The notes beneath the pieces were generated by a model. The model was not told the DNA's origin and searched no databases. It saw only the letters and a program-made list of their open reading frames with translations. 64,000 nucleotides of DNA from Amoebophrya sp. A120 (taxonomy: Eukaryota; Protista; Dinoflagellata): the NCBI GenBank assembly GCA_905178155.1, contig CAJINV010000001.1:2284089-2348088 (forward strand), written 5' to 3'. Positions within the stretch are counted from its first letter, which is position 1, and each line of letters starts with the position of its first letter. The position numbers were made by a program, and so were the translations under genes. Positions 1 to 64,000 of this stretch are shown here, piece by piece.

Positions 1-665
1 ACAGAAAGACCAAGTCAAAGTGTAGATCTAGATGCGCATACAATTATACAAATGGAGTTTTGATTCGCTGAGACGTAAATAAGTTTCGCGAACACCAGAA
101 TAAGCTTAAGCAGGAGCTTCAAGCCACGGAATAAACATAAAGATCAAACAACCGACAGCTCAGAGAACCGACGTCGATATCCTCCTCTTTGGAAATAACT
201 GAAGTTGCCATTGCTTCCTTTTCCCGTTGACCAGAAAAAAAGTGCGACGCGACAGCTGTAACCGCGTCAGAAAAACTAGTTCGCGTCTCGCGGAGGGGTC
301 AAAATTGCGCAATATTTTTACGACCCACCCGCGGTCTAGGTCCACTTCCACTTACAATAAAAACCGTCCTCAGTTTAGCATTTCTTTGCAAATTACCTTT
401 CGCGCCGAAATTCAGTAGTCTGTCTTGAAATCCTAGAAAACATCTTTGAAGTCAGCGTGAGCGTTAGCCTAAATCTGTATCAACATTTACAACTGTGCGT
501 CTGCGTTGTTGTTGTTCATTCTTGGCCACGGGGATACTCCAACAAGAGCACTAACCAGGCCACGTCACAACAATAAGGTTGTTCGTTTGGTAGAATGTGA
601 AAAAACCCCGATGTTCTTGACAACTCGAACCAAAGCTGGTGGAGGTTCTTGTTTATTTCGACCGC

Positions 666-3613
666 TTATTCTGGCCTCGCCGGCGGCGGCGTCGTGCTGT
701 CATCTCGGCCGGATATCAAATGTAAAAAATGTCTGGGTCTGGAAGACTCATGCTGTTTTTGCATGACACAGAAGGTCTGGCGTGGAAGCTCTAGCCTCAC
801 AGGTTTCGAGAAGCTTCCGCAATGCCGAACCCGCATGAGAAATCCCCCATTTTGGTGACAGAATGTCCAAGTTGGCAGCTTTTGCTACCTATGCATGAGA
901 GATTTTTCTGTGTTCTAAAATGCGCATCACAAGTTCGGATCCTTCCAGACCCAGACATTTTTGCATTTCATACCGGACGGCCTTGTGACATTCGCGTCCG
1001 GCGCGTTCAGGTCAATCAAATCGACCAGCCTGCCGACCCCCGCCGCTGCCTGCACCTCGGGCGGCAGGATGGTGTCCTGCCGATCCACGACCGCGCTTTT
1101 CCGCAGTTCGGGCGGTATGATCGTGTCCTGCCGCTCCACGCTACTTCGCCGCCCGGCGCTGGATGAAGCTGCGTCGTTGGTAATCAGGTCCGGCGCTGCT
1201 GCATCGCCAGGAGCTTGTTCCACAACATCCTTCGCACGACTAGTACTAGCGGGCGCAGCACCAGGAGCGGCTGCGAGAGGATCTCCCGCTAGTACACCAC
1301 CGCCAGAATCGTTCAAACCGCGAATGGCGTCCGTGCCCATCGTGTCCATGGCGGTTTCCTGTCCGTTGTTCCGTATTGTTTTGGCGGTGAACGCGGACTC
1401 CGCTCCGGGGGAAAGTCCGGCTGGGCCGCCGATGGTGCTGGTTTGCCCCCCGGATTGCTGGAAAACGTTGAAGTCGGTGGGCTGGCGCCGCAGCCGCTCG
1501 ATCTCCGCCTCATCCATCTCAATCACGTTCTTCATCTGCTGCTTCTCCACCTGCTCCTGCTCAAGCACGCCCTGCAGTCTCTTCGTCTCTTGCTCCAAGC
1601 CGACCAGCTTCGCAACCTCACTGTACTGCTCTTGTGCGCGCATATCCATAGGAAAACTGCATCGCACAGGCACAAGGTGAAGACTTTTTGTTTTGAAGCT
1701 AATACATGTTGAGACAACAAAATCTTCTTTCCATATATCTAACCAACCTACAAGAGAACTCGGAAGATCTGGTCCACCTGCTGACAAACTCACTAGTAAC
1801 TCTGTCAAATTTTATAAAACTATCCAAGATTCTGATTTGTTTCATCACGTGTGCGAATACTGTTGTACAATTTTCTACACGGGATAACGCTGGTTCATGA
1901 CGGATTTGTACTTCGCCTGCCACTCCCGGAGTTTCCCGTCCTGGTACTGCACCCGGTCCTTCAGCATGTCGCATTCGGCCTGCAACTTCGACCGCTTGAT
2001 CTCGACCGCGGTTGCCTGGTCCTCGGCAGCAATAGCTTTCATGCGTTCCTTCTCCGCCAGCTCCTCGGAGAGGCGAATGCGCCGCTCCATGCGCTTAATC
2101 TCCGCTTCATCCGCCTTGACCGCACTGCCTGTAGTAGTCGTGTGAGGATTAAAACAGTCGCGTGTTAGAAAAATTTTTTGGTACTAGAAACCCCAACGAT
2201 CCCTTGCCCGCCGGCGTGGTAGCTACTTCAAGACGTACCAACGAAATCCAGTGATTTTTTTCATGATGTTGAACATGAAAATTTCATATCTGCATAAGCC
2301 GCAGATGCAGGTGCAGCCCTTTCTTTACGTGTATTAGAACCACAGCTCTACTACTTTTATCAAAAAAAGTGAGTACTACCTTTCTGCTCGAGTCTGGTGG
2401 TGAGTTCGGTGACCTTCTGCTCGAGCAACCTCTTGTCGTTTTCCAAGTCGTCCAGTTGCACCTCAATCCTTTCCTTGACCGTTTTCCACGCCTGCGCCTC
2501 GCCCTGCCGCTGCATCTCGGCTTCCAGTCTTGCTTTCGTCACGTTCAGCTCGGTTTTCGACCGCCCCGCGGCGGCCGCCTGCTCCTCCATCTCCTGCTTC
2601 AACACGCGCACTTCGGATTCGTACTTCGAGATTTTCCCCTCCAGATTCTGCTTCGCGAGATCCGCCTCGGTGTTTTCCGCCCGGAGCCTCGCCAGCTCGT
2701 CCCGGTACCCGCGGACCTCTTCCGGGGACAGGTACGTGTCCACCTTCATCTGCAGCTCCGTGTTTTTCTTTTTCAATTCCTCATTCGCGCACTCCTTGGT
2801 CTCCACCATCTGCCGCAGCTCGAAAATCTCCTTGATCAAATCCTGCCGCCGCGCCTGCCCGTACTCCGCCTCCAGGTTCTCGTTCGCGGCCTTCGCGCCG
2901 GCGGACAGCAGCTTGAATGGGTCCTCCGCCCCGTCCCACACGTTCTTCACCTCCGCCGGCTCGTTTCCCATGGCGTAGTAGGAGAGAATGTCTCGCTCGT
3001 CGCCGCGGGAAGCGGGAAAGTGGCTCGGGGGGCGGAGCAGGTTGAAAATCCGAATCGCTGTCTCGGGGCCGCTGATCTTGCTCAAAGTCACACCTGGTGT
3101 GCGGGGGAGTTGTATAGGAACGGTTTCTTGCGAATACATCCTAAAATAAATCGAGTTACACGGGCGGTCTCAACACAATCTCAATCTTTTTAATGTTGAC
3201 ATTTCAGTTCTTATCTTTGCAACGTCGTCGTGAATTTTCTTTTATTCGCAGGTTGTGGTTTTGCCTCTCATTTTTTCAAAAAATTGACAACACGAGATTC
3301 TTCTACCGAGTAACTGCTGGTGGCTGCTAACATCCTGCATCCAGCTTGCGGTGAACAAATGGGGTTGTTTGATGTGCTCATACTGCTGCAGCCCTCCCTC
3401 CTGTACCCGCTGCATCAGCCTTATGAACCGGTCTCGTAGCTGCGCGAACGACAGGCCGAGGGCCACGGGAGCGCGCGCGACGGCGGTTTTGTTGGCATCG
3501 GTGTACCCCTGCTGGTTGGTGTCGGAAACTGGCTCGAACTCCACCTTTTTCCCGCCCGAACTCCGGCGGACGCTGCTGTCACCTGGTTGAAGAAAGAAGT
3601 CGAGTTTTTTCAT
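666..3613 (-). CDS. Multi-exon coiled-coil protein of unknown function
   Basis: Joins ORFs 3242-3664, 2360-3139, 1875-2090 and 927-1808. E/K/Q heptad-rich. Removing the introners at 1643-1886 and 714-972 (plus one TSD each) gives MNQR|AQEQY and RPSG|RDDSTTPPPARPE* (stop 668-666). First-intron boundaries are approximate. Confidence 0.7.
714..972. mobile_element. Introner family A (TIR element acting as intron)
   Basis: TIR TATCAAATGTAAAAAATGTCTGGGTCTGGAAG ... CTTCCAGACCCAGACATTTTTGCATTTCATA. 5-bp TSD CCGGA at 709-713 and 973-977. Confidence 0.9.
1643..1886. mobile_element. Degenerate (older) introner
   Basis: TATCC...GGATA ends with a weak TIR (TATCCATAGGAAAACTGCA vs TATCCCGTGTAGAAAATTGTAC). 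Imperfect TSD GCGCA/ACGCT. Removal restores frame NQRAQEQY. Confidence 0.65.
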
Positions 3614-3757
3614 TGTGACCGACGTCGCACGTGTCGTTTTTAGCGTACAAATGAGCGAAAACAAGAACTACTTTCGAAATATTTGCAAGTTGTACAAACA
3701 ACTTGCACAGAGACCAAATCGCCGCCCCGATACACGTACAACACATGGGTGTGGATA

Positions 3758-6296
3758 TCAAATTACCAGTCCCTGCGAACAATGATTCAGAGTAGGTCGA
3801 AAACAACAAGTTATTTTTCCCCGTAGAAGTACCAGGACTACCAGGACACAACTACTTACATCCTTGTCCTTCATCCTCGAAAAAATCATACCAGTACCAG
3901 CTCCTTGATCAGCTGCTATTGTCGCCCCGATGTTGATTGCGGAGTCTTCGGGAATGCCGAGGAATTTGCGAATGTCACGCTTCTACCAAATGCAAAAATG
4001 TCTGGGTCTGGAATGTTGCCGGGTTTGTCATGCATATTTTGCATGACCCAGGATGTCTGTAATGTGCGACCTAGCATCACAGATTTTTAGAAGGCTTCCG
4101 CATGCCTACTCCGTGTGACAAATGCCCTCCCCGCGTAGCGCAAACTAGACTCCTCTTGTTGGTCATGCAATGCAAATTTTTTTCGAGTCCAAAAACAGCA
4201 TGACAAGTTGCAATCTTCCAGACCCAGACATTTTTGCAATCCATAGCTTCAAGCTGTCGCTCGTGCACACCTGCAAGGGCGTCATGCGGTTGATTCCATC
4301 CTGGACCGCGGGGTCCGCACGGTATTTTAACAAAAGCATGGCGCACCTTTTCCGGTTCTCTTCGCAGGCGTAGTGGAGCGCCGTTTTTCGGTACGCGTCC
4401 CGAAAATTCGGGTCGGCGGTGCCGTCGAGGAGCTTTTGGGCGATAATCTCCCCCGCGCCGGACGCGTGCGTGTTCAACACCGCGTAAAAAAGCCCGGTGC
4501 CTGTAGTTTCGTCGGGAGGTTTTATTCGGCTTTCATCCCTAGATGGAAGAAACTCAATTATTTGATGCGCCGTTGTTTTTACATGAATGTAAATGTTGCT
4601 GCCTAGTAAGCAGCGCTATAATCCGAAACTGCAAGAAAGCAGAACGATGCAGCTAAAGCGAGGTGATGCCAGGTTCTTGTACAACTGCGAGTGTTAAAAA
4701 GTATCGATACGCTGGTGTTTGTCGACTGCCTGCAGCAGTTTTGGTTTCCTCGCTAGCAGGTAGTCGATGGACTGCAGACTTTCGGAACAGCACGCGAGAT
4801 GAAAGGCGTTTCTTCCCAACCCATCCGGCAGCTCCGGATTTATGCCGAACTTGAGAAGCATCTGCACCGCTTTCGCTTGCCCGTACTCGCACGCAATGTG
4901 CAGCGGGTTGCGCCCGGTGCGGTCCTGTGAAAAATTGCTCGAGTTTTTGTGAATCGGAAATTGCAGGAGCACCGATGTAGTTCGTTGTTGAAAAGACTGG
5001 ATGGAAATAGAATCCACTTTCACCTTTTATTGATTCGCAGTTTTCTGTCATCATGAGCGAAAAGCTTATGCTTATCCAACATCTCTACGCTAGTACTTAT
5101 CACACCTTCGCATCCATCTCTGCGCTGTGGTCTGCCAAAAGCTGAATGATATCCACATAGCCCTCCTTTGCCGCCATGTGCAGCGCTGTTTTCTTCCCGG
5201 TATCGGTTGCTGTTAGCAGCCGTTATGGATTGCAAAAATGTCTGGGTCTGGAAGGTTGGAACTTGTGATGCTACCTTTGGACTCTAAAAAAAGCTGTATT
5301 GCATGACCAGCAAGAGGAGTCTAGTTTGTGCTACGCGCGGAGGGCATTTGTCATGCGCAGTAGGCATCAGGAAGCCCTCTAAAAATCTGTGATGCTAGGT
5401 CGTGCATTACAGACATCATGGGTCATGCAAAATATGCATGACAAACCCAGCAACATTCCAGACCCAGACACTTTTGCATTTGATAGCCGTCGCACGTGTG
5501 ATACGTTTTTCTGCAACAAGGCTTTTACTCTGGTGTATGGAAGCGTCAGAATCGAAAGTGACAAAATCGAAAAATTTGTGATGCACAAAATCGATGTCAG
5601 TTGGAGCCTCAGTTGGCGCATGACAAACTTCGGGAGCACCCAAATCCAGTTTGTCATGCTGTCTGGGCAAAGAAGACTCCTCCTGTCATGCTACTCTTGC
5701 AGCGCATTGCATACCCCTAAACAGGCTTACAATCGGTCTCATTTGCCTGCTCCCCAATATAGGCCTTCAGTGCCCTACGTTTTACGCATCACAAATTTTT
5801 CGATTTTGTCGATTTCGATCCTGACACATCCATATGGTGATGTCACCCTGTATCACAGCGCGGTGGAAGGCAGGTATCTGGTCGAGGTCTTCGAACCTGT
5901 ATTGCCAGTACCAGTAGTCGTATAGAATAAAGTTTAGTGTGTTGCACAAATTAGTTTTGGTTTCAAAAACTTTAGTGACCGCAGAGTAAGAGTATTGCGT
6001 TGACGTGATAAAAAAACATCCTCAACAAATATGCGAGCCACTATATCACACCTCATCTGCGACTCTTTTTTCTGCAGCCGATCTGTCAACTGCGATCGAA
6101 CATCCGGCGGCAAGTCCTGATTCGTCACCGCTTTCCACTCCTCTTCGAAGGCCGGCATCGAGGCGTTTATAACGGATATTTCTTCCTGCGACAGCGACGG
6201 CACGCCCTTCTTCATGATCCGACTGACCAACCACCGCTCCAGCGTCGCCGCGGGCGGCGGCCGGCTGGATGAAGTTGCCCCGCCAGCCTGGCTCAT
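3758..6296 (-). CDS. Ankyrin-repeat protein (multi-exon, three introners)
   Basis: Spliced reading gives PAFHRAVIQGDITRVKALL, GKKTALHMAAKEGYVDIIQLL, GRNPLHIACEYGQAKAVQMLL and RKTALHYACEENRKRCAMLLL (ankyrin consensus). The 3' end is approximate. Confidence 0.85.
3984..4245. mobile_element. Introner family A
   Basis: TACCAAATGCAAAAATGTCTGGGTCTGGAA ... TTCCAGACCCAGACATTTTTGCAATCCATA. TSD GCTTC. 262 bp. Confidence 0.92.
5224..5485. mobile_element. Introner family A (opposite orientation to 3984-4245)
   Basis: TATGGATTGCAAAAATGTCTGGG ... CCAGACACTTTTGCATTTGATA. TSD GCCGT. 262 bp. Removal gives HVRRLLTATDTGKKTALH. Confidence 0.92.
5536..5834. mobile_element. Introner family B
   Basis: ~49-bp TIR TATGGAAGCGTCAGAATCGAAAGTGACAAAATCGAAAAATTTGTGATGC ... 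GCATCACAAATTTTTCGATTTTGTCGATTTCGATCCTGACACATCCATA. TSD TGGTG. Removal gives QGDITRVKALL. Confidence 0.9.
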
Positions 6297-6439
6297 GACG
6301 GTCAGGCGCCAATAGATTCTTGCACCAGACAAAGCTGGTAGTGGTTGTAAAAGGCCCGAGCTCGGAGCTTGCTACATACTGATAATGTACTGCTCAACGA
6401 AAAAAATGCTCAACACCAGGGACGAGAGAGGCACAAGCC

Positions 6440-7383
6440 GGCGGATTTGAAGATGCAGATTTGAGAAACACGAAAGCAAAGCGCACAAAAAAAAAAGAGA
6501 AAGCGACGCTCTGAGACCCAGAAATCAATGGATTCCGCTCGGGCAAGGTCGTTTAAGGTTTCCCGGGAAACCTTCGGCTTAGCTCGTGCTAAAGTGTGTT
6601 GCAATGCAACCGAAAACGCGGCGCGCGCATGGGCTCCACAGCTGTTTGCGTGCACAACCGCGCCGCGTCTGTGTTGGCGTCTCGTGTGCTTAAATCGCCA
6701 CAGTCGGCTGCGGATTGCGCGCAACCTGGCGGCCCCGGCAAACCGGCGCACATTTTCGCCTGGCCTAATTTGGGCCGCCTCGGAAGGGCTTCCCCCGGTG
6801 CTACGACCCCGGTTTGGCCAGGGGATTTCCCAGAGGACCCGGCAGAGGACCCGAAGATCCTCTCCCGGGTCCTCTGGCCCAATTTGGGCCGCCTCCGAAG
6901 GGCTTCCCCCGGTGGTACGACCCCGGTTTGACCAGAGGACTTCCGAGAGGACCCGGCCGAGGACCCGCAGATCCTCTCCCGGGCCCTCTGGCCCAATTTG
7001 GGTCGCCCCGGCAGGGCTTCCCCCGGCGGTATGGTCCGGATTTGACCAGAGGATTCCCCCGGGGCGCGGGCGGATCCCCCGGAAAGCAGGCGGATTTCCC
7101 TCAGAACAGGCGGATCCCCGGGAAGCGGGCGGATCCCCCGGAGAACAGGTGGATCCCGCGGGAAGCCGGCGGATCCCGCGGGAAGCCGGCGGATCCCCCG
7201 GGCCGGCGAAGGCGGATCCCCGGGGTTTGGGCGGAGCCCCCGGGGAACGGGCGGATCCCCGAGTAACAAGCGGATCCCCTGGGCGAAGGCGGATCCCCCG
7301 TGGAACGGGCGGATCCCCGACTAGCAGGCGGATTTGAAGATGCAGATTTGAGAAACACGAAAGCAAAGCGCACAAAAAAAAAA
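6440..7383. repeat. GC-rich satellite-like insert bounded by ~57-bp direct repeats
   Basis: GGCGGATTTGAAGATGCAGATTTGAGAAACACGAAAGCAAAGCGCACA(n) occurs at 6440 and 7327. Inside are 114-bp units (6761, 6875, 6989) and ~20-bp GGCGGATCCCC-containing tandem units (~7069-7320). Confidence 0.85.
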
Positions 7384-7915
7384 TTAGGCCTCGGCTAATC
7401 CTAAGCCTAAACCGCTCACAAAAAATACCCTTCGTGCTCAACAACTCTCTACTGGCCTCGTCCTCTCACAAAGCCCTTGCTTTGATCCCTCACAGCTGCA
7501 GCTCTCAGTCATCGATTTCAAATTCAAATGCGAGAAGTAAAATAAAACGATACTAAAGCTGGAAACAGAGGCTCGTGTGAAACAAATCATAGTTTCTCTT
7601 TGTTCTGTCATGAGTGGCAGGCTCACGATGCCGTCGTGGTGCTGCAATGGCGGCGGACTTTTCAGAAACTCAAGCCAGATTCGTCTCCTCTTCGGCGAGG
7701 CAAAGGAAGGAGACGATCGTAGTTGCCCATGTGATGTTCATGACCGCACCGGTTTCTTGAAAGAACCTAGATTTTTCGGTAGTTCTTGCTACTAGTACTG
7801 CTAGTCCTAGTGAACTAAAACTGAAATAACTGCCGGGTTTCTTTTTTATTTCAATCTTCGCCTCAACAGACAAGTTCGCAGCAGACTACTTAGAACGTGA
7901 ACGACTTCAGCCGCC

Positions 7916-9208
7916 TCATCCTATCAGCTTCGAGTTAGCCCGGTGTACAGCTTTGACTCTTCTGTGCAGTGTCTCCAGTGTATGAGAGTGCACAACAACT
8001 CCTCCTACCCTTCATTTGAACGGTAACATGATCCACAGCAATTCAATAAAGATGCATGCTTTGCCTGACAAATTCCTACTTAAACTTAGTTTCTATCAGT
8101 ACTGCCTCGCCTTCCCGAAGCTAACAATGCATCTTTTGTAGTGGACACCCGCACCACCCAGCGCCACAGGCCGAAGCTATCATAAAGCTGCGTTCACCTG
8201 TGAGCATTTTGCATGGCAAATGAGAGGGAGAGGGACTTGTGCAACAATGTGATACATCGGCCCCGTGAACGCGTCATTCAGTCGCACGACGACCACCACT
8301 AACCGAATAACCCGCAATACACTCCTCGTGATGTCCACGCTCACTTCGGTTCTCGTGACGGACTTTTCGTCGAACAGGCTGGTGCAGTAGTATTCAGGGC
8401 AAAAGAAAAACTACACCCATCCGTCCCCATCCACTTTTTGCAAGAGACATAATAACACTGCTCTTGAACTTGATGCATGTTTATGTTTTGCATGACAAAT
8501 TGGATGGGGATCAGTGTTTTTTCCTTGTGATAAGTACACCAAGAAATATACGACGTCGGAGAACAGGACGATGAAGAGGTCCAGTTTGTGGAACAAAGAA
8601 TGAAAAAACCGTTTCCCGAACGTGAAAATGTTCACCGCCACTTCCATCGTGAACATGAACAACGTCAGGAGGTCCAGCTCGGAAAACCACGACTCGCCCG
8701 TCGCCGACTCGATCACCAGGCCGCTCAGGGAGCCCACGTCGATCACGACGATGGACAGCACGCAGGCGAGCTGGAAGAAGGAAAAGGCCACGTACTGGTT
8801 GAAAAATACCCGCAGCATCTGATACACTTCTTCCTCCTCCTCCCCGGTCATCCAGCCCGGACTCGTGGGGCTGCCCGCCTCGCCACTTCGTCCCCGGTGC
8901 ACCGGGGACCAGAGCCCCGGGTGGGCGCGCTGGGCGGCGGACTCCCGCCGCCCTCGGGTTTGGCCGTGTAGGTGTCCATTGTCCTCGGTTTGGTCGTCGT
9001 CGTCCTTGGAGCTGCTGACGTTGCCCCTGTTATTTTCATCCCGGGTCAGCTGTCGGCTCGCGGGACCGGACCGGGGGGACCGGGGCAGCGCGAGAGCATC
9101 GTCGTCGAGCAAACGCTGAACAAGGGTGCTGGTGGTGGATATTTCGTTTTGGTTCTTCGTTTTGCGTTCCCGCTCGTCTTGACTGCCGGACATTTCTTGA
9201 AGAAGCAT
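7916..9208 (-). CDS. Voltage-sensor-domain (S1-S4) membrane protein without pore domain, Hv1/VSD-like
   Basis: Four hydrophobic segments: LSIVVIDVG, LFMFTMEVAVNIF, KLDLFIVLFSDVV, and after splicing the S4-like RSVLRVIRLVVVVVRL. Short C-terminus. Start and last exon are uncertain (stop at 7916 or 7890). Confidence 0.65.
7981..8254. mobile_element. Probable degenerate introner
   Basis: TATGAGAGTGCACAACAACTCCTCCTACCCTTCATTTG vs reverse complement of the right end TATCACATTGTTGCACAAGTCCCTCTCCCTCTCATTTG. TSD only 3/5. An alternative left end at 7922 (TSD CATCC/CATCG) also restores an open frame. Confidence 0.45.
8391..8532. mobile_element. Degenerate introner
   Basis: TATT...GATA ends with partial TIR (CCCCATCC/GGATGGGG). 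TSD AGTAG/AGTAC. Internal GCATGACAAA. Removal gives YFLVYCTSLFDEK. Confidence 0.65.
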
Positions 9209-9719
9209 ACGGGGGGAGGGCGGTATGTCGCAGTTATGGGTATAGAAACGGAAGTCGCGATCTGCTATATCCAGAACGCGAAAGAAAACAATGGGCTACC
9301 TCCGCAAAAATTCGTGCAACCTCGGGTAGTTCAAGTTCGTCGTGTACCACTATACGCAGTACATGTACTTAAATGCTAATCGGGGGTAGTGATTACTCGT
9401 GAAAGAATTTCCATTTCCTTGATGGCTTTATCCTGCTCGCAAATAAAAAGTCAGACCCGAAGAAATTTGTCAGTACGAATGAAAAAACGTCGATAGTCCC
9501 TTGTTCTGCAGCGCCCTCCCGCTCTCATTCAAAAAAACAACTGACTCTGGTACTACAGACACTGAAACACGGGTAGCTTTTCGCCTGGAAATTATTCAGA
9601 TTCAGAATCACTGTCCAAGACAGGAAAAATTGCTTCTCTGTGCGTCGTTCCGTTCCCTTCACTTAAATGTCGCTTTCGTTAGGTGTGGTTCTACTAATTC
9701 TGGTCCAAATTCGCCGTCT

Positions 9720-12700
9720 TCAATCCGGCACGACTGGTAGTTTGTTTTCCTCAAGCACCATACCTAGATACGTGAGCACCGTCGGATCGGTGGATTTCTT
9801 TAACATGTGGCGCAAGACCTTGCTTTTCTTCGCCAGCCTCCGCGTCTCCCGGTCCGCCGTCAAGTGCGTTAAGCACCGGCAGATGTGCCGGTGCAGTACT
9901 TGCGTGTGCAACGACAAACGCGCTTCCTCGCCGTAAATGGAGTCCTTTTCGTCGAACACGCCCTCCACTTTCCCCTCCAGTCCCGCAATGAGAAACGCGA
10001 AGATGCTGGTTTTGCGCGTCAAGTACGTGCGGAAAACGTCTTTGCGGGTCAACTCACACAGAATCTCGAGCAAGATGTCTAAAAAATGCGGCTCGAGCCG
10101 CATGCGGCGCAGAACCGTTTGCGTCAGCTCGCCCACCTCGTGCTGGTCCGCACCTGGGGTCAGAATCTCGTCTTTCCGGACCAGTTCCCGAAAGGCGAGC
10201 AGCAAGGGCTTCGCGAAGAACAACCCGTACACACTGGAGAGTAGTAATAGCATGCGATCCCGGAAACCGAGGAAGACACGGTAGAGCAACTCTTGCAGGA
10301 AGGGAAACTTCATCGCCTCCGGTTCCGAATTCAGAAACGCCATCTGCCTCAGAAACAGCACGTTTCCCTCCGAGGTGCGGAACTGAAAGCGGAGAAAACT
10401 CGCCAAGCTTTGCGTCAGCTTGTGTTTCGCATTCTTCGTCAAAGCAAGTTTTTCCAGCCACGGCGCCAGCACGCCGAACACTTGCGGTTCGGAGAAGGTC
10501 AAAGTCCAAAGTTCAAGATCGAGCTGCAGCAACATCTCAACCGGATACTCGAGAATCCGCTGGAGTAAGAGAATCTCCTTGGCGCGCTCCCGGTAGAAAT
10601 GCAGATCTTTATCTACTCCAGCTTTGGGGTCTGCTGCTGCTCCTTGCTCGTCTACGAGCTGTAATCGTTGCTGTGGAAATGAATTTTCGGTCCCGGCCAC
10701 AGATTGTAGTAGATCAAGATCTTTGCCATTACCGCCGTCCGCTCCTAGTTCGCCATGATCGATGCTGTTTTTCAGCCCGAGATTCATCATCAAAAAGCGC
10801 ACGTCGTCTCGCAAATTCGCGCTGCTATACTCTCGATCACGGACGCGCGCAGACAGCAGGACTTCGTTTTGTTCTTTCTCCTCCAACTCGGTTTCTCGCG
10901 GTATTAACGGGGTCGGGATAGAAGTTGTGGTACCTACAGCTACACGGGTGGAGGACAACGCTGGGGCGGCCGCTGGTGGAGGACGACCACCGCGGAGAGC
11001 TTCAATGCTATCACCTGCGAATTCCTCTCGGCCGAAGGTAACTTGCCCTGCTGCAAAGCCTTGTTGTTCGTTATGCAGTTCCCCTGGAGGCGTTATACTT
11101 GCCGACGAAGAATTTGATGCGGCACGCTGCAGTATTGGGCTGCGCACTGGCTGGTGTTCCAGTCGTCCACCGCTGCTTTGGAATGTGTCCTGTGGACTTG
11201 GTAGCATCGGTGTCGAAAACAGACCAGCATTTTTTGTGGCCAAACCCGGTGGTGAGAGTTGTGCAGCGGGGGTACGGTGACTCTGCAGGTCAGCGGTAGT
11301 AGGGCTATTAACCGGCGGGCCACGGGCTCGCGTGTCGTCGTGTCGCTGCGACTGCGAGAAAACTTCCCGCCCATCCATTTCACCCAAACTGGATTTCTTC
11401 TCCTGCTGGCGTGTACCATTAGTAGTTCTAAGCAACCGCAGACTGGGGTTATCTCTCAACAGCCGTCGCGTCTTCAACTTGTCGTAGAGCTCGAGGCCGT
11501 AGTCGCGCGCGAAGTACCGTCGGATATCAAGTGCAAATATGTCTGGGTGTGGAACTTTGCTAGACTTGTCACGCAGGTTTTCCATGATCCATATGATCTG
11601 TAATGGAGTACCTAGCATGACAGGTTCCGTGAGATCACTAGCACCAAATATAGCCGCCGGGGCGGGGGTAATGAGGTCACGCCGGGTTTTTTTGACTTGG
11701 CCGGCGCCGGGTCCTTTTGCTCTGGGCACAGGAGAGACGTTTTCCCGCACGCTATGGCCCCACAAGGCCCTCCGCCAGGGTCGGCCTTATGGGTCCCCCA
11801 AATCGGGCGCATAGCATGCGGGTTAGCTTGCTCCTTTTGGCGGCATTTGCGTTCTTTGATTTTCTTGTTGAAAAGTCGAGCCCCTCCCGCATCCAGAATC
11901 GAAACGCTATTCCGCACGCTATGGCCCCGCCTGGGCCTCCATCAGGGCAGGCCCCCTGGGCGCCCCAAATCGGGCCCATAGCATGCGGATTGGCTTTCAT
12001 ACTTTGGCGGCCTTTGCGTTTTTTGTTTTCTTTTGTTGAAAAGTCGCACTTTTTTGCCTGTTCTCCGCATTACAAATGCCCGATTTTGGTGGCCGGCTTT
12101 GCGACCTCGGAAAGTCGGCAAAAATGGCGGCCATACCATGCGGATTCGCAGCTTTTTTCGTCTTGGCATTTTTTCGGGCGCCCCTTTCTGGGCGCCCGAA
12201 ACCGCCAGAAACTAAGGCGGTCGGCGCCTCAGAAGGGCGCCCCTTTTGCCGGCTCCCCTGCGTCGTTTTATCAAGTGCGAGTCGATAGCTTTCGACCGGG
12301 CTTGTTTGTTGGCAAAGCCCCGGCCGCTTGATAATTGAAAATTTTTTATGCCCAAAAACACTTCCGGCAGCTTGAAAACTGCCGGTCGTTTTGCATTCAT
12401 AAGACCTGGCAAAAAAACCGCTAGGATAGAACGTTCGTGACCTCACTACATATCATAATCATTCCTATCCTGCATGACAAACTGCCTCTCAACTTGATCA
12501 AGAGCGGACACCAGCATTTGGTAATCATGCAACACAGATTTTTGCTTTTGCATGATTCTGACTTAGCATGACAAGTTCCAACCTTCCAGACCCAGGCATT
12601 TTTGCAATCCATATCGGTTTTCCCGGTACAGGTCATGCAGTTCCCAGAACAGACAGGCCGGCTCGACCAGAATGGGCTCCCAATACTTGGAGAAATCCAC

Positions 12701-14157
12701 TTTTTCCACTTTTGAAACAGCAGATTTAACATTCCTAACCCCCGGATAGTAGGATTCGGTTTCAAAATCGTGCCTCTTTTCCCGTTCCCGATCCGCCGCT
12801 TCCTGCTCCAACTGCCCCGTTGTTTCGACGACTTGCAGGAAAATCTGCATGGTTAGTTCCACTTTTTTACAGCTCAACTGTAAACTTTCTTTATCTTCGA
12901 AAAGGTCTTCAACATCTTGCTGCGTCCCTACCCGTGGTTGTTTGCCCCTAGTACTCTGTTTGCTTTCTGCCAGATCTGAAAAGCTTCCGCACGAGTGAAA
13001 GAGGATTTTGAGCAGGACGAAAAGCAGGCCGTTGTCGAGAAGCATTTCCATCATCCTCACGGAAATAGCAGCAGCCGCACCTTTTTCGAAATCACCGATT
13101 CTGTCCACGCAATCGAGAATGTTCTCCAGTATCCTGATTTGAAGACGTGCGTCGCTAGCTGAGCCGAAATGCAGCAACGCGAGAATCAGACAAATTCCTC
13201 GGGACCGAAGTGTCGCTTCTTGTTTCATCTCCGGAGCTGTGGCACGATACTGTGGATCTTCCTTGCGTACAGTTACACCATCATCTGCCGTGCTTGCAAC
13301 TACCATTTCTGTTCCGCTATTAGTTATTTCCACCGCAGCCCCGGCCATGTTTCCGGTGACGCGACCCCCGCGTAATTCGTGCACCCCTGCTGCTTCGCGC
13401 GGATGTGTTTCATCTTCATTCTTCTTCCCCACCCCGGAAGATGAGCCATGTCGCAGTGCCTGGAGCGCGCAATCGCCAAAGAGGAAGTCCAGGAGCGATG
13501 ATTCCTTTGACGTAAAGTCCAGTGCGTTGTGGATCACCTGCAGCTTCCCCTCGATCTCGTCCAGATCCACTTTAGTGGGTCTGCCTATCCCGGCCTTTTG
13601 CGCTGATGACTGAAGTGCAAGAACGACCTCACGATCGTCGGTGGCCTCGTCCACACGTCGATCCAGACTGTGCGCCTCGTCAAAGCAGCACTTCACCACG
13701 GAGTCCGCGACAAACGAGTCTTCCACCGTGAGCGTCTCCGGCACGAAGTAGCCTTCCGGGTGTTTCTGCAGCCGGAAGAAGCTCCGGGGCGGCTTCTCGC
13801 CCGGGAAGAGGCGGTGGACCTTATGGGATTCTCAATTGTTACATTCTCAACTGTTACATGAATGCGTGATGCAAGAATGGCAACAGGGAAAGCCGGATCT
13901 TGCAACTCTTGCAATACAAATTCGGCACAGATTCTCATCCTGTTTAGCCCTCCCAAAATGTGTCATGCGAAGTAGCTTCAGCTTGTGGACGTTGATGCTC
14001 GTTTTGCATGACAAATCATCTAACAGTTGAGAATGTAACATTTGAGAACGCCATACACCTGCCCCTGTATTTCGAGCCGGAGTTTCCGCACCGTCCAAGA
14101 AGGATCGGCGAGGAGTAAAAACTTCGTCGACGCATCGTACTCGACGATCAGCTTCAT
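9720..14157 (-). CDS. Large helical-repeat (ARM/HEAT-like) hypothetical protein, 3 exons
   Basis: ATG at 14157 (MKLIVEYDAST). Removing introners 13822-14055 and 11525-12613 joins QGQV|HRLFPGE and YRENR|RYFARDY into one frame with ORFs 12563-13744 and 9720-11765. Leucine-rich helices. The family call is inference. Confidence 0.7.
11525..12613. mobile_element. Introner family A carrying a nested ~0.8-kb GC-rich insertion
   Basis: TATCAAGTGCAAATATGTCTGGGTGTGGAA ... TTCCAGACCCAGGCATTTTTGCAATCCATA. TSD TCGGA/TCGGT. 1089 bp versus 262 bp for the typical copy. Confidence 0.85.
13822..14055. mobile_element. Introner family C
   Basis: TATGGGATTCTCAATTGTTACATTCTCAACTGTTA ... TAACAGTTGAGAATGTAACATTTGAGAACGCCATA. 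TSD GACCT/CACCT. Confidence 0.9.
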
Positions 14158-14727
14158 AATTTGTCGTTTTTAGTGAACCTCCGAAAATAACCTACTTTTC
14201 AAACAAGCCGAAGTGCCGTCCTGTGCAAGGAGGACACCAGGAAGATGCAGCTCCTAGTACTTCTCCAAAAAAAATTTAGGACTACGCAGAGAGCGACCAG
14301 TGTGCTCTGCGGTTTTGATAACCGCTCACTCAAAAAGCCGCTTTGCGTGGCACTCAATCGATTCGCTTCTCGTCTCCTCGGTTCTCTCAGCCACGAGACG
14401 CTAACGCATGCCAGAGGCATGGACAAAAGTTTACCGCTCATCGAACACTGCGTGGGCAAAACCAACATCCAAACCCGCGTCGAATCACGGACAAGAAGAG
14501 AGACAGAACTACTCCGCTCGTTTCCAGTAATTGTGAAGTTTCCCCAAGGGGAGCAATATGCGCACTTCCTAACTTCTTCTGTGTAGCAGCAGTTGTTGTC
14601 AGCTCGAAGTCAATATCTCTGAGAAGTGGTCGAAGTGATGAAATTCCTTATCCTCCTTCTGGTTGAGATCACTCTCAAGCTCTGGCCGATCAAGAAAGCT
14701 TTTCAGACATTTCTTCTAAATGATCGC

Positions 14728-15229
14728 TTAATCGAACAAGTCGAATTCCATCTCCTCTTCTTCTTCCTCCGGCGGAGCATCGTCCTTCTTCTCTTCGCCG
14801 GCGTCACCGCCCGCGGCACCGCCGGCGGCAGCGCCACCAGCCGCGGCAACGCCGCCACCACCACCTCCACCGGCCTTCAGGATAGCGCCGACATCCTGTT
14901 TTTTTGAGAATTTTGAAAATTTAGATACCATAACACAATATCGGGCGGTCGTACAGACGCATAGTACGGCAACCAACTCTAAACACGATTTATCCTCACT
15001 GCTTCAACAAAAATCCAAATCACAGCAATAGAAATACCTGTCCCTGGCACATCTTGGAGAAGAGCGCCGGCCAGAAGCCCTCGACGGAGCAACCCGCAGC
15101 CTTGATCAAGCTGTTGATGGCGTCAGCGGTAATATCGGCACCGTCGTCGTGCAGGATCAACGCAGCGTAGGTGCACAGCAGCTCGCCCTTCTGCTCCGGG
15201 CTCAGGTCAGCGACGGGAACGGTGGCCAT
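14728..15229 (-). CDS. RPLP1: 60S acidic ribosomal protein P1, copy 1
   Basis: Exons 15038-15229 and 14728-14895 with a GT-AG intron. ELLCTYAALILHDD...FWPALF, G/A hinge, C-terminal EEEEEEMEFDLFD. Confidence 0.95.
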
Positions 15230-16020
15230 GTTTGGAGAGTGGAAAGGTTGATTTCTCTAGGTATGAACACGTCCAGAGAAACGCTCCTTATCCTAGGAGA
15301 GTTCTTCACAACTATAGGTCCCTGAGAAGTGAGTGAAACATATTGCGATTGGAGGTTTCGAGTAAGAGATTTAGATGAGCAGAATCTTCTCGATCGTACG
15401 TGTAGGCCGCGGGATCTTGCAGTTGCATTTCTTTCGTAGTTCGTCTAGATCGCACCCAAACACACATTTCTCCAAATCGCGTTCACGGCCGGATCATTGC
15501 GATCGAAATTTAGATTCTTCCGAGCAGCCACACCAAATGAGCATCTTCAGCTCCAAGATGTTCTCGTTTTCGCGATCCGCAAGACCTTTATTTCTTCGAA
15601 GCGTTGATCAAGATTGTTCAATTCTTAGAGACGGAACGCAGACTCAGTCACTCCTTGCATAATCGCAAAGCAGCGTTACACACCGACAGAGACCATCCAC
15701 ATTGCATGATGGGCAACATGATCACGCGAACACAAACTAAATCGAAATCAATTGCGCACTTTCCGACAAGCAGCAAGTATCCCGGCTGCGTCGACACGAC
15801 CTCAACCTCTTCTATTCAGAACTTAGCTAGAGCCACACCACCTAAAACTCATGTTCTCAATCTGGTTTAGTCCCAGTGTCCGGAGGCAGAAGTACTTATC
15901 AGACAAGCAGCAACTCCCTCAATGATCTTCAACGATGAGTTCTACTTCCGCTTTTGACTGTTCACATATGAAAACCCGAATTGACGTTATATTTGAGTCA
16001 GATTTCGAAGATTTAGATGT

Positions 16021-16576
16021 TTAATCGAACAGATCGAACTCCATCTCCTCTTCCTCCTCCTCAACAACTTCTTCCTTCTTGGCCTCCGCGGCCGGGGCAT
16101 CGCCACCAGCACCGCCGGCCGGGGCAGCACCGCCGCCACCGCCGCCGCCTCCGAGCTTCAACATGTCGCCCAAGTCCTGTTTTTTTTTCACACAGAATCG
16201 ATGTAGGTCAAGTTCATGATGTCGTCGTAGTGCGCGAAAAATTCAAAACGAGGCGAGACTGAGACTGAAAATGAGAACTCGCGGAAGGCACAAATATGCA
16301 AGCAAAATGAATCGCGTCCTGAAAATAAAGCTTCTTCGCAGAACAAACCTAAAGAAATCAGAACCAATCTTGTATAGTAAGTACCTTTCCAGCGACCATG
16401 CTGGAGTAGAGCTTCGGCCAGTAGGACTCGACGGACAGACCGGCGGCCTTGATGACCGAGGTCATGGCGTCCGCGGTGATGTCAGCCTCGGAGTCGTGGA
16501 GGATCAACGCCGAGTAGGTGCAGATCAGCTCATCCTTCTGAGCCTGGGACAGCTCACTAACCGGAATCGCCGCCAT
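16021..16576 (-). CDS. RPLP1: 60S acidic ribosomal protein P1, copy 2 (tandem paralog)
   Basis: Exons 16385-16576 and 16021-16176, intron at the same position. ELICTYSALILHD...YWPKLY, ends EEEEEMEFDLFD. Confidence 0.95.
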
Positions 16577-17768
16577 GTTGTTCTTAGGTGTGTGGGTAGG
16601 TGACTAGCTGCTCTAAACTAGTGTCCCTGGGAGTAGAGAAAGGATGTGGGTCGATGACGAAAAAAGCACTCATTATGAAGGGAGTTCTTGCAGAAGAAAA
16701 TTAAAGCAGGATCTCGACAACTTCAGCATCTAAATTTCAACTCCGAAGTAGATCCATTCTTCTTTGAAACGCGATTTAGTTTTCTGATCTGTGTCTAAAT
16801 TTCGCCGTTTCGCTCGTTGTGGGATGAACCTTCTAGGCCTCTTTAGATCATTCGGAGAACGTGTGTTTTGTCAGAAGGTCTCCAAAGCTTTTGTTCATCA
16901 CCAACTTCAGGTAAAGTAGGTAAGGAATTCGCAGTTTGTTCATCACGTCAAGGCTGAGGATGCGGATCTTTAAATTCGTTTACTGTTTCATCACGGATCG
17001 ATTTCGTCAAGAGCGTACAGAAAGGGGAGGGAGCCGAGATCTTTAAATTTAAATTTGGATCTGTCGCATGCGCAATCACGCTTGCTTCTCGCGACGAAAA
17101 AGAAGCTTCACGTCAAGCACTGCTACTGAGTTCACAGATTGATGGCTTACTATGAGCATATCATCGTGACCCAGAGTTGAAGACCGACAATTCGAATTTG
17201 TGTTCCTTGCTTCGTCGGCTCCTGCTCGAATCCCAAAGACTCTTCATGTGCACAGAAGAACAGAAGCATCTTGATCGCAACCCGGCACCTCGCCTGCTTC
17301 GTATCCGCCGATTCAGATCTGGCGATTCGGGTACCTCGTAGAATGATGTATGCCTCACAAGCAGTGTGCGTCTTCTTGATCTGAACGAAACCCTGTCCGG
17401 AGGGTGCCGCCCGATATTATGCAAGACGATCTCGGATCTAAAGACAGCCGTGTGGCGGTAGCAGCATTTCAAACAATTTGTACATTGTACTCTGATAACT
17501 CCAATATGCCGAAAATCATGGTATACAATTTCTGTGAAAAGGTTTACGAGAATAACGGTGTCAAAAATTCCGATGCAAGGATGTGAAAAGTTATGAAACA
17601 AGCTACATCAAGAACCCACTACAAGTAAATAAAAGCAACTATGTAAACATGCGTTTCAGACCACGCCCCAGAATGGTACTGCGACTATTCCAAATTTAGA
17701 AAAAACCTGATTATGCCTCGATCCCACCGGGATCCTCGTATCAAATTCTTACTCAAAACACTCCGTTC

Positions 17769-18878
17769 TTACACGAAAAACCCCAAACTGTTGTTCTTCC
17801 CCGACTTCTCCAACCCGTTCGAGAACGGCTGCGCGTGGTCAAAGTCAATCGGCGAAATGCGCGTCCGGCGACTCCGGGACGGGCTCATGCCCCCCGCTCC
17901 CGCGGAATTCGAACCCGAGGCCGTTCCCCGCCCGACCGTCGTGGATCCCGGGCGGGTGCTGAAGTTCCGGGCACTGCCATTCTTGTCCAAAAACTCCACA
18001 CTGCCCGGCAGCATTTTCTCCGTTTTCGGCGATTGTTCGAAGGTCGGCGGGGAAACTTCCTCCGTTTGCGAGGAAAGTGCCGCTAGCAGCACGGACGAAG
18101 AGGGGGAGCGACCGCTTGCGAAAGAGCTGTACTTCAGACTCGCGTACTTCTCCATGGTGCAGCGCGTCCGGGAAGGGGGCGTGTAGAGCTGGACACTTTC
18201 CTTCGGGGTAGTCGTGTTGTTTTTCATTGCTTCGTTCTTCTCCGCGGATGTTTTTGTATTCCCCAACAGTGCCTTGTGATCATCTTCTACTTCGTCGACC
18301 GAGCAAGAGTTGTCAACATCCAGCGCAGTGTCCACCTCCAGCATTTCCTTCGATTTCACCTGACTCTTCCCCGATCCCAGCGCTGCCTCCTTGCTGCCGC
18401 TGGCCTTCTGCGCTTTCTTCTTCGTGGTCCTTTCTGGGGTTTTCTGCTGACTGTTCTTTGCTGCCGCTGCTGCAATCAGTGCGTCCATTTCGATTTCGAC
18501 CGAGCCGCTGGAAGAAGATGAAGATCCTTTCACGGGTGAGGAATTCTGCGAGCGGCTGTAGAAAACTGCGCGCTTCACGCCGTCTGCGCCGGTGATCGAC
18601 TGCACCCCGATCGGGCGCCGCGTCTTCAACATGTCCTTCGCCTGCTCACTGGATTGGTGGGGGAGTGGGGCGAGAGGGCTGTTGAAGAGGTGCGATTTTT
18701 CCTGGTTGTCGTTGTGTTTTGCTGGGAGAAAATCATCGCCTTCCTCGTCGGACACAACGAGATCCAGACAGCGAACCCCACCGAAGAGAAGTTCACCATC
18801 GTCGCACGGAGCCACGATCAAAGACCGGATGCGACGAAGAAACCTGGTTGAAGAGGTTTTTTGATGGGGGAAATCCAA
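17769..18878 (-). CDS. Low-complexity S/K-rich hypothetical protein (main exon)
   Basis: 369-aa ORF on the cluster strand. Probable extra exons near 17161-17410 and 19020-19600 were not resolved. Confidence 0.5.
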   Translation of the reverse strand: MDFPHQKTSSTRFLRRIRSLIVAPCDDGELLFGGVRCLDLVVSDEEGDDFLPAKHNDNQEKSHLFNSPLAPLPHQSSEQAKDMLKTRRPIGVQSITGADGVKRAVFYSRSQNSSPVKGSSSSSSGSVEIEMDALIAAAAAKNSQQKTPERTTKKKAQKASGSKEAALGSGKSQVKSKEMLEVDTALDVDNSCSVDEVEDDHKALLGNTKTSAEKNEAMKNNTTTPKESVQLYTPPSRTRCTMEKYASLKYSSFASGRSPSSSVLLAALSSQTEEVSPPTFEQSPKTEKMLPGSVEFLDKNGSARNFSTRPGSTTVGRGTASGSNSAGAGGMSPSRSRRTRISPIDFDHAQPFSNGLEKSGKNNSLGFFV

Positions 18879-19864
18879 AATCTAAATCTGGATCTGCAAA
18901 CACAAATTGTAAAAGTGGGATGCAGGTATGGGTGAAACTGCTATCATTTAAGGACGAGAAGAAGTATAGGGGACTACACATGAGTTTCAACAAAAACGCC
19001 AGCATCTTGAAACACATTCACTTACGGCAATCGTTGCATGATCCGCTCCGCCGCTTTTCGCAGTGGTGCAAACAGGCCGCCCTGCTTCGAAGATCGCCAG
19101 GTGAACGCGACCTGCGTCATGAAACTCAGGTAACCAACTGAAAGAACGAGAACGCCAAGCTTCAGAACTGCAAGCGCCAAGGCCCAGTCGCCTTCCCCTG
19201 CAAGGGGAGGAACCTCCTGGTGGTTGACGAAACCGCGCAACGGCATTTTGTTACTTGGGAATAAGTGGCTTCAAAAAAAGGGTGCTCTACTTCGGAGACT
19301 TTTCTCCAATGGATTCCCTGCAGGAGTAGTTTCCTCTATTGTTTCTCTTCGCTGCTTTAGCATAAGCTACAGAGCATGTTGCCACGACCGAAAGCACGAT
19401 TTGGAAGTGTAAACGAATCCGGACACGAGCACAAGTTCTGCACGATCTACGTTTTCTTCCCGGAGGTACGATCTATTACGACTGATCCATCAGCATTCAA
19501 AAATACGACACTACGAAGGAGATGGGGCCAGCAGCGCTGGCATGACGATTTGGGCGGTTTCCACGACATTTCTAAAAGCAATAGCGCCAGCACAACATGA
19601 CGACGTTTTCTGTTGTGCAAGAAATTAAGTAAAGCACAGAGCAAGCATCAAGAGGACGAAATATTTTGCACCTGCAACAGCAGTTTGCCTATGGCTACAT
19701 GGCTCTGTACGCAAGAACAGCAAGAACAGACTTTAATCACGTTTATCTTTATTCAAAACTGAAGTGACTGTGACACCCATGATGCACCCATGAATTCTTG
19801 TTCGTCCGCATATTTGGAACGGGATACTGTCTCATACAACTGCTTTCGCTTTACTTACTTTCCG

Positions 19865-21043
19865 CTACGCCACGCCGCGTAGCAGATTCGATGTCGAATC
19901 AATTCCGACGAGTAGTTCCTTCATTTGCACTTGCAACGAATTTAGCAGATCTTTCAAACTACTTACCGCCCGACGCATGTCCTGCACTGCCACTTCGGCG
20001 TTTCGCACCCGCGTGTGCGCGTGCTTTTTCAACTCGTCTTTTTGGATCTGAAGAACGTGTTGGCTCCTTAGCCAGTCCATACAGGGCTTCGCCGCGAGTC
20101 GCTCCTCCAATAATGTGTATAGTCGCTGGATCTTCCGGCCCTGCGCAAACACATTCTTGGCGATATTCGCATTTCCAGCCGCAGACATCGCTGCTGTCGC
20201 ATTGTTTTTGCTCATGTCTTTCGTGACCTGCAGAACTTCGCGGAGTGATCTCAACGCGGCGTCGAAGGTCCGAATGTTGTTGTACGGGCGAAACAGGTCC
20301 CGGTAGTCCTCTTCGCAGGCGGAAACTAGGGTGGCAACGTCCGCGGTTGCGTCCAGATCGAACACGCCGGTAGCCTGCTCGAGTCTCGCAAGGCGCTTTT
20401 CCAGCGCGAGAAAAGTCGCCGCCTCCTGCTCCGAGTGTAGAAGGTTCTTCTTCGCCAAGCGAAGCTCGAGACTGCGGATTTGGAGTGCGGTATCGTCGTC
20501 TGCGGCAAGCAGCTTTCTCCGGATTTGCTGGAACCGCGCGTGCTCGAGATCGGGGGAAAATCGCCTTGAGGGTGCGGAAGAAAAGCTTGAAGAAATTTGT
20601 TGGTTTGATGCTCTTTCTTCCCGTCTGAACCGCTGCAGATATTTTTCGATCACTGCCGTGCGTTCGAGCTGCTTTATGGAGGTGGTTGAGCCTTGGAGTT
20701 GTCGTTGCCGAAGGAGCTCGTCCAGAGCGGTGAGGGAATCGTTTTGGAGTCTCGACGCGCTTGTCGACGTGAAGCTGGAGCCCGACTCGAGTTGGTTGCT
20801 GGTGAGCTGTTCGGAAATGAACAGATCCGCTGCTTCACATTGAAGGCGCAGTAGAGTCTGAGGAAACGTCTCTGCGCCGGTGGGTATCCAGCTCCATTCC
20901 TTCTTGATTTTTTCGGGTAGGACTTCGCCGCGAGGCTGGTCTCCGGATCCGTCGCTTTTTTCCGCGGAGGGTGCGGACTCAAAAACAGTAGCACCATTTG
21001 AGTTGGCGGCAGCTGTGTGTAGGGTTCGTCCTTCGCGTGCCAT
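19865..21043 (-). CDS. Dynactin subunit 2 (dynamitin/p50)-like coiled-coil protein
   Basis: Motifs VFES, ETFPQTLLRLQCEA, LEKRLARLEQATG and KIQRLYTLL recall dynamitin blocks. Size ~390 aa. Recognised from memory, not searched. Confidence 0.55.
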   Translation of the reverse strand: MAREGRTLHTAAANSNGATVFESAPSAEKSDGSGDQPRGEVLPEKIKKEWSWIPTGAETFPQTLLRLQCEAADLFISEQLTSNQLESGSSFTSTSASRLQNDSLTALDELLRQRQLQGSTTSIKQLERTAVIEKYLQRFRREERASNQQISSSFSSAPSRRFSPDLEHARFQQIRRKLLAADDDTALQIRSLELRLAKKNLLHSEQEAATFLALEKRLARLEQATGVFDLDATADVATLVSACEEDYRDLFRPYNNIRTFDAALRSLREVLQVTKDMSKNNATAAMSAAGNANIAKNVFAQGRKIQRLYTLLEERLAAKPCMDWLRSQHVLQIQKDELKKHAHTRVRNAEVAVQDMRRAVSSLKDLLNSLQVQMKELLVGIDSTSNLLRGVA

Positions 21044-21469
21044 TTTTGTCTGTCCTTGAATGCGTTTTCGTGTTCCTATCTGGACACCACACTCAGTATG
21101 GCACACTGTAGTTGAGCTTCAGTACTTACGTTAGTTTGCTGGATAGGCTGGTGATGGCGCAGCCGTCATCTGAGACGCCGGCTGGTACAAGAAGACCAAC
21201 CCCAACTGCAGGAGCAAAACCAAAAAGTTTGGCAGTCGATCTGAAATCCGTCGTGGGCGCGAACAACGCATGTGGTCGACCAGTGCCACGCACCAAAAAG
21301 AGAACGAAACCAAAGGCGCGCAAATATCAAAAGGTGCATGCCAAAGCATAGTCCGACTGTCCTTCGAACAACGTCTCGCGCTGCTCAAATCACCAAGCCG
21401 TCACAACCGAAGCAAGACACGGCAGCGCTCGGCCGCAATTTGCATCTCAGCAGCAGTAGTAGATACGCA

Positions 21470-23310
21470 AAGAAAGGGCGGGCGGGCCAGCAAGTACAAG
21501 TAGGGTGGCGCCAGAATTCCGATAATTGAAGCACCAGCTCGATGAAGGCCCGTCAGCAAAAGCAGTGCCAGGCACGCAGCATGACGGCGCCACGCCATGC
21601 GAAAACGAAACACGGGCCGCCACACCGTCGCACCGCACTGCAGACAGACTGGAAGCCCAGGGCGCGCCTGCTGCAACACAACCGGGCCCGGCGCCTGTAT
21701 TTGACTTGGCGCCGCGGCGAGCCGAAGGCCCGCCGGCCGGCCGCCCCGTAGACCCATCGAGGCGGAGGCGCCGGCCCGAGATGGGGCGGGGCGCGCGCGC
21801 CCTTCTAGCAAGGCCCCGCCGGGCCACGCATTGGGGCAAAGGATGGCAAGCGTCGGCACCTTGAGCACCTCGCCCCGCCACCGGGCCACGCCCGGCGGGC
21901 CTCCAGCTGCGCGGCGCGCCGAACACAGTGCCGGAGAATTACCGCGCTGCCCCTTCTGAAAATCCGCCCCGCTTCTTCCGCCAGCTCCCCCGGGCTGACC
22001 TTCGCAAGCGACTCGGCGGAGGTGCAACCTCCGGGCCTGCTCCACGCACCCTCCGCATCCGCCGGCTGATTTAGCCATCTTCTCCGCAGAGGGCGCGCAA
22101 CCGCCGGGCGGTAGCCCTTCCAAACTCTGCAACGCCCGCGGGAGCCCCTTCGGCGCCGAGCTCCAGCAAGTTGGTTTTACAACGAAAACAGCGCCGCGCC
22201 CACCCTGCCGGATCTTTGGCTGCCTGGCTGCGCCGCCCGCCTTTCTTGCCAAAACACCAAGCGCCTACGTGCTAGACTGACACAGCGCCTGCCTCGCACG
22301 CTCCCGCTTCGGACGGCCCGGCCCCTTTTTCGGGTTCTTGATGGGTTTTTCGCCTTCCCCGCTTTCACGCGCGCCATTACCAGGCGCCACGAGCTCTGTA
22401 CCCGGTCGCCCGGTCGCGCAGATTGATGTGGTCCCCCAATGCCTTCGATCGCGTCGGGTTGGCTGCCTTAGCACCGTCCCGGCCCTGCTTTGCGTGCTGC
22501 CCAGTTTGCCGCCGCCTGCCCCTTCCCCGGCCGGCGGGGGCCCGGCTGGCGCAAACGGAGCCAGGCCGGCGCCCAACCGCCCCGCGCGCTCCGCCTTTGT
22601 TCTCGGTGGCCGCTTCTGCGCGCGCGGCCGATGTCCCTGCAAGCGCCCCCACCGATAAGGCCCTTGCCCGGCGCCGGCTCCTGCTTGGTTGGGTCTAAAG
22701 GGGCACAAGCGAGGGCCGGCCTGGCCCTACCGCGGCCGCCCGCCAAGCAAAGCAAAGCCTGGCGGCCCGGGCGTTCAATGCGTCGCGACCCACCCAGCCG
22801 CGTGTCTTGAAGACATTCACGGACGCCCCCGCGGGCGTCATGGCAACACCCGCGGACGTCATGGCAACGCCCCGAGTTACTACCAAGCCGGGGCGCCCCG
22901 CGTCCGCTCTATCTCCGCTACCTGCTGCATCTGCTCCAAAGGCTTGCCCGCCTCCGCCGGCTGGCCGTTTGTCGGCGCCTTCTTCATCGCCTCCCGGCCG
23001 GGCGTCGCAGGGCGACGGCAACAGGGCTTTCGTTGAAGTCTGCCTCTCTGTGACGACTCCCACTTGGCCACACCGACCCGAATGATGGAGGTCGCGCAAC
23101 CTGGGCCGCCGATACTCCGGCGCGGGCAGTGTGCGCGCCCCTGGGCCTCGGCGAAAGGCCCGCGGCAATCTTCGCGGGCCCGCTTCCCACCGAAACACCG
23201 CCAAAGTTCCCCAGATCGAGGGCGGGCCCCTCGGAAGACCCTCGGAAGCGCCTGCGGCAGCCAGGCAGCGCCCCGCAGGACACTTTAGCGGCAGCAAAGT
23301 GAAGAAGTCC
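21470..23310. other. GC-rich non-coding or degenerate insert
   Basis: Abrupt GC increase over the flanks. No coherent long ORF, only Arg/Gly/Pro/Ala-rich overlapping ORFs. Short tandem GCGG(G/A)CGTCATGGCAAC at ~22831-22868. Confidence 0.5.
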
Positions 23311-23358
23311 GAGGAGACTAGCAACTGCAATAATAGCGCACAGGCAATCCAGCTACTA

Positions 23359-24474
23359 TCACACGGCATCCGAACACGTTTTCCTCACAGGAAATAGCGC
23401 AGGCGCACAACTCAAGACTATAGAACTGTCCAAAAATGCAATGGTGCAGGACGAGCCGTTGCCCGTTTTTCTTTTTCTTTCCAAAGTTTGTCCCAATTCT
23501 CGCAACTCCCAATATTGGGCCTCTGTAATTTCATCTAAAACAGCCATTGCTACTTTTTCCCAAGCGAAAAACACGGCTGTGTCCCAAAATCGAACTTCTA
23601 GCAACACAACCTTCTGCTTGCCATTCGCAGAATTTGGATCACAACATCTCCTCAACTGCTGGTGGTTTGACACCGTTGTAAAAAAAGCCTCTGCCGCTAC
23701 CGTCGCCGGGTAGCACTTGGCGCCGCAACCAAGCGCGGGACAGGCGATTTGCACGAGCGCCAGACTGGTTGCGTTGAGGCTCCAATCAAGCGATTTTTTG
23801 ACCACGGTGGCGATGGCATCACTCACCTCCGCAGTGGTACTCACTATTTCCCGACTCGCGTACACGTGGCTGATGTCGCGCGTCTCCACAATAACATCGT
23901 TTCTTTCGTCATCATCGCCTGCCGGCTTTGAATTCTCGTCCACATCCTGCTGTTCCTGTTTCTCCACATCCGGCCGATACAGTGGCAACAGGCAGTGTAG
24001 GACAAATGAGCATCGCAACGTTGCGCTAGTCAACGATGTACCCGCTCTGCGGGGCACCGGAGTTGGCAACACCTCCCCGACCCGGAGCTCCGCTGTTTCG
24101 TCAAAATCTTGCGAAATAAAAGCGATTCCCCGAAGCTGCTCCTCTTCCCTCCGCCTCTTCAATGCGCGCCGCGCCGCGTCCGCCAACATCTCCCCTCCGC
24201 ATCGATCGTGTAGCGCCACATCCGCACTTTTCCTGCCCGCAAAGCCCCACCAGTTACGCAGCCGAGCACCCTGGAGTTGCCGGTTCGTGCTGGTGACGAT
24301 GACCTGGCCCTCGAAATCCGCCAGATCGCTGTCTGGACGAAGAACCAACACAAAGCTGTGGCGCTGGAAAGTGCGTGTTCGCTCTGCGGGATTCGGTGCT
24401 TTCGCTTTATCTTCGATAGCTAGCGAAAAGTACCGGACCCGCCGTGCTTCCGGAGGGTGTGGAATAGAGGTCAT
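23359..24474 (-). CDS. Macrodomain (Appr-1-p processing) protein
   Basis: IVTSTNRQL...ADVALHDRCG...LRVGEV...LRCSFVLHCLLP...IACPALGCGAKCYP match the order of macrodomain motifs. Confidence 0.75.
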   Translation of the reverse strand: MTSIPHPPEARRVRYFSLAIEDKAKAPNPAERTRTFQRHSFVLVLRPDSDLADFEGQVIVTSTNRQLQGARLRNWWGFAGRKSADVALHDRCGGEMLADAARRALKRRREEEQLRGIAFISQDFDETAELRVGEVLPTPVPRRAGTSLTSATLRCSFVLHCLLPLYRPDVEKQEQQDVDENSKPAGDDDERNDVIVETRDISHVYASREIVSTTAEVSDAIATVVKKSLDWSLNATSLALVQIACPALGCGAKCYPATVAAEAFFTTVSNHQQLRRCCDPNSANGKQKVVLLEVRFWDTAVFFAWEKVAMAVLDEITEAQYWELRELGQTLERKRKTGNGSSCTIAFLDSSIVLSCAPALFPVRKTCSDAV

Positions 24475-25321
24475 GGGTCGTGTTTGCTAATGTGTTCTAT
24501 TCATCCGGTGTTTGCTTTAAGTTATGCAGCTTCTGCGTCATGTCATTTTCGATATCAATCCATCAATCCGAACGTCGAGAAACACGAAAGCAACGAACCA
24601 AAACGAACAGATCTACAAGAACCAGTGATGTCAAGAAGAGTTGAACTACTTGCCTGTTGCTTTCAGTCATCAAATCACGCTGTTTCATGCAGTGGCATGT
24701 CTTCTTGTTCTACTTCATCTTCTTTCAAAAGAACCGAAGCCTGGGCGATCAGTTGCAGAACACGAGTAGCAGTTCCCAAAACATTTTTTGTCGCCGTCTG
24801 CGATGCTCCTTCGCAGCTGCGGTAGCAGTGAAAAGTACGCGTGAAAAACGTGAGATGCATCCGCCACACAAAACGTGCTCTGGTTGCATCTGCGACAGGT
24901 TCAAGCCTCGCTCCGCGGTCTTACGCGCGGGTACTGGTGTCAGTGTGATACTGTCATTGCTAGCAAAGCTTAAAAAAGTTTGTTGGCGTTGCGTAGATAA
25001 GATGCGCTTTGCATAATGCATTTTTTTGTTCTTTGTAAATGATCTCAACCAAATTCATGCTCAACCAGTGCGCGCGCAAACAACTATTCATCTGTCACCC
25101 GTAATTATATCGAATCATACATTTTCATTTTCGGTACTGAATTTTGGAAACGTACATGAGAACTCTCGTACATTTTCTTCAGGTACAGACATCGCTTCGC
25201 ATTCACACGAAGGGTGTATTGGCTAGAAACACACAGGAAAAGTTCGGACATTTTTTTCTTGGAACTACCGGTAAAACTAAAAAGCGCGTACTTGCATACG
25301 ACGAACGTGTTCCTTATTCCT

Positions 25322-27184
25322 TTACGGATTCTGCGGACAGCCCGGGAAGCAGGCCTTCGTCGACGCGTCAGCAAAAAAGTCCGTCATGTTCGGCAACTCC
25401 GCGTCCATGTTGTTTTCGCCCCGCTTTCCTGCGAGCATCATCTGCGGGAAGCCCAGTCCCTCGACCCGCTTCTTGTTCACTTCGTCCGCGCATGCATTGC
25501 AAATATGTCTGGGTCTGGAAGAATGCAAACTTGTGATGCACATTTCACAACACGTAAAAATCTCTCATGCATACTAGGCAGCAAAAGCTGCCCACTTTCT
25601 GTCACCAAAATAAATGGCACATTTGTCATGCGGATTCGGCATTGCGGAAGCTTCTCGATGAAATCTGTGATGCTAGAGCGTCCATGCCAGACCTTCTGTG
25701 TCATGCAAAAGCAGCATGACTCTTCCAGACCCAGGGATATTTGCATTTGATACCGCGTCGGGGCCCTCCTCCTTGATGCCCGACCCGTCGAGTCCGTCCT
25801 TTTCCAGTGTCTTCGTGGTCAAATCCGCGGTGAACAAAACCTTCCCGTTGGCCTTGTCCAGAAACGCCGGGGTAGTCGAATCCGCGTGCAGCGCCAACAC
25901 ACACAAACCGACATACAGTGGGGTCTCCCCCCCGGGAAAGGCGGCGACCTCGGTGACACCCCCACCCGGGTGGAGGCAGCAGGACCGGATCTTGCATTTA
26001 TTCGTCCCGTTTGTCGCCTCGGTAGAGTTCAGCTCGATCGCCATGTCCCAACTCAAGCGGTCGGTCGCGCATATCAAAAGGAAACATCCCCCCTCCTCAT
26101 ATCCACCCCAACGCGTCTGACGTGTCTGATGCAGGATCTGCATACACAAATCAGATTTGTCTTGCTGGAGAGGAGTGCAGACCCATACTCAGCCGAAGTC
26201 GAAAGGTTTTGGCCTAGGCGTCTAGCATGAGAAACGTCCACGCTGTAGGCCCATCAGCATCACAAACCGCCTGCATAATGCTGCGGAGCTTGTGGAGTTG
26301 CCTTCTCGCAAGACAGGCGTGATTCGTGGTCTCAAATCAGCAACGCAAATTTTCGGAAACATACCTTTTCGATATGGGGAGGGGGGATGTTTCCTTTTGA
26401 TAGCGCAGTGCCCCACACTGTAGCCCACGTCGAACGCGTAAATGAATCCGCCGTAGGAAGAGATTTGTATCAAATGTAAAAATGTCTGGGTCTGGAAGAT
26501 TCCGGGATTTGTGATGCATATTTTGCATGACCCAGGATGTCTTTAATGCATGATCTAGCATCACAGATTTTTGGAGGGCTTCCTGATGCCTATTTCGCAT
26601 GAGAAATGCCCTCTCCGCGTAGCACAAACTAGACTCCTCTTGCTGGTCACGCAATACAGATTTTTTTAGAGTCCAGAGTTAGCGTCACAAGTTCCAAACT
26701 TCCAGACCCAGACATTTTTGCAATCCATAATTTGGAGGATTAACCCATTGGTCACCTGCGCCTCGATCATTTTCGGAATCACCATCGTGCTCAGCACGTA
26801 GGAACTCCGCGCGCCGATCTCCACGTGCGCGTCAAACTCGCTAGCCGGGTGCTCCCAGAAGGGCTTGCCGAGGTAGGGGGTCATGCCGTCGAGCGATCCG
26901 CAGGAACTGTTGACGACGAGGGAAATGCCCGTGCCGGCGGCCTTTGCGGCTTCCGCGACGGTGTTGACAAACTCCTGCACTTTCGCCTCATTTCCCTTCG
27001 CCTGGTCCAGCGAGTAGGGGATCACTTTCCCGGGTCCACCCGCACAATCCTTCGCGAGCGCTTCCAGTTTCTCCGTTGTCCGCGCACACGCATACACCGT
27101 GTAACCGCCCTCGTTCGCGAGGACTTTGGAAATACCCCGGCCGAAACCGCGGGAAGCGCCAGTCACAATCGCGAATTTCGACAT
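25322..27184 (-). CDS. Short-chain dehydrogenase/reductase, DHRS1-like (three introners)
   Basis: AIVTGASRGFGRGI Rossmann motif and KPFWEHP. Spliced QISSYGGFIYAFDVGYSVGHCATDRLSWDMAIEL and GPDA|DEVNKKR. Confidence 0.88.
25491..25752. mobile_element. Introner family A (reverse orientation relative to 714-972)
   Basis: CATGCATTGCAAATATGTCTGGGTCTGGAAG ... CTTCCAGACCCAGGGATATTTGCATTTGATA. TSD CCGCG. 262 bp. Confidence 0.9.
26072..26402. mobile_element. Introner family D
   Basis: 32-bp TIR TATCAAAAGGAAACATCCCCCCTCCTCATATC ... GATATGGGGAGGGGGGATGTTTCCTTTTGATA. TSD GCGCA. Confidence 0.9.
26468..26729. mobile_element. Introner family A
   Basis: TATCAAATGTAAAAATGTCTGGG ... CCCAGACATTTTTGCAATCCATA. 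TSD ATTTG. 262 bp. Confidence 0.92.
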
Positions 27185-28920
27185 CGTTTTGCGGGTTAGA
27201 CTCTTTTTTTTTGGCCCGAGCAGATTTCTGTGTCTGTGACGAGTCGAGTGTGATTACGAAATGAGCCCGTAGTAACTTCTAATCTTCGATACTACTAATA
27301 AAACTCCTGAGCGCGTCCTCGTTATTAATGCGATCGTGTTGATGTGGGGGTTACGGGTTTCAGATCGATCCAATTTTGAATTGATACAAAATTGAAGGGA
27401 AGGGAAGTTTGTACCGCACTTGGGACTTCTCCTTCCTGTCATCGTCATGTAGGAGCTCAGGTGGTTACTGATTTTTGCGCCTACCACCGCCCCTATCCGT
27501 ATCCCCACAACGTTTTCTAATTGCTTTTGACGGGCACTCGTCGGACAGCTTTTCTTCGCGGCCACAAAGATTCACAATTTGGGAACCGACAGCTACGTCT
27601 TGTGTCCGATACTCAACAGACCTCTTTTCACTCACTCATCTTCCAGACTACGCCCTCACTGAATTATGGGCAGCACACCCCACAGAGGCAAAAAACAACA
27701 GACTTATCCAAACTTTGGCGCATATAAGAACCGCATGTCCGCCTACTAGACTGTACGTAGCAAATACGTAGCTAGTACTAGCAGCTCTGGCCTTCTTGAT
27801 GTGACTGATTGATATTTTTATCGAAACCCAACCCAAAAGTTGTGTCGACCGAAGAAGAAATGTCGTTTCAGCGTGATGTTGAATAGGAGTTTGGGGCAGT
27901 ACTGTTTCGTTGCCGATCCGGGTAGGACACTCCGAGTTAATATGGATATAGTTACTTCTCTACGGGTTTTGGTGTGTGGGATGTTGAAAAATACTGGTGT
28001 ATTACGGATTAATGTCGATTAATTTTGGTTGCTTAGAGATGTGTTTTCTAGTCTTTGTGCGGATATAATTACTTACATACGAGATGCGTTTGCTTAATGA
28101 CAAAAGTTGTAAAAGTTGAAAGTTGCATTAGTTGAAATTGGAAACATACGATTTTTCTTGCAAAACATTTGACACGACAATAAAGAAGAGCGATAAGGTT
28201 TTTAAACTTGAACGTCGAAGAGCAACATCTGCGCTGACGCACGGCCCATCTCTGTTCACTTCTACAGGGTATGTATGCTAGAATGGTCAGGGGGTTTTTA
28301 TCTTGGTGCTTTTTTCTACTACTGAATCTATCCCGGGGGTCCCTTCCCAAATTTTGACTACCGCGCTTGCGATACCAAAATTACGTACAACTTTTTTTTT
28401 TGTGTGTGTGTGTGGGGTACAACTGCTAATGTGTGTGTTTTTAATACTTCTCATGCGAATAGGAGGAAATACTCGGAGTTTTAGGTTTGTGCTTCGTAAA
28501 AACAAACCTCTTTTCGACAACTGCAATACTATTGAGCTTCGCTTCTAAAACGCAACTACCTCCGGCCGATGCCCACTGGAGGGGTAAACGCCCCACCGCG
28601 CTGCACCCCTCGCGGGAGTGCGGGCTTCCCTCGGAGAACTTTATCGGCGGAGGTCGTCAACGCACGCTGCCCTCGTATACCACCGACGACGAGACTGAAT
28701 AGAGTGTTTTTGATTTTAAATTTGGGGTTGCCTACAGGTACTGGTACTGGAATAGAACAAATCAACAGTCTGACTTGCTGTTCCTCGAACTTGAAGTGAT
28801 TATTCTCAACGCATGCATCATTTTTGACCTTTTTTATTTGCTACATATACTCACTGCATTTGTTTCTAGAAAAAGCGAAATCCATTTATCAAAATCAGAT
28901 TAACAAACCGTGTAGAACCA

Positions 28921-31519
28921 CTAATACCTTTGTGGTTTTGACAAGCTTCGGGTTTGCTGCGGTTCCGGCGAGTCCAGGATGTCCATAGAGCTTGGGATAA
29001 GCCTCGGCAACGTCCCGGTCGACTCTGATTGGGCCATCGAGTGGTCCCCCACCCCGGGGTACTCGTTGGAACTCAACACTTCCAAATTATTGTTCGTGTA
29101 GGTCGTTATCGGCTTTGAGGTCAAGAAATGCTGGTTGTTGATGTTCGGGGAACCATGATTTGTCGTGCTGGTTGATGTACTACTATGTGCACTGGGTAGA
29201 TGAGACGCGCTGTTCTTCGAGACAGTACTCGTGTTGATTCTGTTGCCCGCGAAGCTGCTCGTTGGCGTTCCTGAGGACGAGTACTGGATAGAATGCAGGT
29301 TCTGATTATGCTGGTACGGCCCCAATATCTGCTCGTCGTTGCGTTCGGGGGACAAATGGGACAAGTGCACAAAGCTACAGCCGGAGGACGCGGCCATCTG
29401 CGACCGGGCGTAGCCCATCCTGGCGTTGGTTAATCCGAAGTTGGTGCGGAGATCCAGGTCTCCCTGGTACTTGCTCAAGTGCTCCAATCGGCGCTGACAC
29501 AGGTCGAGCTGGTCAATCAGCTGCTGGATGGTCGGCATCTCCTTCAGTTTGATACTCTTGCAAAACCGGTGTGTGCCGGCCGCTTGGGTACCTGATAGAG
29601 ATAAAGTGATGCAGAAAATAACTGAACAGTGTAACATACATGAAACTCAAACTGGTTCAACACACATAAAGATGAGCATAACGGCATCCATAAAGACAAC
29701 AATGTGAGAAGCAGGAAGTACTTAAATAAAAACGCATAATCTACATCAGACCTAGCCACCGTCTCCTGTACCTACTAACCGCAGTGTGGCCGTTCTTTCC
29801 GCGATGCCGTCGCCTACGGAGACCAGGTTCTGGTACCGGCCCTGCAATAATTCCCGCTTGAAAACGTCCAGTTTGTAGGTGAGCAGGTAGTTCATGGGCT
29901 TCGCGAAGATCGGGTAGCTCCTAATTTTGGCGTGCATGACCGGCATAAACGCTTGACAACTGGTGTCGATCCACCCCGGGGCGCTATTGGTGATGATCAC
30001 TACCTTACCGTACTGCTCGGCGAGCGTCAGCTATGCATTGCAAAAGTATCGTACTAAGCGTACATTGCATTACAAATTTATTTCAGAAAGAAAAGTGGAG
30101 TTTGTAATGCTGGTTTGCCTAAGATGGGCAATTTGTCATGCATGATTGCAATTACTACGAGTAGGATACTTCTGCAATGCATATAAGCGTCTCCACAACC
30201 ATCTGCGCCAGGTAGTTCAATTGCTGCACCTATGCATTGCAAAAGCGTCTGGGTCTGCAAGAGTGGAACTTGTAATGCTGTCTTTGTATTCCAGAAAAAT
30301 CTGTGTTGCATGAGTAGCAAAGGAAATGCAATTTTTGCTACGCTGAGAAGGCATTTGTCATGCGGAATAGGCAACAAGAAGCCCTCAAAAAATCTGTATT
30401 GCTAGTGTATGCATTACAGACATCATGGCTCATGCAAAACGTGCATGACAACTGTCAGAATCTTCCAGACCCGGACTTTTTTACGATTGATAGCACCAAC
30501 TGCGGGCGCATTTTCTGTGCGGGGATGCGAAGGAGTCGGCTCCGTTCCAGCGCGGACGTGGGAAAAAAGGTGTCATCCCAGTCAAACACGATCAGCGTGT
30601 TCTCAATCGACGTAGCCGTGGTGGCCCCATGCGAGGGGGAGTTGGAGGCAACTGTGAGTTGTGTGGGAACTTGTTTGGGAACAATAAAAGTAATATGTAA
30701 CAAGTAAACTCATTCATCTTAGCCTACAGCAGAATTATTTTTAGCAGCCGCAGCTTCCACTCTTACAAGGATAAGGTGGAAGTGGTACTGATTCTAGTTC
30801 CAAATCCAGTCCTATTGAATTCAGTAGAAGCAGATCATACGTAAAAGTACCTGATGAACTTCCCCCAAGTGCCGCGGTGCTGTCTGATATCCCCGAGCTG
30901 GTATTCGGTTTGTTGGAATTGAGGGAGCTGCGGAGCAGGGTGGGTGGGGTATGGCGTTCTCAAGCGTTACACTCTCAACTATTACATGAATTTGTCATGC
31001 AACAATGGCAAACGCGAAAGGGGAGACCTAGCGCGTCTTGCAAGACAGATTTGGCACAGATTCTCAGCCTGTTTGGCTCTTCGAGAATTTGTCATGCAAA
31101 GCAGCTTGATCATGTAGATACTGATGGCAATTTTGCATTACAAATCGTGTAACAGTTGAGAATGTAACATTTGAGAGTCCCATATGGGAGGCTGTACTCT
31201 TTCGATCCAGCGGTACGAGGCGCCATGCTGGAAAAAGGAGTATCAAATGCAAATATGTCTGGGTCTGGAGGACCGCAGAAGTTTGCCATGCTGTTTTTCC
31301 GTGACCCGAAAGGTCTGGCATGCAGGCCCTAGCATTACAGGTTTTGAGAAGGTATCGCTATGCCTAATCCGCATGACAAATCCCATCTTTCGGCGACACA
31401 TAGTGGGCCACTTTTGCTGTCCACACATGACAGATTTTTGTGTGATTTGAAATGTGCATGACAAGTTCGCGTCCTTTCAGACCCAGACAAATTTGCACTT
31501 GATAAGGAGCGATCGTCAT
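28921..31519 (-). CDS. HAD-superfamily-like protein (FDWDDT type), four introners
   Basis: NTLIVFDWDDTFFPT (motif I), spliced QYGKVVIITNSAPGWI (motif II), NLVSVGDG (motif IV), last exon KSIKLKEMPTIQQLIDQL. The start is uncertain. Confidence 0.8.
30032..30183. mobile_element. Introner family E (short copy)
   Basis: TATGCATTGCAAAAGTATCGTACT ... AGTAGGATACTTCTGCAATGCATA. TSD TCAGC/TAAGC. Confidence 0.85.
30231..30492. mobile_element. Introner family A
   Basis: TATGCATTGCAAAAGCGTCTGGGTCTG ... CCAGACCCGGACTTTTTTACGATTGATA. TSD GCACC. 262 bp. Confidence 0.9.
30950..31184. mobile_element. Introner family C
   Basis: TATGGCGTTCTCAAGCGTTACACTCTCAACT ... AGTTGAGAATGTAACATTTGAGAGTCCCATA. TSD TGGGG/TGGGA. 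Confidence 0.88.
31241..31504. mobile_element. Introner family A
   Basis: TATCAAATGCAAATATGTCTGGGTCTGGA ... CAGACCCAGACAAATTTGCACTTGATA. TSD AGGAG. Confidence 0.9.
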
Positions 31520-31934
31520 CCACAATCAGAAAGCTCGCCGCCGTGTTCGGTTCTACTTTTCGGCAGCTGATGTTCCTGCGGTGGTGGGGAGCAAGTTGTA
31601 GTCTTCGTCCGCTCTTAATGTGTTTGTAGTAGAACCCTGGTTTCTTGATTGCTTATTGTGGTTGTCAGCGTCGTTGTGGAACGAAACGAACTATCCGTCG
31701 CTGCCGTTTTTCTTGTCTCTTTTGCTTACGTCGCACTCGCGCCGCTTCTGCCTATAATCCCGGCTGGAAGAACTTTTGTCCCGCGTGAAGTACTTAAGTT
31801 GTTGTCGTGATCGTTCGTCGCGTGTCGAGTCACAAGTTTCTTTTGAATTCCAAAATAATGTTGAAATTACTTCTTTTTGGGGAGTAAAACGCCTTTCAAG
31901 CGGGGTACGTAAGCGTTGGAGCAGCTGAAGTTGC

Positions 31935-32113
31935 TATGAATGGACAAAGTACAAAAGTTCAGTATTAACTATTGCATTTTCTGAGCCGTATTTTTCATTT
32001 TCCAAAATGCAAAAACCGATTTCGATTGTCATGAAAACAATTTTTTGTCATGGAGAAAACATTTCTTTGTGATGCAAAAACTAAATTCTTGAGAACGCAG
32101 AACTGCTTTCTGA
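31935..32113 (+). repeat. Left TIR of the large element (truncated by assembly gap)
   Basis: 179 bp, reverse complement of 37954-38132 with no mismatch seen by eye. Confidence 0.93.
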
Positions 32114-32213
32114 NNNNNNNNNNNNNNNNNNNNNNNNNNNNNNNNNNNNNNNNNNNNNNNNNNNNNNNNNNNNNNNNNNNNNNNNNNNNNNNNNNNNNNN
32201 NNNNNNNNNNNNN

Positions 32214-32877
32214 TCTTCGCAAACAAGTGCGAGCACACACTCCTGCGCGGCGTGTGTGAGGTTATTATGCTTGGCGGGGATGATTTTTTGTCTTTGCACA
32301 CGAAGACTTTGCGGACTTCCCGGATTTTCTTCTCGAATGACTCTTTCTGAAAGTTGAAATTCGGGCCATCTTTTTCGACCCCGTTGTCATCCATGTGGTC
32401 CATCATCTCCTGCAAAAAGTCCTTTGTTTTTTTGCTCGGGTCGATGGGCACATTCTTGATTTTGCCCCGGCCCCCTTTTGTGGTCGCCAGTTTTGAATTC
32501 CCGATGCGGACGGTATTCAAAGTTAAATCGCCGCGCTGCAATAGCCTTACGTCCATGCCGCGCCGGCCAGTCAGGCATGCCACAATCCACGCGAGTTTAT
32601 AAAATTTGCCCGCTTCCTTCTTGCGGCCGGTTGATGCTTCCAATGCGTCGCCGAACCGCAGACAGTCTCCCATCGTGAGCGACCCGGAGCGCTCTTCGCT
32701 ATCAAAAACATCCAAACGCTTCGGCGTTTTGCGGGCGCTTGGCTTTGCGATGGTCTTCTGTTTCTTCTTTCCCAAGACAGCCTTCTGCGCTGCGACTGCC
32801 TTCTTTTTCAGCGTCTTTTTGAAGTTCGGCTTCAGGGCGGACTTCTGTTTCTTGCCTGCGATTTTTTTCCCCTTCAT
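32214..32877 (-). CDS. Tyrosine recombinase (catalytic domain) with K/A-rich basic N-terminus; 3' end lost in gap
   Basis: Box I WIVACLTGRRGMDVRLLQRGDL, catalytic Lys region TTKGG...KNVPI, box II TSHTPRRSVCSHLF. The His/Trp and Tyr nucleophile are expected inside the gap at 32114-32213. Confidence 0.8.
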
Positions 32878-33243
32878 CGCTGCGGAGATATGTGATGCGA
32901 AGGTCGTAGCTGCCGCTTCTGAGGTATTCACGATTCGAAAAAGTCGATGTAATAATGAAAATGATAATGAAGATGATGATGAACACAACTATATTACAGA
33001 TCGAGGCGGAACTGAAAGCCTACAAGAAAAACAACCCGGGAAAAAAAGTCAACGAGCTGGCTTTTTACGAGGTACTTACTTTTATGTTGCGCCATGGTTT
33101 GCGGAGCAGATCGTGCGAATTTTTGAAATAGAAACTGATGCTCGCATCCGATCTTATGGTTCAGGATTTCTCGCGAAAATGAAACTCAAATTGAAAACAA
33201 AATCACAAAACAATACCAGAGCCAGTGCGAAGGAATCAGTGGT

Positions 33244-36200
33244 ATGGGCGAGATCAACATCATCAACCAAGCCCGGCGTGAGTTCGGGTGCAGTCAGACC
33301 AACTGGTTGCAGACCATCAGGCGCCTGAGTTCCTCCAAGGATGACAGCAAGTTCACTACGCTGCTGAAGTACGCTTTTTCTTTATTACTAGTCTGTTAGT
33401 GTTGGTGTGGTCTACTACTACTTCTACATCTACTTTTCTACACAACGTCCTGATGTCTGTGTGCAGTGACAGTGAGTGTGACGCGGATATCTAAGACAAA
33501 AATAAGCTGCGACGTAAACAGTATGGTGAGAATCTATTTCGAGATGTAGACGTAGCGGCAGCTCCTGCCTGAGTATGTGCCTGTGAGTGGAATTGGAATT
33601 TTTGCATTGCAATCGCATCGCTGACGCTGTCGCTGAAGCAAGACGGGGACGTAGAAATAAGTATTGAAGATGACGGCTGCGCACACGAGCTTGCTGCAAC
33701 AGCAGCGAGCAAGTGTTTTGCTTTCGTCTTTCTCTCACTCGACAATTCTACTAGTCTTGTGTGTTTCGATGTGAATGTAAAAGCAGAACGCCTCGAGCTC
33801 GACTTCGAATTCGCTTTGTAATGCGATTGCGAGTAACAGTATCAGCATCTGTATCAATATCTATTGTGACATCAGGACCCGCCTGTTCGAGTTGCAACTG
33901 CGCTACCTCCGCCCCGCGTTGACCGACATGATCTTGGACACCTTCATGCACCTCCTGCTCGGACCGGACGCGGTGTCCTTGAACAAGAAGCAGATGAAGG
34001 AGATCAAGCAGATGATGCGCCAGAATTGGCTGAAAGACGAGAAATCGGATAGCGTGCGCAACCAGTACCTCGTGTGGTTGGTGAGCGAAATGTGCAGAAA
34101 TGCCATGAAGGGGAAGACCAAGCTGGACAAGAACAAAAAGAAGCCGAAAGGAAAGATGTTAAAGAATGCCGGGTTGCTGTCCGACGACGAGGAGGATGAT
34201 TTATTCGTGGAGCCGGAGATTCAGGGCGCTGTCTGGACCGTATTTCAGATTTTGATTTATTTCAGTGCATACTAACTTCTCCTTGCAGTAGCACTACCTC
34301 CAGTCACGTCCTAACTTTTCAGATAAAGCAAATCGCACGAACCAGTAGTATTCTCTCACTTAAACTAAAACTAAAACTCACCCCAGGACAAGGATGGCGT
34401 GTACGGTTCGTTGGTGACTGCGAAGTGTCCCGAGGAACTCAGGATCGAGTACGACGGAGACTTCAGTTTCGGTAAGAAACTGGTCGAGCAGCAGAAATTG
34501 GACGACTCCGTGCTGAAAGAGATCGAGAACGTGATCCGCACCTGCGCGAACCTGCAGAAGCCGTACTTCGACGGCGCGAAGGTGGTCGGTACCTTTGTCG
34601 TGCGGTTCGCCGACAACAAGACGCTGAACTCCACGGTCACGTTTGCGGAGGGGATCGAGGTCTTCAAATATCAAGATGTTCATGTTGATCAAATTTCTAA
34701 TGCAAGTTTTAATGCATGTAAGCGAGTTCGTATTTGAAAATGAAAACTTTACCTATGAATAATCCACAGATCACCATCGAGTGCGATACCACTGATGAAG
34801 CGCTGGGATACCTCGATGGGAAAAGTGGTGAAATTCAGGGAAAAGTCATGTCGCCCGAGGTCCGCCAGATCAAGAACCAGCTGCACTCGCTGGCCGCGAA
34901 CTACCAGGCCGATCTGAAGGTGCTGAAGTCCAACTTGGAGACCACTTTGAAGGCCATGGAGAAAGCCATGAAGGCGGAGATGATTGCCCGCAAGAAAGCC
35001 AAGGTTTTTTTTATGATTTTATTTCAGTTTGTGCGAGAATGCAACGAGTATTTAAATTCGAACTAGTATCTGCGTCCATTCCATGAGCGTGTGTGTGAGC
35101 TGCGACTTCCACTTCGACGATGGATCGCGTGCGATCCGTCTGTAGAAGTACCTATCTCGCAAAACAGCTCTACGTGATTCCCGGGACGCTTCGGTTGGAT
35201 TTAACTGATCACACCAAGAATGTATCGCAGTTGCAATATTTATATTTATGTTTAGTATAGAGCATTGTTTGGAATTTGGCTGTGACATCGTTCTCCTAGA
35301 AATTCATAGTGACCTATGATAACCAGCTTTTCATCCCGGGTTCGTTCAACCTCCAGTTTTCCGGTTCTATTCACCAGGTGTATGTCAACGCTGCCAAGGA
35401 GGAGTACGAAGAGAAGTGCAAGAAGCACAAAGATGCCTGCGAGCTCGAGCAGAAGCAGTTGAAGGAGATTTTCAACCAGGAGACCGAGGCCTTAGGGGAA
35501 AAGTTAAAATCGGCCGAGGAGGCCAAATGGTTTCAAGTGAAGTGCGTGGCTAAGTCGCGGGCCAAGGCCAAGGAACCGGTGGAGGAGCAGCAATATGCCC
35601 TGATGGACGTACTTTTATTTCTGATGTTTTTTTAGTCGTGAGCGCGACGTGAGCGTGAAGAGGAAAATGGGCAAGACTTAGAAGACGAGCACTCACTTGC
35701 GAAAGACTTTGTTTTCAAAACGAAATCTTCGTCAACAAAAATCAGTTCCCGGCGGACTGCCTTTCGTTGAACATGGGTCACTACACCGTGCAGTGCAAAA
35801 AAGGGCTGAAACAGGGACAGACGTGGACGCTCTCCTCCGAACAATTAGTGAAAGTGAGTGTCGTGCCGATCAAAGTGCCCATCAACTTCCACATGGAGAA
35901 GATGAAGCTGTCCTCGCGGTTCCAGATCCTGCAAGAGAAGGCCATCACCTTGGACTTCAAATGCGACAAGAAGGTGAAGGGAATCAAGTTCGAGATGACC
36001 ACGTTCTGCTTGGGTGACCTGAAGTTCGACTGCTTGATTCCGTATTTTTATTATCATCATGCTTTTTGTCATCTGATGTTCATCATGATCATCTTCATCA
36101 TCATCTTCATCATCATCTTCATCATCATCTTCATCATCATGCTCTGTATCATCTGTTGTTAATGAAGTGCTTCATAGTCATAGCTTATGATGTACTGTCT

Positions 36201-36809
36201 ATGATCTCATAGTCATGCTCATCATTATCTCAAACTATCAGGTATGAGTGCGAGCCGAGCCGCGCCTTTGCGAACTCCCTCTCCGCCGAGTACCGCTTGT
36301 CGGCCCCGCTGAACAAGCCCGCGGGCGCCAAGGGTGCCGAGGTCCCGGCTAAGAAGACCACGGCTGCTGCTAAGGCGGCCGCCGCGCTGAGCGCTGCCGC
36401 GACCAAGCTGCAGGCCTCGTACGTGGACGCGTCCCTGAACTTCTACACCGATGCCAAGAACACCGACGCCTGGGACAACGATGGTCTTTGCCAGGCCTAC
36501 CTGGATCCCAAGATGGTGGCCGAGCAGGTCAAGCAGCAGACCGGATCCTCTTCCGCGGAGGAGTCCACCCGCGATCGCAGCAGCAGCTCGTCGTCGCACA
36601 ACATGGGCATGAACTTGTCGGGACCGAGCAACGTGAAGCTCTTTCAGCAGCAGATGAGGTTGCGGAACCATTCGGCGTTGTTGCGTCCCCGCGGCATGAG
36701 CGAGCTGTCCATCGAGTCGGCGAAGCAGGATGATGACGAGACGCCCAATGCGAAGCGAAGCAGGACCAACACCTTGGATGAATTTACCTTTTTAGACACG
36801 AATATGTAA
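33244..36809 (+). CDS. Element-borne 7-exon orphan protein (~696 aa)
   Basis: Exons 33244-33368, 33876-34239, 34387-34659, 34770-35003, 35378-35608, 35746-36041 and 36242-36809. All introns are GT-AG with matching phases; total 2091 nt = 697 codons with no internal stop. GC3-rich codons. A possible extra 5' exon lies at 33138-33158. Confidence 0.75.
36079..36140 (+). repeat. (ATCATCATCTTC)n microsatellite in intron 6 of the element gene
   Basis: About 4-5 direct copies. Explains the spurious IIFI-repeat ORF tail. Confidence 0.85.
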
Positions 36810-37953
36810 TCTGAAGGTAAATTCGTACGAGATGTATTTGTGCTCAGAAACTTTCCATTTCGACTTTCGTTGTCGGTAATCTTTTTTCTACCTCTCGTTG
36901 AAGATAGAGTGCTGGCTTTGTCTGTAGATACGGAAGTTATTATGCACAAACATGCAGTACTACTTTTAGAAATATAAATTTCATATTCATCAGTATGAGT
37001 TCGTCAACTCCACTCGAGCTGCCGCAATTCGGTCTGATTAAAGCCCGCATCCTTCCTGCGTAATCGGATGGGGCTAATTTGTTTATTTTACTTCAAAAAA
37101 ATTATCAATTTCTTTTTCGATTAGAAAAATCACTGAGATTTCAGCGAAGCGAAAATGCTTCGTGCTACACCGGCCTTCTTTAGAGTCGGCAGCTTAGATG
37201 TCTTGCCATCTACGTCTGCTGACTCGCAAATATTCGTAACATTTCTTTTTTGTCTTTCGAGTATCAGTATCTACTTCTCATCGAAAGACAAGCACTTCTA
37301 CATTATGAAAATGCAATCTTCGATCTTTTATTTTTTTGTTAGAAAAATAACAACCTGGACTCTTCTTTATCGTCACGTCTTTCGACGTGGCGTTTGTATC
37401 AACACCTTCACCGTCCTCTCGTGAAGAAGCTGCATTCGCTCGCGAATGTAGTTTCTTCGCAAAAAAACAATACTGTCAAATGATGGAAGATGATTGTCTT
37501 CCATATCTGAAAATGTTTCGCTCTACCCACCATGTGATGGATATGGTCTCCCAAGTCGCCGTGAGTTCTGCTGCGGACTTGGAGGCAAAAACGATATGGC
37601 GAAGCGATAGCTGTTTCGCCAAGAACAAATGATGAAGAGCTTTGAAGATGGTCCCACGGTCGCGCGTGCCGATATTGCGCGACGTGAGTTCGTGAAAGCG
37701 AGTCGGTTTCGGATGTCTAAGTTGAAAACTTGAACAATTGTGTTGGAGAAATCGAATAGTTGTGGTTTTGTAATAAACCACAACTATTCGAAATTTTAGC
37801 TCGGTGTAGAGGAACTCGCATTTTCCGGAAATGAAGGTTTGTTTTGCTCGGTTGAAGTTGTTTTGCTCGGTTGGTGATATTTTGGTTTTCGGTGTTTAGA
37901 ATGTTGGTTCGGTGGATCAGTGAAGTCGGTGGCTCAGATAGAATCCGTGCTCT

Positions 37954-38132
37954 TCAGAAAGCAGTTCTGCGTTCTCAAGAATTTAGTTTTTGCATCACAA
38001 AGAAATGTTTTCTCCATGACAAAAAATTGTTTTCATGACAATCGAAATCGGTTTTTGCATTTTGGAAAATGAAAAATACGGCTCAGAAAATGCAATAGTT
38101 AATACTGAACTTTTGTACTTTGTCCATTCATA
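37954..38132 (-). repeat. Right TIR of the large element
   Basis: Reverse complement of 31935-32113. May extend further inward because the left partner is hidden in the gap. Confidence 0.93.
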
Positions 38133-38895
38133 GAAGTTGCAATGCGTTGCGACAAAAAAAGGAACTCGAGAAGGGTTACTTCTTCCTATCCTATGGTGTA
38201 GTGCCTATTTTTGATTAATCGAATTGCTATGTTTACAGAGTTGAATGTTTTATTTTCCTAAGGACCGATTGCTGAAGTGATTGCTGGTGGTTTATCTTCC
38301 TCGTTCTCTTGGGGTTAGATAATCACCGAAACTGTTTCTGTTTTCGAAAAATCCGAGTCATCAAGTGTTTGTTGTCCATTCAAAAAACACAGCTTCAAGA
38401 CGTCGTTAGACTTAACATTGCCGTGCTTCCTTGCAACTCGGCAAAAAAAAAGTGCTCGTTGGAAAAAAAAGCGCACACTCGCGAGAGGCACCAGGACGTT
38501 ATTGCTTCTTTCTGATTTTTGCACGAAGTGAAGAACGTCTTGAAAAAACAACAGAAAAGAACGACAGACAGACTGTTTGTTTTCGGACGAGGACGACATT
38601 GCACGACAGAAAAAACTCACCTCTCTCTTCATGCAGAACGAAACCGAAACTGTTGTGAAAATAAAGCAAAGAAAACAGACGACCAGCATTGCTATTCATT
38701 ATTGCTTCAGAGTCAGAAAATCAAAATTCCTGTGAAAAAAATAAACTCAGCCTCAGGAGGTGGCACAAGGAAGATTCGTTCACAAGCACGATAATGTTTC
38801 TTGTGTCAAGGCGCAAGTACGAAGTCACGTTTTATGTCTTACTTTACTATAGCAAGCTTACTTGTGGGCTGCGCTGCTGCGAGCGACTTCCAAAA

Positions 38896-41800
38896 TCACA
38901 TCTGTAACAGACCATTGGTCCGCAGTAACGCTCTCACGTACTGCACTCTCTCATCGTAGTCAACGATGCTGCGCCAGAACGACGCGGGAATCTCAATGAC
39001 CTTCCAATCTAGCATGCGCAGGTGGCGGCGCAGGTTTTTCTGAAATGGTTTTCGGTTCACCAGGTCGAAGTCGTCACGATAGTAGTGAGTGCCAGATTGG
39101 TCCACCTGCTTCTCGCCTGCCCTCGTTCTTGTCGTTTCCTGGTTGAAATGGTCAACATCTCCTGCTGTGCCAGCGCTACTAGAAGAAGCATCATTGCCGC
39201 TGTGCAACAGAAACTGCTTCTTCCCGTAACATTTCTCCCGAAAAGCCTGCACTTCTGCCGCGAGCGCCGACCAGTCTTCTTTCAGATCCTCGAGCTCGAG
39301 CACTATCGCAACTTTCCGTGCCTTGTCGCACAGCGACAGTGCGTACGGCCCCACACAGGCCCAGTCGCACGGGAACCCGTGCTTCTCGAGAAAATGGGCC
39401 ACCTGGTTCAAAACCACGCACCGTTCCAATTCCTGCTTCGGCGGCGTGTACTCCCAGTTTTGGATCGCGGAAAGAAAATCCAGCAGCTGTTTCGCGGAAG
39501 TGGACGCGTACTGCTGGTGCTCCAGTCCTTGGTTGGTATTTCCCGCATTGTTTTTACTATTGTTGTCCTTCTTATTTTTCTTGTTTTCGCAGTTCTGCAG
39601 GTCCAATTGCTTATAGAACTCCCGTCTTTGCTCTCCTTGCAGCTGATGCTGTTCCCGTAGTTGGCTGAAGAACCCGTCGGTGTCTAACCGTATCAGCATC
39701 TCGATCGACTTTAATAACCGAAGTTCAGTCACCTCGCTGCTTGCGTGCATCGGCACGTGCAGTAGAGTGGCAATCACGGTCTCGGAGTAGCTTCTTGACT
39801 CCAAAAGCTCGTGCGCAGTGATCAAAGCGGTTTTCACGTCGAGTACCGGGGCGACGGTTTCGGCGTAGCGGTACAGACTTTTCATCTTCTCCGGAATTTG
39901 CCACTGGAAACGGTGGAAAAGGTCGACAAGCTGGTTAAGTTTGTATTCAAATGCTGCACTAGCACTGGATTTCTTCTCTGGCATTTCTACATCCACAGTA
40001 ACGAAAAAAGAAGAACAGATCGATTTTGTGGTCATGCTGTGGTGCAGAAGGCAAAACAGGAACAGAAATGCGCCCCTGCATCGACTTATTGAAGTACCTC
40101 GCGAATCTGGCCCAACACCATCTTGGGCGGTTGCATCAGCGCGTCCCCAGACAGGTACTCGTTGTAGATCTCCATGAAGGCGGCAAAAATGCTTTTGGGC
40201 ACAGGGACAAATTTCGAGATCAAAGTCAGCTGCTGCAAGAGATGGATCTTCAATTCCAGGTTTTTCCCGTGCACAAAATACGGGTTAATCTGGAAAACCA
40301 CCTTTTCCAGAAACCCCTGCAGAAATTCCCGATGCTCTTTGTCAATTTCCAGCGGCTTTATCACTGCTTTCTGAGAACAATTCGGGACGAAGAGCTGGGG
40401 GTTGAGTTTTACTTTGCCCGTTGTTCCTGCGTTACTTTTTGTGGTTGCGGATGAAGTTGTGGATATTCTTGTTGTTGACATGGAGCTGCTAGATGAAGAA
40501 GAAGAAGAGTTCTTTCCGCGACTTGTACTAGTCATCATCCCACTTCCTGCGGTTGACGACCTCGCCGAAGCCGGTCCTGTCGGCGCATGCACCGCAATAA
40601 TGCTGTCGAAGACCAAGGCTGCGGCCTCTAGCGGGGGCGACCAGAGCTTTTCTTTTTCTACTTTCTCAAGGAGATTGCGAAACTTTTCTGCATCTTGAGT
40701 TTGGTCCTGCGCAAACCGAGCACGAAAAAGGACGGCGTTGAGCTCTGGCTCGACGTGCTCTTCGATATCGACGGAGGCTTCATCGGATACAACAATCCCG
40801 GCGGGTTCAACATCGTCACGAGGTGCTGGCTCTACAACTATACCGGTCGTGTCTTGGGCACTCAATTGCGATAGCACGTTCTCCTGCTTCACCTCGGACG
40901 TTGATGCGGGCGCAAAATCTTCGGTTTGTGTTTCGATATCTGGCGCTGCGCTTGGGTACCTCGGCAACTCGGCATTGAGCTTCTCGTCGCTCGATGGTGT
41001 TGTTGACGCAGTGACACTACTATCAGTATAGTAGAATGATGGCTTCCTATCATTTTGTTCCTCCCAAGATACAATAGTGTCTGCCTCAAGTAGTTCGGCA
41101 CTTTTCACGGATGGCTGTAGGGATTGTTCGTCTGCCAAAGTACCGTCGTCTTCCTCATGGGCCGAATTTGACACTTTCGCCTCCACCACCTCCTGCACAC
41201 TTCTCTTAGAGGCTTTGATTTCAGGCACTTCTTCGAACGCAAGGTCCAGTACATCCTTCGGTGGGGGAACAAGGGTACTTCTATTCTCATCTGCCGGTCG
41301 TGACGGACACGCGGCCGAGCCCGACGACGCACCAAATTGTTCGGTGTCATCTTCCAGTTGTAGTTCCTCGACAGTAGTGGACGAAGACGTGCTGGCATGA
41401 TTGTAGAGATGCACTTTAGAAGCATGATCCACCTCGTTTCTTGGCGGATAATTTGACACATGGTCAGAGAACGCTTCGATCCTTTTATTCCCATCCGCGC
41501 TGGTACTAGAAGTGGCTGCTGCAGCGCTTGCAGCAGCCGCACTACTAGAGTCGTCAACATCCGCAACAGCTGTCTTCTTTGCTCGCAACTTCGCACGCAG
41601 AGATTCCAGAACTCTCTTTTTCGTTTCCATCGCGGCGACGCGCTGCGCACGGGGATCGATGAAGGGAGGCGGTTGCCTGATTTGGGTGGGAGTTGGAAGA
41701 TGATCATGTTCCTGTCGAGATACAGCAGTGCCATGTTCATCTGCTGGTGCGGCGTTTGTTACCGCGGCCGCGGCAGCCGCACTGCTACCGCTGCTGGAGA

Positions 41801-41900
41801 AAAGCCGACGAAAGATAAGAGCTTGGCGAGACCTGCAGGTAGAAGACCAGGTCCATGCTAGTGGACCACGGGCGGAGGTCGCCGTGACCAGGTGCTTCAT
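38896..41900 (-). CDS. RAP-domain protein, probably mitochondrion-targeted (2 exons)
   Basis: C-terminal VGPYALSLC...KVAIVLE...LRRHLRMLDWKVIEIPASFW...VQYVRALL is RAP-like. R/S-rich N-terminus (IFRRLFSS). GT-AG intron at ~40037-40097. Confidence 0.75.
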
Positions 41901-42299
41901 TTTTGAAGAAATGGAAATTTGATCAGCTGCAAATCGACGTAAATGCATCAAGAAAACGACCACACTCAACAATTTCTTGCAACGAATAATTTGTGTTCAG
42001 AAGATAACCGAAAAACAACAAGCCAGCAACTACAAGACGGAAGCTAGGGGTGAAGAACAAGAACTCCTGCTTCGCAAAAAATTCAGAGACCGGCGAAGGC
42101 GCAAGATCCGTTCTTCTCGAATCGGAATAAGTAATTATGCGTTTTTTGGTTCTCCGCGGCGGTAGTGCAATGACTGAAGATGAATGATCGTCCTCGTGCA
42201 AAAGAAAACGTCGAGCCAACGTGGTTGAGTGCGGTAAATGTTATCGCAGATGAAAAGTTCAGAAGCCGAATCCGGCGTTTTGTCTGTCATCTTTTTCTT

Positions 42300-45200
42300 T
42301 TATGAAAACGTAAACATTTTCGCAGTCGAGTCGACTTTTCTGAACTTTTTTCTGACAAATTCCGTCCCCAAAATTCTCTCCAGCGCGCAGTCGTCGTTTT
42401 CTTGGTCCACCAAAGTGAAGGCGGCTGCCGGCACCAAAGCCATGTCTTTTGTCTTCGAATACGGGGACAGCCAGGACAGGCCCAGCATGTAGCTTTTCTC
42501 CGGGGTGCCAAAAAAGCAGAGGTTTTGCGCGTTCTTGATGTCGAACTCCGGGTGGTAAAAGAGGAATCGTTCGGTTAACAGCAACACCCGCAGATTGCCC
42601 TTGTTGAACTCCATCCGGGCCTCCTTCACTTTCAGCCACTCCGCGTACTCATCGAGCGCGACGTGGTCCACGCCTTCCTCCTCGAAAAATCGTTTTATTC
42701 GGAAGAAATCGCAGTACCGGTACCCGCTGCCAGAGACGACGATGACCAAATATTCCATTTCCGTCCCGGTGGTCCGCCAAAACTGCTTCTGAAACTGCTT
42801 AAACAAAGGCGTGTCCTCGGCTGGAGTGTCCTCGACGTCTTGCAGCTGCTTTTTTAGCGCTCTGTTCTGCTTGGAAATTGTTGTAGAGGAAGACGAGTCT
42901 TTGCTGTTCCCTTTCACCACCAGGAACATATGCCTTTCAATCGCAAAATGCTCCCGTGCGTAGTGAATCAGTTCCTCGCCGGCATTCTCCAATGCGGCGG
43001 GAAACTTCACCGCGCCGCGAAAGTTCGTTCTGAAGGGCACTAGGGTTGTCGCGTCGTTTTCTTCCATTTTGTTCTTACCACCGGTGAGTAATATTTCAGT
43101 CGCGGTCTCGTAGTTTTTGGACATGACGCGATTCTTCTTGTTCTTTTTCCCCGCTCGTGCAACATCAAGTTCATCCGCTTCGTCGTCCGCTTTGTCGCTG
43201 ACCAGTAAAGCGTTCAGCTCGGGGCAATTCCCGTTGCTGGTGACGATCGTCTGCCTCAGCAGTCGGGATTCGTTCAGTGCGAAGCACTCCCGGAGTCTCC
43301 CGATGTCGCAGTTTTCCGGTAATTTTTTCGGTTTCTTGTTGCACATCTTCAGCACGTCCAGTACATGGTCGAAGTTCTGGTACTTCAAGATGTCAACCCG
43401 ATCCAGCACGACGCACTCCAACGAGGACAAGAAATCGTACTCGCGCTGCTTCGCGGACTCGCCCTCGGCGCCGATAATGAGCCGCAGCCCTAGGGGGGAG
43501 CAAATCAGAATGTCGGACTGGTAGAAGGGGGTGAACAGCTTCAGTGCTCTTTTGGAAACTGAGACGCCAACGCGAAATTTGTCGTCGTTGTTCCCCGAAA
43601 AGCAGTGCTGCAGGTCTTTTGCGGTGTCGTTGGTCCAAGAAGAGGACTTGGGTTTTTTGGTCGACGTCGTGCTGTCGTTTATTTGCTGTTCTACATCCTC
43701 ATTCGGCCCTTCGGCGAACTGCTCATCGAATTTCGACTGCTTCAAGACCTGCTTCGCATTCGGACAGAGCGCTTCCAGCATCTTCACCAGCTCGAAAGCG
43801 ACTGACCGATAGGAACAGAGAATCAAGACCCTGGCGCGGCAGAAACCCTGGTCGCGCGCGGATTCGAGGAAAGACGCGTTTTCGTCGTCGTCGTTGTTGT
43901 TTTCCTTTTCCTCCGCTTGTTTCTGTTGCTTCGCAATCTTCGTGTTGTTCGCAACAACCTCTTCCCGGGCCTTCAACACATGATTCACCACGTGCGTCAT
44001 GTATGTGCTCCGGACCGTTCTGCTGTTGGCGAAAGTGTGGGTTGGGAGCACCACGTCCTGATACCTGTTCAAATGGTGGAAAGCCGCGTGTTCTCTGGAA
44101 CTCCATCGTTCCACAAACTCCTTGTCGTTTCCCTTCAAGGCACGGGTGTAGCCGCGCTCGGAATGTTGGGTGAAAGAACTGGCTGGTGAACATGATAGTT
44201 GTTTTTTCTTCATCTCTTGCTTGTCCTTGTTTGGACTCGTAGTGGTACTTTTATTCGCCGCACCTCCGCAGTACTTTGCCAGATCGCGCCCGGCCTTGTC
44301 CTTCTGCCCGTAAGTGAAGGACACAGTACTAGTGCCGAACCCCTTCCCGGCCAGCTTCTCTTTCTGTACGGTTGTGAAGTCAACCTGGGATTCCACATTA
44401 GCCAGTCCGAAGGAACCGTAGTGGTTGTGAAGGTCCTTGTCGGTTTGCTCTTGTTCTTGCGCGTTTTTGCTACTTCTTCTACCCGCGGCGGGACAGTTAT
44501 CTGCCAGAAGAGTTCTTTGTTCCTCCTCGTCCAACACCTCGTCCTCGCTCACTTCGTCGTCAGACAAGCCGTGCAGCGTTCGCTGGCGGACCGCTGCCTG
44601 CTGATCCGGGTCGTCTTCGTCAAGGGAGATATCAGCGTCTGATTCTTCATCCTTGTTGTCGTCGCCTTTTTTGCTTTTCTCTGTGCCTGCTTCATCACCA
44701 GAATCAGAAACCATTTCCTCATCGGAACAAAATTCCTCCTCCTCCTCGCCGATGTCTGACGCAGATTCCATAATGTCCTCCTCCTCAACAGGTTCAACAT
44801 CTTCTGCGCCTCCAGTTCTGTTCGATTTCGTTGCGCGTCGGCGGCCGAGCTTTTTCTCGTCACTATCCTCGACGTCTTCCATATCCATGTCCTCATCTTC
44901 ATCAGCGCTTGACAAATCTTGTTCCGAGTCAGAATTATCCCCGTCAGTGTTGTTCGACATAGTTCCATGTTGTTGCCCCTTCATGCTTTCCAGCAACTTT
45001 TCGTACGGTGTCTTTTCCTCCACATCCTCCGCATCCTCTTCCCCGGATGTTAAAGGGTCGTTGTCTTTTGTATGAATTGCAAAAGTATCGTACTAGTACT
45101 AATTGCAATACAAATTAGCTCAGCATGACAAATGGAATTTGTCATGCTGTTTTGCCTTTTGAATTGAATTGAAGTAGCGACGCCCCCTGACGTGCCTCGG

Positions 45201-45756
45201 TAGCCGATCGCTCTACCAACCGGAGGTGCTAATTACATGCTTATTTCTTCGTTCGTCGAGCACCTTATTCCGCCATACAAATCGGCTGGTGAGCAATTAC
45301 CCGGACTGCCGGCCCAATTTGTGCCGGTTTTGGTGTTTTAGGGAGATACCCGCAACGCCCCCGCGGAGTTGGCGAAACCCTGATAGCGAGACGCAACCCT
45401 TGGCGGACCTGAACGACCTGAGACCATCCCCACCTTTGGATGTGTTGTCTCCCGCTTGTGCTGCTCGTTCTGCTTCGAGCCGCCCAGACCCTGATAAAGA
45501 TTTGTAATGCATGACTGCGATTACTACGAGTACGATACTTTTGCACAGGATATTTTGCGACCCGCTGCAATCTGCGGTCCTCCTTGGCGATTTTCTTTTC
45601 GATCCGCTGGAGTTCCTTTTCCCGGCCTTCGATCTTTTTGTGTAACAAATCCTCGCGGTCCAGCTTCTTTTTGGTCTTTTTCTTCTTTCCGTTCTTGCCG
45701 GCCTTCTTGAAAAAGCCCTTGCTCTTTCCGGTGCCGCGCTTTTTGTTCCCGGCCAT
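42300..45756 (-). CDS. UTP25: U3 snoRNA-associated protein 25 (UTP25/DIEXF)
   Basis: RDQGFCRARVLIL, FSGNNDDKFRVG, FYQSDILICSPLGLR, YDFLSSLE, RQTIV and LLLTERFLFY motifs. Exon 1 (MAGNKKRG) joins across introner 45071-45552 (RVAK|DNDPL). Confidence 0.92.
45071..45552. mobile_element. Introner family E (long copy)
   Basis: TATGAATTGCAAAAGTATCGTACTAGTACTAATTGCA ... TGCGATTACTACGAGTACGATACTTTTGCACAGGATA. TSD TTTTG. 482 bp. Confidence 0.9.
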
Positions 45757-47574
45757 GATTTGGGATTTAAGTTTCACCTAGGTAGGACAGATTGATCGAT
45801 GGGTTCCTTCGAAGGGTAAGGCTAAAAAGAATACGACTTGTCATAAAACATTGATGAAGTAGTTACGGGGATAGAGACGCGATGAACATGGAGCTGCAAA
45901 TTAGAAGCATACTAAGAGCAAGAATACATTTGTTCCGCTGCAATTCATTCTTTGGTGGAATAGACGGTGTCGGTGAATGGATTCTATGCGGGACCAACAT
46001 CAGGCACAGGCTGGTCAGAAAGTAAAATATGATCATCTCTTGTAGAGGAGATTCGATCGTCTTCTTTTCCAATTTGATCCGTCGTCAGAGATCTTTTTTC
46101 TTCACTCCTTAAATCGACTTTCCGAGAAAGGAACAGCAACAGGATCGAATTCACTACTAGTAGTACTTCGGTGGTTACATGACCAAGCTTTGGTCGTATG
46201 AGGATCCTTATCAAGGGTGCTGTAAAGAAGATCCACGAAAATTGCAAGGAATGATGCCCTGCGAGTGATTTGACCCGAGCGCCGGCCCTTATGATCATAG
46301 AAAGTTTCTCGGTGGCCCTGATCAGCAAGTCCCTGGTGATCCTTTCAACAACTTCTTCAACTTAGAGGATCTATGTCCCTCTGTCATCCTGATCTCGCAC
46401 AATCCGGATAACGTTTCGCTTGCTCGGGTAGTTCTCTGGACGGATACGAACAGAAAGAAGAAAAAAATTGACGGTGAAGCAAAAGCTCTGTCGTGGGGAC
46501 ATCAGAAAAATCCTAAATACTATCCGTGGAATTACGAGTTGTGTATCCTTCCTCTTCCAAAACGAATGCTCTTGCAGAAATAAATTTCACTTTCTCATTC
46601 TTGTCGCTTTTTCCAGCGGTCAATTGTAACGAGGTCGAGGACGTAAATTTATTTTCAAACCGCCTTATTTTTTTCTTGATACACTGGCGTCACTCGGCTT
46701 CGTGTTCAAAAACCGCACACAAAACTGGGAGGTAGAATTTTTCTTGCGCTAGATTTCTATCTTTAACCAACTGCTTTTGTAAGTAGTGAAGTTTCCCAAA
46801 AAGTAGAAAGTGTGGGTATGCGTTTGAAGTGTTTCAAGTACTAATTGCGCGGTAGCTATTTCTCGTCAAGAAGACGTGAGCTTGATGGGACTCGGGTCTT
46901 GGAGTTCGCAAATTAAAATTATGGGGTAGACTGATACTATAAACATAGAGTAAGAACATCAAGAACTCAGGGCACGCCTAAACTATTAGTATACGGATAA
47001 GGACGCAATTGTCGTTATGAGACAGGGTGATGGTAGCCATGCTTGTTTGGTTGACACTGCTAGTAGTGATTGTTACTTTGTTGCTAGGGTGAAAGGGGAA
47101 GAACTTCGAAGCTACAATACCGTATTTCCCAGGATATTTCTCAAAACATATTGGTACGCGTGGTCATTCTGACTTCCTATAAGCATTTGAAGGCCTTTAT
47201 TTGTGGTAAGTATCAAAAGTAACACTGGATCTCAAAAATGTACGAATTCCTTGCGCTATTATAATTGACAACGCGAAAACAATGAGTCACTGTGCTTGCC
47301 CTGATTTGTTCCGGGCGGAAGATATTCTCAGAAAGAAGAAAGTATCCATGAGCAATGATGTTTTGTTTGTTTTGTTTGATGCGAGAGATAAGTCTAAAAC
47401 CGCTCTATCAAAATTGGACTGTATTGGTTGTGTGGTGATTAACTGCGTTTATGGAAAGCAACTGGGGCGAAGTAGCTGCGCGTGCGATGAAGAACTTTGA
47501 ATCATAATTATCAATAAAGCTAGTAGGTTTCAGTTGTGCTTCGTGAAGATAAAAATGAAAATAAGTAAAGGCTC

Positions 47575-49734
47575 TTACCGATAAGAGCTGTTGCCATTCC
47601 ATGCGTTTTTCCCTGCGCCCTGGCCGCCATGAAAAGAAGACGTGCGGTCGTCATTGTACCAAGACGAGGAACGGGACCAGGATTGTTCGGAGGAAGACCA
47701 GGAGTCATTTCTCCCCCCCGACCATTCGCTCTTTGTCGCGGACCACTGATCCGTATTATTCCGACTATACGACCGATCGTTATAGTTTCCGCTAGTACAA
47801 CCGGCATGCCAGGACGACGTGCTGCTCCCCCGGTGGTGGTGGTGGTGGTTGTCTGCTCCGCCTCCGCCCGACCGGTACTGGGGGCGCTTGCGATGATACA
47901 CGACACCCCGCTTGTTTCCCTTCTTACTGCAGGCGGAATTATGTGCAGTTGACCTGGTGTAAAAATCGTCGCTTGTAGTTCCGCCCGGAAAATGAAAGTT
48001 GTCGTAAGTCGACGATGATGTTGCTGATGCAGTTGTTCCTGCTGTTGTCGAAAAGCCAACATTATTAGCTGCATCGCTACAACTCGAGCCGCTTGTCCCC
48101 GATGCTGAGTTTGCGGACGACGAAGAGGAGGGTGTCCGGGTGTCGCACGAACTCCCCGATGATCCAGGTGGGGCTCCTGCACCTCCAAGAGCTCTGTCGT
48201 AGAAGTTGTAGCTCTTCTCAACCTTGTTATGGCCATCATCTACGAAATGATCTTCAGTATTGTTCTCATCACTGGACGAGAACATTCGGTTTTTCCTCCT
48301 CTGTTCGCAGTACCACTTGTAGTCGGCGAAGTCCACTTTCACGCGTTTTGACTGGTACCTGGTCAGCGAAATGCGGTCCAGCAACACTTGGTCCACTGCC
48401 CGCCGGTAGCCCGCTTTTTTGATCAGTTCCACGATGGCCGTTTCGCGCGTCATGTCGTGCTCGAGAGCGACTTCCGGAAGGTAGGTGGCGGAAAACTGGC
48501 GATTGGGAAAATGCTCCGGGTCCTCAAAGGAGATGATAATGCCGTGCTTGCCAACTTCCCAATCATACGCCCCGTGCGCCGCAGGTTCGAAACTGTGCAG
48601 CACCGAAACTTGGCAGATCAGCATGGCTGTATGTGATTTTTTGTTCTTTTTGCGTGTCGTCGATGCTAGTAGAAACAAACGCAAAGTGGAGTGTGACTCG
48701 TCCTTCGCCTTCCATGCGAAAAATCAGATAAGTACAGTCGACGTGGTTCTTGCGAGAAGACATGGCACTAGCGGTTTTACCGTCAAGTATTAGAGACAGA
48801 AGCAATGAAAACCAACGACAAAAACACAAACTACTGGATATCATGATTAAATCTGTACGCAATTCTCCGGCTTGAATTGGTGGAAATCTTGAATCTTCAA
48901 AGGCCGCCTTAACCGTGTAATCCCGCAAGCCAGGATGTAGATCGAGGGGCTCCAAGCACCCTATGCAGCCGCGAAGCTCCTCTTGGCCCCGGCTCGGTTC
49001 CCACGTTAGCCAGGTAACCTAGACGAAATATACAGAAAATAGTCGATGGAAAACTCGCACTCGACGCTGCCGATTCGAAGTCAAACGGAAACAAAATGAA
49101 CAGCACCCTACATATTAGGGAGTCAGAAAACAACAGAAAATCAGTAGTACAAAAAGCGGTGATCGCGATTGCGCGTCGTAGCTCGGCGGAAAAACCGGCT
49201 CGTTGTCCACCAGCTTGTTTAAGCGATATGACACGACGTCCCAAGCATAGTAGCAGAGGTCCGTATCCACTTTCGGCACCACCAGATGAGCTGCTAGGGG
49301 TGGAGGAGCAGTTGTAGTATTCGAGGTAGAAGCACTGTTAGTGTTTTTCGTCTGGTTCGACATTTGCGGCAATATGCCGCTGGTGTCCTGTATCCCAGAA
49401 AAAAAGTGTTACAGTTACACATTTGTAGTCAATTCAGCAACACAAATTTCGCTGCATGAGAGAGAAAACTTGTAATGCAGAAATCGTACGGGGAAACACC
49501 TATGAAACGAGGCTCCTATGCATATCCGGCATGACAGAGCTTGTCTGTCTTGCTTGGCCTGCAACACAATGTGTAACTGTAACACTTTTTTCTTGCGATA
49601 TCCTGCTCACTGGCGGTCGTCGTAATGGACATCGTAGACATATCCTCGCCTTGCTTCTGCTCGTCCGTGGTCTCCATTCTTAAATTGACCCCAGGAGGAG
49701 GACTCATCGTCGCAGCAGCTTGTAGCATTTCCAC
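47575..49734 (-). CDS. AMMECR1: AMMECR1-domain protein
   Basis: Spliced SPLFVTW...LRGCIG, AAFEDSRFPPI, ELPMLICQVSVL, DWEVGKHGIII, SATYLPEVA and LIKKAGY. Two GT-AG introns plus one introner. The start is approximate. Confidence 0.9.
49391..49600. mobile_element. Introner family F
   Basis: TATCCCAGAAAAAAAGTGTTACAGTTACACATT ... AATGTGTAACTGTAACACTTTTTTCTTGCGATA. TSD TCCTG. Removal gives SEQD|TSGILPQ. Confidence 0.9.
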
Positions 49735-52700
49735 CGTTTGAAGATTTAAACAAGATGCTCCACGACTTTATCGGACGCGCGACAAGAATGAACCAACCCC
49801 TGCGTTGTTTTTTCCGAAAAAAACTGCGGCTTTGATGTTCCCAGGTGGAAGAAGCTCGTGGTGGTGGTGGGCCTCTACAGCTTCTAGTACCACCTAGAAG
49901 GGGGCTACTTACTTCAGTATTCGGTGACGAGAAGTGAATCTGCTCCTCTTGGTCGACGCAAAACGACCCGGATGCTCTGCTGGCGAGGCACTAGGAAGAA
50001 CGGTCGTGGTTTTCTTCCTCCGTCGCTGGTTGCGAACTAAGCATTTTTTGGGCTATGGGACGATATCACTTGTGATCGATGGGCTACTAGCTTTTCGTTT
50101 TCCCCCATTTAAATCTTCATCGGTTTGGCTGGTCAATAGTTCACATACTTCTCGGTTACCATATCGGTATAATGGCTATACTTGCTCCTTCTACGTTTTA
50201 TTCTGTACCTACAATCATGACACTGGTGCATGTCGTAGATCCATTCGATAGGCTAAGACGCCTACAAAAAGTTTACTACAGATGCTGCACGTATTCGGCT
50301 TATTGGTTGATGACTGAGTGCGTAGTTATGGCTCGTTAAACTTTTGGTCGCAAAACTATCAACAGACAAGCTTTCTATACCGGCTTCTCGTCCACACATG
50401 CGAAGATAAACTCTATCTGGATGCAAAAAACATTAACGAGAAGGAGTCGTGGCCGTGGGAGAGATATCAAAATACAGCACTCAAGGTGGAAAACAAATTC
50501 TGAAACGTCGAAATCCAATACTGATCATTTACATACTGATCCAATATCATATCAAAAACCAAAACTACAAAAAGTCAGAAAATGAAAACGTGTGGAGTCC
50601 CGACAAAATCATCTACAGAACCTCAAATGCAAACCTCTCCTGTGGCCGGGTAGGCTCTTGTTGTAGTCGTGGTACTTCTAGGTGGAAGGTACCTTTCACT
50701 TTCTCCGAAACGAGTAGTTTGCAATCACCTCGTCGGGTCGTCCACAACGCGCTGCGTCGGAACGCTAAGTAGAGTTGTCCTTCATCATATCAATACACTA
50801 GCACTAACTTGCGCAAACGGAAGCGAGTCAAAACTTTTTCGCCGGTGTACATATTAAGTACTCGGGAACTCGAGGATTGCACTACATCTGATACTTCTTC
50901 TACAGGACTTCTTTTACACGGAACAACAAAATGGAAAATGCAAAGGCGAGAATGGATCCTGCGGCGCCTCTAGGTTGCAGCTACCAATCCGTGCAGAGTC
51001 CTGGTTCTCCATCATTTGGATCGAACAAGAAAAATCCTTTCGTTTTATTGTTTCTCAGACTATATGACAAAGAAAATATTTCGCCTGATTCTCCCCACGG
51101 GAGAAAGCAGGCGGTCGATTTTTCTATAATTGATTTTAAAATACTGCCAAAACTGGTGGTAGCGTAGAGAGCCATCAGCACCTTTGAATGATAGTACTGC
51201 AGCTACAGTCGCGTCGTGGAAGTGTCTTCCATTTTTTCGCCGCCGGTACCCCTATTCTATCTGCAAAAATCTGCCGCTAGGATCTGCATCCTCGCTGTGT
51301 ATGGGGAAAGGCTCCTTCCAATTATCGTTGTCCTTATTTTATTTCGATGCGGCTCAATGCGGCTCGTAGCCGCGCAGCACGCTTTTCTTTGCTATATGTG
51401 TTACAAGATCTTGGCACCGAAAATAGAGATAGTCATCGGTATACATTATTCTATCTGTTTTTCTACGGAGGTGGCACGAGGTGTGAAATATTAAGTGTAC
51501 TAGGAGACAAACAACTGTCAGAAGTATAGAGGAGGACCTGCAAGTGACGTTTCGTCTGCGAAGATACTGGCTTATTGTGTCTATCTTCATTATCACCGTG
51601 TTGACAAATCATATTCAATTTCAATTTCTCACGCACAAAACATACACGGGCCGTGAAAGGAGCTCTGGCAGCACTTTTTCAAAATACAACGGTGGAAAAA
51701 AAAACAGAAATTCTTCCGGAAACTGGCCTGCTTCATCTCTCCACTAAAACCATAAGACCGATTAAACAGTTTTTTGGTCCTTTTATTTTATTTTTGTGTG
51801 TGAGGAAGACGAAGAACTCGCCATCAACAACACGCTCTGTTGAATCGCCATTGTGAAGGTTCATTCGCTTGTTTCACTCGTGATTTTCCTTGCAGCGTCG
51901 GTCTATCGGATTATTGGCGGATATTCTTATTCAACAAACATATCCTTATCCATATCCAGTTAGTTGTGCTATTTTTCTTCTTCAAACCTCACAACTTTCT
52001 TAAGGGATCTAATGCAGCGGTCGTACGACCCTCTGCTTTCTTATTTTTATTAACCTCGTTCCTCATGCAGCATGCAATTGTACTGTATTTTTCGCAGACT
52101 TTTTCTTGCCGCCTGTAGACCTGGCAAAGGAGACCCGGCAAGAATGTCTAGATGATATAGTGCTGTAACTCTGTATCGTTCGTGTTGTACGTGGTAGTGT
52201 CAGCATGCCCGCTACCTGTCGGGAGATGATGATCAAGCGCCTTTGATCTTTTTGCAAAATAATTAAAAGGATACCAGGTCACCACCTAAAAATAATCGCA
52301 GCAGCTGGTTGTAAGATGCACTGCCTGGGTCGTGTGCTGAAGAAAGCGTCTTCTCGCGAGCTTTGAAAAGAAAGTCCGAGTGGAGCTGCAAGTAGACCTT
52401 AATCGAGTTCTCGAAAAAAGGAAGAGATTTTTCGAGTGTGATGAAATGACGAATTCGAGTATAAAAATCCTTCGTCGGCGCCAAACCCATCACGTATTCC
52501 TCTCGTCCTCGGTTTTCGTTTTCCATGCCTGACACAACTACAGGCTTCTAAAGTAGTTGTCAGCAGGGTTAAAGGAGCGACGGCTAATAACTTGGGAGGT
52601 CTAGGCGGCGAGCTCCCATCCCCTCCTGGCCTCGAAAATCACTTTCTTTTCCTTTCTTTCCGCGCAGCAACGTCACTAGTGCAAAAAATTGCCCTGTGCA

Positions 52701-54022
52701 ATGTCGCTAGACCCGGACTCGAAATACACTCGATAAAAGTTGTCTGTGGCTACTCCCACAAATTATCAATGCTGGGAGTACTTAATTGCTTTTCATGTTT
52801 GTTTGTTTGTTTGTTTGTGTTCATGCGAGAAGGTGGGAACGCGTTTACACACCTTTTTCTCTAGAGCTATTTCAACAAAAAACCTCTTGCTTTGAGAGCT
52901 TGCTCTGAAAAAAGACAACTACAAACGCCCTAAACTAGTTCTACTTTTCGCTACAGAAAAACTTTTTGAAAAACGCCTCTTTGCGATTTCGCTGAAAAAT
53001 TTTCACCTGCTTGCGACTACTACTACGTTGGTAAAAAGAAATAAATTGTAGAAACAAGTAACCATCTCATGATAAGCTAGAACAGCTTTATTCAATTTGA
53101 TACTTTTTTCGAACTTAAGAAGTAAAGAGGGGCTAGTACAGTTGTTGTAAAAGCCACAGTGGGACAAGCCTCAGACAAGACTTAATCCCGCAATGGGCAG
53201 CTATGCGGTAATATATTGAGTTACGCCGTGCGAGCGCGGGGTCAGAGATCGACGTGAAAATAACAACCCTCGCACATATTCATCATAGAGTGCAACTGCA
53301 TCTGCACTTCGCGGACATAGTGGTCCAAAGATCTAGTGTATGCGACACATCTAGAAGATACACAGAAACGGCTGCTATTTCTGTTCGATTTCGATTTCCG
53401 GGCATAACAAAACAAAATTAGTCCAAACAGGGCGGTCAAAAGAATCAGATGGTAATAGAAGCTGAAGAAAACAACTGCATTGCCGATGTTCGCTCTCTTT
53501 GTTAGTTGCAATATTTATATTTTTCTTTTTGTAGATCCATAAAAAACTAGTGATTGCTTGATGTAATAAATAATCCTGAAAAGAAGTGAAAGTCCGATGA
53601 GTTGCTTCGCCTCATAGCAAACTGAACCCATGATCCAAAAAAGCTGGTGTAACAATCAAATCTAATGACCGTACGTGCTGTCCACCTTTCATGATCTTGT
53701 TATGCTCCTCATGCGACAAGACCCATATCAAACGCATCAGGAGAAATGTAAGTAGAATGAAAGCAAGTAGAACCGTCGAAATCGACGCCATACGTCGGGT
53801 GACTGGAATGACATACGTTTTACTTTATTTGCGTTTCCTCATACGACATAGTAGATTTTATCTGTTAGGTAAAAGTGGATAAAAATGACCTGCAGCTTCA
53901 TCTCCTCGTGATGGATTTTTATCGAAGGAAGAACTTCGCGCAAAGATGAACTTCGATCGACGGCTGGTCGTGCTACTACTTCAGGAAAAAGTACCATCAG
54001 CTGCAAAACCTCCACTACCAGG

Positions 54023-57000
54023 CTAGTCGTGCTGTTCTCGGCGCCCTGCTCCGGGTTCTGCTCCTGTTCCCTCGCGTCTGCCTCCTCTACTTTCGCGGCG
54101 GGGAAGGGGATCGATGGGATTCGGATTCGCATGATGACCACGACTACTATTATTACCCGGTGCAGCGGCCTTTTTCCCCCTGCTGTGTCTACTGCGAGAA
54201 GTGCCATCCTTTTTCGAGGGTGGCGGCGCATCGGTGGCAGCAGCCGCGGCGGTGGCGTAGGTGGGCTGCGGCGAAATGGGCAACATCCGAAAAGGCTTCT
54301 TCGACGGCCGGTAGATCTCCTGGGGGAGCTCGATGTTCTTCCAGCGCACCAACTTGTATTCCTCCTCGAACAGAAGCTTCTTTAGCGTCCGCGGCTCCGC
54401 GCCGTTCCTGGTCAGAATCAGGTTCCGCTTCCGCTCATCCAAATGGACCGTGTTCACCCCAATGCGGCACAACACCACTTCGTCCCGATCGTCGGGAGGT
54501 TCCAGAATCGACTTCCGCAGAAAGTTCGGGCTCTCCTCGGTTTCCTCACCGTACTCCCGCCCCGTGCAGCCACCGTTGGGAATCGCGATCTCTTTCGCCG
54601 CGTCGTTCACCGTGTACTTTTTCCCCTCGGGATCGTGCTTGCCCCGCTTCTGTCGCTGCGCGGCCACGTACTCCTGCCATCCGGTGGGCAGATACTGGCG
54701 AAACAACTCGCAGGGGTTTACCTGGTTTGCGTCCGGGTCTTCGGAATCCTCGTCCAGAAACGCCGCCACGTCGGTAAGCCCGCTGGTCCTTTCGTCTTCC
54801 GAGGACGACGTCGCCACCACCGGGTGGATGTACTCCTGTTCGACTTGGTCCTGCTGTGGTTCATCTTGCTGAAGATTTATTTCCTGCTCATTGGGTAGTT
54901 CTGGACGTACTTCGTCTCCTGCTTTTCCTGCTCCACCAAGATCTTCTTGTCCACGTGGTGGTCCCCGTGTAGTAGAAGCGTTGTTCGTCGGGGCCCCTCG
55001 CGCCGGAGCTGAAAAATCTTCCTGGTGGTCCTGGGCGCCAAACAGAGAAACTTCAAATGGATTTTTTCGGAATGGATCGGCCTCCTCGACAGGACCATTG
55101 TCCCGGTGCAGCTGCCGGTCATGATGTGTTTGCTTTTTCCGAATCTCTTTCACGGGCGTCTGCTCCGGTGTAGTTTCAGCTGCCGCTAGTTGCGGTGCAG
55201 ACGAGGAAGCGGCCGCCGTATGAGGAACCCCTGGTGCAGAAGAAGATGTTGGCGCAGCTACATCTTCACGAGGAGGAGGACCACGACCTCTATCGTGCCG
55301 CTGCTGCTGCTGCTGTGCCGCTTGTCGATCCAAACTTTTGGTGATTTTTTGCCGCAGAACCGCCAATTTGCGCAGAAATTCTGTGGGGTGCCTCTTCTTC
55401 ATTTCCGGCTTGCGCTTCAACCGCTCGGCGAGCCAACGCTCGCGCAGCTTTTTCCGCGTTTCAAAGCAGATGCCGGTGACCACTCCGCCGGCCGTGTCGT
55501 ACATGGTGTCGCCGTAAATCAAGAAGCCCCAGCTCCAGGAGCCGTCGCGAAAGTTGCTCGCCCCCTCCCGAATCATGTGGCTGCTGCTGAGCAGCTTCCA
55601 GTTGCCGCCGAACCGGGCGCGCGCGGCCGCGGACGGCGTGGTGCCGCGGAACCGCACGAATTCGTCGTGGTCGATGGGCAGGTCGAGGTCGCCGGGAAAG
55701 TGGCAGTACCCCCGCTCAAAGGGGTCCTCCCGTCGGTGCCGCCGCCTTTCCTTGGTTGCGGAAGAGCCCGACGAGCTGCTGAATTCCCCCTCCTGCAGAT
55801 CTTCCAGGCGACAGTGCTCCTCGCCAGGAACCGGTCTCGGCCCGGCGCGAGCCGGGACTACACGACGTCCTCCCCGCCCCCGGGCGGTTGGGGCTATAGG
55901 AGTTTGTGGGCAGAAGTCATCCTCAGCACAAGAACCCGAATTTTTATCGGAACCAGGAGAATGAACATGAACATCGCGGCGCTCTCTCTCGCGTTGTTCT
56001 CTCTTGTGTTCTCTCCGTTTTAACTTTGCTAACCGCCGCCGTCGGTCCCGGTCATTCATCTCGTCCTCCAAGAGCGAACTCGAGGAAGAGCCCTCGTAGG
56101 CGGTGTCCGGATAGTCGATCGGCGGGAAATCGTGGATAAACTCCCACTTTGCCTGGATCGCACGCTGCTCGTTCAGCTGCCGGGTGTACGCGTCCTGCTC
56201 TTGGAAGATATTCTGCCCAGTTGTTGAACTAGAATTTTTATCAGGACTATTTCCCCCGCTAAGAATGTCTATCCGGTGTTCGTCTTCGATATCCATTTTC
56301 GTCTGCGCCGCGGTGCTCTCCGAGGTGGAATGATTTATTCCCACCTTGTTGTTCGCGGCTCCACCTGCGGCAAGAACATCTTCGTTCTCGTCGTCGCCCA
56401 TCATCTCGTCCTCGGTTTCGTCCCCGCAAATCGGCGTGACGCAACTCTTCGAGGTGCTGGAACGTATTTGTAGCTTTTTCCCGCAGCCGCAGGGGACGCG
56501 GTTGTAGGAAGTAGAGCTGGCGTTGTTCAACATGTAGCAGCAGCAGCAGCACCAGCAACCCCCGCAGCATGGAAGAACGAGCAGCACGACTGTGGAAGCA
56601 CCGCTGCAGCCACTATCAACTGTAAAAATGTCTGGGTCTGGAAGATTCTGACACTTGTCATGCACGTTTTGCATGACCCATGATGTCTGTGATGCATACC
56701 CTACCAATACAGATTTTTCGAGCGCTTCTTGATGCCTATTCCGCATGACAAATCCCTTCTCAGCGTAGCAAAAATTGCATTCCGTTTGCTACTCATGCAA
56801 TACAGATTTTTTTGGAATGCAAATACAGCATCACAAGTTGCATTCTTCCAGACCCAGACATTTTTGCATTTCATAGCCACTCCGGACGCACGACTGAACC
56901 GCTTGCTTTACACTAGCTGGGAGCGGCAGGAACTGCAACGGCCGAGAGGAGAGAAGCCAAGGAATTGCCCCGGAGCCCACCATGGCCGCGAGGCTGCAGA

Positions 57001-60000
57001 TCAGCGACACACGGAGGTACCACGCCAGCCTCAGGCCTTTGGACGCCAGCGCGCCTTGTCTCGCCGTTTCCGTGTGTCTCGCGGTCGTTTTGGCTGCCAC
57101 TTCCTCGAATAATTCGTCCAGCTTGTTGATCGTTGCAACGATCTTGTCGAAAATACCCTGTGGGGTCGACAAGTCCGCCGTGACTGTGCTGTTTCCGGCC
57201 CTTGCAGGAACTGTGCTGGTGGTGGATTCAACATCGCCGACAACATCAAGGTTGCTGCCATTCCCGCCTTGCCTGCTCGTCGAAGTGCGGCTGGCTAACT
57301 CGTCTTCCCCTTTGGCGGACAAAATTTGAGAGTCCCAGAGCTGCAGTTGTTTGGCAAAGTGGGCAGATATGGATTCTATGGTATCCCACGGCAGAGCACT
57401 GCCGGCGAGCCCATAGGAATTTCCAAAACAGCGCTCTTCCACGACCTGTGGGAAAAAAGAACTGGCTTTGACACTATCTCCTGCTTCAGTATCTGCTGCA
57501 CCATTTACAACGCCATCATTTACTACTTCTGCAAGCTGCAACCTGGAAAAGCTCTGGGCCAGGTCCTCATCGAGGCTCATCTCGTCCGGAGTGCGGTGCG
57601 CAGCGTCGCCCTGATCCACTTCCATTTCGACGTGGTCCCCAAGTCCTGCATCCTCCCGAACTTTCGTGTTGATGCTGTTCAGCGCACACAGCACCTCCAT
57701 CAAAGTGCCCTTGCTCATGCTTTCCTGGAAAGAGGCGAGCGGTGCCTCTTGTTCTACTTCTCCTCCTGCAGCTCTAGGAGCACTACTGCCACCAGCTCGT
57801 TGCTCATCTCCTTCTAGTACATCATCCAGCTGCTGCAGAAGCAAAATATCCTGCACCTCGTCCGCGACCGCACGGGACGAGCCGCGACGCAGCGCACCCA
57901 GCAATTCCGAGCTGGTGATGAGCTCCTGGAGCTCCGTCGGGTCGAATGCTAAGTGGTCGCTGAGGTCGAAAAGGGTGCTGGTGTTCTCTTGGCCCGTTCC
58001 TGCTCCTCCGTTGGCTGTAGCTGTAGATGACAGAAACGGAATGTTCATTCCCGCCTCGGCCGGATTTTCCGCACCATACGCGTGGTTCGCAACACCAAGC
58101 AATAATGCCTGCACGACTAAAGCGGAAACGGTTACAACCTTTGCTACTTTACTGAGCAGCGGCCTGTGCTGTCTCGCCGCCACCTTGCAGGCAGTGCAAG
58201 AGGTTGTTGCTGACTGCAGGCATTTGGAGAGGAAGGTGGACCGGTTATTCCTACTACTTCGACAGCACTCCTCTTCCTCTCGAGAAGTAGATGGGGAGGC
58301 CGTCGCAGATTTTTCACGCGATTCCTTGCTACTGGATCTGGATGAGGAGGACCCTGGGTCGTTTCTTTCCAGAACTCCTTCTTCGCCAGGATAATTATTG
58401 TCACCCGACAGCGCACTAGCTGACCCGACTACACCTCCGACCGGCACTCGAGAGGGAAGGATGTCCTGACACACATCCAGATCGGCATCGTTTCTTCCAG
58501 TGCTGTCTCGTTGCGAAGATTTGACGTTGCTTCGTCTGACCTTCTTTTTCGCATTCGCGAACGCGCTTGCACCCTGCTTCGGGTCCGCGGTGGATCTTCG
58601 CTCCTGTTGCGCTAGAGGTGGTCCATGATGCTGTATTTCGTCGCGGCCACCGGTCAGTGTACCATCATGTGTCGCTCGTCTTCCTTCCTCTCCCGCTCTT
58701 TCCTCTCTTGGGCCGCTCCTCCCCTGCTCGAGATCTACTTCCGCCCGAGGATCATCCGCTGCGATTCTTTCCCTGTGAAGATGAGGATGTTGCGGTCCTC
58801 GTCCTCCTGAGCTCGACTCGACATGGAGACCGGTATGATCGTGGTAGTTGCAGTGCTGCGGGGTATGATCGACGACATGGAACCTCGCATTGGAGCTACT
58901 GCTCGCGGCTTCGAGCAGTGCTGCGGCCGTTCTACGAGTGGTCGAATCTTTTCGACGCCTCTGGAGTGTTGTTTCCTCCTCTCGTTGTTGAGCAAGCGGA
59001 CGGCCGGTTGCATTGGTGCTAGTGCCCTGATCGAAATTATTCACTCTTCGGCTCGTCAAAGGGGCTTGCTTTACCGCACGCGCAGACATCGCGTCGACCT
59101 CGTCGCTACCTATGTCTCCCGCTTGTTCACGTCGCAACTTATGATCGGCCTCTGGCACGGGCCGCAGATTGTACTGCGGCTGATCCAAATCAGCTGGAAC
59201 TGCCAGGGGAGAACTTCTACGGCTTTGTGTAGTCTGGTGCGCGGCTGGTGCCACCTCCCCGGGTCGCGTGGCTTGATGTTGATGTTGATTCGGGGACTGA
59301 CACGTACTGTTGTTTCCTCGTGAAGAAGATGTCGCGTTCTGCAGGTTTTCTGGGGGTGACGGAACTCTGCTTGGGGTTTTCACGCGTTCCATCTGCTGTG
59401 ACGTGGAATCCGAAGGGACGGGGGTGTTCTCCATGCTGTCGCTCAACTGCAGGTTCTGGTCGTGAATTATACTAGTTACCGGAGTGGCCTTCGGTGTGGC
59501 CGGACCTGCTCCGGGATCAGACGTGTAATATGCCTGGTGCTGTTGTACTACCGAGGATGAGGAACCTTGGGGAGAAGGTGCATGATGCGGTCTTTTGGGT
59601 TGTTGAGGGTGCGGACTTCTGCTCGTCGCACCGAGCGCCGGATCATGGGCTGCTGCTGGGGAAGTAGTAGAGTCGTGCAAGTGCTGTTGACCCTGATACT
59701 GCTGCTGCGTTTGCCCTTCCGGGAATGGCAGGTCCACAGGGCGCAGCGGCAGCATCGCCGCCTGCTTCTGACGGAGCTGGTTTTGTTGTTCATTCATCTC
59801 TCTGACCCGCTGCTGGCGCAGTAGTTCCTGCTGGCGATCTAGTTCGCGCTCCAACATGGGAGGCATTGTATAGTTGTCCGGTGCCGTTGACGTGTGCTGC
59901 GCGTTGTTCTTCCTGGAAGTCGTGCTGTTATGTTCTTGCGGAGTATAGCGAGTGGTAGAAAAACTATCAACTTGCTGCTCTACAACTCGTTTCATCTTCT

Positions 60001-61879
60001 GACCAGTCGTTGGGCCGCCGGCCTCGCCCAGATCATTCTGCGGGGAGGGTGACGTCCGCGGTTCTTGCGCGCCACTGTCCGCGCGCTTTGGCGAAGGCTG
60101 TCTGCCGCGGCCTCTGGGTGCGTCGTGAACATGAGGACCTTGAATATAATTCCCTCGTCCAGTGACCACATGATGCCCCGCAAAAGCTATTGGGCTGGTG
60201 CTTCTTACACCTCTAGGAACGTCATGCGCGGTAAGAACTTGAACTTTTGAGTTCTGCAAAAAGTTGTTGTCCGCGAGCAGATGCTGCGGTGCTTGTTGTG
60301 TCGAACCACTGCCCGCTTGTTCCGGCGCCCGGTTCATCCCCGGTGTAGCGCTGGAATTATGATGGTTAACACGAGAAGAAGAGCATGCTGCACCTCCTCG
60401 TCCAGAAAATTCTTGTCCTCGCACAACTAGCGGATCTTGTTCACGTCCCTGCCGTAATAGTACTGCTGCACCGCCCAGGGGTTGGTGTTCTTGTCGTTGT
60501 CGTGAAGATGAAGCTGCACCTGGACCTGCAGCCGCTCGTACTTCTACAACTTGATCACAAGAACTTGCTGAGCTGCTGGTATCGCCGCCGCTGCTCGCCG
60601 CTCGTCGCACGGGCGAGTCGTTGGATTCCGACGATGAAAAATCCAGATTTCCGAGCAGCTTGCTTCCTCTACTGCTACTTCGGGGGTTTGGACCGCGCAA
60701 CTTCGGGGGTTTGGACCGCGCCCGGGGTTGCTTCTGCTCGTCCACGTAACGCTTCACGTCTGCGAGCAGCACATCCATGCCATTCGCTCCTGTAGTTGTA
60801 TTTGGTGGGGATGGGGCTTCTTGTGGTGCTGTCGCCGAGCCACCTACATCTGAAGAAGTCTTGTTGCCCGCACGACTACTCGATATCACGGAAGACGAGG
60901 AGTCTGCAGAGGTCCGCAGTGGCCACGACCCAGGCTGTTGTTGTTGAACTTCATCTGGGGCGGGAGGCGCCTGCTGTGCTCCTTCTGCAGCTCCAAGTAT
61001 TTTTGCCTTCTGTAGTTGTGTACATCGGCCGACATAATTATTTTCTGTGCTTTTAATACTAGCAGGAGGTGGATCTACTTGTTCTTGTTCTCCTCGACGT
61101 GGTCCGATACAACTTGCAGCATCCTGCTCACAAAGAACTTCCTCGTTGTTTGTGCCTTCTATTTTTTGCTCCGCATGTTCTTGTTCTACTCGCGAAGGAA
61201 CTTGTTGCTGCTCCGCAACTCCACCTCCCGCCGTTCGTTCCGCCTGTGCTTGTTCTCCTCGCAAACCAGTTCCTGCCTCCACCTGCCCTTGCCGCGGCGG
61301 CAACAAGAAACCTTCTTGTGCGCGCTCCAGTGCCTGACTGGGCACCTCTGAATGACTGGATCCTTCATCGGCTCCTCCTGCACTACACGACCGGTCCTCT
61401 CGCGACGTCGAGGGTGGCCCTGCTTGCGCCGGGGTCGCATTCGATATTGAGCTTGTTCCGGATACGGACGCACTAGGTGGTCCAGCTACAGCTTGTTCGG
61501 CTGCAACCGCAACGGACAAACTTGACGCTGCAAACGTCCTCGTAGAGAGTTCTTGTGCTCGTCCTCTCCTGAATCTACTGTCGTGCTCCTTGTCGCCACT
61601 TTTTTCTAGAAAAACAACTTCAGGTGGCTGGAAAAAGAACGACCCTCCTTGGTCCGGCCATCGAGCGACGGCGCTCACCACCTCGTCCGCCTGTTCCTCG
61701 TCACCCCGCGAGGACCACCTCCTGCAGGAGGGATGTAATCCTGCGAGGACGAATATCAAAAGCGCGCGCATCGGTCGGAGAGCAGGCAGCGCTGCATTGA
61801 TTACACATATTTTCTTGCAGCTCATGGATTTTATTGTAGAAAAAACATTTATTCGTGCGCGTGAGTCAACGAGCGACAA
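54023..61879 (-). CDS. Giant (~2500 aa) low-complexity membrane protein of unknown function
   Basis: ORFs 56831-61879 and 54023-56746 join in frame (CVRSG|CSGAS) after removing introner 56614-56875. Signal-like MRALLIFVLAG, several TM-like stretches and a Cys cluster PCCGGCWCCCCCY. Confidence 0.75.
56614..56875. mobile_element. Introner family A
   Basis: TATCAACTGTAAAAATGTCTGGGTCTGGAAG ... CTTCCAGACCCAGACATTTTTGCATTTCATA. TSD GCCAC. 262 bp. Confidence 0.92.
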
Positions 61880-62525
61880 AGTGGTGCCGTTGCACCTGCC
61901 TTTCAGCGCACGAAAGAAGACGAGAAATTAACTACTAAAGGACTAACATACGGCATATATTATCAATTCATGCCAATCAATTTGGCAGCACGCATGTTAA
62001 ATTCATAGTCAAGTCATTAATATTGTCTTACTTCATTCAAATGCAACGGTTCCAAAAGCATTGATGTCCTGGACGATGAGAAGTTGCATAGAAATATTGT
62101 CTTTGCAAGAAGAAGAAGAAACTTTTTTTATTTTTTCAATTTCATCGCCCTAAAAATGCGATAGAGAACGGCGTCAAATTGGAAAAAGTCAACCATGAAA
62201 ATGAACGAAATATCAAAGCGATAAAACAGTTTTCTGGATCATTACAGGTTTTGATCATCGTCCGTTGATTGTAGTACTAGAACAACGACAAATCAACGGC
62301 AACATAATCGTTGCCAAAAATCAGCAATCCGCACGTAACTAACGCAAAATACTAAAGCCATTGGACTGTTAATTTCTCATCCGGATTCGCTGATCACACC
62401 CAACTCGTGGAAACTTTATTAACGATCTTGGTCTTAACTACTACGTTGTGGCTTTCATCTTAAGAGAAACGCGAACGCCGCTGCAAAGGAGACACATCAT
62501 CAAATAAAATCTCGAAAAAAATATT

Positions 62526-63965
62526 TCACCGTGCGTCCACGTTTGGCATGGCAGTAAATCGGATCAAGTGCAGCATGCGCATTAGGATTGCGTCATATGC
62601 CGCTTGGCTAAGCAGGAGATAAGGAACGGATCTGGCTTTGGTTGCCGTCGTTGTGCTAACTGAAGTAGACGACGACCGCATTCCGGTACTGTAAAAATCT
62701 GCATCATGCATCGACGACTCGCCTCGAAGACGTCTTTCCGTCGCGTTTGCCGCCCACAGTATGCCGAATTGCTGATCGTCACTGAGTACGACCTCGTAGT
62801 CGATAGACGCTTTCGGATGGCGCCGGAGACGGAAGTGATTATTGTAATTCCTCCTCTGGTTCATCTTGGGGGTCCTCCTCGCTGCGGGAGCTCCTGCTTG
62901 GTGAGCTACCTTTTGAAGAGTATCCTGCTGCTCGTCCGGAGGTACAGCAACCGGTTTCACTTTTGGCTGTGCCGCTGAAGAAGCAGCAGAAGCGTCACCG
63001 TGCTCGTCGACGCTCAACGCGGAAGACGGGTCGCGACCTTGTTTCTCGGTTGTACTTCTAGCAGTCCGGGAGGTGGTCTGAAATTCATGATTTTTCGTTG
63101 GCAGCTGGTCACCATCAACGTTCTGATCATGACCACGACCCTCTTCATCGCTAGTACAGCCTATTGCGTCCTTCTCAATGTCCCAGGTGGCCCCGAACCC
63201 CAGGAGGAGATACGGCAGCTGGCAAAAGAGTGCCTTGACATAATTGCTCACAGCGGTTCTTTCATCATCTCGAGCAGGTGAGCTCGTCGTCCGGAGCGCA
63301 GTGTAGTTTTCGTTCATCTGCCCGAGCAGGTTTTTGATTCCATCCTTCAGTTGTACTTCTAGATCATGCGCAGGAGCAACACTCTTCTCTTCTTCCAAAG
63401 CAGCCGCCTCGCTGGACCTCCAGACGGTGTACAGACGGGGCTCTACACGTGGTCGTGTCGGCGCAGAAGGTGCGATATGAAGATCATCCTGTACTAAAAT
63501 AGCATTGTTGTTCCGCCCGTCGCGGTCAAGACCACCATGAACAACCACAGGATTATACTTCTCGTCGAAAAAAATTTCCGCAGATGATACCATACTTCGC
63601 TTGTCGTGTTCATCAGGAAGAGCTGCGCCAGTCGACGTCCTGTCGGAAAATAGAATGTGTCTGCTCAGCGCCAGGTTTAGTCCTCTGGTAAATTTCCCAC
63701 GCAAAACTGCGTCGAAGAGCGGCAGGGCCGAAAAAATTCTCATGCCCTCGAAGTCGGTCAAGATCGACGCATAAGCAAGCGACCGCTGCGGAAAAGATCG
63801 AGCGCCGTGGTTTGGAAGATTATTTTGAACAGCTGCGGTCTTTCCAGGTGTAGTTCTGGTTCCCTGTATGTTGATGTGCGGATCGTCCCAAAAACGCAAG
63901 CGGGGCGTCGCGACATCATGTGAAGCGACGTTGCTATCTTGAGTTTCCTGTTTCCTACCCCCCAT
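62526..63965 (-). CDS. Hypothetical protein (may extend beyond the window)
   Basis: 479-aa ORF on the cluster strand with no recognisable motif. Confidence 0.55.
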   Translation of the reverse strand: MGGRKQETQDSNVASHDVATPRLRFWDDPHINIQGTRTTPGKTAAVQNNLPNHGARSFPQRSLAYASILTDFEGMRIFSALPLFDAVLRGKFTRGLNLALSRHILFSDRTSTGAALPDEHDKRSMVSSAEIFFDEKYNPVVVHGGLDRDGRNNNAILVQDDLHIAPSAPTRPRVEPRLYTVWRSSEAAALEEEKSVAPAHDLEVQLKDGIKNLLGQMNENYTALRTTSSPARDDERTAVSNYVKALFCQLPYLLLGFGATWDIEKDAIGCTSDEEGRGHDQNVDGDQLPTKNHEFQTTSRTARSTTEKQGRDPSSALSVDEHGDASAASSAAQPKVKPVAVPPDEQQDTLQKVAHQAGAPAARRTPKMNQRRNYNNHFRLRRHPKASIDYEVVLSDDQQFGILWAANATERRLRGESSMHDADFYSTGMRSSSTSVSTTTATKARSVPYLLLSQAAYDAILMRMLHLIRFTAMPNVDAR

Positions 63966-64000
63966 GGTCCTCTCACGCGCAGGAGCTTCTTCTGGAAGAG

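Follow-up and report, generated by a model that had tools for sequence, protein, structure and literature searches.

A 6.2-kb element with long terminal inverted repeats and a tyrosine recombinase gene in the dinoflagellate-lineage parasite Amoebophrya

Overview of the element

We identified a multi-copy 6.2-kb element in Amoebophrya strain A120 that combines long terminal inverted repeats (TIRs), an exact 8-bp flanking duplication, a tyrosine recombinase (YR) gene and a spliced orphan gene. It lies within the 64-kb stretch of genomic DNA analyzed here (the window), and its features are listed in Table 1. Our preferred explanation, to which this analysis leads us to assign a probability of roughly 0.5, is that the element is a TIR transposon moved in trans by a staggered-cut transposase and that its YR would act as an invertase or resolvase at an internal site. 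According to PMC4157794, TIR transposons that bear a YR were known from ciliates alone; the element carries the design of YR plus TIRs into a dinoflagellate-lineage parasite, without a DDE gene in the sequenced part.

Table 1. Features of the element and its flanks (positions in the window)
Feature	Position	Strand	Remarks
Whole element	31935-38132		6.2 kb; TATG...CATA termini
Left flanking direct repeat copy	31927-31934	+	GAAGTTGC; probable target site duplication
Left TIR, visible portion	31935-32113	+	TATG at start; truncated by the assembly gap
Assembly gap	32114-32213	.	100 N; would contain the YR 3' end (~120 nt) and the inner left TIR
YR gene	32214-32877	-	Lys-rich N-terminus and catalytic domain only; 3' end in the gap
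YR motif TGRR	32577-32551	-
YR K region	32502-32461	-
YR HTPRR region	32265-32239	-
Divergent orphan gene	32961-36809	+	Predicted; 741 aa; 8 exons; seven GT-AG introns
Orphan gene exons 1-4	32961-33071, 33220-33368, 33876-34239, 34387-34659	+	Exon 1 uncertain
Orphan gene exons 5-8	34770-35003, 35378-35608, 35746-36041, 36242-36809	+
Palindrome	37752-37791	.	Perfect 17-bp inverted repeat, 6-bp spacer; candidate loxP/FRT-like YR site
Inner right TIR	37792-37953	+	Probable; left counterpart inside the gap
Right TIR, segment pairing with the visible left TIR	37954-38132	+	CATA at terminus
Right flanking direct repeat copy	38133-38140	+	GAAGTTGC

Terminal inverted repeats and flanking duplication

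The left arm (31934-32113) and the right arm (37954-38133) showed 100% complementarity over 180 nt. Because the terminal C/G pair of the arms is part of the flanking repeat, the element has the limits given in Table 1 and 179 visible TIR bases that are identical on both sides, in agreement with the mismatch-free TIRs of at least 179 bp described in the first-pass annotation. That annotation also considered the element probably young; the 100% identity holds, but it is weak evidence for youth because assembly can collapse repeats. The exact 8-bp duplication that it reported was present on each side of the element, and the chance of an 8-mer repeat adjoining both ends is ~1.6e-5.

A second copy of an element end, represented by one contig and one end from a sequencing run of guessed kind (run X3), was identical to 37815-38132 and diverged at 38133 with TACTGCCT, which is unrelated to GAAGTTGC in either orientation. 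Since this flank differs from its first base, the 8-mer has the appearance of a genuine duplication of the target and not of an invariant att core, as far as the sequence of this end indicates. The earlier suggestion that the 8-mer might be the crossover core of the YR is disfavored by this unrelated flank, and a better candidate for a YR site is the palindrome at 37752-37791. An alternative with CTATG ends and a 6-bp duplication (AAGTTG) fits at this locus and is contradicted by the X3 flank; the 8-bp version was favored because the second end copy departs directly after CATA, with a T. A 5-bp duplication at TATG/CATA ends had no match in the flanks. Two flank contigs also reach the element: the left one (31420-31963) enters the left TIR by 29 letters and the right one starts at 38104, that is, with 29 letters of the right TIR, both overlaps being below the 31-letter rule and both contigs possibly derived from the window's own sample.

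Assembly gap and internal palindrome

The assembly gap must be longer than its 100 N if the YR gene is intact, because the YR end (~120 nt) and at least 139 nt of further TIR have to be accommodated; its true length is likely at least 260 bases. The inner boundary of the TIR was estimated from summed contig depth, which is not copy number: depth was 253 at 37837 versus 143 at 37693, and a separate depth estimate placed the edge at ~37730.

The position of the 17-6-17 palindrome coincides with this depth-estimated inner edge of the right TIR, which would then be ~400 bp long. Its arms are the longest perfect ones in the 64-kb window, and arms of 12 bp occurred in none of 60 shuffles. The palindrome is known from the right side only, the expected position of a left counterpart falling in the gap. 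Excerpts of PMC3212892 describe YR sites as inverted arms (11-13 bp) that flank a 6-8-bp spacer, a shape that the palindrome matches. A search with the palindrome arm gave 13 matches in viral contigs, none of which had the second arm, and these were taken as chance. The presence of a short, defined candidate site beside a small YR makes the question of resolvase versus transposase testable by a plasmid assay, and such a compact new recombinase together with its site could be of use in genome engineering.

Tyrosine recombinase gene

The YR open reading frame extends on the minus strand from an ATG at 32877 down to the gap at 32214, with 221 aa visible. TGRR, K and HTPRR were all found in it, as expected from the R...K...HxxR signature noted in the first-pass annotation; R, K and HxxR of the catalytic set are within the window, and the TGH...Y region would fall in the gap. 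The HxxR...H...Y residues were retained in all seven complete close homologues checked, and one more distant homologue (P0014) has a Cys in place of the catalytic Tyr. The reading frame matched PHROG integrase families (E 2e-8), gave no Pfam match at E<=0.1, and was 49-56% identical to complete PF00589 proteins; PF00589 exceeded the cut-off in 6/6 homologues. The YR fold, for which a check had been proposed, was recovered in a structure model of the complete homologue P0002, which has the integrase catalytic-domain fold and matched HP1 integrase, XerA and Cre (E ~1e-6 to 1e-5).

Nine relatives were named from Amoebophrya AT5.2, and on sequence grounds the YR family of Amoebophrya is apparently intact and expanded. 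A literature search found no published description of this family. No second YR fragment was detected within the 64-kb window, and no relatives were detected in phage records or among 109 candidate stretches of metagenome contigs, in which a TIR 23-mer also had no match. Viral contigs yielded one relative among 66 (a weak 41-residue match), and genome contigs yielded two among 96, both short bacterial matches with DNA dissimilar to the element.

Orphan gene and other enzymes

The best model of the second gene has eight exons rather than the seven counted earlier. Its codon bias is strong (GC3 0.81, compared with 0.30-0.45 in introns), and the predicted protein consists of a helical N-terminal part, a coiled-coil-like middle (residues ~325-440), a beta-rich part and a low-complexity tail. 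Profile, motif and homologue searches assigned no family, consistent with its initial description as a divergent orphan. The exons tested had no match to transposase families in Pfam, PHROG or NCBIfam, in searches that were run exon by exon and are thus of lower sensitivity. Only an isolated CxxH was found with 11 motif patterns, a homologue search with exon 3 was empty, and the best atlas scores were 0.84 and 0.83, all being below 0.9. A single-sequence fold of exon 7 had a pLDDT of 32. Within the preferred explanation, this would be an accessory or cargo gene.

Profile and motif searches of the sequenced interior bore out the earlier statement that no DDE transposase, reverse transcriptase (RT) or polymerase is visible. 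The sequenced part also contained no capsid, packaging ATPase, Walker A motif or viral family and no gag or RT match or motif. In addition, neither an HHCC motif nor an integrase-like ORF of the Ginger type was found, and no Rfam family was detected in 31000-39000.

Comparison with known YR systems

The proposal that the element may represent an undescribed class of YR transposon was too strong: long TIRs and a YR occur together in Tec1/Tec2, Sardine and Thon, YR-using Polinton-like viruses (PLVs) have TIRs, and Tec3 is said to have TIRs and a YR only. Tec3 of Euplotes crassus, reportedly characterized by Jacobs et al. in 2003, is said to span a few kb, to occur in low copy number and to have long TIRs, a YR being the only recognized ORF; it reportedly resides in the ciliate germline and is excised during development, its ends being Tec/IES-like and its YR degenerate. 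Given this reported precedent for TIRs and a YR alone, the element would be a new variant rather than a new class. Its anatomy agrees with Tec3 so defined, a YR being the sole enzyme recognized between long TIRs, whereas the 8-bp duplication, TAT ends, apparently intact YR family and second spliced gene set it apart.

According to excerpts of PMC3212892 and PMC3464196, Tec3 encodes a YR and is present in 20-30 copies. Tec1, Tec2 and Paramecium Sardine and Thon are ~5-7 kb in size and have long TIRs (425 bp in Sardine and ~700 bp in Thon, both palindromic), a YR and ORFs of unknown function. These excerpts also propose, rather than demonstrate, that the YR of ciliate elements resolves intermediates. 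Tec1, Tec2, Sardine and Thon share long TIRs and a YR gene with the element; however, they encode an IS630/Tc1 DDE transposase, which is absent from its sequenced interior, and the boundaries of Tec elements are TA, in contrast to the GAAGTTGC repeat here.

Cryptons are likewise YR-encoding eukaryotic DNA transposons. In excerpts of PMC3212892 they are described as TIR-less, with 4-6-bp terminal repeats that arise from microhomology between element and target; many CryptonS have TATGG termini, and MarCry-1_FO has a YR, 16-bp TIRs, a target site duplication (TSD) and its own Mariner transposase. The element was not placed among Cryptons on account of its TIRs of at least 179 bp, its 8-bp repeat and the differing flank at the second end copy. 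It was also kept apart from DIRS/Ngaro/VIPER, which have RT, RNase H and gag (no RT or gag signal in the sequenced part), and from Starships, which have a DUF3435 captain YR and a large cargo region (homologues contain PF00589, not DUF3435; the element is 6.2 kb in size). YR-encoding PLVs resemble it in having long TIRs (hundreds of bp) and a YR without a DDE integrase, but they are 14-40 kb in size, contain capsid, ATPase and replication genes and rarely show a TSD, and the 6.2-kb element, in which no capsid, packaging ATPase or replication genes were found, was not assigned to them.

Two further systems offer partial parallels. hAT elements have 8-bp TSDs and YA..TR ends, and their transposase contains a BED finger, a DDE core and a dimerisation domain. 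The element agrees with this definition in its 8-bp TSD and TA-type ends and differs in that no hAT transposase match in Pfam, or motif beyond the isolated CxxH, was found. In the FLP/FRT system of the episomal yeast 2-micron plasmid, a YR acts on palindromic sites located in two long inverted repeats. The YR of the element would work in a similar arrangement, as a functional analogy only; the plasmid has no TSD or transposon ends.

Possible modes of mobility

In the preferred explanation, a staggered-cut (DDE-type) transposase encoded elsewhere would bind the ends and leave the 8-bp duplication; this enzyme is plausibly Ginger-like, a type reported for TA/TA-ended Amoebophrya elements. Each TIR would be ~380-400 bp in length, with its inner end at the palindrome. 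The YR would bind the 17-bp arms and carry out strand exchange across a 6-8-bp spacer. With two inverted sites per element the interior could flip, as in the FLP/FRT geometry, whereas sites in direct repetition on two copies would allow cointegrates or dimers to be resolved. An identical repeat on both sides combined with a variable flank is the expected product of a staggered cut and supports this part of the explanation. Excerpts of PMC12220804 state that YRs do not produce TSDs and give TSD-like flanks for only 10 of 232 YR-encoding PLVs of one cluster. Further support comes from the shape of the palindrome, which far exceeds chance, from its place near the depth-estimated TIR edge, from the likeness of the element's end to those of the small TIR elements, from the Ginger-like A120 family with TA/TA ends, and from the joint occurrence of long TIRs and a YR in Tec1, Tec2, Sardine and Thon. 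Counting against it are the lack of a DDE gene in the sequenced part of the element, the report by Farhat et al. of no transposase in A120 (PMC7789003), and the 8-bp length of the duplication, which none of the 15 small TAT elements shares.

It is possible, although rather unlikely, that the YR itself is the transposase. It would then bind the outer TIR ends, excise a TIR-8bp-TIR circle (loxP geometry) and reintegrate, the 8-mer being the overlap or a product of heteroduplex repair. The YR is the only recognizable enzyme of the element and belongs to an expanded family (the nine AT5.2 relatives) whose catalytic motif is kept in the complete close homologues, and there is a weak likeness between the right flank and element ends (top 0.9%), all of which would fit such a role. 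Farhat et al. reported no transposase in strain A120 (PMC7789003), 8 bp is inside the YR overlap range given in excerpts of PMC3212892, and YR-using PLVs carry TIRs, a few with 7-23-bp repeats (excerpts of PMC12220804). On the other hand, the unrelated flank argues against a fixed core for the second end copy, the left flank is unlike an element end, and the better-shaped YR site is internal. A further argument against it is that Tn916-type YR elements, which integrate independently of homology, are usually bordered by differing sequences on the two sides. We also regard it as doubtful that the element represents a new class of eukaryotic DNA transposon, one whose YR, consisting of the catalytic domain only, would work on the ends of long TIRs and produce 8-bp duplications of variable sequence. 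If true, the expanded Amoebophrya YR family would be a missing mobilizer of TAT-ended elements, possibly including the introners, which number in the thousands and lack a reported transposase.

There is a small chance that the 741-aa orphan is a new or very divergent transposase that has escaped recognition, with the YR as an accessory resolvase of an autonomous element. Its intact frame, canonical introns, codon bias and transposase-like length, together with a depth above that of the single-copy flanks in most bins, are consistent with this, and a weak ITIECDTTDE stretch is presumably reminiscent of the first strand in transposases with an RNase H fold; the empty transposase searches, the single motif hit, the coiled-coil-like segment, the orphan status of exon 3 and the low atlas scores all argue against it. 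Similarly improbable is a non-autonomous TIR element with both genes as passengers, in which the YR would have no role and the palindrome would be, for example, a hairpin or protein-binding site. Uneven depth (137-165 over the YR versus 54-127 over the second gene, with the ends higher still) suggests that parts combine differently, but it would then be coincidence that one 6-kb element has both a gene for a YR and a site of the shape that YRs use, the latter with the longest palindrome arms of the window. Finally, an assembly chimera or PLV remnant is very improbable: although the gap lies between the left TIR and the rest of the element, which is spanned by no contig, the TIRs are identical, and PLVs with a YR and TIRs exist in dinoflagellates, the same 8-mer is on both flanks, separate flank contigs enter each TIR (if only by the sub-threshold 29 letters), the only viral match is the 41-residue one, with no capsid, ATPase or polymerase, and seven spliceosomal introns are predicted in the second gene.

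Relationship to small TAT-ended elements and introners

The small TAT-ended elements in the window match published Amoebophrya introners and have inverted ends of the form TAT...AAA. Variable 5-bp duplications were present in all 15 small TIR elements examined (exact in 12). None of the 15 had a duplication of 8 bp, so one enzyme is unlikely to serve both these and the element. Family 38 of Amoebophrya A120 has TA/TA ends and a 5-bp TSD and was classed as Ginger-like (PMC12130899 supplement 8); YR domain identifiers had no match among the Amoebophrya rows of that supplement. This family and the introners share TA/TA termini with the element, but they are short and have 5-bp duplications, whereas the element has an 8-bp duplication and no integrase-like ORF was found in it. 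The element also brings to light a YR family in the genus in which TAT-ended introners have spread. Its end reaches a score similar to those of the small TIR element ends (top 0.04% of 15-mers).

Element boundaries and flanking repeat

The 6.2-kb element is a real, multi-copy tyrosine recombinase (YR)-bearing terminal inverted repeat (TIR) element that is apparently undescribed. The inverted ends and exact 8-mer duplication reported by the first-pass annotation are both real: the TIR arms are 100% complementary over 180 nt, and the TATG/CATA ends are directly abutted on the outside by GAAGTTGC (chance of this 8-mer at both element ends, ~1.6e-5). At this locus alone, an 8-bp repeat with TATG ends and a 6-bp repeat with CTATG ends are equally compatible. 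A contig of sequencing run X3, a single contig covering a single end in another sample (the kind of run is only guessed), was identical to the element over 37815-38132 and departed straight after CATA into TACTGCCT, which sets the element end at CATA and indicates that the flank differs between copies. The 6-bp alternative is thereby disfavored, and the idea that the 8-mer is a fixed YR crossover core does not agree with this other flank. A genome-wide comparison of flanks had been proposed; the one further end examined, that in X3, had a different flank, as for a target site duplication (TSD), on one contig only.

Features of the element and small TIR elements in the window
Feature	Position	Strand	Details
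Element	31935-38132		
Left TIR arm	31934-32113		
Right TIR arm	37954-38133		
Gap	32114-32213		100 N, interrupts left TIR arm
YR ORF	start 32877	minus	221 residues up to gap
Second gene (predicted)	32961-36809		741 codons, seven GT-AG introns
Perfect inverted repeat	37752-37791		17-bp arms, 6-bp spacer
Small TIR element	714-972		
Small TIR element	3984-4245		
Small TIR element	5224-5485		
Small TIR element	5536-5834		
Small TIR element	13822-14055		
Small TIR element	25491-25752		
Small TIR element	26072-26402		
Small TIR element	26468-26729		
Small TIR element	30032-30183		
Small TIR element	30231-30492		
Small TIR element	30950-31184		
Small TIR element	31241-31504		
Small TIR element	45071-45552		
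Small TIR element	49391-49600		
Small TIR element	56614-56875		

Assembly support and copies

In sequencing run X1, one contig spanned 31420-31963 and another began at 38104, each reaching 29 letters into the TIR. These contigs are support, not proof, since the overlap is below the 31-letter rule for bridging and X1 is possibly the window's own sample; the same 8-mer on each flank argues that both come from one insertion. Depth summed over the X1 contigs, which is not equivalent to copy number, rose from 43-49 in the unique flanks to 54-127 in the second gene, 137-165 in the YR and 266-305 at the right end, and variant contigs differed by no more than 23 letters in 325. Such a pattern suggests that several copies exist and have partly diverged. 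No single contig spanned the element, so its interior may mix copies; the TIRs are free of mismatches as first described, but their perfect identity is for the same reason weak evidence of youth.

X1 contigs also joined 37228 and 32083 to small-element sequence, which suggests that introners have inserted into further copies of the large element, and a right-end variant in X1 skipped 37861-37985. On the minus strand of the rebuilt empty site (31925-31934 / 38141-38170), two bases separate the 8-mer from a following AG, which comes after a T-rich run and in front of an ORF of ~75 codons; the insertion point may thus directly precede a splice acceptor.

Tyrosine recombinase and second gene

The N-terminus of the YR ORF is rich in Lys (38% of residues 1-50) and is followed by TGRR, K and HTPRR, bearing out the R...K...HxxR assignment. 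The truncated ORF had no YR match in Pfam, and matched PHROG integrases (E 2e-8); PF00589 was present in five complete homologues, 49-56% identical to it. The expected H...Y nucleophile falls in the window gap, and HTPRR...TGH...Y was seen in 7/7 complete close homologues checked, whose C-terminus lies 53 residues past the TGH His in six and 83 in P0006. By these lengths, the window YR is missing ~39 codons and a stop at the gap, and together with at least 139 nt more of TIR this makes the true gap longer than 100 N, if the YR gene is intact. Modelled at a mean pLDDT of 73 and disordered at its N-terminus, homologue P0002 resembles HP1 integrase, XerA and Cre in predicted structure, consistent with a YR fold; the best match in a sequence search of solved structures was IntI4 (E 0.0045).

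When 1.84 billion proteins were searched with a profile, 7 matched at E<=1e-30, 12 at 1e-10 and 1030 at 1e-3. Nine YR relatives carry the name Amoebophrya sp. AT5.2, the remaining close ones being ENA, JGI, Logan or MMETSP records. A quick-method tree of 74 rows, comprising no Tec, Crypton, DIRS or Polinton-like virus (PLV) reference and leaving out P0016 and P0056 (short), P0007, P0008 and P0010 (near-copies) and P0080 onward, placed the window YR with homologues P0002-P0005 in a starred five-row clade; support for the wider group was only 83. The gene numbers of two AT5.2 relatives, P0009 and P0016, differ by five (g19144, g19149), a hint of a gene cluster or nested elements, and homologue P0014 has Cys where the catalytic Tyr is expected.

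The second gene was predicted from sequence with eight exons rather than the seven first proposed, exon 1 being uncertain, and its GC3 was 0.81 vs intron GC of 0.30-0.45. It fits the divergent orphan gene first described: Pfam, PHROGs and NCBIfam, searched exon by exon, yielded no transposase, reverse transcriptase, capsid or ATPase, in line with the earlier report that no DDE or reverse transcriptase motif is visible. Among 11 motif patterns, one CxxH alone matched; a homologue search, two atlas searches and a single-exon fold were uninformative. Because searches and fold covered single exons, a divergent transposase could still be encoded here, which appears unlikely; that such an unrecognised enzyme moves the element is quite improbable. 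Predicted intron 7 contains a CAT/CTT microsatellite of 12-nt period (36068-36151). Just inside the palindrome, 37480-37730 has a higher GC content (50-53%) and contains short ORFs in both orientations, two of which had no family match; it may be a third gene, small or decayed.

Internal palindrome

The perfect inverted repeat, missed by the first-pass annotation, is the longest of nine with arms of at least 10 bp in the 64-kb window, and 12-bp arms were reached in 0/60 shuffles of the element. In PMC3212892, YR sites are described as two 11-13-bp inverted repeats flanking 6-8 bp. Contig depth was 143 at 37693 vs 253 at 37837, and a rough calculation from depth set the TIR inner edge near 37730; the full TIR is therefore likely ~380-400 bp, with its inner end at the palindrome, a mirror copy of which would then lie within the gap.

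Proposed mechanism

We favor, at about even odds (probability roughly 0.5), a reading in which a DDE-type enzyme supplied in trans would move the element, leaving a staggered-cut duplication, and the YR would work at the internal palindromic site, flipping the interior or resolving joined copies. Identical repeats next to both ends, together with a flank that varies, fit a staggered cut. In PMC12220804 (section 10), YRs are stated to lack this activity and TSD-like flanks occur in only 10/232 YR-encoding PLVs of one cluster, and Crypton and Starship repeats are attributed to element-target homology in PMC13465315. A candidate type for the in-trans enzyme is that of A120 family 38, classed as Ginger-like with TA/TA ends and a 5-bp TSD in PMC12130899 supplement 8; a TSD of 8-9 bp is listed there for another A120 family, which has GG/CC ends. 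Against in-trans movement, no DDE gene was found in the sequenced part of the element, the A120 study of Farhat et al. (PMC7789003) reported no transposase, and the 8-bp duplication is unlike the 5 bp of the small TIR elements.

That the YR itself is the transposase is doubtful, although its expanded family, the 8-bp length of the duplication and a weakly end-like right flank (top 0.9%) speak for it; the left flank is not end-like. New transposition chemistry is unlikely. A YR and second gene carried as passive cargo would be improbable, and an assembly chimera or viral relic highly improbable.

Comparison with known elements

Tec1/2, Sardine and Thon already pair long TIRs with a YR (PMC3212892 and PMC3464196), so the proposal of an undescribed class of YR transposon goes too far. 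However, they also carry a Tc1-type DDE transposase, which was not found in the sequenced part of the element, and the TA of the Tec group is replaced here by the 8-bp flanking repeat. Functionally, the element would resemble the Tec group, yet without its DDE and TA features. Cryptons have no TIRs, in contrast to the long TIRs of the element, and YR-encoding PLVs carry viral genes, whereas the second gene had no capsid or ATPase match. Tec3 reportedly carries just a YR between long TIRs; PMC3212892 and PMC3464196 confirm no more than the YR and the number of copies. The literature searched, largely without subscription papers, contained no account of a YR element from Amoebophrya, although the transposon annotation supplementing PMC7789003 may bear on this novelty, and YR identifiers had no Amoebophrya match in the searched text of PMC12130899 supplement 8, whose long cells were incomplete.

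Small TIR elements

The 15 small TIR elements were hand-picked from end-pair and self-BLAST lists, with three boundaries adjusted. All had TAT-type ends and variable 5-bp duplications (12 exact, three with one mismatch), and none had an 8-bp duplication. They agree with the A120 introner end pattern of TAT, seven bases and an A run (PMC7789003 section 11). Together with the named YR relatives, they point to Amoebophrya as the genus of the host. Scored against a profile of 25 small-element ends, the large element's end was among the top 0.04% of all 15-mers in the window. Several small elements sit within long ORFs, and one family was extremely deep in run X1. Elsewhere in the window, 6433-7383 is GC-rich with tandem repeats of 114 nt and 19-20 nt, and is edged by a 64-nt direct repeat of 97% identity.
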